Source of the DNA: Neocallimastix sp. 'constans' | Lineage: Eukaryota | Assembly: GCA_050613775.1 (NCBI GenBank) | Contig: JBODTK010000013.1 | Coordinates: 434,001-498,000 of the forward strand | Reading direction: 5' to 3' | DNA: 64,000 nucleotides | Shown here: piece after piece, positions 1 through 64,000 of the stretch | How positions within the stretch are numbered: position 1 is the stretch's first letter | Layout of the letters: every line of letters begins with the position of its first letter | The notes under the pieces: model-generated | Databases searched by the model: none | What the model was told of the DNA's origin: nothing | Seen by the model: the letters and a program-made list of their open reading frames with translations, nothing else | Position numbers and translations under genes: made by a program

Positions 1-1594
1 AAATAATTATGATGATATCTTTAATTTAAATGATAAAAATGAATGGTTAAAATCAGTCGATAATGAACTCGACAATATGAGAAATCTAAAAGTATATGAA
101 ACAATTGATAAAATACCTAAGAACGCAAACTTAATATCATCAAGATGGATTTTTAAATTCAAACGAAACTCAAATGGAGAAATAATCAAAAGAAAATCAA
201 GATTAGTAGCAAAGGGATTTACACAAGAATACGGCATAGATTATAAAGAAACCTTTGCACCTACCTTAAAACAGGATTCAATAAGAATCTTTACAGCGAT
301 TGCCACTCAGAACAATTTTGAAATAAACCAAATAGATATAACTGCCGCCTATTTAAATGCTGAATTAAATGAAGATTTGTATATGAAATCACCCAAAGGA
401 CATGAAGATTACAATAAGAAATTTTGGAAATTGAAGAAGGCAATATATGGATTGAAACAAAGTGGTGCCAAGTAGAATGATAAATTAAATGGCTATCTAA
501 TAAAAATTGGATATAAAAGACTTATAAGTGAACCTTATCTGTACGTTAAATTTAATAAAGGAAAACTTTTAAATATGTTAGGTATATATGTGGATGATAT
601 TTTAATATCAGGATCAAAGAAAACAATAGAAAGTGTAAAATTATTAATTGAGAAAAAGTTCAAAATGAAAGATATAGGTAATGTTGATTATATTATTGGA
701 ATAAAATTTATAGAACATAAAAATGGTTACTTTTTACATCAACACAGATATATAGATGAATTACTTTCTAAGTTTAATATGAAAAATTGTTCACCTCTTA
801 GAATTATGACTCCAATTGAAAATGAAGATCTTAGGAAGGTAAAAGTAGATGAAACAAAATATAGAAGCATAATAAGAAATTTATTATATCTCAGTATATG
901 TACAAGACCCGACATTATCTTCTCTGTATCAAAAGCAGCTAGAAGAGCAAAGGAACCAAATATGGAAGACTGGAATAACGTAATGAGAATATTAAGATAT
1001 TTAAAAGGAACTAAAAAATATGGAATAAATTTCAAAAATAATCCGAATATTAAAGCGTATGTCGATTCGGATTACGGAGGTGACTTGGAAACTAGTCGTT
1101 CAACAACAGGATTCTTAATAACATTTGGTGGTGCACCAACAAGCTGGTGTTCAAAGTTACAAAAATCAATATCGACTTCAACAGCCGAGTCCGAATATTA
1201 CAGTCTTAGTGAATGCGGTAAACAATGTATATGGTACTTAAATTTATTCGAAGAATTGCACTTAAATATTAAAAATATTGAATTAAATGTTGACAATAAA
1301 GAAGCTATTTATAACGCTACAAATCAAACTATCAACCCAAAAACTAAACATGTAGACATTAGGGTTCATTACGTAAGAGAAATAGTCAAAGAAAATAAAA
1401 TCTATCTTAAATATATAAAATCTGAAAACAATCTCACTGATGGGTTTACGAAGTATTTAAATGGGACATTAATGGATAAATTTAGAAATTCCTTATTAAC
1501 AAAAATTGATGATTTATATTTTATTTTAAATAATATAAATAAAAAATATGACATTTTAGGAAAGTCATATCTTAGGAGAAATGTTAGAATATAA
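1..1594 (+). pseudogene. Copia pol (reverse transcriptase + RNase H) with a premature stop
   Basis: ORFs 77-475 and 575-1594 are in the same frame, separated by TAG at 473-475 where paralogs have Trp (TGG). The frame runs past the usual LLTKI end into the LTR. Confidence 0.9.
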
Positions 1595-1821
1595 AAAAAA
1601 ATAAATACTTAATAATGACTTTAATATATTTTACCCAATCAAAATATTATTATATTTAAATAAAATTATAAAAGAAATAAAATGTAACCTTGTTAAAAAC
1701 AGATACACCTTTGTAATTATAAAAAATAAAGATAAATAAAATTAAATATTAAGTATTATATATAAAATGCTATTCTAAAAATATATCTAATTTTCTCAAT
1801 ATTTATTTTTGGTGTTTAATA
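1582..1821 (+). repeat. 3' LTR of copia A (~240 bp)
   Basis: Starts TGTTAGAAT directly after the PPT and aligns end to end with 2261-2502. Terminus reads AATA (inferred decayed AACA). Confidence 0.85.
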
Positions 1822-4800
1822 GTTATTCTATATAAGCTGGGAATAATATAATAAAAAATTCAATTATATAATAAATAATCAAAATAATGATTTTAATTAA
1901 AACGAAATGACAATAATATATTAAATATGAACAATCAATATTATAATCATTTTCACAACAATAAAAATTTTTTTAGATGCACAGAATATAAATAAATTAA
2001 TATCTTTATATTATTATTTGTAATATAAATTTATACAATACTTTGCAATAAATATTAATAAAAATAATTTATTCTTAATTAAAAAAAAAAAAACAATAGT
2101 AACATGATCACATTAATATAATTGAATAAAAGAAACAAAATGATATGTTTAGTAATAATACAAATTATACTAAATTCTCCCTCAATATTAAAAAAAAAAA
2201 GTATTTTAATATTTTTAAATTTTTATTAAATTTTATAAATACTAACCATTGAAAATCTATTGTTAAAATATAAAAAAATAAATACTTAATAATGACTTTA
2301 ATATAATTTACCCAATCAGAATATCATTATATTTAAATAAAATTATAAAAGAAATAAAATATAACCTTGTCAAAAATATACATTTTTATTATAATAATAA
2401 AAAAAAATAAAGATAAATAAAATTAAATATTAAGTATTATATATAAAATGCTACGCTAAAAATATATCTAATTTTTTCAATGTTTTATTTTGGTGTTCAA
2501 TATCTATATAAGTAGATTAATTATTAATTGTTACTGAAAATAGAGCCAATCAAAAAATTAATTACAATTTATATTATTTAATTTAATAAAACTAAATCTA
2601 ACTAAAGAAGTAAAAAATATAAAATATATAAAAGACAAACTATAGAAAAGAAATAAAAAAATAAATTAAAAAAATAATAAAATATATATACTTTTAATAA
2701 AAAACAAAAAGATAATAACAATCAGAAAATAATCTTTCTTCTAAAGGAATCTCTTTTAATTACTCCGAGAATTTCAATCATATTACCAAATTAATTGTTT
2801 AAAACTTCCAAGATTGGAAAACTAACATTTTAGATCTCCTAATTATAAATAATCTAGAAGAGTACGTTAGTTTACCAAAAATAAAAAAATTGAGAAAGAA
2901 GGATATTAAAGAAGATATAAATAAGTATATTAAAGACAAATTTAGTAATTCTCTTGTTTATGATATTGGGACAACTCAAGCAGATATCAAGAATGACATC
3001 ATGGTTAAATGGATAATTAATAATAGCTTGGGAAAGAAAACAAAAGAAATAATAAAAAGCTATAGTAAGACCACCTTCGAAATGTGGAAATTTCTTCAAG
3101 ATTCCTTCACTTTAGGAGAAGAACATCAAAAAATAATATTACGAAATAAATTAAATAGATTAAAATTTACCACAGACTGTGATATACATATCTTCTTTGC
3201 AACACTCCAAAATATGATCGATGAATTGGAAATTATCGATACAGACATGAATGATAGCTTAAAAGTAGGAATTCTGAATAGAGCTTTACCCGAAAATCTA
3301 AGGTAGATTAATGTTTTCCAATTCAATAATGAATGGATAAAATGTTGCAACTACATAAAAAGAATAATAACAGATATTCTTTTCTCAAATATCAAAGAAA
3401 GAAAACTTCAAGATGAAAACGCAAAAAATATTTTTAATTTACAAATTGAAAAAAAATAAACAAAATAATAAGTATTTAAATATAAGACGAAGAAAAAATG
3501 GAAAATGTTTCCTATGTGGAAATACGGTCACTACAAAAAGGAATGTTATATATATAAAAGATATAAGCTTTTGAAACAAAACAATGAAAATAAATTAATT
3601 AAAATTCAAAGAAAATTGAACAAAAAATATAATAAAGATAAAACTAATAACATGCATTTATACTCGATAAATAATTGCAACAACTATAAAGACAATTACT
3701 TAGAACATTTTTCTTAAGATTATAACTTTAATAATGCAATCGAAATTAATTATTTAGAAACATTAAATAATAAAAATAACAAAAATGGCAATACATATAA
3801 TAATAATTTTATAGTTATGATTTTAGATTCAGGTGCATCAATCAACACCATTAATGACATCAGATTCCTTACTAACATTAAAAAATGTAAATCAAAAATT
3901 CTACTAGCGGATGGAAATGAAGTATTATCTGAGTTTTGTGGCGATTTTGTAGGAATCGTTAACAATAATAAATTTATTTTAAAAGATGTTTATTATTCAA
4001 GATATATTAAGAGAAACTTAATTTCAATCAACCAATTAATATCTCAAAATTATAAAGTATTCAATAATCATGACAATTCCCTACAAGCATTAATTTACCA
4101 TAATAAAGAAAATAGAATTTATAAATGTTTATCTAATGATAAAAATACATATCAAATTTTCACTTCCAAACACCAAATAATTCTAAATTCAACAAAAAGT
4201 AACGAAATCAATTATACACATTCAAATAATCAACAAGTAATAGACCTTTGGCATAGACGCCTAGGTCATTATGATATTTCTAAAATCAAAAATAAGTTAA
4301 GTAATATCAATCTCAAACTAAAATGCCCAGTATGTATTAATTTTAAATTAAAAAATAAGTCATTTAAATCATCTATCAATAAGACTAAACAAATTTTAGA
4401 ATTAATACATTTAGATTTTGTGGGACCTGTCACTCCTTCGATAAATAACAATAAATATTTCCTTATAATTTTAGATGACTACTCTAGATATGGATGGGTC
4501 ATTTTCACCGAAAATAAAAATGATATCTTTAATAAATTTATTATTTGGTATAATAAAATTTATAATTCATTAAATATAAATATCAAAGCAATTCGGTCTG
4601 ATAATGGGAAGGAATTCCAAAATAGTAAATTTCAACTCTTCTGTGAAGAAAATGGAATCAATCACCAGTTTTTAGTACCTTATAACCCTTCTCAAAATGG
4701 AAGGTCCGAAGGATTTAATGGTATACTCATTGCTTTTTCAAAATCACTTCTTAACGACGCTAAACTCAATCATAATTTTTGGGAATTTGCTGTAGATACT

Positions 4801-6916
4801 GCAAACTATATTCATAATCGACTTCCCCATCAAAGCATTCAAAACAAAATTCATTTGAAGTATTTTATAATAAGCCTGTAGTTTACATTACATTTAGAGT
4901 ATTCAGATGTAGAGTCTATCTCTTTGTGCCAAAGGAACTAAGATCAAAATTTGACAATAATTCACATCCTTGTATTTTTCTTGAATATTGCGATCATACT
5001 TCCACTTACAAAATTCTTGATGTTATCAATAACAAAATCATCTAATCTCGCACTGTAGAATTTATGGAAAACGAACCAGGAAATTCCTTTTTAAATCGTA
5101 TTCATTCCAATAACAAATTCAGGGAGAGCAATTGTCTAAACTGACTTAGATACAGTAATGAAATTAATGATTATAATAATAAAATAACTGACATTATCAA
5201 TGAAAGAAATGTTAAAACAAATACTAACCAGAATAAAAAAATTAAACATCAATCCAAAAACAAATCTTCTAAAACAAATAGAATTAGTCATAAATATTAT
5301 CCCAATTATCAAAATAATTACTAAAATATTATTATTAATAATAGTATTAAAAATAATAATAATAAAAATAGCAACAATACTACTGACATTAATACATTCA
5401 ATAATAGCAACAACAATATTTTCAATCAAAAATCATTAAATTCAAATGATTACAATTTCAATAAAAATTAAATCAATATTAATAATGAAATTAAAAATAA
5501 AACTGAAAATGATAACAATAAAATATCAACAGAAAACCAAAAAGAAATTAACAGAATCAATAATATATATAACACAAATAAACAAAAAAATACAAACTAC
5601 CAAAATCATGAAAATTTAAAAAGGAATTTAAATAATTTTACAATTAATTCAAATAATAGTAAAAAAATAAACAATATTGATGAATCAGAAATGAAAATTA
5701 ATGAAAATACAATAATTGAACCATATAACTTCAAGGATATATTCAAATTTAAAGATAAAATGGAATGGCTAAACGTAATCAAGAAAGAATTAGAAATCAT
5801 GAAAAATCTTAATGTTTATAAAATTGTTAAAACAGTACCATCAGGATCCAACATTATATCATCATGTTGGGTATTTAAATATAAAAGGGATGCAAGCGAA
5901 AATGTTATTAAAAGAAAAGCAAGGTTAGTTGCCAAAGGATTCAATAGAATAAAAAGCGAGTCATGTGTTTATATAAAATTAAACAAAGAGAAGGAAATAG
6001 TTTGTATTCTCTTAGTATACATCGATGACATTCTCATTACAGGAACAAATCAAGAAATAGATAAAGTAAAACAATCTATAAAAAGGAAGTTCAATATAAA
6101 GGATATTGGTGATATTGAATTTGTAATTGGAAAAAATTTACCAAAACTTTAAATGGTTACATTTTACATCAAGGTAGATACATAAATGACATATTAAATA
6201 AATTTAATATTAACAACTTAACACCATTAAAAAATCTTATGCCATTAGTAAATCCAAATCTAAGAACCAAAAAATTCAATGAAACAAAATACCGAAGTGC
6301 AATAGGAAGTTTACTATATTTAGCTATCTGTACCCGTCCTGATATTCTTTTTGCTGTTAGCAGAGCTTCAAGAAAATCAACAGATCCCAACTTAGAAGAT
6401 TGGATGAATGTTTTAAAAATTTTTAGATATCTCAAATATACAAAAAATAATGGAATCAAAAGAGAAAAGGGAATGAAATTAAAAATATATGTCAATGCCG
6501 ATTTTACTGGCGATCTAAAAACAAGAAAATCAACTTCTGGATTCCTTATGTTAATGGGGGACACTCCAACAAGTTGGTATTCCAAATTATAGCATTGTGT
6601 CTCCACTTCAACTACAGAAGATGAATATTACAGTTTAAGTGAATGTGCAAAACATTCATTGTGGTACAAAAATTTATTAAACGAATTAAATATAGATATA
6701 AAAGAAATAACAATTTTCGTAGACAATATAGCAACAATATATAATAGTGAAAATCAATCAATAAATCCGAAATCAAAACACATTGACATTAGGTATCATC
6801 ATATTAGGTACTTGGTAAATAAAAAAAATCATAAATTTGAAATATATAAAATCAAAGGACAACCTGGCTGATGGCTTTACAAAACATTTGAATAATACTT
6901 TAATGGACAAATTTAG
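1822..6916 (+). mobile_element. Degenerate Ty1/copia element B (same family as D): leader + gag-pol pseudogene, 3'-truncated, no LTRs in view
   Basis: Colinear with D 15709-20917. Zinc knuckle, ILDSGAS protease, WHRRLGH/CxxC and SDNG integrase, YIDD RT, RNase H. Multiple stops and frameshifts, gag ATG deleted, ~295-bp deletion in RT. Confidence 0.92.
2261..2502 (+). mobile_element. Solo LTR of the copia A family inserted in the leader of copia B
   Basis: Homologous to 1582-1821 and flanked by the 5-bp TSD TCTAT (2256-2260, 2503-2507). The empty site AATCTATATAAATAGATT is present in element D near 16130. Confidence 0.9.
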
Positions 6917-7380
6917 GTTCTTATAATCATTATCTTGCTTGTCATCAAGGTGAAAATGATTCCTTAGTAATAATGTGTATAGCTGGTTCCCATTATGGTG
7001 CAAGAGATGAATATCCAAAAAAAGGAGAAAATTGGTCAAAACTTTATGGACCATATTTAATTTATTTGAATAAGGCAAAGACTCCATAAGCTTCATGGTG
7101 AGATGCTAAAGCAGTAGTCAAAGTTGAAAAAGATAAATGACTCTATTTATTTCAGATATAAATTTTGAAAAAGAGTTCAATATTATATTGTAGGATTATA
7201 AATTATAAAGTAGATAGCCAATATTATGTTTTGTTTGGTTACGGCTATACACACTAGAAATAAATCAATAGTCATATTTAATCATCATCATAGTTTATCA
7301 ATATTAGAAAATTTCTTTACTGAAGCTTTTGTTGAATTGGTCCCCTCTCATCGTTTCGTATACTAATTTAACATTAACTA
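6917..7380 (-). pseudogene. Decayed coding-like relic, possibly a retrotransposon gag fragment
   Basis: GC higher than the flanks; an interrupted frame reads STLTTALASHHEAYGVFALFK*IKYGP*SFDQFL. Family assignment is only an impression. Confidence 0.25.
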
Positions 7381-8605
7381 TTTAATTTAGATCTATAATA
7401 AAATACTGAAACTTTTACAATAATTGTGAAATTGGATTCATTATTATCATGAAATGTTATTTCTATTGTTTGAATCAATATTTTGAATATTTAAATTGAA
7501 AATATTTTTTTAATTTAATTAATTAGTTTAGTTTGCCTAGTTTAGTTTTAAATAGTTACATATTAATTTAGGAATAATCTGAAATAGTTAATATTAATAA
7601 AAATAGTTTTTCAATATTAAATATATAATTAAAATTATTATAAGTATTAAAATAGTAAATAAAATAAATAGTATAATAAATTAATTTTGGTTTTAGTAAA
7701 TTAATAAATAATAATTTATTAATTAAAAATCTTTTTTTATAAATAAATAGCTTTATATATATTATTAAATAACATCATGCATTAATAATGTAACAAGAAA
7801 AAAAATAAATACATGTAATTTTTCTCTTTTAAATAGATGTATTAGTTATTAACTATTTTCAGTTAATAACATAAAAGAAATTTATATTTAATACAAGAAT
7901 TTATTAATAAAAGAATTTATTTATTTTTATTTGTTTAAATTGTGTAGTGTTTTTTATTGTTATAATCTGTTTTAATTGACAGATTGATTACAGTGATGAT
8001 AATGGTACTTATGATAAAATATATAATGATTTAAATTATTTTAATTTTAAAGAAAAGGAAATAGAAAACTTTAAAATTCTTTTGGAGTATTATGCAGAAC
8101 TTAAAATTAAATTAGATAATAAAAACACTATATTAGTAGAATTATTGGAAAGAAATTTACGAATAATATATAAAGTTATTTTTTGATTTTTTAATTAAAG
8201 AAAATAAAAAAGCAAGAAAGAGAAAATGAAATGTTTATTAATAATTTTTATTATAAGTATATATATATTTTTTCTAAGAGATATTTTACATTAAATTTAT
8301 TTCATATTTTTATATCTTAGTTAACATTATTTAATTTACTTAGAGATTAATTATTAGTTGATATAAATTAATAATATAAATAAATGTATGTAACGATTTC
8401 GTCTCTAACACTATATTTCATTTTATATTAACCAATCAATTAGTTTAATAAATAATATTCATGTATAAAAGCTTTCTAAATAAATATGTTTTTCTTTAGT
8501 TCTATTTTTATAAAAAAAAAATATATATATTAATAAATAATATAATATCTAAAATATAAATAAATTAAACTATTATTTAATTATATAAACATTATTGTGT
8601 CTAAA

Positions 8606-11374
8606 GATTAAGAGTCTCAATCTACTAATTGAGTTTGAATTAAAATAAAGTTAAGTTATATTATAAATTAAATTTTTCTATTTTTACCTTTCAATAAAAC
8701 CAAAGAACTAATAAATTATTATTTTTATTATTTATTGTATTTTATTTATTACCGAATCAAATCCGTAAGAAATAAAGATATTTTTTTAATCAACAATAAA
8801 TAAAATTATAGTTAAATTGTCAAATAATAAAAAATAAAATTAATATCATCAAGATGAAAAATTTATTGTCAACTGATGATATTAATATTAAAATAAAATA
8901 AACATAGTATCATCAAGATGAAAATTAAATAGTCAACTGATGGTATTTAGATAAATTTGAAACTAAAATATTATTAATATAAAAAAATATAAATAAATTA
9001 AAATAATAATAAAAAAATTAATTATACGTATTAAATAAAATTTTGAATAAATCACATTATATAATATATCAAATATATTAAAATGAAATTATAAAATTAA
9101 TCAATGAATAAAAAAATTAAAAAATCGAATCAAATAATAATCACCTTTTATTTAATCAAAATTAATAGTAAATTAAATAATATAAATGCCTTATTTATTA
9201 AAGTTTGGTATTACAACACTAAATTAGATAAAAATAGTAACAAATTAGTGAAATCAAATTTAAATAAAAATTAAAATGAGAATTTTTTTAATATAACAAA
9301 TTAATTCTAATAAATTAATAAAAATTAACAGAATTAAATATTATAATATTTTTTTTAAAACTACAAAATATTTTTATTAATAAAGATATTAAAAAATAGT
9401 TATAATTAATTTAAAACAATAATAAAAATTTAAGATTTCAAAAGTACTCGAAATGGCTGGAAGAAGAAGAAACCAAGAACAAGTTATCAACCTCACCTAA
9501 AAAGATATTACACATAATGGAATAACCTTTAATTATTCCGAAAATTTCAATCAAATTACTGAACTAAATACAGAAAGCTACCCTGGTTGGAGAAGAAAAA
9601 TTCTGTATTTGCTAACAATAAATAAATTAACCAAATATGTTCTTCATCCAATTGTAAAGAAGTTAAGAAAGAGAGAAATAAAAGAAGAATTAACAGATTA
9701 CCCGGAGGATCAATTTGATAGTTCGTTAGTTTATGAAAAGAACACTATAAACATTGATATAACTAACGACATCACGGCCAAATGGATTATCATAAATGGG
9801 CTTGGAGAACAAACACAAAAACTAATAAATGGAAATGAAAAGACCGCTTTTCAAATTTGGAACATCTTCTAAGAATCGTTTACCAAAAGCAAGGAAAGAA
9901 GAAAAATCGAAATTCAAAATAAAATTGAAACAATGAAGTTTGATACCAAGACCGATATAAATATATTCATTGCCAATTTGCAAAATTTAATAGACGAACT
10001 TGAGAAAAATGACAATGACCTTAGTATAAATACAAAAATCGGCATTCTAAATAGAAGCTTACCCGAAGATCTAAAGTGGATAAACGTCTTTCAACATAAG
10101 AGTTGGGAATCATGCTGCTCATACGTTAAGGAAATCATACCTAATATCGTTTTATCTAATTTAAAAGAAAAAAATTCCATTCAGGAAAACAAGAATAATG
10201 TTCTCTTCAATGCTGAAACAAAAAAGAGTAAGAATTATCGAAACAAAAATAGAACTAAAGGTAAAAGGAAAAGCCTCAAAAAGAGTAGTGGAAGATGCAA
10301 CTATTGTGGAAGAAGAGGACATTACTTCTATGAATGTAAATTCAGAAAAAATAATTTATATAAAAATCAAAACAAAAATAAATTCAATAAAAGAATTAAA
10401 ACAAAAAAAAATTTCAAAACGATATTAATTATGTGAACACTAATGATGCCTCTTCAAGTAATTATGACACAATATACGCAGATGCCTTTACTAAAGATTA
10501 TAATACAGAAAATAATATTGAATTAAATTACTGTAACGTTGAAAAAGAATTTTTAAATGAAGATAGTGACAAAAACTTTCTTTCATGTTGGATTTTGGAC
10601 TCCGGTGCTTCAATCAATATCACAAGCAATCTTAATCTTCTAATAGACATAAAAAAATGTAATGAAGAAATTAATCTAGCTAATGGACAAATAATTAAAG
10701 CAGTCCATAAAGGAAAATTTAAAGGGTATGTAAACAACAATGAAATAATACTTAATGAGGTATACTACTCTCCGGCCATCAATAAAAATTTAATATCAAT
10801 TTGCAAATTACTAAAAGAAAATTACAAAATTATTTTTAATAATTCAAATAATAAATCATATACAATCATTTACGATAGTAACGATAAAAGAATAATTAAC
10901 ATCACTGCAACCAAGACTAATACATTTAAAATTTGGTTTTCCAATAATAAAATAAATCTCAATAATAATAACAATCAACATAATAATTTAGAAATAAATT
11001 TCACTACACCAAATGCAGCAAAGAGATTAAATTTATGGCATAGAAGATTATGTCATTTTGATATTAGTCATATTAAAAACAAATTATTAAAACTTAATAC
11101 ACCAGTTAATCAATGCCCAATTTGTATGAATTCAAAACTTAAAAACAAACCATATAAGCAAGCAATAAATAAGTCGAAACATATATTTGAATTACTTCAT
11201 ATGGACTTGGTTGGTCCTCTTCCTGAATCACTTTATGGTAACAAATATCTTTTTACAACCCTCGATGACTATTCACGCTATGGATGGACTTTGTTTTTAA
11301 AATCTAAAAGTGACACCTTTAACTCATTTTACAATTGGTTTTTAAGTATTAAAAATAAGTATAATACTAGAATT
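8606..11374 (+). mobile_element. Ty1/copia element C: PBS, leader, gag-protease and N-terminal integrase; truncated within integrase
   Basis: PBS GATTAAGAGTCTCAATCT at 8606; ATG 9453; CNYCGRRGHYFYEC knuckle; WILDSGAS; WHRRLCH...CPIC; HMDLVGP. Stops at 9498 and 9870 and a frameshift near 10430. Start of the 5' LTR could not be defined. Confidence 0.88.
8839..8947 (+). repeat. Two tandem hairpin repeats in the leader of copia C
   Basis: TATCATCAAGATGAAAA(N)GTCAACTGATG occurs twice. The first copy has a 13-bp perfect stem (ATTAATATCATCA/TGATGATATTAAT). Confidence 0.75.
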
Positions 11375-11545
11375 ATATATATTAAGTATGTATAATCGTA
11401 TATATATCAACGTTTTTATTGTTAAAGAAAAAAAAAAGTTTAGAATTATAACTTAAGCACGTTTTATAGTATTTCGAGTATTTATGTATTTGTAAAATAT
11501 CGGATAATCATATATTAAATTTTATATTAAAATATATTTTTAACA
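11375..11545 (-). repeat. Partial LTR of the copia E family
   Basis: Aligns with ~49100-49274 (TTAAGCACGTTTTATAGTATTTCGAGTA...ATATTTTTAACA). Confidence 0.88.
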
Positions 11546-11929
11546 TTTTTAAATTGAAAATAAATCATTTTACTTATAATATTAAAATAATAAATAAATA
11601 ATAAATGTACTTAATTTAAATTACTTAGTATTTAGTTTAATTAATAATTATATTTTTCTAAATTTAGCTATAATTTATAAATTTATTATTTAATAAAATT
11701 CATTAGGATAGTTTTATATTAAAATATATGTAAATTAAATAAAATAATATATTATCAATGTATTTAAGAAAAGTATAAATAGAAGATATTTTTCACATTT
11801 TTTTTCGATGTAATTGTTATTAACTATTAATAAATGTATAACATTAAGAAAAAATATTTTTAATAAAAAATTTTTAATAAAATAAATTATTATTGTGTTG
11901 TTATTGTAATCTATTTTGGTGTTTCTTTT

Positions 11930-13758
11930 ACAATTAAAGCCTTACCACGAACTCCATCTACTATTGCATCAACCATAGCAATATAATTTTCTTGTGGTTC
12001 ATGATGTTTATTTTTATATGTATGATCTATATTGTTTGTTATTATAGTAGTAGCACCCATTTTATCCACTGCACCTGAAATTTTAGTATTATTCTTTTCT
12101 AATTTAAGTCCTTGAGATACTTGAAACCGTATCTTTGGAGCAACGTCCAATAATTGTCCAAATGTAATATTGCAATTACTGGAGTTTAAATCTTTTATCA
12201 CATCATAACTATCACAATCAGTTTTCATTTGTATTCTTCTTGGAATTCTAGTTGGCATAATTTCAGTTGACTTTTCTGATGATTTTCTTGAATTAATTTA
12301 TTTAAAGTTCGTTTAGAATTATTTACCTCCTGAGAAGTTTCTTCATTAATAATATTTACATTACTATTTTTATTATTTTCCACAGAAGTACTAGTACTAG
12401 TTCTTTTCTTATCTCTTAACTCTTTCTCAATTCTCTTTTCTTTCTCTATTCTGGGTTGAGCCATAATCGAAAGATGTAATTGAGCTGTTGGATTTTTGAC
12501 TGGTCGCGATGTTCCCCTTAATTGATTTTCTTTTTGTTTTCTTAAACCTGGAATAACTATTGGCTTAGGATCATCTCTTAGACTACGGTGAACTCTCTTT
12601 TCTCTTTGGTCTCTAGTCTCTTCATCTTTATGATTTGCCTTTCTCTTTATAACATTTACTAAGTAATCTAATTCTTTGAAACCATCCGACTCATTATCAA
12701 AATCTTCATAATAATCCATAGTTGTACCTTCTTGAAAATAAGCAATTTCTTCATAGTCATCATCTTCTTTTAAATCAACTGTTATAGGACGATGGAAGAC
12801 TGAAGCATTTTTTTTGATGATGGGAGTGCTTCTACTCCCTTTTAGTGGTTTAAATGATTTTCATAAAACTTCTTGCGGTTATTTTCCAATATAGAATTTA
12901 ATTTAGGACAGTTTCGTTTAGTATGTTCTTCATTGCTTCAAAACCAGCAAGTACTAATTTTCATTTCTTTCATCTTGTTAGTGAGATTTTATATAGATAC
13001 ATTTTTGTGGGTTTTTGGTTTGTTAAAATCATTTGAAATGCTCTACTTAAAATTACTTTTAGAGTTAAGGAGATTGTAACGAGTCTTATCATAATATTCA
13101 TTACTATTTTTAATAGATAAACGATCAACTTTTTCAGCTATAGAGAATGCTTTGGTAATAGAAATATGGTCTTTAAGCATAACCTTTCTCCATGCGTCAG
13201 GATTATTGGTTAAGGAATCTGCATAATCTAAAACATTAATATTTCTTCTTCTCTTTTATCCAATTTATGGTACAAAGATCTATAACAGACATTAAAATCT
13301 TTAACTTTCTCGTTCTTCTTTATTCTCATAGAACGCAATTCTCGTAACAAATTGGTTTGATCTTCTTTAAGTCCATAAAAAGTCTTCAGATGATTTATTA
13401 TTTCATCAAGGCTTGGGTAGGTGCTAGTCGATTCACTTTCTTCATCATCTTCTCATTCACTATCACTATCGAAATCAGAATCTTAATCTTCAGTAAGGTC
13501 ATTTCCATCTTCTAGTTTTTGGATAATCTCTCTAGGTTCTCCAGAAGTCGTTAATATACAAGCAGTAAAACTAGTTTCAGGATCCTTGATATGTTAGTAT
13601 TTTGTTCATGCCTTTAACTCATTTGCCCAGGAATTAATGTCAAGATTTTATTTAGTAAGCTTTTCAAAATCTTTTAATTCTTTCTTAAATTCTCTGAAGC
13701 TGAGCTTATTTTCTGGAGTACTCTCTGTTGGAGTACTGGAAGTATTGGATGTTCCCAT
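11930..13758 (-). pseudogene. Ty3/gypsy-like gag and start of aspartic protease, decayed and truncated
   Basis: ATG at 13758; degenerate knuckle CWF*SNEEHTKRNCP (~12905-12950); ITFGQLLDVAPKIR; AIVDGVRGKALI truncated just before the expected DTG/DSG; many stops. Confidence 0.7.
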
Positions 13759-14242
13759 AAAATAAAATTTATTGTATCTATAAAATGCTAAACCTCTTAA
13801 TTTATAAATTGTTATAAAAAATAAAAATAAAAAAAATAAAAAAAAATAAATCTTTTTACTAATAAAATTATTAATTATTTATTATTATTAATCACTTATT
13901 AAATTATAATAATCGTACAATCTGATAGTACACACTGTCTGACGTGCAGCTTACCTCTTGAAAGGTATCATATCATGTGTTTGCCACAGTTACTATTTTC
14001 AATATAAAAAATAGCAGTCTAGAGCCTAATAGCCCAGTTACTATGTAGGTTAAACTTAATCCGGAAATCTACGCAAGAATATTAGTTTAATTTAATAATA
14101 ATTAATATTTTTAACAATTAATAATAATTAGTTAAAAATATAAAAATTGTTTTTTTTTTCTTTTAAAAAAAAAATATTTGTTTTATTGGAAAATTATTTA
14201 TTTATATTATAATTATATCCCAATGTATTAATTTATTATTAT

Positions 14243-14259
14243 ATTCCCCGATATCTCCA
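14243..14259 (-). promoter_or_regulatory. Candidate PBS of the gypsy relic (tRNA-Ala-like 3' end)
   Basis: TGGAGATATCGGGGAAT follows ...TACCA and resembles the complement of eukaryotic tRNA-Ala acceptor ends (..CCCCGGCATCTCCA), from memory. It lies 500 nt upstream of gag. Confidence 0.4.
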
Positions 14260-14784
14260 TGGTACGGTTCATATTAATTTAGGAAATATAATAATAATTA
14301 TTACAATAAAAATATTTTTTTTTTAAAACAATATTTATTTATTTAAAATTATAAAAGAAAAATAATAATAATATAATTATTTATTTAATAAAAGTAAATT
14401 ATTCGTTTTATTTTATTTCACTAAAAATTACATGTATTTATATTTTTTTATCAAATTAAAATTTGTAAAGCCTAACTATTTCTTTATAAACTAATTATTA
14501 ATTATTTTAATAAATGAATCATTTAAATTGAAATTGAATTATTATTTTAGTTAATATTATTGTTATAAATAGTAGTTATATATTATTGAATTATTAATTA
14601 TTTAATAATAGTTTAGTATTAATATATATAAAATAAAAATAAAAAGATTATACAGAATATTTTATTGTGGTTTAGTTAAATTTAGTAATTAAAAATAAAT
14701 TTAAATTGATAATGAAAATTTTAATAATTAATTAAATAGATTTGATTATTTTCAATATAACATATTACATAAGAAATATAATAT

Positions 14785-14911
14785 TAATATGTTAAGTGGG
14801 CAAGGACAATATTCTTAGCTAGAGATTTTAATGCAATATAACGGAATTGGATCGATGATTCAATAAGGAATTATAAGTTGATTGGTGATTTATTAACTTA
14901 ATAGTTCTAGT
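14785..14911 (+). pseudogene. Probable non-LTR (LINE) APE endonuclease relic interrupted by copia D; appears to continue after 21279
   Basis: Reads TIFLARDFNAI*RNW...IGDLL (GDFN motif with G>R). The right flank of D reads INTFTEGS*ELKHIFF (TF...IDHIF-like). Confidence 0.4.
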
Positions 14912-15169
14912 TGTCAAAATAATGATTAATTTAATTAATCTATCTTTAATATAAATAATGACCAATTACTTGTATTAATATTTAAAATAAAAAGTATAAA
15001 AATCATGGAATTATTATTTTATAAAAAAATCATATCTTATACAAAAGAGAATAAAAATAATTTATACTGTTATAAAAAAATATTTTTCTAAAAACTACTA
15101 ATCCATATATATTTATTATTGTGTTTATTATAACTTATTTGAGTGTTTCTTAACATAATATTTTTGACA
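14912..15169 (+). repeat. 5' LTR of copia D
   Basis: TGTCAAAA...TTTTGACA terminal inverted repeat; direct repeat of 21021-21278. Confidence 0.96.
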
Positions 15170-15196
15170 GATTAAGAGTCTCAATCTCAACCGATT
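15170..15196 (+). promoter_or_regulatory. Primer-binding site complementary to the 5' half of tRNA-Lys(CUU)
   Basis: Reverse complement AATCGGTTGAGATTGAGACTCTTAATC resembles the D-loop to anticodon arm of tRNA-Lys-CTT (TCGGTAGAGCATGAGACTCTTAATC). Abuts the LTR. Confidence 0.8.
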
Positions 15197-15420
15197 AATC
15201 CATATAAAAGTTAAGTATTTTTTTTTTAAAATAAAAATTTAACATTAAATAAATTTGAAATTTATATATTTATTATTAAATATTAATTTTTAATTATTTA
15301 TATATATATATAAATATTTATAAATTATAAAACTAAAATAAAAGTGGAATCTTTAATATTTAAAATAATTGTACAAAGAAGTCCAATATCAATATAATTG
15401 AATTTGAAAATAAACAAAAG

Positions 15421-15730
15421 GTCAGCTATTAGACATAAGCTAAGGATGAAATAAAAGATCAGCTATTGAATATAAGCTGAGAATGAAACAAAAAATCAAC
15501 TATATTATATAAGCTGAGAATAAAAGAACATAACATGTCAGCTATGTTATATAAGCTGAGGATAAAAGAACATAACATGTCAGCTATACTATATAAGCTG
15601 AGGATAAAAGAACATAACATGTCAGCTATGTTATATAAGCTGAGAATAAAAGAACATAACATGTCAGCTATGTTATATAAGCTGAGGATAAAAGAACATA
15701 ACATGTCAGCTATGCTATATAAGCTGGGAA
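15421..15730 (+). repeat. Array of 8 palindromic hairpin repeats (37-42 bp period) in the leader of copia D
   Basis: TCAGCT-N10-AGCTGA-type units at 15422, 15459, 15496, 15538, 15580, 15622, 15664 and 15706 (three have one stem mismatch). Confidence 0.95.
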
Positions 15731-16349
15731 AAATATAATAAAAAATTCAATTATATAATAAATAATTAAAATAAAGATTTTAATTAAAATGAAATTATAA
15801 TAATATATTAAATATGAACAATTAATGATATAATCATTTTCACAACAATAACAAAAATTTTTAAATACACTTAATATAAATAAATTAATCTCTTTATACT
15901 ATTGTTCGTAATATAAATATATACAATACTTTATAATAAACATTAATAAAAATAATTTATTCTTAATTAAAAAAGGAATAGTAACATAATCACATTCACA
16001 TTATTTAATAAAAGAATCAAAATGATAGGTTTCAATAATAATAAAATTATACTAATTCCTCCATCAATATTAAAAAAAAATGTATATTAATATCTTTAAA
16101 TTAAATTTTTTAAATATTAATCATTAAAAAATCTATATAAATAGATTAATAATAAATTGTCACTAAAAATAGAACCAATCAAAATTAATTACAATTTACA
16201 TTATTTAATTTAATAAAATAAAATCTAACTAAAGAAATAAAAAATATATAAAAGACAAATTAAAGAAAAGCAATAAAAAATAAATTAAGAAAATAATAAA
16301 ACATAAATACTTTTAATTAAAATAAGAAGGTAAAAATAAAAAATAGAAA

Positions 16350-19300
16350 ATGAGCAGAAACAATTCAAGAAGTAACTCCAGAAACCAAATCATCGAAATT
16401 CCCGAATCAGAAAGTAATTTCTTCGCTAAAGGAATCTCTTTCAATTACTCCGAGAATTTCAATCATGTTACCGAATTAACGGTTGAAAACTTCCAAGATT
16501 GGAAAACTAACGTATTGGACCTCTTAATCATCAATAATCTAGATGAATACGTTAGTTTACCAAAAGTAAAAAATTGAGAAAGAAGGATATTAAAGAAGAT
16601 TTAGATAAGTACATTAAAGATAAATTTAATAATTCTCTTGTTTACGATATTGGGACAAACCAAACAGATATCAAGAATGACATCATGGTCAAATGGATAA
16701 TTAATAATAGCCTGGGAAAGAAAACGAAAGAAATAATAAAAAGCCATAGTAAGACCGCCTTCGAAATGTGGAACTTCCTTCAAGATTCCTTTACTTTAGG
16801 AGAAGAGCATCAAAAAATGCTATTACGAAATAAATTAAACAGATTGAAATTTACCACAGATGATGACATACGTATCTTCCTTGCAACACTTCAAAATATG
16901 ATCGATGAATTGGAAATCATTGATACAGACATGAGTGATAGTGTAAAGGTAGGGATTCTGAATAGAGCCTTACCTGAAAATCTAAGGTGGATAAATGTTT
17001 TCCAGTACAATAATGAATGGATAAAATGTTGCAATTACGTAAAAAGAATAATACCAGATATTCTTTTCTCGAACATCAAGGAAAGAAAACTTCAAGAAGA
17101 AAACGCAAAAAATATTTTTAATTTACAAACTGAAAACAAAAATAAACAAAATAATAAGCATTTAAAAATAAGAAGAAGAAAAAATGGAAAATGTTTCTTA
17201 TGTGGAAAATACGGCCACTACAAAAAGGAATGTTATAAGTATAAAAGAAATAAGCTCTTGAATCAAAACAATGAAAATAAATCAATGAAAATTCGAAGAA
17301 AATTGAACAAAAAATATAATAAAAGTAAAATTAATAACAAGCATTTATATTCAATAAGCAATTACAACAACTATAAAGACGACTACTTAGAAGATTTTTC
17401 TAAAGATTATAACTCTGACAATGCAATCGAAATTAATTGTTTAGAAAGAATAAATAATAAAAATCACGAAAATAGTAATATATATAATAATAACTTCATA
17501 GTTTGGATTTTAGATTCAGGTGCTTCAATCAGTACTATTAATGACATAAAATTTCTTACTAACATTAAAAAATGTAAAACAAAAATTTTACTAGCGAATG
17601 GTAAAGAAGTATTATCTGAATTTTGTGGCGATTTTGTAGGATTCATTAACAACAACAAATTCATTTTAAAAAATGTTTATTATTCACGATATATTAAGAG
17701 AAACTTAATTTCAATCAATCAATTAATTTCTCAAAATTATAAAGTAATATTCAATAATTATGACAACTCCCCACAAGCATTAATTTATGATAATAATTGA
17801 AATAGAATTTATAAATCTTTATCTAATGATAAAAATACATATCAAATTTTCACTTCCAAACACCAAACAAATTTAAATTCAACAAAACATAACGAAATCA
17901 ATTATACAGTATCAAATAACCAACAAGTAATAGACCTTTGGCATAGACGCCTAGGTCATTATGATATTTCTAAAATAAAAAATAAATTAAGTAATATCAA
18001 TCTAAAATTAAAATGCCCAGTATGTATTAATTCCAAATTAAAAAATAAGTCATTTAAACCATCTACCAATAAGACTAAACAAATTTTAGAATTAATACAT
18101 CTAGATCTTGTAGGACCTGTTAATCCTTCAATAAATAACAATAAGTATTTCCTTACAATTTTAGATGACTACTCTAGATATGGATGGGTCATCTTCACTG
18201 AAAATAAAAATGATGTATTTAACAAATTTATCATTTGGTATAATAAAATTTATAATTCATTAAATATAAATATCAAAGCAATTCGATCTGATAATGGGAA
18301 GGAATTTCAAAATAGTAAATTTCAAATTTTCTGTGAAGAAAATGGAATTCATCATCAGTTTTCAGTTCCTTATAACCCTTCTCAAAATGGAAGGGCTGAA
18401 AGATTTAATGGTATACTCATTGCTTCTTCAAAATCACTTCTTAACGACGCTAAACTCAGTCATGATTTTTGGGAGTTTGCTGTTGATACTGCAAACTATA
18501 TTCATAATCGACTTCCCCATCAAGGCATTCAAAACAAAATTCCATTTGAAGTATTTTATAATAAGCCTGTAGTTTACAATACATTTAGAGTATTCAGATG
18601 TAGAGTCTATTTCTTTGTGCCAAAGGAACTAAGATCAAAATTTGACAATAATTCACATCCTGGTATTTTTCTTGGATATGGCGATCATCCTTCCACTTAC
18701 AAAATTCTTGATGTTATCAATAATAAAATCATCCAATCTCGCACTGTAGAATTTATGGAAAATGAACCAGGAAATTCCTTTTTAAATCGTATTCATTCCA
18801 ATAACAAATTCAGGGAGAGCAACTGTCTAAACCGACTTAGATACCGTAATGAAATTGATGATTATAATAATAAAATAACAGATATTATCAATGAAAGAAA
18901 TGCTACAACAAATTTTAACCAGAATAGAAATATTAACCAGAATAAAAATATTAAAAATCAATCCAAAAATAAATCCTCTAAAACAAATAGAATTAGTCGT
19001 AAATATTATCCCAATTATCAAAATAATAATAAAAAAATTATCATTAATAACAGTAATCAAAATAATAATAATGAAAATAACAGCAATACTATTGACAATA
19101 ATTCAATCAATAATAGTAACAATACTTTTAATCAGGAATTGTTAAATTCAAATGATCACAATTTCAATAATAATTCAATCAATATTAATAATGAAATTAA
19201 AAATACGACTGAAAATGATAACAACAAAATATCAACAGAAAACCAACAAGAAATTAACAACATTAATAATAAATATAACACAAATAAAGAGAAAAATCAA

Positions 19301-20948
19301 AACTATCAACATCCTAAAAATTCAAAAAGGAATTTAAACAATTTTACAATTAATTCAAATAAAAGAAAAAAAATAAACAACACAGATGAATCAGACATGA
19401 AAATTAATGAAAATACATTAATTGAACCATATAACTTCAAGGATATATTCAAATTTAAAGATAAAATAGAATGGCTAAACGCAATCAAGAAAGAATTAGA
19501 AATCATGAAAAATCTTGATGTTTATAAAATTGTTAAAACAGTACCATCAGGATCCAACGTAATATCATCACGATGGGTATTTAAGTATAAATGAGATGCA
19601 AACGGAAATGTTATTAAAAGAAAGGCAAGATTAGTTGCAAAAGGATACACTCAACAGTACGGTATCGACTACAAAGAAACATTTGCACCAACACTAAAAC
19701 AGGATACAGTTCGAATCATTACAGTTATCGCGGTTCAGAAAAAATTTCAATATTGTTCAAATAGACATCAATTCAGCTTATTTAAATGCACCATTAAATG
19801 AGCATATATACATGAAAGCACCAGAGGGTCATCCATCTTACGGAAAATCTTTTTGGGAACTTCACAAAGCTCTTTACGGCTTAAAACAAGCTGGTAAAGA
19901 ATGGAATGATAAACTCAATGAAGAATTGATAAAAATAGGTTTCAATAGAATAAAAAGTGAGCCATGTGTTTATATTAAATTAAACAATGGGAAGGAAATA
20001 GTTTGTATTCTCTCAGTATACGTTGATGACATTCTCATTGCAGGAACAAATCAAGAAATAAATAAAGTAAAACAATCTATTCAAAGGAAGTTCAATATAA
20101 AGGATATTGGGGATGTTGAATTTGTAATTGGAATAAAATTTACCAAAACTTTAAATGGTTACATTTTACATCAAGGTAGATATATAAATGACATTTTAAA
20201 TAAATTCGATATTAGCAACTTAACACCAGTAAAAAATCTTATGCCATTAGTAAATCCAAATCTAAGAACCAAGAAATTCAATGAAACAAAATACCGAAGT
20301 GCAATAGGAAGTTTACTATATTTAGCTATCTGTACCCGTCCTGATATTCTTTTTGCTGTTAGTAGAGCTTCAAGAAAATCAACAGATCCCAACTTAGAAG
20401 ATTGGATGAATGTTTTAAAAATTGTTAGATATCTCAAATATACAAAAAATTATGGAATCAAAATAGAAAAGGGAATGAATTTAAAAATATTTGTAGATGC
20501 CGATTTTGCTGGCGATCCGAATACAAGAAAATCAACTTCTGGATTTCTCATGTTAATGGGGGACACTCCAACAAGTTGGTATTCCAAATTACAGCACTGT
20601 GTCTCCACCTCAACTACAGAAGCTGAATATTATAGCTTAAGTGAATGCGCAAAACATTCATTATGGTACAAAAATTTACTAAACGAATTAAACATAAATA
20701 TCAAAGAAATAACAATTTTCGTAGACAATAAAGCAACAATATATAATAGTGAAAATCAATCAATAAATCCGAAATCAAAACACATTGATATTAGGTATCA
20801 TCATATTAGGGATTTAGTAAATAAGAAAATTATAAAATTAAAATACATAAAATCAAAGGACAACCTTGCTGATGGTTTTACAAAATACTTAAATAACTCT
20901 TTAATGGACAAATTTAGAAATACCTTATTAACGAAAATAATTAATTAA
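16350..20948 (+). pseudogene. gag-pol polyprotein of copia D with four lesions
   Basis: ATG 16350; A-run frameshifts at ~16570 and ~19745; in-frame TGA at 17798 and 19592. CFLCGKYGHYKKEC, LDSGAS, HHCC/DDE integrase, YVDD and DADFAGD are all present. Confidence 0.93.
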
Positions 20949-21020
20949 TTATATTAAAATCTATCTTCATTTTTTTTATCTTTTAAAAAGTTTTTTTTTG
21001 AAGCTAGATTTTTGGGGGAA

Positions 21021-21278
21021 TGTCAAAATAATGATTAATTTAATTAATCTATCTTTAATATAAATAATGACCAATTACTTGTATTAATATTTAAAATAAA
21101 AAGTATAAAAATCATGGAATTATTATTTTATAAAAAAATCATATCTTATACAAAAGAGAATAAAAATAATTTATACTGTTATAAAAAAATATTTTTCTAA
21201 AAACTACTAATCCATATATATTTATTATTGTGTTTATTATAACTTATTTGAGTGTTTCTTAACATAATTTTTTTGACA
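21021..21278 (+). repeat. 3' LTR of copia D
   Basis: Direct repeat of 14912-15169, preceded by the PPT. Confidence 0.96.
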
Positions 21279-23426
21279 GAAATAAATACATTTACTGAAG
21301 GATCCTAAGAATTAAAACATATTTTTTTTTGTAGTTCTAGTTAAAAATATGAGGTCTTGTCTTCTTAAAGTAAATGAGAACTATAAAAAGAACTATAAAG
21401 CAAAATAAGTATTCTACTGATAGATAAATTTAAATTTTAATAAATGATATCTGTTGTATTGTAGAATATAAATTACAATTAGAAGAACCGTATTTTTTTT
21501 CTAATAATCACCAAATGAAAAATATCTAGAAATCAATCCATGAAAAATATTAAATGGGAAAATAGAAGAAGGAGGCAGTTGTAAATAATAATTTTGTTAT
21601 CAAATTTTTTATATACTTATATACATGTTATATTATTTGTCTTAAAATTAGAGAATCCTCCAAAATTTATTTAACGTAAAAATTTTTGTAAATTCCTTTT
21701 TAAAAAAGGAGGAACGTATGAACTCGAAGAAAAATTTGAATGGTTCGCCTTTATTCTATTTCAAATGATTAGTTAAAAATATAATTCTATTATTGTACCA
21801 CATTTCTAATAATAAAATTGAAAATTTTATTTATTAATTTATTAGGAACCTTCATGGCTTCTAATGTTTCTGCTGTCAGTTCGATAAAAAACAATAATTC
21901 ATACATTTTAAAGAATAACTACGCTAGTATTTTTATTTCTAAGAAAGATAATAATATTACTTTATTTAAGATTGCTAGTGACAATAAAGAATTTTTAAAT
22001 AGATCCTATATTGAAACTAATAATAATATTAGCTGACAATATTTTTTCAGCTTAATATTAGATGATTATTGAATATTTTATATTTATATTCATTATTTTT
22101 TTTATTTAAAATTATTTTAATATTAATTTTATTTTATTGATTTTTTATTTTTTTTTTTTTATTTCTGAGAAGTGATTTATTTATTTATATATATTTTACT
22201 GAATTTAATCAGCTCAATTTTTATTTAATTATATGTGTAATTAAATTTTTATAATCATTTTATTTCTTTTTATAGAACTATATTTAATATAATATTTATT
22301 TATAAGATTTTTCAAAAATAAATTTCTTATTTATAAAAAATAAAAATAAGAATACTTATCTTAGTTTTTCTTTCAGGAGATATGTTTAATTGAATTTCTT
22401 TATTAAATAGGTTTTATTATATTTATTTTTATAAAGTATAATATTATTAATTTTAGTATTGAATAATAATTAATTTTTATTTTGAAATTATAGTTATATA
22501 TATTTAAAATAAAATATGAATTAATAATTTTATAAATATTATATGCATATAAATTTTAATTTTTAATTATATTATAAAATAAATATAATATTATTTTATT
22601 TATTTTTACTTCACTTTATAGTTGTTTTATTAAGATTATACAAATATATATTATTGGTTATATATACTTGATATTATATATATTTTAAAAAATGTATTAA
22701 GAAACTCCTTAATATCATAAAAGTACAAAACTTTAATTTTATATTTTTAACCAAATGTTTGTAATTTAATTTATTTTATGAATATATAATTTTATATAAT
22801 ATATTAAATAAAAAATTTTCGTCATAATTATTTTATTATTGAAAAATAAAATATAAGTAATCAAATATTTTTATATAATAAAATAACTTCTTTTAAATTA
22901 TAAATTATTTTTATACATATTTCATTTATATTTAATATTTGCATTTTTATTTGTATTTTCTTTATGTTTGTTATTGATTATATAATATTATATATTAAAA
23001 AGAAAATAAAAATTAAATAAAAAAATTAAAAATATTATGTTTAAAATTTTAATTATTATTTTATATAAGTTCTAATTGTATTAAATATATATATTTAAGT
23101 AATAATGAAGTGTAAATTTATAGATATAAAAAAAATAAAGTTAAAGTGAAAATAAAAAAAGATACTTCATAATATAAAATTAAATAATACTATAACTACA
23201 TATATTTGAATTTTTTAATTTTGAAGATTATGATTTATAAAGATAATCTTAGGATTTCCATTGAAGAAAAGGATTTCTTCAAAATCTCTATGAATGTAAT
23301 TTATTTAATACTTAAAGAGAAAATTATTTAATATAATTTCCTTTTTATAGCTTTATGAAAATTTCGATAAACAGATTTTATTTTATTTTATTTTTTAATT
23401 ATATAATACTAAACCTTTTCCATTAC

Positions 23427-26400
23427 TTAATATATTTTTATAAAAATTATAGATGTTAAAATAGAACATATTAACATAAGGAAATAAGGTTTTATTAGTT
23501 TGGAATTACTACTTATATTACATTTTTTTGGATTTTCTTCATTTTCTATACATTCAACATAACCGAGTTGTTCAATGGAACAAATCTTTAATTCATCTGT
23601 TTCCTTATCAACTACAACATAATTATTAATACAGACCAGATCAAACATGGAGATACTTTCTTCTATGTTGTATGTACAATTTGTAAAAATACCACTGACC
23701 GATTCTAAATTGTTTTTTCTACGTCCATGAGAAATTGCTGTTGAATTATTATTTATACGAATATTCTCTATTGCTTGTTTAACATTAAATGGTAATTCTT
23801 CCGTTAAAGCCAGAGGGAAGTTAATGATGACATTTTCATCATAGGAACAGTACTTGGATTTCATTGGAACGAAATTGGAATGACTGTCACAGCGATAATA
23901 GGTTTCCTCAATATAATAATATTGACCACTGATACAGTTTTGTTTCGTACATTCCGTCTCTTCCAATTCCTCAGAATCATGAATACAATAATAAATTGTA
24001 CCTGTATTCGTAATGTAGTAGCCAGTTTCACTGATAGGACTACAATTACTATCTTTATCCTGACTACAGTAATACATTTCTTTGTCTATCGTGTAGTAAT
24101 AACCGTAATTGGCAATAGTTTGTATTTTTATTTCATCTACTGCTGCTTTCTCAAACTTATAAATGTACTTTTTGGTAGGATCAATAGAAATGTAGGCATA
24201 ACCTGAAGTATTAGGTAAGCTATACTTCTCATCTCTATATCTAAAAATGGTTTTAGCCTGTGAGTCATAATAATACGTATTTTCATGAGGTTCATAGATG
24301 TGACAGGAAGAATGTATGCAGGCATACATCACAAGATTAATATTTTTGGAGAAATAGATCCTTCTTTCGATGGTGGTATTTGTAAACATATTAATGATGT
24401 AGTATCCTGTTTGATCCACCATTTGAGCTGAAAATTGATTCATGTGGTAGAGGTGTTGAGAGAAGCCATAGCCATAGATGTAAGAATTAATACCTTCGGA
24501 GTGGTAACAATCTCCAGTTTCACGATTTTTAATTGAAGATTGAGCTAGAACAAGCTCTCCTTTATAAGTGACACAGAATTCATTCTTCTTCATATCAACA
24601 TTGGGGGTGCATTTATTATCCTTAAAGATACAAATGATATCCTTATCATTGGCAAAAGAATATAATTTGTTATTTACATTATATTTCAAGATTCTCTTAT
24701 TAATGTCAGCAATATAGGTAACAGTATTCAGAGCATCAACAGGTCGACAATTACTTTCTTTACAACTGTACAATTTAACATGGTTATCATTGTATTCATC
24801 GATATCACGACTACGAACAATTCGGTTTTCTTTATTATTCAAAAAGATATAAGCCGTTTCGTAGATTTGAAGAATGCAATCAACATCGAGGCTATAGATA
24901 CTTGATTTCTCTGCAAAGTACCTATCATGATAGGAATCGTTGGCTTCAAGACAATTGGTGGTAGAAGTCGTATAGACGTAGGTGGCTGTTTTTCCAGAAA
25001 TAACATTCGGCTTTACTACAATAGTATCAGTGGCAAAATAGAGAACTGAATGATCACTATTTGTACAGAAATCACCAGCCCCTATCGAGGTTGTCGCTTT
25101 TTTTGTCATGGAATAATCGAGTGTGATATAGCATTTATTGTTACTGAATTCACAGATAGGAACAGCGGATAATTCATTTATGGTTAAAGTAGCACATTTA
25201 CCTTCCACACAACGAATAATATCATAGACATCATTGATGTCTCTTACACTGAAGATTTTATCTTCTTCTTCCTTCAATTCTTTATTTTTAATAGTATCCA
25301 TTATATTTTTTGAATTATCATTAACTTCTAGTGATTCATTCTTTCTTTTAGAAAATTTCTTATTCAAAGAATTCATTATCTCTAATTGAAGATCTTTCTC
25401 CATTTCAGAACGTTTTTTCATGGAAACTTCTTTTTTTAGGGCTCCTCGGAAGATACCATTATAAACACGAATTTCTTTACATCTATATCCAATACGACAA
25501 TGTACTAATTTATCCGGTTCACTCGTCAAATAGTAACCACTGAGGGCGTCTTCAAGGAAACATGAAATCACATTACCAGCTTCCACACATTTAATGATGG
25601 TATTATTTTCTTCCGTACAGTCGGCATTGAAATAGTAGTGTTCGATGGGATTTATTTCGTAACAAGTTATGAAACTTTTACAAAATATTAAAGTCTTTCT
25701 CGAGGAAGTGAGATAATATCCTGGATTACCTTTTGATACATAACATCCATCATTGAGTGTACATTCAATGAGGGGATAAAAGTTTCGATCAGAACCAGAA
25801 TTTAAATATTTGACACCACTATCAGGATTAATGAAGATACATTCATTATTGGCGTTACAATGAATAATACCAAGTTTACCATCTTCTCCATAACCTATAT
25901 AATTTCCAGGTTTAATACTTACTTTTACACAAATACCATTGGTACATTTTATTAAGTTATTGCCATTTGTATAATACACCGTTTTTGGTCTGTTATTGCT
26001 ACCACTGTTGTCACGACTATCACGACTATTACCATTCGATTGATTAGGATTAATAATATAGCAGTTTTCACCATCCTTATCACAATAAATAATAATAGAT
26101 GTCTTCGATCCACCTGAACCATCAATCACATACCCATCCTCATCAGTGTATTCCATTATTCCTTCCTCATTACAACGAATGGCCTTTTTATTGATGGCAT
26201 CATAGAGATAGGTGTTTGGAGAACAACCTTTACTTTTAGTACACACTTTCGTAATTTCATCACACGTATAGATCGTATAACCCGATTGATCCCCATCCAT
26301 GGAATCGACCACATTACCATTCTTATCAACAATAATGGAGCCACTTTTGTAATAGCGATTAATAGAGTAATACGAGACTTTAAACAAAGCAAATGTTGAA

Positions 26401-29400
26401 CTTCGAATTCCGGGGAATCCATTCTTTGGAATGGTAATAGATACGAAAATATCTTTATTTTTAGAGGCGTAGACAGCAGCAGAACCATTAGATTTAAAGA
26501 ACTTTAATTGTCCATCTGCAAAACAATAATTTCCTGGAATAGCCATTGCTGGCTCTGGACAGATTGGAGACTCTCTTTCATAACACTCATTATTTTCTCT
26601 TTCACAAACAATGACAGGTTTCTGTGAATTACCAGCATTAACATAGTATCCAATTTCTGCCTCAACTGGATTACATCCTTCCGAGGAATCACATTGAATC
26701 AATGGATAGGATAACTTGTTATATCCATTGTTTAAATAATACCCTTCAGAATTGAAAGCCGGCCTCCAAGTACATTTTTGAATATTACTTCTTGTGGATC
26801 TTCTTCGATTGGAAATTGTCGTTTCTACACATTCGATTAAACCTTGATTTCCATTTTCATCTTTTCCTACATAATAGGATGGGACACTTGTTGGCGTTTG
26901 CTTCTCACATTTTGTATTCGTACAGGCTATAATGGCATTCTCTAGACCAGTGCTTTCGCCATTTACATGATATTCTGTATCTATTCCCTCCGTCATTGTT
27001 ATTCCTGTACATCCATCTTCTTCAGTACATTTAATCATTTGATTGATATCACCGGTCTCAGAGTAATTTGAATTGAGATAGAGACCCTCTTGAACTTCTT
27101 CTGATTTCTTCACAATGCATGTCACTTTTTTATTACTTGAATCAATAGAGCATTCAATAATACCTTTTTTTGAAGAGGTATTATCAGATGAAGTTCCTTC
27201 ATCCTTTCCAGCATTTATGTAAATTTCATTATTACCTTTGGTGGCACCACTACTACCTATACTGCATCCAAGTTTTTCACATTTAATTAAAGGTTTATCA
27301 TTCTTTGTTTCCTCATCACTATTAACATACACATCGTTTATACTACCATCCTGTAATTCACAAACTGACTTCACACATACAATTAAGGCATCTTTCATCT
27401 TATTACTGTTTTTATTTCCAGTATTTACAAAATATTGAGGATTTTCATCAGAATCCACAGAACCTCCTGATATGGTAGTGGCTATACATGTTGCGGAATT
27501 ACATTTAATAACTTGATTATTTTGATCGGGTTCTGGATAACTTCCATTTAAAAAAACATCACCATCATTACCATTAATGGCTTTGCAGGTTATTTTTTCT
27601 CCATTCTTTCTACATTCTATCAAATCACTATCAGAATCACCATTAATAAAGTACTGAGGTTTATCATCATCAGCAGTGGATGGCTTAGAATAACATTTAT
27701 TACCATCACAATAAATGATTTGATTTGGATTAGATGAATCGATAAATACCCCATCATCAATAGTAGGAATAGGTACTACTTTTTTACAAATTTTTTCGCC
27801 ATCAATAACTTCACACTTAATTATTTCCTCTCCACTCAAATAATATTCATTACTATCTGTTGAAGCACCTGTAGATTTTGGTTTACAACCATTCTCATCA
27901 CAAACAATCAATTGACCAGTATTATCATCAATAAAAGTTTCTTCTTTACCTAGTTCACTAACTGTACATTTTCCTTCATTAATTGTTTTATAACATTTGA
28001 TTATGCCACCTTCATTTTCTTTTCCAGCATTAACAAAAGTATATTCAGTTTTTTCGTCGGTATATTCAATTAATTTTTCTTTACATACTTTATTTTCACA
28101 GATGATAAGTTGATTTTCATTTTTATCATTATCATAATTGGCATTAATGTAAACACTACCTTCATTCGAAGTTATTGAGTCACAAGTTACTTTGTTATCT
28201 TCATTTGCAATACATTCAATGACATCACCTCGATAGTCACCAGAAGTATCCGAATCTCCTGAATTAAAGTAATATTCTGGCTTATCTGATGTAGCTTCAC
28301 TCTTAGTTAATTCACAACTACCGTCTTCACATTTAATAAGTTGATTTTCATCATCAGCTTTACCAAAGTTTGAATTTAAAAAAACTTGATTTTCGTTTTC
28401 AAATTCATCATATTCTTCAACCGTTACGCATTTATCATTATATGAACATTTAATAAGAGAATTTATTTTATTTTCTGGATCTGTATTAATATAATATTCA
28501 GTTTTCTTTGGAGTTGAACCATTATCTTGAGCAGTACATTCAGTGTTAGAACATATAATGATTTGCTTTTGATTATAAGTACTTATATATACATTTTTTG
28601 ATAACGGATCTTCAATTAATCTACAAGAAGCTTTATATTTCTTTTCTTCTTCCCCATTAACCGTTATTTCTTCCATATTACATTCAATTACAGCATTTTT
28701 AATTCCTTCAGCTTCACCATGAACATAATGCTCTGTATTGTCATCGGCTTTGTCATTATTATAATATTCACATTCCGTATCGGATGTACATTTAATCAAA
28801 TAATTTTCACTATCTTTTTCTTCACCATAATTACTATTTATATAAAAGACTTCAGAAGTTTCATTAGTAATAATTGCTTCTTTACTTTCACATTCACTAT
28901 TTGATTCACATTTAATAAGGGGTAATTTTTTATTATTATTACTTATATAATCTCCAGCATTAATATAATAGCTCTCAGCTCCTTCTGCTTCTGAAGTTTT
29001 ACATTCTATTGAGGAAGCATCTGTTCCGCTATAGCTTTTATTATAACAAATAATTAAAGGTTTTCCACTTTCACCATTATCATTTGTGATATCTACCTTA
29101 AGGTTACCATTAAGAAAAACACTATTACTTTCAGCTGATATTGTTATACAAGTACCTGAACATTTAATCAGAATAGATGAATCATCAGCCGCTTCGTCAG
29201 CATTTTTAAAATAAGTAGGAATATTACTATTACCTAACATATTTGTATTTTCAGTAACACTTAAGCATTTATCCGAGTTACATTGAATAAGCTTACTATC
29301 ATCATTATTTATATATATATCGTTTGGATTTCCATCATAAGCAATACAATATGTTTCATCAGGACATCTAATTAATGCTTTAGGAAGCTCATTTGAAACA

Positions 29401-32400
29401 TCAGCATTTATATAATAACCTTTATTCAGTGAGATTAATTGACATTTAGTTCCTTTTTCACATTTAATTAACCAATTATAGGAATCGTTTTCATTACTTC
29501 TTTTTCTTTGTTTTTCCTCTTTTTTAAATAAAGAACTAGCATCAAGATAATATCCTAATCCAGCTTTTATATCACATTCTTCAATACTACCTTTTACAGT
29601 ACAATCAATTAAACCATCATCTAAGCTTTTAGCACTCCAATTCAAATATATACCTTCATTAATGGCTTCAGAGTCTTCTGCTACTAATACTGAATTTTTA
29701 GTTAAAGCAAGGAAAACAATTTCTCCTTTATTCTTACCGTAAATTTCATTAACATTATTATTTTTAACATTATTAACTTGAAATGCTACATATCTTACTT
29801 CATCTTCTTTTGTTGGAAGAGGAACTCCTAAATTTTTACCGAAACAAACCTCTTTACCATTATCTCCTTCTCCTAATCTTCCTTCATCTCCATCAACACA
29901 AGGACCTGAATTTTCTACAATGGTACATCCTTCCCGCTTCCATCCATTACATTGAAGAATTTTATTATCTTTAGATATAAGATATCCCTTAACAAGGTTA
30001 CATTTTTCTTGGGGTAAATTCTCACCTTCCACAAAAGTGCACTGATAAGCCATCATATTTGGGGTATCCATAGTAGGTTCTTCAATATTTTTTCCATTAT
30101 TATCATAAAATAGAATGGCTTTTCCAGCTTCAGTAAGTTCTACATGATTTTTTCCACTGATATTTTCACAAACTTGATTAACTTCGGTTTGAATTTTATT
30201 ATTTTGAGAATCCCAACAATAAACTTCATTTATGCAACTGCTTTCGCAAGTTTCCAATGAAGTATCTTCAAGATAAATAATACTACCGTCTTTATCAATT
30301 TTAACAGAAATTGTACTTTTTTCATGGACCCCCGGGAATACATTACCTTCAACATCAATGGATTGATAACTTGTTTCGCATCCAATTTCTACTTTGATAG
30401 AAGTACTTTTATTGATTTCTATTGAAATACCATCAGCATCATTTTTAAGACTTCCAGGTCCAGTTAAATTTAATTCACTTATTTTTATTTCTTCACAAAT
30501 AAGGTCAGCACATCTAATAATTTTTTTATCTGTACTTTGTTGTGGTGCAGAATCTATAAAGTATCCATTAAAAGTACTACCTTCAATGACACATTCCGGT
30601 TTCTCTCCATTGAAAGTACAGGTTATAAGTTTTTCATCACCGCTTACATAATGTTCCTGCTTTTCTTCACTTGCATTACTTTCAAATGAAGAACAATAAA
30701 CTTTATTATCAGTATCCACTTCACAATAAATTAAATGACTTGTGTCGCCTGCATCAATAAATGTAGATGATTTATTTACTATTTCCAATTTACAGGTAAT
30801 ATTTTCGCCTTCGCTTGTACAATGGATAACAGCATTTCCATTAGCATCTGGATAATAACCATCTTCAGCTTTTATGATAGTACATTCTGAATTTTGACAT
30901 ATGACAATTGTATTACTTTCTTCACTTGTATCAGTAATTATAAAATTTTCTTTAATAAGATAATAACCATCCTTTTCATCTGGTTTTCCAATGATTGATG
31001 ATCCGGAATTACCAATAAATTTTTGATAACTATTTGTTGATCCTATAGCTATCATATAATCCTTACTTTGATCCACTACCGAATATGCATTGCCATTATC
31101 ATTTCTCATGCATACCTTCAGTTGTGAGCCATCGTAACTAACATAATTATATTCTAATGGTGAACAGTTATTTGTTTTTTCTCTTATTTCCCATTCTCTA
31201 GAAGTATTATCATTTGTATACATTAAACCATCAATATTCATATAACCGAGAGTTTCAATACATTTTCCAGATTCACAAAAGAAGATATAAATATTATCAT
31301 CATAGGAAAGTTCGGAAGAAATATCTTCGTAGGTATTGCCTTCATTTAATTGTTTATATACTCCAATAACTCTTTCATTATTAAGAGAGTAACTACCATT
31401 TTCAAAAAGGTAGAGATAGTAATTTTCTTGAGAGCTAATATTAGAATTTGGAACTTTAATCACATAATTTCTATCCTTTCCTTCAAAATATTCATCATTA
31501 ACAATATAACCAACAGAATTTTCAGTTGAATATTTAATCATTTTTTTAGCTTCTAATGGACTTCTAGCTGTCACAGTATCAATAGCTATATAATTTCCAT
31601 CATTATCTTGAGAAAGTTCAACACTAATTTCATCTCCTAAACAAAGATAATATGTACTAGATTCTTTGACAATATGACCAATTTTTTCTTTACAATAATT
31701 AGATTTTGTAGAATTTACTTCAGTCACGTCTCCATATTCAGTAACTCCTATTTCATTTGCTTTTGAAATATAACATTTTGTACCTGATATAACATATCCA
31801 GGTACCAATTTACAAGTGCTCATCTTTCTCTCACATCCATAGATACCTATTTTAGTAGGATTTTGATTTAGATCATCTATAGTTGGAGCAATAATAATAT
31901 TTCCTTCTTTTTTTCTAACTTGATAGCCATTTTCCATAGTTTTCAATATTAAAGAACTTGATGTGGCTTTGATCATGACAAATAAATCAGTTTCTGTTGT
32001 ACTTTTGCTAAATACACTATTTGTAGTTGCATTAATTATAAATAAGTTAGTACTCATATCACCAATGACTGAACCATCATCCGTTAAACAAAATTTATCA
32101 TCTTTAATAAGATTTCCAACTTTATTACTACATGAAGATTCAGGTACAATTCTTGTAGTTGTACCGTCTGCACCCAAAGAATAATAACCAGGGTTATTAT
32201 CGGTAGATTTTAAATAACCATATGTTTGTTTACAAATCTTGTTTTCGTCACAATCATACAATGCCAGACTACTTAATCCTTCTTCAATTTCATTTGAGAG
32301 AGTTGGTAATTTGAAAGCGGTTGCACTATCACGAATAACCCCGTATAATCCATTTTCATTTAGAGGATTGGTAATACTACCAATGGAGAAAATACCTGGA

Positions 32401-33193
32401 ATTGCACGAACTAATAACGTTCCTTCTTTAATAATATAGTTAGCTTTTTCATTATTTGTAAGAAATGGTATACTTTCATTATTGTCAAGGACAAGTTCAT
32501 GTCCTTTATTAATTTCTCCAATATTCTCACTGAATATGCATTCCTTATTTTTATTAGGAGTTGAAGGGTTATCATCAATTTTATTTTTTATTTCAAAATA
32601 TTTATCGCCATCGGTAATGTAACCGATATTAGAAAGACATATACCATTTCTTCCACAATTGAAAAGTAATAATTTTTGAATATTTGATTCAATATTTGCT
32701 AAGTCATATTTAGTCATTAAACTTTTATAAATAAGATTTGGTCCTGCATTACCATAAAGATTATTTAGAATAATATTAGTATTTGTAGCACTCACCATGA
32801 TAATATCACCATTATCACTTTTAAATGGAGTAGAATCATTTGGTTTAGATATAATATAATTGGAAACTGATGTACTCAGTTCAATCGAAACCTTCTCTGA
32901 ACAGAGTTTTCCATCATTAGTTAACATCCCATTTTCTTCTATATTACATGATGTACTAAACGACCCCACTTCAACATTAGAATCACTGGAACTATAGATA
33001 GCATAATAACCACTAGAAGCAGTAGCATCGCTAGTTTTTAAATACCCCACAGTTTGTTTACAAATTGAATTAGTTGTATCACAATTAAAATATAACAAGT
33101 TCTTTAATATCGGGGTAACATCAGTAATTACTGGTGTAATCAAAATAGTAGCGGTTTCAACATTCACTAAATTGGCCCCATCATTAATATTAC
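23427..33193 (-). CDS. Scaffoldin-like gene, terminal exon 12 (9.8 kb)
   Basis: 3246-aa ORF with an AG acceptor at 33194-33195. Scaffoldin-type repeats at ~31000-25500; ends KPYFLMLICSILTSIIFIKIY. Confidence 0.93.
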
Positions 33194-36100
33194 CTATTTT
33201 TGAATAATTTATAATAATATCAATAATTTAGATAATAAGAAATTAGTTATTTATATTAAAATATAAAAGTAAGTTAAAAAAATGTCTTTATTTTTAATTT
33301 TAGTTTTTTTATTATTAAAAATGACATAAAAAAAATTTTTATATATAAAACTATAGAGAATAAATATTAAATCTTAATTATATATTGTCTTTATTTACCG
33401 TTTAAGTCCTCGATTGTAAATACATTTTCAATGGCGCGTATGAATTTGGATACACCATTCACAAATCCAATATAAAATCCTATCTGCTCAGTCATCAAAA
33501 ATTGAATACTTTCTGAGCCAAGACATAGTTTCCCGTATGAAAGTACTTTCCATCCGTTAGTATTCGAATTGGAACAAGCAGTTTCAAAATTATTAGCTTC
33601 AGATAAGTTTTCATTATCATAATATTGATTATTTGATGCAATTTTATAATATGTGTTATCATATTTGACATAACCTTCAACAGCGGTACAGATACCATTC
33701 TTTTGACAGTTGCAAAGGAGAGTATTTCTAATGTTAGCACTGACATCAGACGTTTCACTTTTCCTGTAGGAAACAAAAAGATTCACACCCTTTTCGGAAT
33801 AGTAATTATCCAAATAAAAGGCCCAACCATTAGATCGAATAATCACACTTTTACCAGAATTTGAATTGGAGAACACACTAGGATTATCTATTGATAGATT
33901 ATAAATATTAATTTCATTCATTATATATTTAATTTGATTTTGGTTAGAACTATCACTTTTAAGACATAGTTCTCCATTACTCTGTAATGTACCAACATCT
34001 GCATCTCCATTGCATCCTGTTGAACCATCAAATTTAATTAAATTATTTGATTTTGAAACGGCATCAAATGAATAATAACTTTTTGTAGAATCATTGGAAG
34101 CCAGATAGCCATAAGTTTGTTTACAAATCTTGTTGATGATATCACATCTAAAGAGGGCCAGATTTCCAATATTAGAAGTCAAAAAGGAAGCTTTTAGATA
34201 ATCACCATCAGACGTATTAATAACTTTTGCATTTTCACAATCTATCAAATTGAAATCATTCAGATTTTCATAGTCTAAATTATTAGAATTTTCAATTTTT
34301 TAGGTATTATAAAAAAAATTTAAAAAAAAAATTAATACTCATTATAATTTCTATAAAAATCATAATAAAACCATTAAAAAAAGAAACTTTTCAAAATAAA
34401 ATTTTATATTATTTCTTATCTTTCAGTTATTGTTATTAAAATTTTAACAATTATACGATAAGAAAATATATAAATAGTTAACTGTCCTTTCTATAATTTT
34501 TCAAATACAAATAAAATTTTTTCTTTCTTTATAATTGATTATTATTTATTTATTATTATTATTATTTTACCAAATAAAATATTCTATTTTTTCAATTAAA
34601 TCAAATATTAAAAATTTATTAAGTATTATCTTTTTTACCTTTTAATTTTATTTTGGCAATTACATTCTTATAAGTCTTGACAAACTTATATTGTTCATCT
34701 TCATGAATAACATAATTATTTACAATGCTCTCAGATGCTGGGAATTCAATACTATCTGCATCACCAATACATAAACTTTTATTCGAATCAACTAAATTTC
34801 CTATATTGGCTAAAGAACAACTTTCAATATTATTTGTTCCAAGTATACCTGAAAACGAAGATTCTTCAGAATCAAAAATATTATAATAATTAGTTTTATC
34901 CTTTGCAAAACCTTCAGCTCGAGTACAAATACCTTCTGAACTACAAATATATAATGACAGTTTATCAACATTTTCTGTAGCAATATCAACTGAAGAAATA
35001 TCTTTTACTAAATTATTAGAAAGGAATAATTTTATACCTTTATCACTTGAAACTATAATAAAATTTAATAAAATTTACAATAAAGATTAATATTACAGTT
35101 TTTTTGTGCTCTTTTCTTAACGTTATTTTAATAGAAAAATAAAAAAAAATTTTCTTAATTATTTAATATTTATTTTTTTAGTTTTATTTTTTGTTTTTTT
35201 TTAAAGTTTTTTATTTTTTGGTAAATTAGTAATTTTAATTAATTTTGAAAATTTTATAGTAGTTTTTCATTAATTTTAATTTTATTTTATTTTTATATAT
35301 TTAATTATTTTTATATTTAATTTTTTTATATTTTTTTGAATTTTCTTTTTAATTGGAAAGAGATATGCTATCATTATTTAAATGAAAAAAAAATTATCAA
35401 TAAATGAAAAGATAAAATATAAATACTTACTATCAACAATATTTTCAAAAACAAAAGAATTGGCATCAGAATAAATTAAAATATTTTCATTCGAGGTGTT
35501 TGCAAATACGGATGAAGAATTAGAATTAGGATTAGGTCTTTTTATTATGAAAGATTTAGATTCTGTTGATGTTGGCAATTCTCCTGTAAATATTAAAGAA
35601 GAATTTGCGTAAAGACAGAGATTTTCTGAAGGATCTAACTGCCCAGTTGAACTACCCTTACATTCAGAGTTTGGAGTAATTTCAGAATTATCTCCTTCAT
35701 ATCCTATAGAATAATATTTAGGATTAATTCCTTCTTTTTGAATTTTAATATAACCAATGGTTCTTTTACAAGATAAACCACCATTTATATTAATACAATA
35801 GAAAAGAGCTATATTTTTTAAATCAGTTTCCTCTATGACATAATTTGTTGGATCTATATTTTCAGAGGTTTCAATATTAACTATGTTAGTTCCTTGCTTA
35901 GGTTCTTTTATTATCCAAATATTATATAATTTTTAAAAAATAAAAAAAAAATAAGTTAATTATTTAAGAATATAATCAATAATATTTATTTTTTAATGGA
36001 TCAATATTATTTTATTTTTTTTTAAAAATATATAATATATATACTAATAATTACGAGTAAAACCACTGATTAAGAACATATTTTGTATAGAGGTAACAAT

Positions 36101-36976
36101 ATTATATTTATTACTATCTATAATAATATAATTATTTTTATTTTCCGACTCAGTTAAGAATTCAACAGCTTCATTATTATTACCATTAATACATAGCTTT
36201 TTTTCTAAATTTAATTTACCGATGTTCTCTTCACAAGAATTTTTAAAATCTTCAATTTTACTAGATACATTATCTTTACTTACTGAATAGTAAGAATTTC
36301 CATCGGTAACGTATCCATTTTCTTGCTTACAAGAACCTGTCATGTCACAAGAATACACTTTCAAATTAGAACTATTTTCTTTAGCATTCTCTGTAATATC
36401 TTTTACCTCAATGGCAACATTGGAAGCAGTAAGTATCACCTTACTACCTCTATAGAGATTATCATAAAAGATAACATTTGATGTGGAATTGGTTACAATT
36501 GGTTTGTCATTAATGCCTGTAAATATATTATTGTCAACGGTATTAATGATATATTTACCATTATTAACGAAATCAACAGTATAAGGTGTTTCATTTATAC
36601 AGAATTTATATAATGTAATATCTTCGACTGTTTCAGTAGTAATACTTCCAATTGTTCCAGTTGCACCACTGTTTGATATAACAATAGATTTAGTCCCCTT
36701 GACATTTATTTCATAAATGGTATCTGCTCCTTTCAAATAACCATAAGTTTGTTTACATTTCTTAGCATTATTGTTTAGATTGCAATTGAAAAAATAGAGA
36801 TTTGTCAGAGTCTCTGTTTCAATTTTTTTATCAAAACTTTTAAATTTCGATATTGGATTTTTGATTATATAAATATTGAGACCATCATCCGGTTGTTGTT
36901 CTATAATTTTTAAAAAAAAAAATCAAAAAATTTAATAATTCAATAAATAAAATAAATGAATAAAAAATTTAAATAA

Positions 36977-37018
<42 letters not shown>

Positions 37019-40000
37019 TAAAAATAATATATTTATTTAATTATTTTTAAAAAATAAATCCAATAAAATAAAGATTAATAATATTTATTTTATTTGTTTA
37101 TTTTTAATTATCGTATTACTTTAAGAAACTAATATTAAATATTAATATTAATTTATAACACAATTAAATAATAGATAAAAAATAACAGATACAAAAAGTT
37201 TTATTAAAGTATTTAAAATAAAAAAATTATTCATTAAAAAACAAAAAGAAGACAAATATATTTATAAAAAGTTTTTTTTTTAATGGTGAAAAAAATTCTT
37301 TAAATTTTCTTTAAAAATTAAAAAAAAATTCTATAATTAAAATTGAAAAATAAAATTAATAATTTATACAGTTTATTTTTCTTTTACCTGTTTGTATGTC
37401 TACTTTTGCAATTAGTCCTGGAGCCGTTTTCACTAATCTATAAGCCGGTGTGCCTTGTTTTTGTTCATAAATAATGTAATTATCTACATTATTTTCACCT
37501 GGAAATGCTATATTATCAGTAGTACTAGTACATAAATTATAGGTAGATTTAATTAATTTTCCAATATCCTCCGTTGATGAACAACTATCAGTTGTACTAT
37601 CAGTATTCAAAATAGAAGAATAAAGAGTTTCAATTGTATAATATGAATTATTACTATCTTTTGCATAACCATCAGCCTGAATACAGATACCTTCTGAATT
37701 GCAAATATACAAGGATAACTTTTCCGCATCACTAATGGAGGTGAGGCTAATTAATTTATTAGATTGGAATAATTTTACACCACCATCCGTTGAAACTATA
37801 TTGAAAAAATATACATATTAAAAAAAAATTAAAATAAAATAATATATATATATATATATATATTATTTTAGTTTCTTCATATTATTTATATAAATAGTAA
37901 TTCAAATAAATTACTATAAAAAATAATAAATTAAAGAATAAAAAAATAAATGACAAGAAAAGGAACTAATTTTCCTTATTCATTATATTAAATATTAAAT
38001 TAAAAATTATTAATTAAAAATTTTTTCAATAATAAAAAAAGAATTAATCTTTTTTTTCATTCTTATTATGAATGTTATTTTTTTTTAATAATTTTTTAGT
38101 CTTTTTTATTTCATTCTTATTAAAGACTTTATTTTTTTTTAATAATTTTTTAAACTTTTTTTAAATTTTTTATGTCTTTTTTTTTTTATTTTAATTATTT
38201 TTTTAGTTCCTTTTTCCTTAATTCTATCTTTTAATTCTTTTATTTCCTTTTACAACTTCCTTTTTCTCTAATTCTTTTCTTTTATTTTTAATATTTTTTC
38301 TTAATTTTTTTTAATTGTTTTTTAATTCCTTTATATTTTATTTTTTCTATTTACTTATTTTTTTAACGATTCTTTTTTTAAGTCTATTTTTATTACTTTC
38401 ATTATCTTTACTAGTTCTTTTTTTTAGATTTATTTTTTGTTCTTTTTTTTATTAATTATTTTTCTTTTTTTTAATTTTCTTTGTTTTTTTTATAATTCTA
38501 TTTTTACTAATTCCATATGTATTTTTTTTTTTTTAACATTTGTAAAATTAAATTTCTCTTAATTTCCTTCATTTATTTTAAATAATTTTTAAAATTGGTT
38601 TTAGTTCTAAAATAAATATTTTTTCTAATTCCATTTTAAAAAATATTATTTTTTATTCTAATACTTTTTTTCAATATTATATAATTTTATTATTAATTTG
38701 TTTTTAAAATTATTTATTATAAAAGAAATTTTTTTTTTTAAAATAAAAGAAGTTTAAATAATACATAAACCTACCATCTACAAGTTTATCATGATAAAAA
38801 GCATTGGCTGTAGAAGAAATATAGATATTTATATCTTTTTCTTGGGAAAATACAGATCCACTACTATTGGACATAACATATGATTCTGCTGCTAATGTTC
38901 CAATCGAATCTTTAAGACAAAGATTTCCTGATGATATATTTAATTTTCCAACATTAGTTTCTACACATAAAGTATCACTATCAACTTTACCATTAACACC
39001 ACTAGAATGAATTTCATAGTATTTATTAGACATATCTTTTACATAACCATACGTTCTTTTACATATTTTATTGTTGGTTTGGCAACTAAAAAGGGCTAAA
39101 TAAGGAATATCATCAGATTTGATAGAACTTGATGATAGATCCGTTATTTCAGCATTATTTAAATTAATTAAATTGAGTGATCCACCGGTGCCTTATATAT
39201 TATTATTAAAATATATTATAATTAACAAAAAGAAAAGATTAGATAGAATATAAAATTATTTATAATATATCTAGGATTTGGTTTAATTTATTATCAAGTA
39301 ATTAATAATAATTAAGAAAAAATAATATATAGATTATCAACTATAATTATTATGAATAAAATGTATATTAATTCAAAGAAAAAAAATTCTATTTAAAATA
39401 ATTAATAAACTCTAATTAAAATAAAAAATAAAATATTAAAATATATTACTACTAGTGGGGGCTACTATAAATAAATTCTTTTTAGCAATGACTAATTTAT
39501 AATTTGTTCCATCATAAGTCATATAATAACTAATAGTGTTATTATTTATGAAGTTAATAGCATCATTATTAGATTCAGTGATACAGAGCTTTCCACCTTT
39601 AAGTAGATTATTAATAGTACAAGTATCTAACAAAGATCCAGTAATTTCAGATGGACTAGAATTTGTTATTTTGTAATATTTATCACCTTTTTCAATAAAA
39701 CCATCAACTTCAGTACATATACCAAAAGTATCACAAAGATAGGCCTTCAGTTTGGTTACATCAGTAATTTCTGTAATTTCTGTAATTTCTGTATTCGCAT
39801 CAATGATTACTATATTTTTGCCATCGCTTACATCATAGAGATTATCATAGTAAAAGGCAGAACCTGTTGCCCTAATAACAATATTTTCTGTAACACCTGA
39901 AAAAACGTTATCGGAACTAACACTTATAATATAATTATTGCCATCACTCATATTTCCTTTTTTTGCATTACTGGAAGCATTAATAAGACATAAATATCCA

Positions 40001-43000
40001 TCCGATTGCAATGTTCCTATATCATTAGGATTACTACAATTTGATGAAGTTAATTCAACTACTTTATTAGGAATGGATTTATTTGCATCAAAAGAATAAT
40101 AAGTATTATCTTTTGATTTAATATAACCAAAGGTTTGTCTACAAATTCCTTTTGTGGTATCACAATTAAAAAGTGCTAAATTTGTAATACTAGATGTTAA
40201 ATCAACAGCAGTAGCATCTTCTATAATTATTCTTTTTACATCTTCTGTATTGATAATATTAAACTTTTCAATTCTATCTATTTGTGTTAGTTATAAAATT
40301 AAAAATAAATGATTAATATATTATTAATTTTTTTCTTAATAAAATTATTAAAAAAATGTTATAATATAAATATATCTCATTCTATTAATATTTTATTTAA
40401 TAATTATATCCTATAAAAGATACTCAAATTATTTAGTTATCTCTATATCACAATTACTAAATTTTATTGTAAATATATTTTTTTTTTTATTTCAACTTAC
40501 CTGAATTTTTAAGTTCTTCAATTGTAAATATATTATTAGTAGCTCTAACTAATGAATAATTAGTATTATCACGTTTATGAATTATATAATATTCCGTAGT
40601 TTCTGTGTCTAAAAAATTAATGCTTATATTTCCAAGACAAAACTTCAACTTATTAGGATCAGTGTTATCTCCTAAAACTAAATTACCAGAAGTATCAATG
40701 ATACATTCGTTATTTGGAATGACATCACCATTTGAAGAAACTTTTTTTGAAGTAGAGCTATTGGCACTAACTTCATAATAATTCGTACCATCCGTGATAT
40801 ATCCATCCAAGGAACGACAAATTCCTTGATCTCCACAGTAATAAAGAGCAATATTATTTCCATCATTCACAATATCTGATGTCATAATACCTTTATTAAA
40901 TACTTTTAGTCCCTTATTTTTACTGAGACCATCATAAATGAGAGTATTAGCCGTTGCGGAAATCACCAAACTTCTTTCAGTTTCTCGTCCATGAAAAATA
41001 GTTTCTCCATCACTTGATATGATATAAAATGGATTTGTGCCATCTTTCATACTCATAGCATTTTCAATTATATAGGAACCTTGACAAAATTCCCCATTAC
41101 TTTTGATTTTACCAATATCACTATCGTTACATTCTGCACTAAAATCCTTATCATCCATTAATTTATTATTATTAAATCCTGTCCATGGAATAGAATAGTA
41201 TTTTATGTCATCCGTCTTGCTTGTTCTGAAATATCCATATGTTCTTTTACAGGAATTAACATTACAATTCAGTATAACAATGTCATTTATAACATTAGTA
41301 ACTCTATTGGATTCTAAGCTTATATCTGCTATATCCATTCTTTCCATAGCACTGATATTAACAACATTATGTCCAGTAATTTTTATACAACTTCCATTTT
41401 GACATTCATAAATATAATATTTATTTAAATCAAAATTATTTAAATTGGAATTAACTAATGGAGTAGCTTTTTTTTTAGTGTCTGTATCTATTATTATAGT
41501 ATTTTTGACTATACATATTCAAATAAATTAAATATCAATTAGTTTATAGAAAGTATAAAAAGATATAACATAATATAAATAACAATTAAATATGTATTAG
41601 TAATGAAAAATATTTTATATTTAAAAGATTTTTTTAAAACTTCCTAAATATTATTAATTTAAAAAAAATAGTAATAAAATTTACCACTCTGTGAAATATC
41701 ATGATATATTACATTAGGAGTTTGTTTTAATATAATACCATCATTTCCAGTTGAAATAGAAAATTTTGAATCAGAAGATGGATTAGTTAGAATATATTCT
41801 TCATCATTTCCAGATGTAAATGCAAGACTTACTAATGATCCAGAAGAGTTCATTCCTAAGCATACACTCTCATTTGAATCAAGTCTACCTATTGAGGAAT
41901 CATCACATGATATATTATTTTCTATATCAATCTTTGTTGCACCATTTTCGTTTACAAAAAAGAAAGAATTAAATTCTTTTTTTGCATACAAATCAGTTCC
42001 AAATGACGGTATTTTATTGTTATTTGGTCCTACATAACTCAGTGGTGTAATTGAATCCATACTTACACTATAATATTCTTTAAAAACTATATCCCAATTA
42101 TCTGGTTTTTCTGTTTCCATAACAAATAATTCATTAATCTTAATGTAACCCGTACTTCTAATACATCCATTATTTGAACAAATATATATGTTATAATCCT
42201 GGACATGTGTATTTATAATTCTATTTTTAATAGTAAGATCTATTTCTGTACTGTTAGAAGCAAATATATGAACACCAGAAATTAATCTCGAAACACAACT
42301 GTCATCTTTTATTCTATATATAAAATTATCCTTTAGACAATTAGTATTAGTGTAATCATTAATAATACTATTATCATTTGCATCAGGACAATTAGTAATA
42401 TTTATATTACTACATGTTTGTAACTCTAATTCTAATACATTTATTAATAAATATTTAAATTTTTAAATTTTAAAATAATATATAAAGTATTTATTTAAAG
42501 AATTAATAAAAGTTTTATTATTTCAGAATATTTATTCTAATTTTATTACTATTGACTTTAGTAAAAAAAATATATATATATATATCAATTACCAGCTAAA
42601 ACATATTGCAATTGATAAAGTAATAATAAATAAATTAAGCTATTTATTTATTTATTTATTTATAATAAAATAATAACAACGTTAATAATAGTATTATAAG
42701 TTATTGTAAAGCAGAAAAAATATTATAAATTATTATTTAACTAATATATAGATATTTCAATTTTTTTATAACCTAATCTTTTATTTAATTTATTTTTATT
42801 CATTTATTTTCAATTGTTATATTTCTTTAAATAACTATTTATTTATCCATTTAAATTATTTATTATATTTATTTAATTCTTATTTAAATTATATGTTGAG
42901 TTTATTGTAATTGTTTTTATATATTCATTGATTTTTTATATTTATATTTATTAAATTATTTTTTATTTGCTCATTTATTTAATATATTTATTAAAATTCA

Positions 43001-43595
43001 ATTTATTTATTTATATCTATTTCAAATAGAAATTCTTTAAATTTATCAAGGTTATATTTATTTATTCATTTATATTATTTATTAATTTTATTAAATTATT
43101 TATATTAATTATAATTTCATCAAACTTTTATTTATTTTTTAAGTTTAATATATTTATTAAACTTCTATTTATTTGTTCAGTTATTAAATATCTAATAATT
43201 TTATTCATATTTATCAAAATTATATTTATTTATTTTTTTATTTATATTATTTATTATAACTATTTAAATTATAATTGCTTATACATTTAAATTATTATTT
43301 TTTTAATTAGAGTATATTTTTCATCTACATATATATATTAAATTTCTCTTTATATTTTACTAAAGTTCAATATTTTTTATTAAACTAAAAAAGGAATATA
43401 ATAAAATACTTTTAATTATATAATAATAAATATATCTTTTTGTTTGCTTTTTTTCATACCAGAAAAAAAATTTTAATTAATAATAAAAATGATTTTTTTT
43501 CTTATTTTTCATTGAAGTACTTATAATTAAACTTTTAATGATTATTTTTTTTTTTTAAATTATTTTTCATACCAGAAATATTTCCAACCCAACAT
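23427..43595 (-). CDS. Giant secreted, C-terminally anchored Cys-rich repeat protein, fungal cellulosome scaffoldin-like; 12 exons, ~5,284 aa
   Basis: Manual GT-AG model: 43595-43573, 42639-42593, 42431-41685, 41508-40501, 40277-39450, 39191-38775, 37795-37388, 36900-36055, 35904-35431, 35052-34639, 34274-33399, 33193-23427 (15,855 nt, phases consistent). Signal peptide MLGWKYFCLIYLLLLYQLQYVLA; many (G/E)Y(Y/F)IN..LIxC..C repeats; hydrophobic C-terminus. Confidence 0.8.
33399..34274 (-). CDS. Scaffoldin-like gene, exon 11 (A+B modules)
   Basis: TTTAG acceptor, GTAAAT donor, 876 nt open. Confidence 0.85.
34639..35052 (-). CDS. Scaffoldin-like gene, exon 10 (B module; not in ORF track)
   Basis: TATAG acceptor, GTAAAA donor, 414 nt; ISSDKGIKLFLSN...LSLYICSSEGICTRAEGFAKD. 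Confidence 0.85.
35431..35904 (-). CDS. Scaffoldin-like gene, exon 9 (A module)
   Basis: AAAAG acceptor, GTAAGT donor, 474 nt; IALFYC...CKRTIGYIK. Confidence 0.8.
36055..36900 (-). CDS. Scaffoldin-like gene, exon 8 (A+B modules)
   Basis: TATAG acceptor, GTAATT donor, 846 nt. Confidence 0.85.
37388..37795 (-). CDS. Scaffoldin-like gene, exon 7 (B module)
   Basis: TATAG acceptor, GTAAAA donor, 408 nt; paralog of exon 10. Confidence 0.85.
38775..39191 (-). CDS. Scaffoldin-like gene, exon 6 (A module)
   Basis: ATAAG acceptor, GTAGGT donor, 417 nt. Confidence 0.8.
39450..40277 (-). CDS. Scaffoldin-like gene, exon 5 (A+B modules)
   Basis: CTAAC branch point with AATAG acceptor; GTAATA donor (alternative GT 3 nt upstream); 828 nt. 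Confidence 0.82.
40501..41508 (-). CDS. Scaffoldin-like gene, exon 4
   Basis: TATAG acceptor, GTAAGT donor, 1008 nt open. Confidence 0.85.
41685..42431 (-). CDS. Scaffoldin-like gene, exon 3
   Basis: ATTAG acceptor, GTAAAT donor, 747 nt open. Confidence 0.8.
42593..42639 (-). CDS. Scaffoldin-like gene, exon 2 (signal peptide core)
   Basis: AATAG acceptor, GTAATT donor; encodes LIYLLLLYQLQYVLA. Confidence 0.7.
43573..43595 (-). CDS. Scaffoldin-like gene, predicted first coding micro-exon
   Basis: AAAATG TTG GGT TGG AAA TAT TTC TG|GTATGA; phase 2 matches exon 2. Confidence 0.6.
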
Positions 43596-43914
43596 TTTAA
43601 TAATATTTAACGTTTTTTGGTTGGAAATGCTTTCAAATTTACTAATAGATTGATAATTTTTTTATTTTATTAATGTTTTTTTATCTGAAATAAATAAAAT
43701 TAAAAAAATTTTTTTTTTTTTTTTTTTTACTTTATTTTTTTTAGGTTTAATTCGTTTTTGAATATTTTGAGTATATCAAAAAATATAATAATAATAATAA
43801 TAATAATAGTTGACTTAATAGATTTATTATTTAATTATACATAAAATAAAAATAAAGTTTTTATTTTGTATATAATTAAAAACAATACAAAAAAAACCAC
43901 ATAAAAAAAATTAA

Positions 43915-44240
43915 AATTCCCCTCTTTTTTCCTTGTGTACTTGGTGCGTTGGCATCATACTCTGGACATTTATATTTCGGAAATTTTTTTCCATTTCAAT
44001 TCCTATTCCCCCCTCCTTACTGGTATGAAAAGATTAGGAATATTAAGTAAAAACTCCGTCCAAATTCCATGAATTTTTATTTAAATTAAAAGGATAAAAA
44101 ATTTGGAGAATTTAAATTTACATTTCAAAAAGAAAAATCGATGTTTAGTTTTATAAAATGGAATTTTTATAATTTTCATAGGACTTCGGGTTAGACTATT
44201 ATTAAATCTAAAAAGAATACCACCAAAAAGAATGAATGAA
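43915..44240 (-). promoter_or_regulatory. Candidate promoter/upstream regulatory island of the scaffoldin-like gene
   Basis: Locally GC-richer noncoding patch 300-650 bp upstream of the predicted ATG; evidence is positional only. Confidence 0.3.
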
Positions 44241-44816
44241 AAGGTAATTTAAAAGAAAATTCATTAAAATAAAGAAACTCTAAAAATTTTTACACCATTT
44301 TTATAGTTTTTATTTTATTATTATAAAAATAGATAAAAAAAATCCCCTTATAAATATATTATTTAAATGAGGTATAAAAATTATAACTAAAAAATAGAAA
44401 GTATTAAATATATAATAATATTTATAAAAGCAGTAAAAAAAAAAATAATATAAATAAAGTTATAAAAGTGATAATAATTTGGGAAAAAACCTTTAATTTT
44501 CCTTCTATAATTAGGTAATAATACATTAAAAAATTTTTATATTAAAATGGTATCTTTTAAAAGTGGTCTTTTATATATACATATATGTCTTTTATTTTAT
44601 ATATAAATATACTAAATAATTATTTATTTTATATATATAATTTACAATTTTTTAAAAGAATAATTTTTTTTATATTTATTAATATTTATTATTAGTTCTT
44701 TTAAATATTATATATTCTCTTCTTAGACATTTAAAACATTGGAATAGAAGGTATATAACTTCAGCAAAACCAATACCATTAGGTATCTTATTTTATCACA
44801 GACTTTAGAATATCAG

Positions 44817-46680
44817 TTTTTTATTTTTATTTCCTTTGGTTTATTTTTATTTTTATTTTTATTTTTATTTTTATTTCCTTTGGTTTATTTTTATTTTTAT
44901 TTTTATTTTTATTTTTATTTTTATTTCCTTTGGTTTATTTTTATTTTTATTTCCTTTTATTTAATTTTTATTTCTTTTTTTTTTTTAATCTTTATTTCAT
45001 TTAATTTACCTTTATTTTTATTTCTTTTAGTTAATTTTTATTTTTATTTTCTTTCATTTATTTTTATTTCCTTTGGTTTATTTTTATTTCCTTTGGTTTA
45101 TTTTTATTTCTTTTGTTTTATTTTTATTTCCTTTTAGTTAATTTTTATTTCTTTTTTTTATTTTATTTTTATTTCCTTTTAGTTAATTTTTATTTTTATT
45201 TCCTTTGGTTTATTTTTATTTTTATTTTAATTTCTTTTCATTTAATTTTATATATTTTAGTTAATTTTTATTTTTATTTCTTTTGGTTTATTTTGATTTT
45301 AATTTTGATTTCTTTTTAGTTAATTTTTATTTCTTTTTTTTATTTTTATTTCTTTTCTTTTTTCTTTTTTTTTTTATTTTTTTTTTTATTTTTATTTCCT
45401 TTAATTTAATTTTTATTTTTGTTTTAATTTCATATCATTTATTTTTATTTCTTTTAGTTAATTTTATTTTTATTTCCTTTTCTTTTTTATTTTTTATTTC
45501 TTTTCTTTTTTTCTTTTTTATTTTTATTTCTTTTCTTTTTTTCTTTTTTATTTTTATTTCTTTTCTTTTTTTTATTTTTATTTACTTTAATTTTTATTTT
45601 TATTCCTTTTTTTATTTTTACTTCATTTTATTTCCTTTTAGTTAATCTTTATTTCTTTTTTTTATATTTGTTTTTATTTCTTTTAGTATATTTTTATTTT
45701 TATTTCCTTTCATTTATTTTTATTTTCTTTCATTTATTTTTATTTTCATTAGTTAATTTTATTTTTATTTATATTATTTATATATTTCCTTTGATTTATT
45801 TTTATTTTCATATCATTTTATTTCCTTTAGTTTACTTTTATTTTTATTTCCTTAAGTTAATTTTTTTTTATTATTATTTTTATTTTTTTTAAATATTTTT
45901 ATTTTTTTTTAATATTTTTATTTTTATTTTTATTTCATTTTATTTCTTTTAGTTTACTTTTTTTATATTTTTATTTATTTCTTTTGGTTTATTTTTATTT
46001 CTTTTTTTTAATATTTATTTTTATTTCCTTTGGTTTTTATTTTTATTTTTAGTTCCTTTAGTTAATTTTTATTTCTTTTTTTTTTTTTATCTTTATTTCA
46101 TATAATTTACCTTTATTTTTATTTAATTTTTATTTTTATTTTCTTTCATTTATTTTTATTTTTATTTTTATTTCCTTTGGTTTATTTTTATCTTCACTTA
46201 TTTAATTTCCTTTAGTTTACTTTTATTTTTAGTTCCTTTAGTTAATTTTTATTTCTTTTTTTTTTTTATTTTTACTTCCTTTTAATTAATTTTTATTTCT
46301 TTTTTTTTTATTTTTATTTCTTTTGTTTTTTATTTTTTATTTTTATTTCTTTTTTTTTATTTTTATTTACTTCATTTTACTTTTATTTTTATTTTTACTT
46401 CATTTTATTTCCTTTAGTTTACTTTTTTTTATATTTTTATTTATTTCTTTTTTTTTATTTTTATTTCCTTTGATTTATTTTTAATTTTATTTCCTTTGGT
46501 TTATTATTTTTTTTATTTCTTTTGGTTTATTATTTAACTTTATTTTTATTTTATTTTTAATTATAAAACTCTCTATTTTTAATTTTATTTTTTTTTGCTT
46601 TATTTCTATTTCTTTATTTACTTTTACTTTAATTTTTATTTCTATTTCATTTTTATAATTTATATTTTATTTCTATTCTT
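44817..46680. repeat. T-rich low-complexity satellite (TTTTTA runs punctuated by TTTCCTTTGGTTT)
   Basis: Motif recurs many times; it is the reverse complement of the 56850-63270 array. Confidence 0.9.
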
Positions 46681-47553
46681 ATTTACTTAATTCAAATCGT
46701 ACTTTTTATAAAATTTGTTAGAAATAAAATGAAATTGATTTATTAATTAATAAGCGATAATAAATAATAAAAGAATTAATATATTGTTTTATGAATTATA
46801 CTTATTTAATTTGAAAAGTTTACTAATAAATGACTATTAACTTTTTTAAATTTTAATCCTTATTGATCCTTTTGACAAAATAAAAAGTGTTATCATTTCA
46901 AGAACTATCAAATTTAATATTTTTATCTTTTGTATAATATTTCTGATAGTTTAAGAGTTAAGAATCTCAATTCAACAGTTATGCATCACATATAAGCTAT
47001 GTTGAAATATCTATTATGAATATAAATTTTTTTTTAAAAAAAATATCTATTTTCTTTATTTCTTTAACTCCCGTTTCGTAATAACTATATTTAGAAATAA
47101 TACATAAATAAATACGTAACAGAGCCTGTCCTATTGTGAAGAAATAAATTGAAGAAATTTGTATCTTCATACAATATAAATATAGTTTTCATATTGTAAT
47201 TTAATATTTATTAAAATAAAAATAATATATAATTGTAATTCAACATAAACTAGTTGAAAATAGTATTTTTTAACAAACTAATAAATTAATAATAAAATAA
47301 TAGTCAATTAATTAAAAAATAAGACTGAAAATAATAATTAATGATCATAAAATCTATATCTCAAAATAATGTTCAGATAACAAAAAAAAATATTAAATAA
47401 AATATTTGTCTGATAATATTATTTAAGTCTGCGAGTAAAGATTATTTAAAAAATAATAATTAACTTAAAAAATTAAAATTAAATTGAAAAGATACAAATA
47501 CAGGTAGAGAAGATAAAATTATTTGAAAAAAAAAGTTGAACATTACTTCTTCT

Positions 47554-47557
<4 letters not shown>

Positions 47558-47599
<42 letters not shown>
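47558..47599 (+). repeat. Poly(A) tract (~42 nt)
   Basis: Seen directly. Confidence 0.9.
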
Positions 47600-47601
<2 letters not shown>

Positions 47602-48987
47602 TAATACCAATTAAGAAGACAGGGCTTTAAAAATCATTTACTATAAAAAAACACTACAAAAAAATATGAAATACTAAAACTTCTTCCAGAAAGACCATTA
47701 TAACAGTAAGAAAGACAATCACTTGGTTTTATATTTCAATATAATATACTGTGTAATTTATTAATTATTTCAGTATTAAAAAAATAAATTATATATTATG
47801 ATATTTTTTATTTATGACAATATTTTATTTTATATTATACTTATTTTATATTATATTTATTTTATTTATTTATTCTTGTTTTTTATTTTTAATTTTTTTC
47901 TATTTTCTATTATTTATTCTTTATTTTTTATACCATAATATTCATTTTTTTTATATTTAATTTTATTTGGAACTTAATTTTATTTGGTATTTAATTTTAT
48001 TTGATATTCTTTGCTAATTCCTTGCTTATTATGGTTTAATCTTTAAATTTTTTATTTTTTATTTTTATTTTTTTTTTTTTTTAAATTTTTCTCTTTTCTA
48101 TATTAATTTGTTATTTATTTAATTTGTCATTTTTCTTTATTCATTACTTTTTATTTCCTTAATTCTTAATTCTTATTTTACTAATTTTTATTCTTATATT
48201 TTTTATTCTTTAGTTTCATTATTTTCTTTTTCTTCATTATTCATTTTTTATTCCTTAACTTCTTATTTTTTTATTGTATTACTAATAATACTTCATTATT
48301 CATTGTTCATTGTATATTCTTTATTTTTATTTTTTATTTATTCTTTTTTTGTTCTTTATTTTTTTTATTTTTTATTTTTTATTCGTTATTTTTTATTCTT
48401 TTTTTTTTTTCTTTTCTTCTTCTTTTTTTTTTATTCTTAATGTTTTTGATATATGATTCTTCCCTTTTTAACTTTTAATAATTTTTTGCTATTTTTCTGT
48501 TTGTAATTCTATAATTTTCAATTTTAATTCTTATTTTCTTTATATAATTTTTTTTTATTTCTTTTTATTTTATGTCTTCTTTTTTATTCGTTATTTTTCA
48601 TTTTGAGGTTATTAACTTATATATTTCCGATTTTTTATTTTTTTTTCTTAATTTTATATTATGCTTTCTTCATTCTATATTTTTCATTATTAACCACTTA
48701 ATATTTATAATATATATTAATATATTACTATTTATTTATATTTATTATTTAATTATTTACTATTTATTAATTATTCATTAATTACATTATTTATTTCATT
48801 TATAATTTTTGATTTCTTTATTAATTGTTATTTTTTTTAATTATCTTATAAAGGGTTATATTAAATATTTAATTTATCTTTTTTTTTTTTTTTTTTTTTA
48901 ATAATTTTAATAAATTTGATTAATACAATTTATTATTTTTTTTTACATAACAAATATTAAATTTTTAATAATAAATAATATTAAAAT

Positions 48988-49274
48988 TGTTAATAAACAC
49001 ACAATTAAGAGACACACAATATTAAGATAATATTATAATTATATTTAAGTAAAGATGTTTTATATTCTTTATTATATATTAATATTTATTATTATAAATA
49101 TATATAATTAAGTATGTATGATCGTATATATATATTAAGGTTTTTTATTGTTAAAGAGATAAAAAAAAATTAGGATTATTATTTAAGCACGTTTTATAGT
49201 ATTTCGAGTATTTTGTATTTGTAAAATATTGGATAATCATAGATTAAATTTTATATTAAAATATATTTTTAACA
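48988..49274 (-). repeat. 3' LTR of copia E
   Basis: TGTTAA...TTAACA ends; preceded on the minus strand by PPT AGGGTGAA. Confidence 0.96.
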
Positions 49275-49429
49275 TTCACCCTAAAATCTAGCTTCAAAAA
49301 AAAACTTAATACAAAGAAAAAATGAAGGTAGATTTTGAAAAATTATACTACTTTTAATTTGATTTGGAGAGCTTTCTAAAAAAAACTTATTATATATAAG
49401 AAAAAAAAGATAGCACATTTTACACTATA

Positions 49430-52400
49430 TTATTCAATTTTAGTAAGAAGGGAAATTCTAAATTTATCCATTAAAGTATTGTTTAAGTATTTCGTGAATC
49501 CGTCGGCTAAATTTTCTTTAGTGTTTATGTAATTCAATTTGATTAATCCTTTATTAACAAGATCTCTAATATGATGATACCGAATATCAATGTGTTTCGA
49601 CTTGGGATTAATTGACTGATTCTCACTATTATATATTGTTGCTTTATTGTCGACGAAAATTTTTACATTATTAATTTTTATTCCAAGTTCGTTTAATAAA
49701 TTCTTATACCATAATGAATGCTTTGCGCATTCGCTTAAACTATAATACTCAGCTTCGGCCGTTGAGGGAGAAACGCAATGTTGCAATTTCGAGAACCAAC
49801 TGGTTGGCGTTCTTCCCATCATCATCAGGAATCCTGAAGTAGATTTTCTTGTGATTGAGTCTCTAGCGAAATCTGCGTCTACATAAACCTTAAGGTTAAT
49901 ACCTTTTTCAATTTTTATACCATAGTTTTTTGTGTACATTAAGTATCTGAATATTTTAAGAACATTATTCCAATCCTCTAAGTTAGGGTTATTGGATTTT
50001 CTTGCTGCTCTGCTCACAGCAAATAGGATATCAGGTCGGGTACAAATAGCAAGATACAATAGGTTCCCAATGGCACTTCGGTATTTCGTTTCATTAAATT
50101 TTATGCATTTCAATTTATTGTTTTCCACTGGTATTAAATTTTTCGATGGTGTAAGTTTATTAATTTCATATTTGAATAATATATCGTTAATATATCTTAT
50201 TTGATGTAAAATATAGCCATTTCTGATCTTATTAAATTTAATTCCTATAACGAATTCTACATTACCTATATCTTTAATATTAAATTTTCTTTTTATTGAA
50301 TCTTTTACAATTTTGATTTCATGATCTGTTCCCGCAATTAATATATCATCTACGTATACCGACAAAATGCATATTGTTTTATTATTCCTATCTGTCTTAA
50401 TATAAACGCAAGGTTCACTCTTAGCTCTTCTAAAATTTAATTTGAGAAGCTCATTATTCAATTTTTCGTTCCATTCTTTTCCAGCTTGCTTTAAGCCATA
50501 AAGGGCTTTTTTAAGCTTCCAAAAACATTTATTGAATGAATGATGACCTTCGGGAGATTTCATATATATATCATCTTTTAAATCTGCATTAAGGTATGCA
50601 GAGTTAATGTCTATTTGTTCGATATTAAAATTATGCTGAACAGCTATTGCTGTGATAATCCTTATTGTATCTTGTTTTAAAGTTGGAGCAAACGTTTCCT
50701 TGAAATCAATTCCATACTGCTGCGTATAACCTTTCGCAACTAATCTTGCTTTTCTTTTTATTATATTACCGTTTGAGTCTCTTTTATATTTAAATACCCA
50801 ACGTGATGATATAACGTTAGATCCTTCTGGAACTGAATTTACAATCTGAAAAACATTTAGCTTTTCCATATTTTTTAATTCTTCATTTACGGCTTCCATC
50901 CATTGCTCTTTATCTTTAAGGTTAAATATATCTTTAAAGTTATATGGTTCTCTGAATATATTGTTTTCTTCATTTAATTTTGATATATTCTTTTCACTAT
51001 ATTTTATTCTTTTGCTTGATGCTTTTGCTTCATAATTAATGTTTCTTTTATTTGTATTATTGTTTGTTGTATTGTCTTGATAGTGGGATATTTCAATTTT
51101 ATTGTTATTAGTATTGTTTAATTTATTTACGTAATTAATTGTACTTTCCATATTAGATTCTTCAGTTGTATTTTTATTAGGAATATTATCATTATTTTTA
51201 TTAAGATTATTGGTAATATTATTGTCATTAAATTCATTATTTCTATAGTTTCTTGTATTAGTGTTGCAAATATTATTGTTGTTTAATTTATTATTATTAT
51301 TGATTGATGAATCATTGATATAGATATTACTTTTATTATTAGTGTTATTTTTATTGTTATTATTGAAAGTATTATTACTAGTATTGTTAATGTTGTTTTC
51401 ATTATTGATGTTGATATTATTTGAAGTAATGTTGTCATTTCCTGAATTATTATTATCTTCTGGATTATCATTTTTATTTTGTTTTTGTTTTTTATAAGTT
51501 TTATGTTTATTTTTATTTCTTAAAATATTGCTATTATATTGTGAATCGTTAATATTATTATAGTTATTTTGATAGTTGTGATTGTTGTTGTTGTATTTTT
51601 GATAATTATAATTGTTATAATTATTGTTTGAAAAATTTTTGACTGAGTAATCATTCACCCTGAATTCGTTATTGGAATTATAGTTTAGTAAGACTGAATT
51701 TCCAGGATCGTTTTCAAAGAATTGGACAGTTCGAGATAGCACGATTTTATTGTTGGTTAAATCAAGGATTTTATAAGATGATGGGTTATTGCAATATCCT
51801 AAGAAAATTCCAGGGTGTGAATTATTATCAAATTTGGATCGTAGTTCTTTTGGTATAAAGAAAAATACTCTACATCCAAAAACTCTAAATATGATGTAAT
51901 CAACAGGTTTATTATATAGAATCTCAAATGGTACTTTATTGTTTATACCCTGATGGGGTAAACGATTGTGAATAAAATTTACTGTATCAACAGCAAATTC
52001 CCAAAAATTATGAGAAAGTTTTGATTCATTTAGTAGAGCTTTTGCGGAAGATATAAGTATGCCGTTGAATCGTTCAGCTTTCCCGTTTTGGGCTGGATTA
52101 TATGGTATAGTGTATTGATGTATTATACCATTATTTTGACAGAATATTTTGAAATTATTATTAAAAAATTCCCTTCCATTATCTGATCGAATATTTTTGA
52201 TTTTAATGCTGAATGTGTTTAAAACTTCTTTGTACCAAATAATGAATTTATTAAATGTTTCATTTTTATGTTGTAGGAATAAGACCCAGCCATATCTAGA
52301 AAAGTCATCCAGGATTGTGAGGAAGTATATATTCTTATTTAAGGATGGCAATACGGGGCCCACTAAATCAAGATGTATAAGTTCGAAAATGTGTTTTGTT

Positions 52401-54139
52401 TTATTAATTGATCTTTTGAAAGGTTTGTTCCTTAATTTTGAATTGGAACATATTTGACATTTGTGATTTGTATTTGTATTAGTATTTTTTAAATTATCTT
52501 TTATTTTAGTAATGTCGAAATGACCCAGGCGTCTATGCCAAAGATCAAAATCTTGTTTATTGTTGATATGTGTTGAATTAATTTCATTTAAATTTTCGAA
52601 ATTATTGTTCTTATGAAAAATGGATGGTGCTTTTGATAAATATATTTTAAATATATTTTTATTGTCTGCTGCTGATTGATATATTCTATTACCTTTGTCG
52701 TCATAGATGATTGCGATTTGTGAGTTTTTATAGTTATTGAAAACAATTTTATAATTTTGTGTTATTAATTGATTAATTGATATTAAATTTTTCTTGATAA
52801 ATTTAGAATAATGAACGTTCTTTAAAATAAATTTATGATTGTTTATATATGCATTGAAATCACCAATGTAGTTAGCATATGTTTCCTTTCCATTGGCAAG
52901 AGATATTTTTATTTTTTCTTTTCTGATGTTTGATAATATATTAATGTTATTTGTTACATTAATTGAGGCACCGGAATCCAGAATCCATTGTGTAATATTA
53001 TTATTGTTGCTTCTTATATCAATTTTTGTTGGCTTGTTAATCTCTAAACTGTTTAATTCAAAACAGTTGTCTGAGTTATAATCTCTTGAGAAGTCTTCTT
53101 GGTAGTTTTCATTATAATCCTTTTTATCGTTTAATAGATATGCATGACCTTCTCTTGGTTTTTCTTTGTTGAATTTTTTTGTATTACCTTTTCTTTTATG
53201 TTGTTTGTTGTTTCTTTTGTTTTTATTGAATTTGTTTTTTAAGCAGTCTTTTCGGTAGTGTCCGAACTTTCCACAAAGGTAGCATTTTCCATTTTTTCTT
53301 TTCTTGTATTTTATTTTCTTAGGTTTAGAGATTTTTCGTCCATTTTATAAACTAAATATATTCTTCGGATTTTGTTCGATTAAAGCTGTTTCCCTGATAT
53401 TGGAGAAAACAATATCTGGTATTATCCTTTTGACATAGTCGCAGCATTTTGTCCAATTATTATTGTATTGGAAAACATTAATGAATCTAATGTTTTCAGG
53501 GAGAGCTCGATTTAAAATACCGACCTTAACATTGTCAATAATATCGGAGTCTATTCTTTCCAATTCATCCAGGAGATTTTGTAAGACAGCTAAGAAAATA
53601 TGGACATCATCTTCTAAATTATATTTCAATTTATTGATTTTGTCTTTCAGGACCATTTTTCTTTGTTCAGGTCCTATGGTAAAAGACTTGTTAAGTAGTT
53701 CCCATAATTGGAAGGCCGTTTTGCTTTGACTTTCCAATATTTTCTTGGTGTTCTCACCAAGATTATTTGTTATGATCCATTTTACTAATATGTCATTTTT
53801 AATATCTTTTTCGCTTGTTCCGATTTCGTACACAAGGGAATTATCGAATTTATCAATCGTATATTTTTCAATGCTTTCTGTTATATCTCTCCTTCTTATC
53901 TTTTTCACTTTTTCATGACTTATGTAGTCATCGAGGTTATTAATACAAAGGAGATAAAGGATATTTGTTTTCCAGTTAACAAAGTTATCTGTTGTCAATT
54001 CCGTAATATGGTTAAAGTTTTCACTGTAGTTAAAAGTGAACCCCTTTTGTGTGGGTTCATATTCACTGATGTTTATTATTTGGTCTTAGGTAGAATTGAT
54101 ACTATTTCTAGAATTACTTCTTAAGTTATTTCTGCTCAT
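49430..54139 (-). pseudogene. gag-pol of copia E: single 1570-codon frame with two in-frame TAA stops
   Basis: ATG 54139; TAA at 54088-54086 and 53347-53345. I translated 53344-52364 by hand and it is open (CYLCGKFGHYRKDC, WILDSGAS, WHRRLGH) and continuous with the 977-aa IN-RT-RH ORF. Confidence 0.93.
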
Positions 54140-54932
54140 GTTAGTTTAATTCCGAAAAAAAAAAATGTTATTATGAATTATAATTGCTTATTAATTATTT
54201 TATTACTTTCTTTAAATAATTTTGAAGAGTAAAAAAAAATATAATTTGAGTTTATTTATATTTCTAAAAAGTACTATTTGAATTCATAAAATATCAATTT
54301 TGCTTTAAAAAAAAATATTGGTTATTATTTTTAGAAACATGATTTATTTCAATATTTTGTTTGGTTGATGATTTATTAAATTAATATATATAATTGGAAC
54401 GTTAAGAAAATTTTTAATTATATATGAAGTGATTAATCAGATGACATCTGTATATTTTGTTTATATTAAACATGATCAATATATTATCAATAAATTAATA
54501 TTAATAAAATTGTATTGTCGTTATTATTTTATTAATATTTTCTTTGTTATAGTATTGATCATTTGTTGATTTTAATTATGAAAAAATAGTTATTTGATTG
54601 TCATGTTTATATTTTATTATTATTGTTAGTTTATATTAAAAAATCTAACTATTGGTGAGTTGTTTATAAAAATATTTTAAATTTTTATTATGATATTTGT
54701 TTATATTAAAAGTGATTTATTTATTTTGTGATTTGACCAATTTTATATTATTATTTATTTATTGTATAACCTTTAATTTGAATTATGTTTATTTATATTT
54801 TAACTTATTGTATTTTGTAGAGTTAGTATTATTGACGTTTTATTTATTATTATTTTTATATGAATGTCTGACATTATAATTTTAAAATTAGTTTATAGAA
54901 AAGAAATTGACTTTATTATTATATTTTTTTAG

Positions 54933-55310
54933 TATTCAGCTTATATACTTTATAGCTGACCAAATTTTATTTAATTTATTATAAATTACATGGCTGACCT
55001 TTTAAATAATTTATTGATATTCAGCTCATGTCTTTGATAGCTGACTTTTTATTCAGCTTATGAATTAAATAGCTGACTTAATAATTGTGCTCAGCCTATG
55101 TATTTGATGGCTGACTTTTTATTTTTATTCAGCTTATAAATTAAATAGCTGACTTTATTAAGTTATAGTACTCAGCTTATACTTTTGATAGCTGACATCT
55201 TATCTTCTTATTCAGCTTATAGCTTAAATAGCTGACTCTATTGATTATAGTATTCAGCTTATATTTTTGATAGCTGACTCTTTTTTTTTATCTTTTATTC
55301 AGCTTATAAG
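54933..55310 (-). repeat. Array of 8 full + 2 half palindromic hairpin repeats with variable spacers in the leader of copia E
   Basis: TCAGCT-N12-AGCTGAC (+ strand) at 54936, 55021, 55053, 55091 (TCAGCC/GGCTGA), 55129, 55172, 55212 and 55254; half sites at ~54992 and 55299. Confidence 0.93.
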
Positions 55311-55617
55311 TTTTTGATTTTACTGTCAATTTCTATTTAAATTTTTAAAACTATAATTTAATTTTATTTTTGATTAATCGGCTCCTTATATTATCTTATT
55401 ATTTTAATAACTCGTATGAAATTATTTTTTAATGTTTTTGTTTAGAATTGGATATTTTGTTGAATTATTATTATTTTATATATTATTATTAATTTTATTT
55501 TATTTATTATTATTTAAAATAAATGAAAAAAAAAATAAATTAGTATGAATTTATATTTATCTGTCTTAAATAAGTATATATATTACTGTAGCTATTAATA
55601 CTTAACTTTCATTCTAT

Positions 55618-55647
55618 CTCAATCGGTTGAGATTGAGACTCTTAATC
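55618..55647 (-). promoter_or_regulatory. Primer-binding site complementary to the 5' half of tRNA-Lys(CUU)
   Basis: + strand reads CTCAATCGGTTGAGATTGAGACTCTTAATC, equivalent to tRNA nt ~11-40; 27 nt identical to the D PBS. Confidence 0.8.
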
Positions 55648-55934
55648 TGTTAATAAACACACAATTAAGAGACACACAATATTAAGATAATATTATAATT
55701 ATGTTTAAGTAAAGATGTTTTATATTCTTTATTATATATTAATACTTATTATTATAAATATATATAATTAAGTATGTATGATCGTATATATATATTAAGG
55801 TTTTTTATTGTTAAAGAGATAAAAAATAATTAGGATTATTATTTAAGCACGTTTTATAGTATTTCGAGTATTTTGTATTTGTAAAATATTGGATAATCAT
55901 AGATTAAATTTTATATTAAAATATATTTTTAACA
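55648..55934 (-). repeat. 5' LTR of copia E
   Basis: Direct repeat of 48988-49274, adjacent to the PBS. Confidence 0.96.
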
Positions 55935-56105
55935 AAAATAATATAAAGTTTAAAAAGTTTTGATCTACGAATATAATTTTCTATATAAGGTTAATTAAAA
56001 TTTTAATTAATTAAATTATAGTTGATCTAAACTTTTCCACGTGTAAAATATTCTTTATTTACTGTTCATAGTAAAAATAATAATAAAATAAAAAAAAATA
56101 AAATA

Positions 56106-56108
<3 letters not shown>

Positions 56109-56153
<45 letters not shown>
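56109..56153 (+). repeat. Poly(A) tract (~45 nt)
   Basis: Seen directly. Confidence 0.9.
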
Positions 56154-56155
<2 letters not shown>

Positions 56156-56849
56156 AAGTGATATTTTTTTTAATTCTATTTTGTTTTTTATTATTGTAAT
56201 TATAATATTATTTCGATTTTATTTTTTGAAGAAAAATTATATTATTTTTTTTTTTATTTATAGTATTATAATTTTTATTTTATTTATATTATTTTCTTTT
56301 TATATACTTAAATAAAAAAATAGCATTTTTTTTTATTATTTTTATTTGCTAATTATAAAACTTTTTATTTTTATTTTAATTTTTATTTCTTTTGATTTAT
56401 TTTTAATTTTAATTTTATTTTAATTTTTATTTTTATTTTAATTTTAATTTTAATTTTATTTTTATTTTTACTTATTTTGGATTATTCTTAATTTTATTTT
56501 TATTTTATTTCTTTATTTTTTACTTTATTCGGTTTATTTTTATTTTTATTTCCATAGATTTATTATTATTATTATTTATTTGGATTTATTTAATTATTTT
56601 TTATTTCTCTTTGTCTATTCTTATTCATATTTTTACTCTATTTTATTTCTTTTGGTTTATTATTTTCAATATCCTTATTATCAATATCTTTATTGTTACT
56701 TTTATTTCATTTTTATTATTTTTATTATAAATTTTATTATTTCTATTTTTTCCTTTTTTTTATTCTACATTAAAAATAACAGGTCCATAGATATGACGTT
56801 TACTATTAGTAAAATATAATACTTTCAATATTACGGAATTTTTTTTTAA

Positions 56850-57240
56850 AGGAAATAAAAGATTAAATAAAAATAAAAATAAACCAAAGTTAATAAAAAT
56901 AAATATAAAAAATAAAAATAAGAAATAAAAATAAGAAATAAAAATAAGAAATAAAAATAAGAAATAAAAATAAGAAATAAAAATAAGAAATAAAAATAAG
57001 AAATAAAAATAAGAAATAAAAATTAACCAAAGGAAATAAAAATAAAAATAGGAAATAAAAATAAAAATATAAATTAACCAAAGGAAATAAAAATAAAAAT
57101 AAATCAAAGAAAATAAAAATAAAAATAAAAATAAAAATAAAAAATAAAAATAAAAATAAAATAAATAATAGAAATAATAATAATAATAAAAATAATAAAA
57201 ATAAAAATAATAATAATAAAAATAATAATAATAAAAATAA

Positions 57241-57271
<31 letters not shown>

Positions 57272-57941
57272 AAAAATAAATCAAAGGAAATAAAAATAAA
57301 ACAAACGAAATAAAATTAAAAAATAATAATAATAGAAATAAAAATAAGAAATAATAATAATATAAATAAAAATAAAAAAATAATAATAGAAATAATAATA
57401 ATAATAATAAAAATAATAATAGAAATAAAATAGAAAAAAATAATAAAAATAAAAAAAAATAATAAAAACAATAAAAATAATAAAAATAAAAATAATAATA
57501 AAAATAAAATAATAATAAAAATAAAAATAATTATAAAAATAAAAATAATAATAAAAATAAAAATAAAAATAAAAATAAAAATAAATCAAAGGAAATAAAA
57601 ATAAATCAAAGGAAATAAAAATAAATCAAAGGAAATAAAAATAAAAATAAAAAAAAATAATAGAAATAAAAATAAAAAAAATAAAAAAGTTTTATAATTA
57701 GAAATAAAAATAATAATAATAATAGAAATAAAAATAAAAATAATAATAGAAATAAAAATAAAAAAATAAAAATAATAATAATAATAGAAATAAAAATAAA
57801 AAAAATAAAAATAAAAATAAAAATAAAAATAAAAATAAACGAAATAATAATAAAAAATAATAGAAATAAAAATAAAAATAAAAATAAAAAGTTTTATAAT
57901 CAGAAATAAAAATAAAAAAATAATAGAAATAAAATAAAAAA

Positions 57942-57982
<41 letters not shown>

Positions 57983-58464
57983 TAAAAATAAACAAAATGA
58001 TATAAACCAAAGGAAATAAAAATAAAAATAAAAATAGACCAAAAGAAATATAAATAAAATAAAAATAAAAGTAAAAATAAAATAGACCAAAAGAAATATA
58101 AATAAAATTAAAATAAAAGTTAAAATAAAAATATACCAAAGAAAATAAAAAAAGGAAATAAAAGGAAATAAAATAAAAATAAAGAAGTAAAAATAAAAAA
58201 GAAATAAAAATAAAGTAAAAAAAAAAAAAAAAGAAATAAAAATTAAAATAATAATAGAAATAAAAATAAAAATAAATCAAAGGAAATAAAAATAAAAATA
58301 AAACAAAAGATATAAAAATAAATATAAATATAAAAATATACCAAAAGAAATATAAATAAAAGAAATAAAAATATAAATAAATAAAAAATGAAATAAAAAT
58401 AAAGTAAAAAAAAAAAAATAAAAAGTTTTATAATTAGAAATAAAAATAAAAAAAATAATAATAA

Positions 58465-58515
<51 letters not shown>

Positions 58516-61032
58516 TTAAAATAAAAATAAAGTTTGAAATAAAAAGTTTTATAATTAAAAATAAAACATAAAAATAAAAAGCTTTATAATTAGAAATAAA
58601 AATAAAAATAAAAAGTTTTATAATTAGAAATAAAAATAAAAAAAATAAAAAAAAAAATAAACCAAATGAAATAAAAATAATATAAGTAATAAAAATAAAT
58701 CAAAGAAAGTATAAATAAAAAAAATATAAAATAAAAATAAAAATAAAAATAAGAAATAAAAATAATAATAAAAATAAAAATAAAAATAAAAATAAACCAA
58801 AGGAAATATTAATAAAATAAAAATAAAAAAAATAAAAAAAAAATAAACCAAATGAAATAAAAATAATATAAGTAATAAAAATAAATCAAAGGAAGTATAA
58901 ATAAAAAAAATATAAAATAAAAATAAAAATAAAAATAAGAAATAAGAAATAAAAATAATAATAAATATAAAAATAAAAATAAGAAATAAAAATAAGAAAT
59001 AAGAAATAAAAATAATAATAAATATAAAAATAAAAATAAACCAAAGGAAATATAAATAAAATAAATATAAAATAAAAATAAAAAAAAATAAACCAAATGA
59101 AATAAATATAATATAAGTAATAAAAATAAATCAAAGGAAGTATAAATAAAAAAAAAGAAATAAAAATAAAGTAAAAAAAAAAAAAAAAAAAAAAAAAGAA
59201 ATAAAAATTAAAATAATAATAGAAATAAATATAAAAAAAATAATAATAATAAAAATAATAATAATAATAATAAAAATTAAAATAAAAATAAAACAAAGAA
59301 AATAAAAATAAAGTTTGAAATAAAAAGTTTTATAATTAAAAATAAAATAAAAATAATATCAATGTATTAAACCCAATAAAAATAAAAATAAAAAGCTTTA
59401 TTACTAGAAATAAAAATAAAAATAAAAAGTTTTATAATTAGAAATAAAAATAAAAATAAAAAGTTTTAAAATTAGAAATAAAAATTAAAATAAAAATAAA
59501 AGTATTAGAAATAAAAATAATAATAAAAATAAAAATTTTATAATTAAAAATAAAAATAAAAATAAAAATAAACCAAACGAAATGAAAATAAAAATAAAGC
59601 AAAAGAAATAAAAATGAAAATAAACCAAAGAAAATAAATCAAAGGAAATAAAAAAAATTAAAGGAAATAAAAATAAAAATAAGAAATGAAATAAAATAAA
59701 AATAAACCAAAGGAAATAAAAAAAATCAAAGGAAATAAAAATAAAAAAAATAATAGAAATAAAATTAAAAAAAATAAAAATAAAAATAACCAAAGGAAAT
59801 AAAATAAAAATAAAAATAAAAATAATAAAAATAAAAAATAATAAAAATAAAAATAAAAATAAAAATAAAAATAAAAATAAAAATAAAAAAAAATAATAAA
59901 AAAAAAAAAAATAAAATAAAATAAAAATAAAATAATAATAATAATAATAAATATTAAAATAAAAATAAACCAAAGGAAATAAATCAAAGAAATTAAACCA
60001 AAGGAAATAAAAATAATAATAAACCAAAGATAATAAACCAAAGGAAATAAAAATAAAATTAAAATTAATAATAAAAATCCAAAGGAAATAAAAATAAATA
60101 TATGAATTAAAAGTAAAAATAAGAAATAAAAATAAGTAATAAAAATAAATAAAAAGAAGTATAAATAAAAAAAGAAATAAAAATATAATAATAATAGAAA
60201 TAAAAATAGAAATAAAAATAAAAAAAAATAATAGAAATAAAAATAAAAATAAAAATAAAAATAAAAATAAATCAAAGGAAATAAAAATAAGAAATAAAAA
60301 TAAAAATAAAAATAAAAATATAAAAATAAATCAAAGAAAATAAAAATAAAAATAAAAAGTTTTATAATCAGAAATAAAAAAAATAATAGAAATAAAAATA
60401 AAAAAATAATAGAAATAAAAATAAAAAAAATAATAGAAATAAAAATAAAAAAATAATAGAAATAAAAATAAAAAAAATAATAATAGAAATAAAAATAAAA
60501 AAAATAATAGAAATAAAAATAAAAAAATAATAATAGAAATAAAAATAAAAAAAAAAAATAATAAAAATAAAAATAAAACAAACAAAATGAAAATAAAAAT
60601 AAAAATAAAAAGTTTTATAATCAGAAATAAAAAAAATAATATAAATAAAAATAAAAAAAATAATAGAAATAAAAATAAAAAAATAATAATAGAAATAAAA
60701 ATAAAAAAAATAATAGAAATAAAAATAATAATAATAATAGAAATAAAAATAAAAAAATAATTATAGAAATAAAAATAAAAAAAATAATAATAATAATAAA
60801 AATAAAAATAATAATAAAAATAAAAATAAACCAAAGGAAATAAAAATAATATAAGTAATAAAAATAAATCAAAGGAAATAAAAATAAGAAATAAAAATAA
60901 GAAATAAAAATAAGAAATAAAAATAAAAATAAAAATAAAAATAAGAAATAAAAAAAAGAAATAAAAATAAAAATAAAAATAAAAATAAAAAAAAATTAAA
61001 AAAATAAAAATAAAAATAATAATAATAATAAT

Positions 61033-61095
<63 letters not shown>

Positions 61096-61461
61096 TAAAA
61101 ATAAAACAAAGGAAATAAAAATAAAACAAAGGAAATAAAAATAAAACAAAGGAAATAAAAATAAATCAAAGGAAATAAAAATAAAAATTAAAATAAAAAT
61201 AAATAATAAAATAAAAATAAGTTTAAAAATTAAAATAAAAATAAACCAAAGTAAATATAAATAAATTAAAGGAAATAAAAATAAAAATAAAAATAAAAAT
61301 AAAAATAAAATAAAAATAAAATAAACCAAATGAAATAACAATAATATAATAAAAATAAATCAAAGGAAATATAAATAAAAAAAGAAATAAAAATAAAGTA
61401 AAAAAAAAAAAAGAAATAAAAATAAAAATAATAATAGAAATAAACGAAATAATAATAAAAA

Positions 61462-61492
<31 letters not shown>

Positions 61493-61646
61493 AAAAATAA
61501 AATAAACCAAATGAAATAACAATAATATAAGTAATAAAAATAAATCAAAGGAAATATAAATAAAAAAAGAAATAAAAATAAAGTAAAAAAAAAAAAAGAA
61601 ATAAAAATAAAAATAATAATAGAAATAAACGAAATAATAATAAAAA

Positions 61647-61677
<31 letters not shown>

Positions 61678-61819
61678 AAAAATAAAATAAACCAAATGAA
61701 ATAACAATAATATAAGTAATAAAAATAAATCAAAGGAAATATAAATAAAAAAAGAAATAAAAATAAAGTAAAAAAAAAAAAAGAAATAAAAATAAAAATA
61801 ATAATAGAAATAAACGAAA

Positions 61820-61866
<47 letters not shown>

Positions 61867-63270
61867 TAAACCAAATAATAATAAAAATAATAATAAAAAT
61901 AAAAATAATAATAAAAATAATAAAAATAAAAATAAAAATAAAAATAAAATAAAAATAAAACAAAGGAAATAAAAATAAACCAAAGGAAATAAAAATAAAA
62001 CAAAGGAAATAAAAATAAAACAAAGGAAATAAAAATAAAACAAAGGAAATAAAAATAAACCAAAGGAAATAAAAATAAAAATAAAACAAAAGATATAAAA
62101 ATAAAATAAAAATAAAAATATACCAAAAGAAATATAAATAAAAGAAATAAAAATATAAATAAATAAAAAATGAAATAAAAATAAAGTAAAAAAAAAAAAA
62201 AAATAAAAAAAAAAAATAATAATAGAAATAAAAATAAAAAAAATAATAATAATAAAAATAATATTAATAATAATAAAAATTAAAATAAAAATAAAACAAA
62301 GAAAATAAAAATAAAGTTTGAAATAAAAAGTTTTATAATTAAAAATAAAATAAAAATATTACCAATATATTAATGATAATAAAAATAAAAAGCTTTATAA
62401 TTAGAAATAACAAAAATAACAATAAAAATAAAAAGTTTTATAATTAGAAATAAAAATAAAAATAAAAAGTTTTATAATTAGAAATAAAAATAAAAATAAA
62501 AATAGACCAAAAGAAATATAAATAAAATAAAAATAAAATAAAAATAAAAAAAATAAAAAAAAATAAACCAAATGAAATAAATATAATATAAGTAATAAAA
62601 ATAAATCAAAGGAAGTATAAATAAAAAAAGAAATAAAATAAAATAAAATAAAAAAAGAAAAAAAAATAAAAATTAAAATAATAATAGAAATAAAAATAAA
62701 AAAAAATAATAATAATAAAAATAATAATAAAAATTAAAATAAAAATAAAACAAAGAAAATAAAAATTAAGTTTGAAATAAAAAGTTTTATAATTAAAAAT
62801 AAAATAAAAATAATACCAATGTATTAAAGCCAATAAAAATAAAAAATAATAATAAAAATAAAAAGTTTTATAATTAAAAATAAAAATAAATCAAAAGACA
62901 TAAAAATAAAAATGAATCAAAGGAAATAAAAATAAAATTAAAAATAATTATAAAAATAATAATTATGATAATAATGATAATAATAATAATAAAAATTAAA
63001 ATAAAAATAAAAATAATAAAAATAAAAATAAAAGGAAATAAAAAAAAATAAAAAAAAAAATTAAAAAAAAAATAAAAATAAAAACAAAAACAAAAATGTT
63101 TATAATTAAATTTAAAATAAACCCAAAGGAAAAAAAAATAAAAAGTTTTATAATTAAATAAAAAAAAAAATGTAATAAAAAAAAATAAAAGAAATAAAAT
63201 TTAAAATAAAATATAATAATAAAAATTTGAAAAAAAAATAATAAAAAAATAATAAAAAAATAAAAAAAAA
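56850..63270. repeat. A-rich compound satellite (AAAAAT, AAT, AAA(C/T)CAAAGGAAAT, AAAGTTTTATAATTAGAAAT) with higher-order units
   Basis: 6.4 kb built from a few motifs; 13-bp, 20-bp and ~185-bp periodicities visible. Confidence 0.93.
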
Positions 63271-64000
63271 ATAAATTACTATATATTCATTATGAATTAT
63301 CATGGATTAGATTATTTATTATTTATTCTTTTAACCTTTTTAATTATTTATTAGGCTACATAATAATTTTTTTTATTAATTATATTTGATAAAATTTAAT
63401 TATTTCATATTATATTAGTTATGTCCAAATGATTATTCATAATAAAATATTATTAAATAAAGTTTAATGAAATCAAAAAAAAAATTTTAAATTAAAATTA
63501 AAATTTAAATTTAATTTAGATCATAAAACTTTAAAATTACATGTGTAAACTTTAATTAATTTAAAAAAATGGATTGTTCAACTAAGGTGGATGATCCATC
63601 AAAAAAATAATAAATATGAATAATTGTAACTATTATTATAGGCAATAAATAATTGAAAAGAAATAATAAATAATTAATAATAAAATAATTTAAAAGAAAT
63701 AACATATAATAATTGTAAATTATATATATTTTTTAATAAATATTAATTTAATTTATAAAAATTAAATAAAAATAACATCAAATATAAAAATTTAAATAGA
63801 ATATTAACTAATAAAAAATAACAATAAAATTAACTATATAATTTTCATTATATCAAATAATAATAATAATAATAATTAATTTCTATATAATAAATATATC
63901 ATATCTAATAGATAAAAAAATCAATTATAAAAATTAAAATAATAAATTAAAAAAAGAAAAAAAAATCAATAATAAAATAATTTTAAAAAATATTAAAAAA

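What the first reader, a model, noticed from the sequence alone, without database searches (positions are those of the whole stretch)
15170..15196. Reverse transcription apparently primed by a 5' half of tRNA-Lys(CUU)
Seen: elements C (8606), D (15170) and E (55647, minus) all have GATTAAGAGTCTCAATCT immediately after the LTR, with no TGG. Established: canonical PBSs start with TGG and pair with the tRNA CCA end; Drosophila copia and yeast Ty5 use a 5' fragment of initiator tRNA-Met, and Candida Tca2 an internal tRNA-Arg region. The complement here matches the conserved tRNA-Lys-CTT segment TCGGTAGAGCATGAGACTCTTAATC at 22/25 nt (recalled sequence) and ends at nt 40 in the anticodon stem. Inference: priming by a cleaved tRNA-Lys half with extended D-arm pairing (up to ~30 nt in E), possibly linking transposition to tRNA cleavage.
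Basis: partly seen in the sequence, partly recalled or inferred. Interest (0 to 1): 0.78.

Follow-up and report, generated by a model that had tools for sequence, protein, structure and literature searches.

The report
Copia primer site for half tRNA-Lys
Three copia-type jumping genes, probably of an anaerobic gut fungus, carry at their start a 14-base site that matches the middle of a lysine tRNA rather than its end, so they likely begin copying themselves from a cut tRNA, a trick already described, with this same tRNA, in other fungi.

Summary
Real, but already in print. The site is at 8606, 15170 and 55647(-) (3 exact hits), in Ty1/copia elements. In D and E it starts at the first base after the LTR; for C that cannot be proven. 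Against a proxy tRNA-Lys(CUU) gene from a viral contig, 6 of 6 sites (three here, three relatives) pair perfectly with nt 27-40. Four to five of 6 pair further into the D-arm above chance. Priming at nt 40 is the known hemivirus mechanism. An identical 11-nt core, assigned to internal tRNA-Lys, is published for the fungal FunCo1 clade (PMC5445492), and this scan found it before in other genomes. What is new is modest: a well-supported copia clade with Orpinomyces-named members, outside FunCo1's reported range, plus D-arm pairing and a conserved downstream box. The host tRNA was not seen, FunCo1 membership could not be tested, and nothing here ties transposition to stress-induced tRNA cleavage.

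The parts
14912..15169 (+). 5' LTR of copia element D (TG...CA)
   Evidence: 257 of 258 identical to 21021-21278
15170..15183 (+). Element D primer-binding core, complementary to tRNA-Lys(CUU) nt 27-40
   Evidence: proxy tRNA L003
15184..15196 (+). Element D extension, partly complementary to the D-arm (nt 14-24)
   Evidence: p=0.002 shuffled, p=0.02 GC-matched
15207..15214 (+). Conserved 8-nt box downstream of the primer site in D, partner unknown
16556..20948 (+). Element D gag-pol (gag, protease, integrase, RT order; broken into three frames)
   Evidence: Pfam PF14223, PF22936, PF00665, PF07727
21021..21278 (+). 3' LTR of D, preceded by a polypurine tract; no target duplication around D
55648..55934 (-). 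5' LTR of copia element E (TG...CA)
   Evidence: 284 of 287 identical to 48988-49274; 5-bp target duplication
55634..55647 (-). Element E primer-binding core (tRNA nt 27-40)
55614..55633 (-). Element E extension, complementary to tRNA nt 7-24 at 16 of 20 positions; also folds on itself as a 9-bp hairpin with the core
   Evidence: z -4.3; p=0.001; p=0.001
55602..55609 (-). Conserved 8-nt box downstream of the primer site in E
49430..54085 (-). Element E gag-pol, one in-frame stop after gag at 53345-53347
   Evidence: relatives have a single frame of 1532-1538 aa
48988..49274 (-). 3' LTR of E, preceded by a polypurine tract
8411..8605 (+). Probable remnant of the 5' LTR of element C (ends in AA; interrupted upstream by an opposite-strand LTR)
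   Evidence: no second LTR to confirm
8606..8619 (+). Element C primer-binding core (tRNA nt 27-40)
8620..8636 (+). Element C extension, D-arm pairing with a gap
   Evidence: p=0.0005 shuffled, p=0.002 GC-matched
8647..8654 (+). Conserved 8-nt box downstream of the primer site in C
9515..11345 (+). Element C gag, protease and start of integrase; truncated by an E-like LTR fragment

Best explanation
These are Ty1/copia retrotransposons whose primer-binding site is complementary to nt 27-40 of a tRNA-Lys(CUU), and which likely start minus-strand DNA synthesis from a 5' fragment of that tRNA ending at or just before nt 40, as copia and Ty5 do with initiator tRNA-Met. Shown by sequence: copia domain order, spacing 0 after the LTR in D and E, a perfect 14-nt match, and its conservation across families with unalignable LTRs. 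Inferred steps: (1) host tRNA-Lys(CUU) is packaged and annealed over the anticodon arm, with looser pairing to the D-arm helping to open the tRNA; (2) it is cut in the 3' strand of the anticodon stem by an unknown nuclease, leaving a 3'-OH; (3) RT extends from there into U5; (4) plus-strand synthesis copies the primer back as far as nt 27, which would keep exactly these 14 bases invariant while the D-arm part drifts. The primer cannot end beyond nt 40 if the LTR is to keep its terminal CA; an end at nt 38-39 with integrase trimming cannot be excluded.
For: Three exact sites against 0.31 expected. Copia domains. E has an exact LTR boundary fixed by a 5-bp target duplication. A protein-based search blind to the primer site gave 159 loci; 6 are close relatives (46-69% identity), and 3 of these 6 carry the same 14 bases at the start of the internal region. 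All 6 sites pair perfectly with nt 27-40. D-arm extension: p<=0.01 in 5 of 6 against shuffles, p<0.05 in 4 of 6 against GC-matched window pieces. Predicted annealing to the tRNA half is favourable in all 6, even against E's own hairpin (-12 to -25 kcal/mol). 26 of 31 loci with a half-Met site show the same spacing-0 geometry after CA. Hemiviruses start at nt 40 (PMC1181622, passages); FunCo1 has the same core (PMC5445492, passages).
Against: The host's tRNA-Lys(CUU) was not seen; the comparison rests on a viral-contig gene (L003). L004 shows no extension (p=0.57 and 0.78) and L149 is marginal in the stricter control (p=0.054). Three of the 6 close relatives show no site: L005 and L086 lack the 5' end, and L085 has 1.7 kb upstream without a recognisable LTR or site. 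C and L149 have AA, not CA, before the site. The last LTR base could also pair with nt 41, so the match alone does not fix the primer end. No experiment on any Lys-half element was found in the papers read.
Confidence: 0.82

Rival explanations
1. Half-tRNA-Lys priming is right, but the D-arm extension does no work: it is a decaying relic of a once-captured tRNA copy, or is kept as a hairpin of the element RNA.
For: L004 lacks the extension. Each family has different mismatches, and nt 25-26 are unpaired in nearly all (1 of 6 and 0 of 6). E folds the region into a 9-bp hairpin (z -4.3).
Against: Families with unalignable LTRs keep pairing to nt 14-20 in 5-6 of 6 predicted duplexes. The hairpin is not significant in C or D (z +1.0 and +0.8 over 81 nt). 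Candida elements also have extended internal pairing.
Confidence: 0.3
2. The primer is drawn from the host's stress-induced pool of tRNA halves, so transposition follows tRNA cleavage.
For: Only that the primer must be a cut tRNA; copia's primer is listed among tRNA-half functions in a review (PMC10275265, passages).
Against: Stress halves are cut in the anticodon loop and end in a cyclic phosphate (recalled, no call). The site needs pairing through nt 40, so a loop-cut half would leave the first five or six bases of the site unpaired with a primer. No small-RNA data were examined.
Confidence: 0.08
3. Self-priming as in Tf1 or TAR: the site pairs with the 5' end of the element's own transcript.
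For: U5 holds a short complement of the site: an 8-bp run in E and 7 in L004; E folds a U5-site hairpin.
Against: Best runs are only 6 (D), 5 (C remnant) and 5 (L084), against 14 with the tRNA. The complement lies 16-41 nt upstream of the site and is not conserved, while the site is invariant.
Confidence: 0.04
4. The primer is the natural 3' end of some other RNA that resembles the tRNA-Lys anticodon arm (a tRNA-derived repeat or a truncated tRNA gene).
For: All families mismatch the proxy at nt 26 and most at nt 25 and 21, so the true partner differs somewhat from the proxy.
Against: Host-versus-proxy differences explain this more simply. No tRNA or Rfam family lies in the window. The same register is used with many tRNA species.
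Confidence: 0.05

Closest known systems
FunCo1 clade of fungal Copia elements (Donnart et al. 2017, PMC5445492; passages read, 6 supplements searched, 2 slide files unreadable)
   Same: The 11-nt site printed for FunCo1 equals window 15171-15181 and is assigned there to an internal region of tRNA-Lys.
   Different: FunCo1 is reported almost only from Pezizomycotina (plus 2 copies in Lipomyces; none in 245 Basidiomycota genomes). These elements sit in a 21% GC genome with Orpinomyces-named relatives. The passages give 11 nt, no register, no D-arm pairing and no mechanism.
Hemivirus-type priming: Drosophila copia, yeast Ty5, Osser, 1731 (PMC1181622 passages; ICTV profile PMC8515867 whole text)
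   Same: Copia superfamily; site complementary to the anticodon stem-loop with synthesis from nt 40; single gag-pol frame in intact relatives (single frame in copia and Ty5 is recalled).
   Different: Primer is tRNA-Lys(CUU), not initiator tRNA-Met. Half-tRNA users are not monophyletic, and no named hemivirus was in my tree.
Candida albicans elements using internal tRNA-Arg(UCU) (review PMC4139406, passages)
   Same: Elongator tRNA used internally; some families have an extensive region of homology and some a short one, as E against L004 here.
   Different: Different tRNA and host; the primary paper (Matthews 1997) was not available.
Rust-fungus Copia and Helenus families (Kojima 2024, PMC10886601, passages); plant Bianca, Osser, Bryco, Gymco-II (PMC6317226, passages)
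   Same: Anticodon-loop sites for tRNA-Tyr, -Ile, -Asp and -iMet in fungi, half-Met and half-Ile in plants; primer switching is described as recurrent.
   Different: Internal tRNA-Lys is not among those named in the passages read.

Membership tests
Ty1/copia (Pseudoviridae) | gag-protease-integrase-RT domain order with RVT_2-type RT | tested here: met
   (D and E)
Ty1/copia (Pseudoviridae) | Two TG...CA LTRs, polypurine tract, 5-bp target duplication | tested here: met
   All in E; D has LTRs and tract but no duplication; C is truncated
Half-tRNA-primed copia (hemivirus-type mechanism) | Site next to the 5' LTR, without TGG, complementary to the anticodon arm up to nt 40 | tested here: met
   6 of 6 sites pair with nt 27-40 of proxy tRNA L003
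Half-tRNA-primed copia (hemivirus-type mechanism) | Match to the host's own tRNA | not testable with these tools
   No host genome is held; no tRNA in the window or in 24 of 159 loci scanned
Half-tRNA-primed copia (hemivirus-type mechanism) | tRNA fragment covalently joined to strong-stop cDNA | not testable with these tools
   Needs particles
Genus Hemivirus (ICTV) | Short tRNA segment as primer, initiator tRNA-Met in the named members | tested here: inconclusive
   Short segment met, tRNA identity differs; the genus is defined partly by primer length and is under revision
FunCo1 clade | 11-nt internal tRNA-Lys site | tested here: met
FunCo1 clade | RT/RNase H groups with FunCo1 elements in a supported clade | not testable with these tools
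   No FunCo1 reference sequence was obtained. No Pezizomycotina name among the 120 best hits of either protein search (most hits unnamed). The clade's sister group is unresolved
FunCo1 clade | Host in Pezizomycotina | tested here: not met
   20.7% GC, nearest named proteins from Orpinomyces, element found mainly in animal faeces runs; host assignment is inferred
Self-priming LTR elements (Tf1, TAR) | Site perfectly complementary to a stretch of the element's own 5' LTR | tested here: not met
   Longest runs 5-8 bp, not conserved

The most novel reading that the evidence does not exclude
A gut-fungal copia clade switched to tRNA-Lys(CUU) independently of FunCo1 and uses a three-part primer contact: an invariant nt 27-40 core renewed by copying each cycle, a selected D-arm segment, and a downstream box that grips the tRNA 5' end or the LTR end. 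Together these would unfold the tRNA and set the cut at nt 40, giving a natural series for finding the nuclease that makes half-tRNA primers.
Probability: 0.2. Interest if true: 0.45.

Novelty: new member of a known kind. Interest (0 to 1): 0.2.

Why it matters
It extends internal tRNA-Lys priming from filamentous ascomycetes to what is probably an early-diverging fungal lineage, so the site is either very old or has arisen more than once. It also gives a register (nt 27-40) and D-arm contacts that the FunCo1 passages do not. Annotation tools that look for TGG would miss these elements. It does not add a mechanism, and anaerobic gut fungi are a poor system for testing one.

Tried and rejected
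Host tRNA: no genome is held; no tRNA in the window or in 24 of 159 loci; a pattern scan of viral contigs gave only 3 viral tRNA-Lys(CUU) genes, used as proxy. Variation among copies of the element in other samples was not measured. Relatives in viral contigs: 0 of 8 and 0 of 35 candidates confirmed. Rfam on the window: 0 hits. FunCo1 reference: none in the 6 readable supplements of PMC5445492 (two slide files with the trees could not be read and may bear on clade placement); PMC5004834 passages give no site sequence; the two Paracoccidioides copia in the supplement of PMC4427930 begin with what I read as half-Met sites. Atlas: only generic RVT_2 clusters. Conserved hairpin as the function of the extension: rejected as general, significant only in E. 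Programmed readthrough at E's gag stop: rejected, D has stops elsewhere and relatives have one frame. Half-Arg site: 2 loose hits, not at the elements' junctions; one label (L055) and one loose Met label (L106) were dropped before the tree. An exact 11-mer in L014 lies on the opposite strand away from any LTR junction and was not counted. Not in print: searches listed no paper on primer sites of anaerobic-fungal copia (listings only; subscription journals and Repbase are not covered).

Full report
Observation. Its first 14 bases match exactly 3 times in the window; shuffles give 0.31 matches on average even with two mismatches allowed. Pfam shows gag, protease, integrase and RVT_2 in copia order downstream of D and E, and gag and protease downstream of C. 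D has LTRs identical at 257 of 258 bases but no target duplication; E has LTRs identical at 284 of 287 and a 5-bp duplication that fixes both ends. In D and E the site starts at the first base after the terminal CA. C has no second LTR, ends in AA before the site, and is interrupted upstream and truncated downstream by other LTRs, so its junction is probable only.

Host. The window is 20.7% GC. The nearest named proteins come from Orpinomyces, at 60-63% identity in RT-RNase H. Of 24 runs listed, 20 hold element E in whole or part, 17 of these being animal faeces samples. An anaerobic gut fungus is therefore likely; this is inference. No host genome is held and the host tRNA was not seen.

Register on the tRNA. 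A scan of viral contigs gave three tRNA-Lys(CUU) genes; L003 served as proxy. A protein-based search, blind to the primer site, gave 80 metagenome loci (the best of 578 relatives, from 2 of 64 parts of the collection) and 79 loci from genome contigs (of 170 relatives). Six of the 159 are close relatives (46-69% identity). L004, L084 and L149 carry the same 14 bases at the start of the internal region: after CA in two, at a contig edge after AA in L149. L005 and L086 lack the 5' end, and L085 shows no recognisable 5' LTR or site. No other locus has the motif at an LTR junction. All 6 sites pair perfectly with nt 27-40 and none with nt 26. The last LTR base could pair with nt 41, but a primer reaching nt 41 would remove the A of the terminal CA, so the primer should end at nt 40 or slightly before (inference).

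Extension. With the core fixed and the next 31 bases shuffled, pairing to the tRNA 5' half is better than chance in C (p=0.0005), D (0.002), E (0.001), L084 (0.01) and L149 (0.008), but not L004 (0.57). With GC-matched window pieces as control the values are 0.002, 0.02, 0.001, 0.023, 0.054 and 0.78. E pairs at 30 of 34 positions. The LTRs of these families do not align, so the shared D-arm pairing is not simply recent common sequence. E's extension also folds on itself (z -4.3), but C's and D's do not. An 8-nt box lies 35-42 bases from the start of the site: exact in C, D and E, one mismatch in L084 and L149, absent in L004; an exact match arises in about 1% of shuffled tails. The box was picked after inspection and its partner is unknown.

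Phylogeny. A FastTree tree of RT-RNase H used 230 of 261 rows (31 plant and arachnid proteins dropped as redundant; 11 loci and 11 proteins were too short to enter). The window's elements fall in a clade of 61 (support 1.00) with two Orpinomyces-named proteins. All Lys-type sites lie in a sub-clade of 45 (1.00): D, E and L084 together, L004 on a separate branch, L149 on a third through its 99.9% match to P0019, and C by best hits only. The site is thus probably ancestral to that sub-clade. The backbone is unresolved (support 0.08-0.73 near the clade), so no sister group or direction of switching can be given. By recalled motifs, 54 of 159 loci could be typed: 31 half-Met, 19 Met 3' end, 3 Lys-half, 1 doubtful Arg. 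Half-Met sites are scattered over the tree, and 26 of 31 follow CA at spacing 0, the same geometry as here.

Mechanism. Most likely (0.82) the element RNA anneals tRNA-Lys(CUU) over the anticodon arm, helped by looser D-arm pairing. The tRNA is then cut in the anticodon stem and RT starts from about nt 40. Plus-strand copying of the primer back to nt 27 would explain why exactly 14 bases are invariant; a modified base at nt 26 could be the stop (recalled for other tRNAs, untested). Self-priming is unlikely: the longest complement in the elements' own LTRs is 5-8 bp and not conserved. A link to stress-induced tRNA cleavage has no support here, and loop-cut halves (recalled) would not reach nt 40.

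Comparison with what is known. Donnart et al. 2017 (PMC5445492, passages) state that FunCo1 elements have an 11-nt site complementary to an internal region of tRNA-Lys; it equals window 15171-15181. They report FunCo1 almost only from Pezizomycotina. Hemiviruses prime from nt 40 of a half tRNA and are not monophyletic (PMC1181622, passages; PMC8515867, whole text). Candida elements use internal tRNA-Arg with long or short homology (PMC4139406, passages). Rust-fungus copia use anticodon loops of Tyr, Ile, Asp and iMet (PMC10886601, passages), and plant lineages half-Met and half-Ile (PMC6317226, passages). The primary papers on copia, Ty5 and Tca2 were not seen. Earlier notes of this scan record the Lys(CUU) site 4 times in at least 2 other genomes; they are unchecked and not counted as support. 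The elements work like hemiviruses and share FunCo1's site. Whether they belong to FunCo1 could not be tested, because no reference sequence was obtained; the host criterion is not met, and no Pezizomycotina name appeared among the 120 best hits of either protein search, a weak negative since most hits are unnamed.

Verdict. Observation confirmed; interpretation right as to mechanism, wrong as to novelty. New member of a known kind; interest 0.2. Five searches listed no paper on primer sites of anaerobic-fungal copia, so the host range, the D-arm pairing and the downstream box may be unreported details.

Noticed in passing
window 23427-42462 (-): A 3266-codon open frame plus several upstream frames encode a very large cysteine-rich repeat protein with a hydrophobic C-terminus and no Pfam family above its cut-off. 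It resembles the membrane-anchored cellulosome scaffoldins of anaerobic fungi (recalled, untested).
   Followed up: partly
window 15207-15214, 55602-55609 (-), 8647-8654; L084, L149: Conserved 8-nt box 35-42 bases from the start of the primer site. It could pair with the tRNA 5' end, the anticodon loop or the LTR end; none was tested.
   Followed up: partly
window 14907-14911 and 21279-21283: Element D has almost identical LTRs but no target-site duplication, suggesting recombination between copies, a flank deletion or an assembly join.
   Followed up: partly
window 8344-8410 (-): An LTR start 98.5% identical over 67 bases to the 3' LTR of L085 sits in opposite orientation just upstream of C's LTR remnant.
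   Followed up: partly
window 1-6916: Two further copia fragments: A (RT end and 3' LTR, 1 to about 1820) and B (1821-6916, 82-93% like D), both without a visible primer site; a second copy of A's LTR appears near 2260.
   Followed up: partly
window 11347-11547: LTR fragment 86-87% like E's LTR truncates element C within the integrase region.
   Followed up: no
window 11900-13800 (-): Decayed frames with higher GC that look like the gag-protease region of another, possibly Ty3/gypsy-type, element (by eye; no Pfam hit for 12228-12860).
   Followed up: no
window 6917-7200: Directly after B's RT end lies a short decayed coding stretch that by eye resembles a carbohydrate lyase gene fragment (recalled, untested).
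   Followed up: no
window 44800-46500 and 56300-64000: Long arrays of 7-14% GC simple repeats, in opposite orientations on either side of element E.
   Followed up: no
window 15407-15778 and 54864-55312: The leaders of D and E hold related tandem repeats of about 42 bases between the primer site and gag.
   Followed up: no
L084-L162: 79 copia loci lie in contigs filed under bacterial or archaeal genomes and are most likely eukaryotic contamination; four close relatives are 25-31% GC contigs in Methanobrevibacter, Methanosphaera and Erysipelotrichaceae bins.
   Followed up: no

What the first reader, a model, noticed from the sequence alone, without database searches (positions are those of the whole stretch)
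54933..55310. Repeat-spacer array of palindromic hairpins in a copia leader, with a compensatory base pair
Seen: 8 complete units, GTCAGCTAT-N8-ATAAGCTGA on the element strand, separated by spacers of variable length and sequence (about 7-20 nt, one longer). Loops alternate between two types. One unit (55091-55114) has both stem positions changed together (TCAGCC/GGCTGA). Inference: stems are conserved while loops and spacers drift, which suggests selection on a repeated RNA/ssDNA stem-loop (Gag-binding or packaging array, dimerisation, translational control, or processing into small RNAs) or on a dyad DNA site. Plant Sirevirus LTR palindrome arrays are a known analogue, but I know of no description of this motif in a fungal copia leader.
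Basis: partly seen in the sequence, partly recalled or inferred. Interest (0 to 1): 0.85.

Follow-up and report, generated by a model that had tools for sequence, protein, structure and literature searches.

The report
Bulged-hairpin array in fungal retrotransposon leaders
Related copia retrotransposons of gut fungi carry, between their primer site and first gene, repeats of two short complementary sequences whose outer bases change in matching pairs, which likely form a repeated RNA helix that the element's Gag protein would bind when packaging its RNA.

Summary
The array is real: 8 complete units plus 2 orphan arms, 340-710 nt after the 5' LTR of a recently inserted Ty1/copia element of an anaerobic gut fungus. 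The unit has N7, not N8. Spacers are drifted copies of a two-unit tandem repeat, not unique. The conserved object is an 8-bp helix with a bulged A (NNN-A-GCUGA pairing with UCAGC-N'N'N'), not a fixed-loop hairpin. The same motif sits after the same primer site in two more elements in the window and in an independent metagenome contig (L124, 13 units), plus one solo copy. Across these the 5-bp core never swaps, while all three outer pairs change on both sides (0 of 500 shuffles as high; lineage permutation 1 of 120, 1 of 24 without the hand-picked case). Arms are identical between two families whose silent sites are saturated. Best reading: a selected, multivalent RNA helix, likely a Gag-binding packaging signal; function untested, and dimer calculations gave no specific support. 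All four elements also have a primer site for half of tRNA-Lys(CUU), a Hemivirus-like mode with a different tRNA.

The parts
54936..55307 (-). Array in element E5: 9 'B' arms (NNN-A-GCTGA) alternating with 9 'A' arms (G-TCAGC-NNN); 8 complete A-to-B units plus two orphan arms; two-unit (about 80 nt) period
55091..55114 (-).
   Evidence: no difference listed at these places in the main contig of run X12
54989..55030 (-). Second C/G-matched pair in the other register: CATG-A-GCTGA with TCAGC-CATG, bulged A, 23-nt loop
   Evidence: predicted pairing probability 0.85-0.99
55648..55934 (-). 5' LTR of E5, 287 nt, TG...CA, preceded by target-site copy ATTTT
55618..55647 (-). Primer-binding site: first 14 nt complementary to tRNA-Lys(CUU) anticodon arm (nt 27-40 by my numbering), then a partial match to the D arm
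   Evidence: weak truncated Rfam tRNA match, 9.7 bits, E 8.8
54140..55647 (-). 1508-nt leader, 17.5% GC, 11 upstream AUGs with short ORFs (1-24 codons)
49430..54139 (-). gag-pol in one frame (gag, CCHC knuckle, protease, integrase, RT), two in-frame stops in this copy
48988..49274 (-). 3' LTR of E5 (3 mismatches in 287 nt to the 5' LTR), preceded by a purine tract, followed by ATTTT
15422..15727 (+). Sister array in element E4 (different family): same arms, 8 units of 22 nt, 42-nt period in the last five; 250-560 nt after the same primer site (15170)
8843..8946 (+). Two divergent units in the leader of decayed element E3 (primer site 8606): longer outer stem, bulged A kept, core C-G replaced by an A-A mismatch
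   Evidence: these units were part of the model, so the match is by construction
22023..22061 (-). Solo unit outside any recognisable element: 8-bp outer stem, bulged A, 5-bp core, 10-nt loop
   Evidence: such a unit appeared once in 200 shuffled windows
1829..1840 (+). Last arm of the array left in truncated element E2 (E4 family), same terminal variant as E4

Best explanation
The array is a tandemly amplified pair of complementary arms in the leader of a fungal copia element that is predicted to fold into repeated 8-bp RNA helices with a bulged A, which likely serve as a multivalent binding site for the element's own Gag, marking the full-length RNA for packaging. Shown: the repeat, its place between primer site and gag in 3 elements and after the primer site in a fourth, the constant 5-bp core, double-sided changes in the 3 outer pairs, the retained bulge. 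Inferred: pairing happens in RNA; the constant core and bulge are read by a protein while the outer pairs only need to pair; loop sequence, loop length and even which end of the helix is closed do not matter; copy number (2 to 13) changes by slippage or template switching; the protein is Gag (one CCHC knuckle in a basic region) and the job is packaging, possibly with arm swapping between two genomic RNAs.
For: Bulged helix on 19 aligned units: 95.4% of cells paired, 3 of 8 pairs changed on both sides, covariation 0.265 vs 0.063 shuffled, 0 of 500 shuffles as high, slid controls at most 0.073; the unbulged register fails. At lineage level, 15 of 15 outer pairs match, 1 of 120 permutations (1 of 24 without E3; 1 of 6 without E3 and the solo unit). 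L124 was found by its primer site alone and has all three outer pairs changed. E4 and E5 share identical consensus arms while four-fold sites in RT-RNase H are 34 of 77 identical and only 2 of 22 G/C sites are kept. In E5 both C-variant arms lie next to a G-variant arm, and the two G changes are at different positions that can each pair with the C. In E5, E4 and L124 nearly every B arm is predicted to be paired to some A arm; array folding z = -4.0 (E5) and -8.1 (L124). The bulged-A reading is on the element strand in 4 of 4 elements. RNA contigs from two studies cover the array. A 5' UTR hairpin that converts to an intermolecular duplex is documented for Ty1 PAL1-PAL2 (PMC6844567, passages read).
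Against: No binding or probing data. Only five arm types, two of them noticed because they looked palindromic or matched the core; pairs-changed and pair-type counts alone are not significant (66 and 55 of 500). RNAalifold predicts no consensus structure for single units. Partner choice is promiscuous, so no single fold dominates. Unpaired changes exist: 7 of 152 cells, including the core A-A mismatch in both E3 units and G-to-A changes in E4 and L124 edge units. Among family variants in reads, 4 of 15 fall in helix positions that make up 144 of 372 sites, no significant depletion (P = 0.25); 2 of the 4 break a pair. Homodimer formation is no more favourable than for shuffles or other leader pieces. 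RNA contigs over the array have depth 3-8 against 22-76 at the gag start and the gag contigs end near 54180-54240, a weak hint that much gag RNA might not include the array. A solo copy lies outside any recognisable element.
Confidence: 0.45

Rival explanations
1. The same bulged RNA helix is selected, but it is read by a host RNA-binding protein and serves export of the unspliced RNA or translation of gag past a 0.85-1.5 kb leader full of upstream AUGs (IRES, shunt or repression), not packaging.
For: All structural evidence applies equally. Leaders hold 8-16 upstream AUGs, so plain scanning to gag is implausible. A solo copy on the same strand as, and about 1.4 kb past the stop of, a long host gene could be a host use of the motif.
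Against: The array lies far from the gag AUG (about 800 nt in E5, 620 in E4) and close to the primer site, where retroelement packaging and dimer signals usually lie (established knowledge, recalled). No splice joint with support was seen in the stretch laid.
Confidence: 0.22
2. The repeat acts as double-stranded DNA: alternating GCTGA half-sites bind a host transcription factor or insulator protein, like the Drosophila copia leader enhancer or the Sirevirus LTR motifs, perhaps driving an internal gag transcript.
For: The core never changes on both sides. Within E5 and E4 the A-to-B length is fixed (24 and 22 nt). RNA contigs are deeper at the gag start and end upstream of it (weak). Sirevirus motifs also keep a core while surrounding symmetric bases vary (PMC2829016 section 9).
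Against: Half-site spacing differs between families in both orientations (R2 loops 6, 8-23, 10, 11, 15-20 nt; A-to-B inner segment 5, 7, 14-15 nt). The outer bases covary with a one-base offset that a symmetric DNA site would not need.
Confidence: 0.2
3. A neutral minisatellite: a chance inverted repeat was amplified by slippage and kept symmetric by template switching during reverse transcription.
For: Clear tandem amplification with different periods (two-unit in E5, 42 nt in E4, 37-38 nt in L124); template switching can create matched changes without selection; no stem conservation signal within the family.
Against: Arms rich in G/C stay identical between E4 and E5 while silent G/C sites are lost (2 of 22 kept); symmetry correction would erase the bulge, which is kept in every lineage; position after the primer site is conserved in 4 of 4 elements.
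Confidence: 0.07
4. The paired array is a source of small RNAs (Dicer substrate) that regulate the element, as proposed for Sirevirus LTR palindromes.
For: Long nested folds are possible; Sirevirus palindromes are siRNA hotspots (PMC4728375, abstract only).
Against: Helices are 5-8 bp and interrupted, short for Dicer (inference); a constant core and bulge are not needed for that role; no small-RNA data were available.
Confidence: 0.06

Closest known systems
Ty1 PAL1-PAL2 / SL1 (S. cerevisiae) and retroviral dimer-linkage and psi hairpins
   Same: Complementary arms in the 5' UTR of a Ty1/copia RNA that can pair within one RNA or between two (PMC6844567, passages).
   Different: Ty1 has one small hairpin near the 5' end, upstream of the primer site; here 2-13 copies lie downstream of it, with a bulged A, a constant core and free loops. 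Dimerisation is not shown here.
Sirevirus repeated palindromic motifs (RM boxes)
   Same: Clusters of 8 or more dyad motifs in a copia element, constant core with variable symmetric flanks (PMC2829016 section 9).
   Different: RMs lie in the LTR and upstream of env, have a CGG-CCG core and at most a few intervening bases, and occur in plants; here the motif is in the internal leader, imperfect by a fixed bulge, with loops of 5-23 nt.
Drosophila copia untranslated-leader enhancer and gypsy Su(Hw) array
   Same: Repeated cis-elements in the leader between 5' LTR and gag, in AT-rich spacers (copia ULR protein binding: PMC2443393 passages and a reference title in PMC2829016; gypsy array recalled).
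   Different: Those are read as DNA; no covarying bulged helix is known to me for them (recalled, not searched out).
Hemivirus-type priming (Ty5, Drosophila copia, 1731, Osser)
   Same: Primer site starts right after the LTR and matches the anticodon arm up to nt 40 of a tRNA (PMC1181622, passages).
   Different: The matching tRNA is Lys(CUU), not initiator Met.
MS2/PP7 operator hairpins (recalled)
   Same: Short RNA helix with a bulged A recognised by a capsid protein.
   Different: Those need a specific small loop; here loops vary in length and sequence. No homology is implied.

Membership tests
Ty1/copia LTR retrotransposon (host element) | Two LTRs, TG...CA, 5-bp target-site duplication | tested here: met
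   287-nt LTRs, 3 mismatches, ATTTT on both sides
Ty1/copia LTR retrotransposon (host element) | gag, protease, integrase, then RT | tested here: met
   PF14223, PF22936, PF13976, PF00665, PF25597, PF07727 in that order
Hemivirus-type priming | Primer site complementary to a tRNA anticodon arm ending at nt 40 | tested here: met
   14 nt after the LTR match tRNA-Lys(CTT) genes called by ARAGORN in L134-L136, in 4 of 4 elements; the fungal tRNA gene itself was not available; priming not tested
Hemivirus-type priming | Primer is initiator tRNA-Met, as in Ty5 | tested here: not met
   Match is to Lys(CTT)
Hemivirus (genus) | RT phylogeny with the type members | not tested
   No reference RT sequences were fetched
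Sirevirus RM boxes | Located in the LTR or upstream of env | tested here: not met
   Located in the internal leader; no arm match in the LTRs
Sirevirus RM boxes | CGG-CCG core | tested here: not met
   Core is GCTGA/TCAGC; RM table read
Ty1 PAL-type dimerisation site | Complementary arms in the 5' UTR forming a hairpin stem | tested here: met
   (prediction and covariation only)
Ty1 PAL-type dimerisation site | Favours or is required for RNA dimers | tested here: inconclusive
   Predicted homodimer gain -4.7 to -7.8 kcal/mol, not better than shuffles (15-20 of 20 as favourable) or control pieces; arm swapping is near-isoenergetic, so the test is weak
Psi / packaging signal | Binds Gag and is needed for RNA encapsidation | not testable with these tools
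   Needs binding and packaging assays
Leader DNA enhancer or insulator (copia ULR, gypsy) | Dyad with constant half-site spacing | tested here: not met
   Spacing differs across families in both registers
Leader DNA enhancer or insulator (copia ULR, gypsy) | Binds a host DNA-binding protein | not testable with these tools
   No footprint data
CRISPR-like repeat-spacer array | Unique spacers of near-constant length | tested here: not met
   Spacers 8-23 nt and homologous with a two-unit period; near-identical in L124
Any Rfam 15 family | Match at gathering score | tested here: not met
   0 matches for window and L124; 0 at E up to 5 for 54000-56000

The most novel reading that the evidence does not exclude
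A clade of copia elements in anaerobic gut fungi uses a loop-independent, circularly permutable bulged-A RNA helix, amplified to 2-13 copies, as a multivalent Gag operator (a natural MS2-like array) whose interchangeable arms also let two genomic RNAs zip together, in elements that prime from half of tRNA-Lys(CUU). Copy number would tune packaging and so competition among families.
Probability: 0.25. Interest if true: 0.78.

Novelty: new variant of a known kind. Interest (0 to 1): 0.57.

Why it matters
Packaging signals of LTR retrotransposons are mapped in detail for very few elements, mostly yeast Ty1 and Ty3. A short, repeated motif defined by covariation gives a direct test (Gag binding, compensatory mutants) in an early-diverging fungal lineage whose LTR elements a 2026 review lists as largely uncharacterised (PMC13728883, passage). 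A helix that works closed from either end and in tandem would be an unusual design for a retroelement cis-signal, and the half-tRNA-Lys primer site widens the known range of anticodon-arm priming.

Tried and rejected
No whole genome was held, so the family could not be collected. Primer-site pattern: 0 in viral contigs, 8 in metagenome contigs of which only L124 has an LTR-like context and an array, 5 in prokaryote genomes, none with a strong model match. Gag and gag-pol searches of viral contigs found no relative. RNAalifold gave no consensus. The covariance model found no strong new site in the window beyond the training regions; the best others were 34447-34491 (E 0.019) and 986-1020 (E 0.042), and the first lacks the core. 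The first dimer calculation had an indexing error in its ensemble column and was redone. A spliced leader was considered: joints listed have only 20-29 letters on the short side and also occur in DNA runs, so they were rejected; reads were laid only on 54000-55480, so a joint to the LTR end could not be seen. CRISPR-like and box C/D readings were dropped (spacers homologous; CUGA without a conserved box C). Four look-ups of earlier scan findings returned nothing. The survey of LTR elements in these fungi (Navaratna et al. 2024) is not held; only its title was seen, so it may already mention the motif or the primer site.

Full report
Setting. The window is very AT-rich and holds several Ty1/copia elements. 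Relatives of the gag protein that carry a name come from Orpinomyces (Orpsp1_1) and Neocallimastix lanati, 5 named of 23 hits, so the host is very likely an anaerobic gut fungus. No whole genome was held. The element with the finding (E5) is on the minus strand: 5' LTR 55934-55648, 3' LTR 49274-48988, 3 mismatches in 287 nt, 5-bp target duplication; gag-pol in one frame from 54139 to 49430 with two in-frame stops in this copy and copia domain order. The leader is 1508 nt with 11 upstream AUGs. The array lies 340-710 nt after the LTR.

Observation. There are 8 complete units G-TCAGCYAT-N7-ATRRGCTGA and two orphan arms. The pattern TCAGCT-N10-13-AGCTGA has 12 matches in the window and 0 in 100 shuffles. 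Inner segments and spacers both alternate, so the array grew as a two-unit tandem repeat; the spacers are not unique.

Relatives. Five of the 12 matches belong to a second array at 15422-15727 in element E4, which has other LTRs and the same primer site. E4 and E5 are 65% identical in gag and 79% in RT-RNase H, but four-fold sites are saturated (34 of 77 identical; 2 of 22 G/C sites kept), while the consensus arms are identical. A third, decayed element (E3) has two divergent units at the same distance from the primer site. A fourth (E2) is cut by an LTR and keeps only the last arm. A solo unit lies at 22023-22061 with no primer site or gag match nearby. A scan of metagenome contigs for the primer site alone gave 8 loci; one, L124, has an LTR-like TG...CA stretch, the primer site and 13 units of about 37 nt. 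Its contig ends just after the array, so its gag was not seen.

What is conserved. Aligning 19 units (8 from E5, 5 of 7 from E4, 3 of 13 from L124, 2 from E3, the solo unit; near-identical units left out) shows a 5' arm NNN-A-GCUGA and a 3' arm (G)UCAGC-N'N'N'. With the A bulged, 95.4% of 152 cells pair, all three outer pairs change on both sides, and the covariation score (0.265) exceeds all 500 shuffles and all slid controls; the two counts that are more robust to relatedness are not significant (66 and 55 of 500). Without the bulge the model fails. Counting by lineage, outer triplets are ATA/TAT, ATG/CAT, TGC/GCA, TCA/TGA and TTA/TAA; only 1 of 120 permutations matches as well, 1 of 24 without E3, 1 of 6 without E3 and the solo unit. 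L124 is the unbiased case. In E5 both C-variant arms have a G-variant neighbour, one in each register. The core never changes on both sides: three pairs are invariant and two are only broken, notably an A-A mismatch in both E3 units.

Folding. The arrays fold better than shuffles (z -4.0 and -8.1), and in E5, E4 and L124 nearly every B arm is predicted to pair with an A arm, but the partner may be upstream, downstream or distant. The short side of the repeat is A-to-B in E5 and E4 but B-to-A in L124, and E3 and the solo unit exist only as B-to-A. So the helix, not a loop, is the unit. RNAalifold finds no stable consensus for isolated units. Predicted homodimer gain is no better than for shuffles or control pieces.

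Reads. 20 of 24 listed runs hold the element or part of it. Four were laid on 54000-55480. In DNA run X12 one contig of depth 728 spans 54952-55256 with 4 differences; the three listed at full depth are in spacers and none is listed at the variant pairs, so these pairs appear to be family-wide. Of 15 variant places in the array, 4 are in helix positions (144 of 372 sites; P = 0.25): two give G-U pairs on the element strand, two break a pair. RNA contigs of two studies cover most of the array at depth 3-8, against 22-76 at the gag start; contigs cannot show level, strand or start, and DNA carry-over is not excluded.

Mechanism. A constant core with a fixed bulge and freely covarying outer pairs is what protein recognition of an RNA helix would leave (inference). 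Its place between primer site and gag, on the element strand, in tandem copies, points to a Gag-binding packaging signal (0.45). Host-protein export or translation control is next (0.22), a DNA enhancer or insulator array (0.2) is weakened by unequal spacing and offset covariation, and neutral origin (0.07) or small-RNA source (0.06) are unlikely. Taken together, a selected base-paired structure has about 0.7.

Primer site. All four elements share 14 nt directly after the LTR that are complementary to the anticodon arm of tRNA-Lys(CTT) genes (three viral-contig copies called by ARAGORN), ending at nt 40 by my numbering, where Hemivirus priming starts (PMC1181622, passages). The host's own tRNA gene was not available.

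Comparison and novelty. No Rfam family matches. Closest by likely function: Ty1 PAL1-PAL2 (PMC6844567, passages). Closest by layout: Sirevirus RM boxes (PMC2829016, section 9 and passages; PMC4728375, abstract) and the Drosophila copia leader (PMC2443393, passages); membership tests for these fail on location, core or spacing. Ten literature searches found no description of this motif or of a half-tRNA-Lys primer site; the library lacks most subscription papers, including the 2024 survey of LTR elements in these fungi, and no supplements were read. Verdict: real, conserved and apparently undescribed; a new variant of a known kind of retroelement cis-signal, with function untested.

Noticed in passing
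window 55618-55647 (-), 15170-15199 (+), 8606-8635 (+); L124 1030-1059 (-): Primer-binding site for the 5' half of tRNA-Lys(CUU) rather than initiator Met, shared by four elements; Hemivirus-like priming with a different tRNA.
   Followed up: partly
window 55600-55611 (-), 15206-15218 (+), about 8648-8660 (+); L124 about 1010-1021 (-): AAAGTTAAGT(AT) is kept 35-45 nt after the LTR end in 4 of 4 elements. It resembles the U1-binding 5' splice consensus (recalled) with the +1 G changed, so it might be a splice donor or a U1 site suppressing 5' LTR polyadenylation.
   Followed up: no
window 22023-22061 (-): Solo bulged-helix unit with an 8-bp outer stem, about 1.4 kb past the stop of the 3246-aa gene; element remnant or host use.
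   Followed up: partly
window 11347-11547: Partial LTR of the E5 family (87% identical) at the point where element E3's integrase stops.
   Followed up: no
window 1583-1820 and about 2263-2500: Two copies of another LTR-like sequence interrupt element E2's leader, removing most of its array.
   Followed up: no
window 14912-21278: Element E4 has LTRs differing at 1 of about 258 positions but no matching target-site duplication (CTAGT vs GAAAT).
   Followed up: no
window 23427-42120 (-): A 3246-aa ORF and upstream exons with no Pfam match, rich in Cys-containing repeats; resembles the cellulosome scaffoldins of anaerobic fungi (recalled, not tested).
   Followed up: no
window 44800-46700 and 56300-64000: Long low-complexity AT tracts of opposite strand bias flank element E5 (GC 5-13%).
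   Followed up: no
L124 1060-1260 (-): The LTR is preceded by a purine tract and followed by a primer site, suggesting tandem elements sharing one LTR; no gag-pol match was found in the contig.
   Followed up: partly
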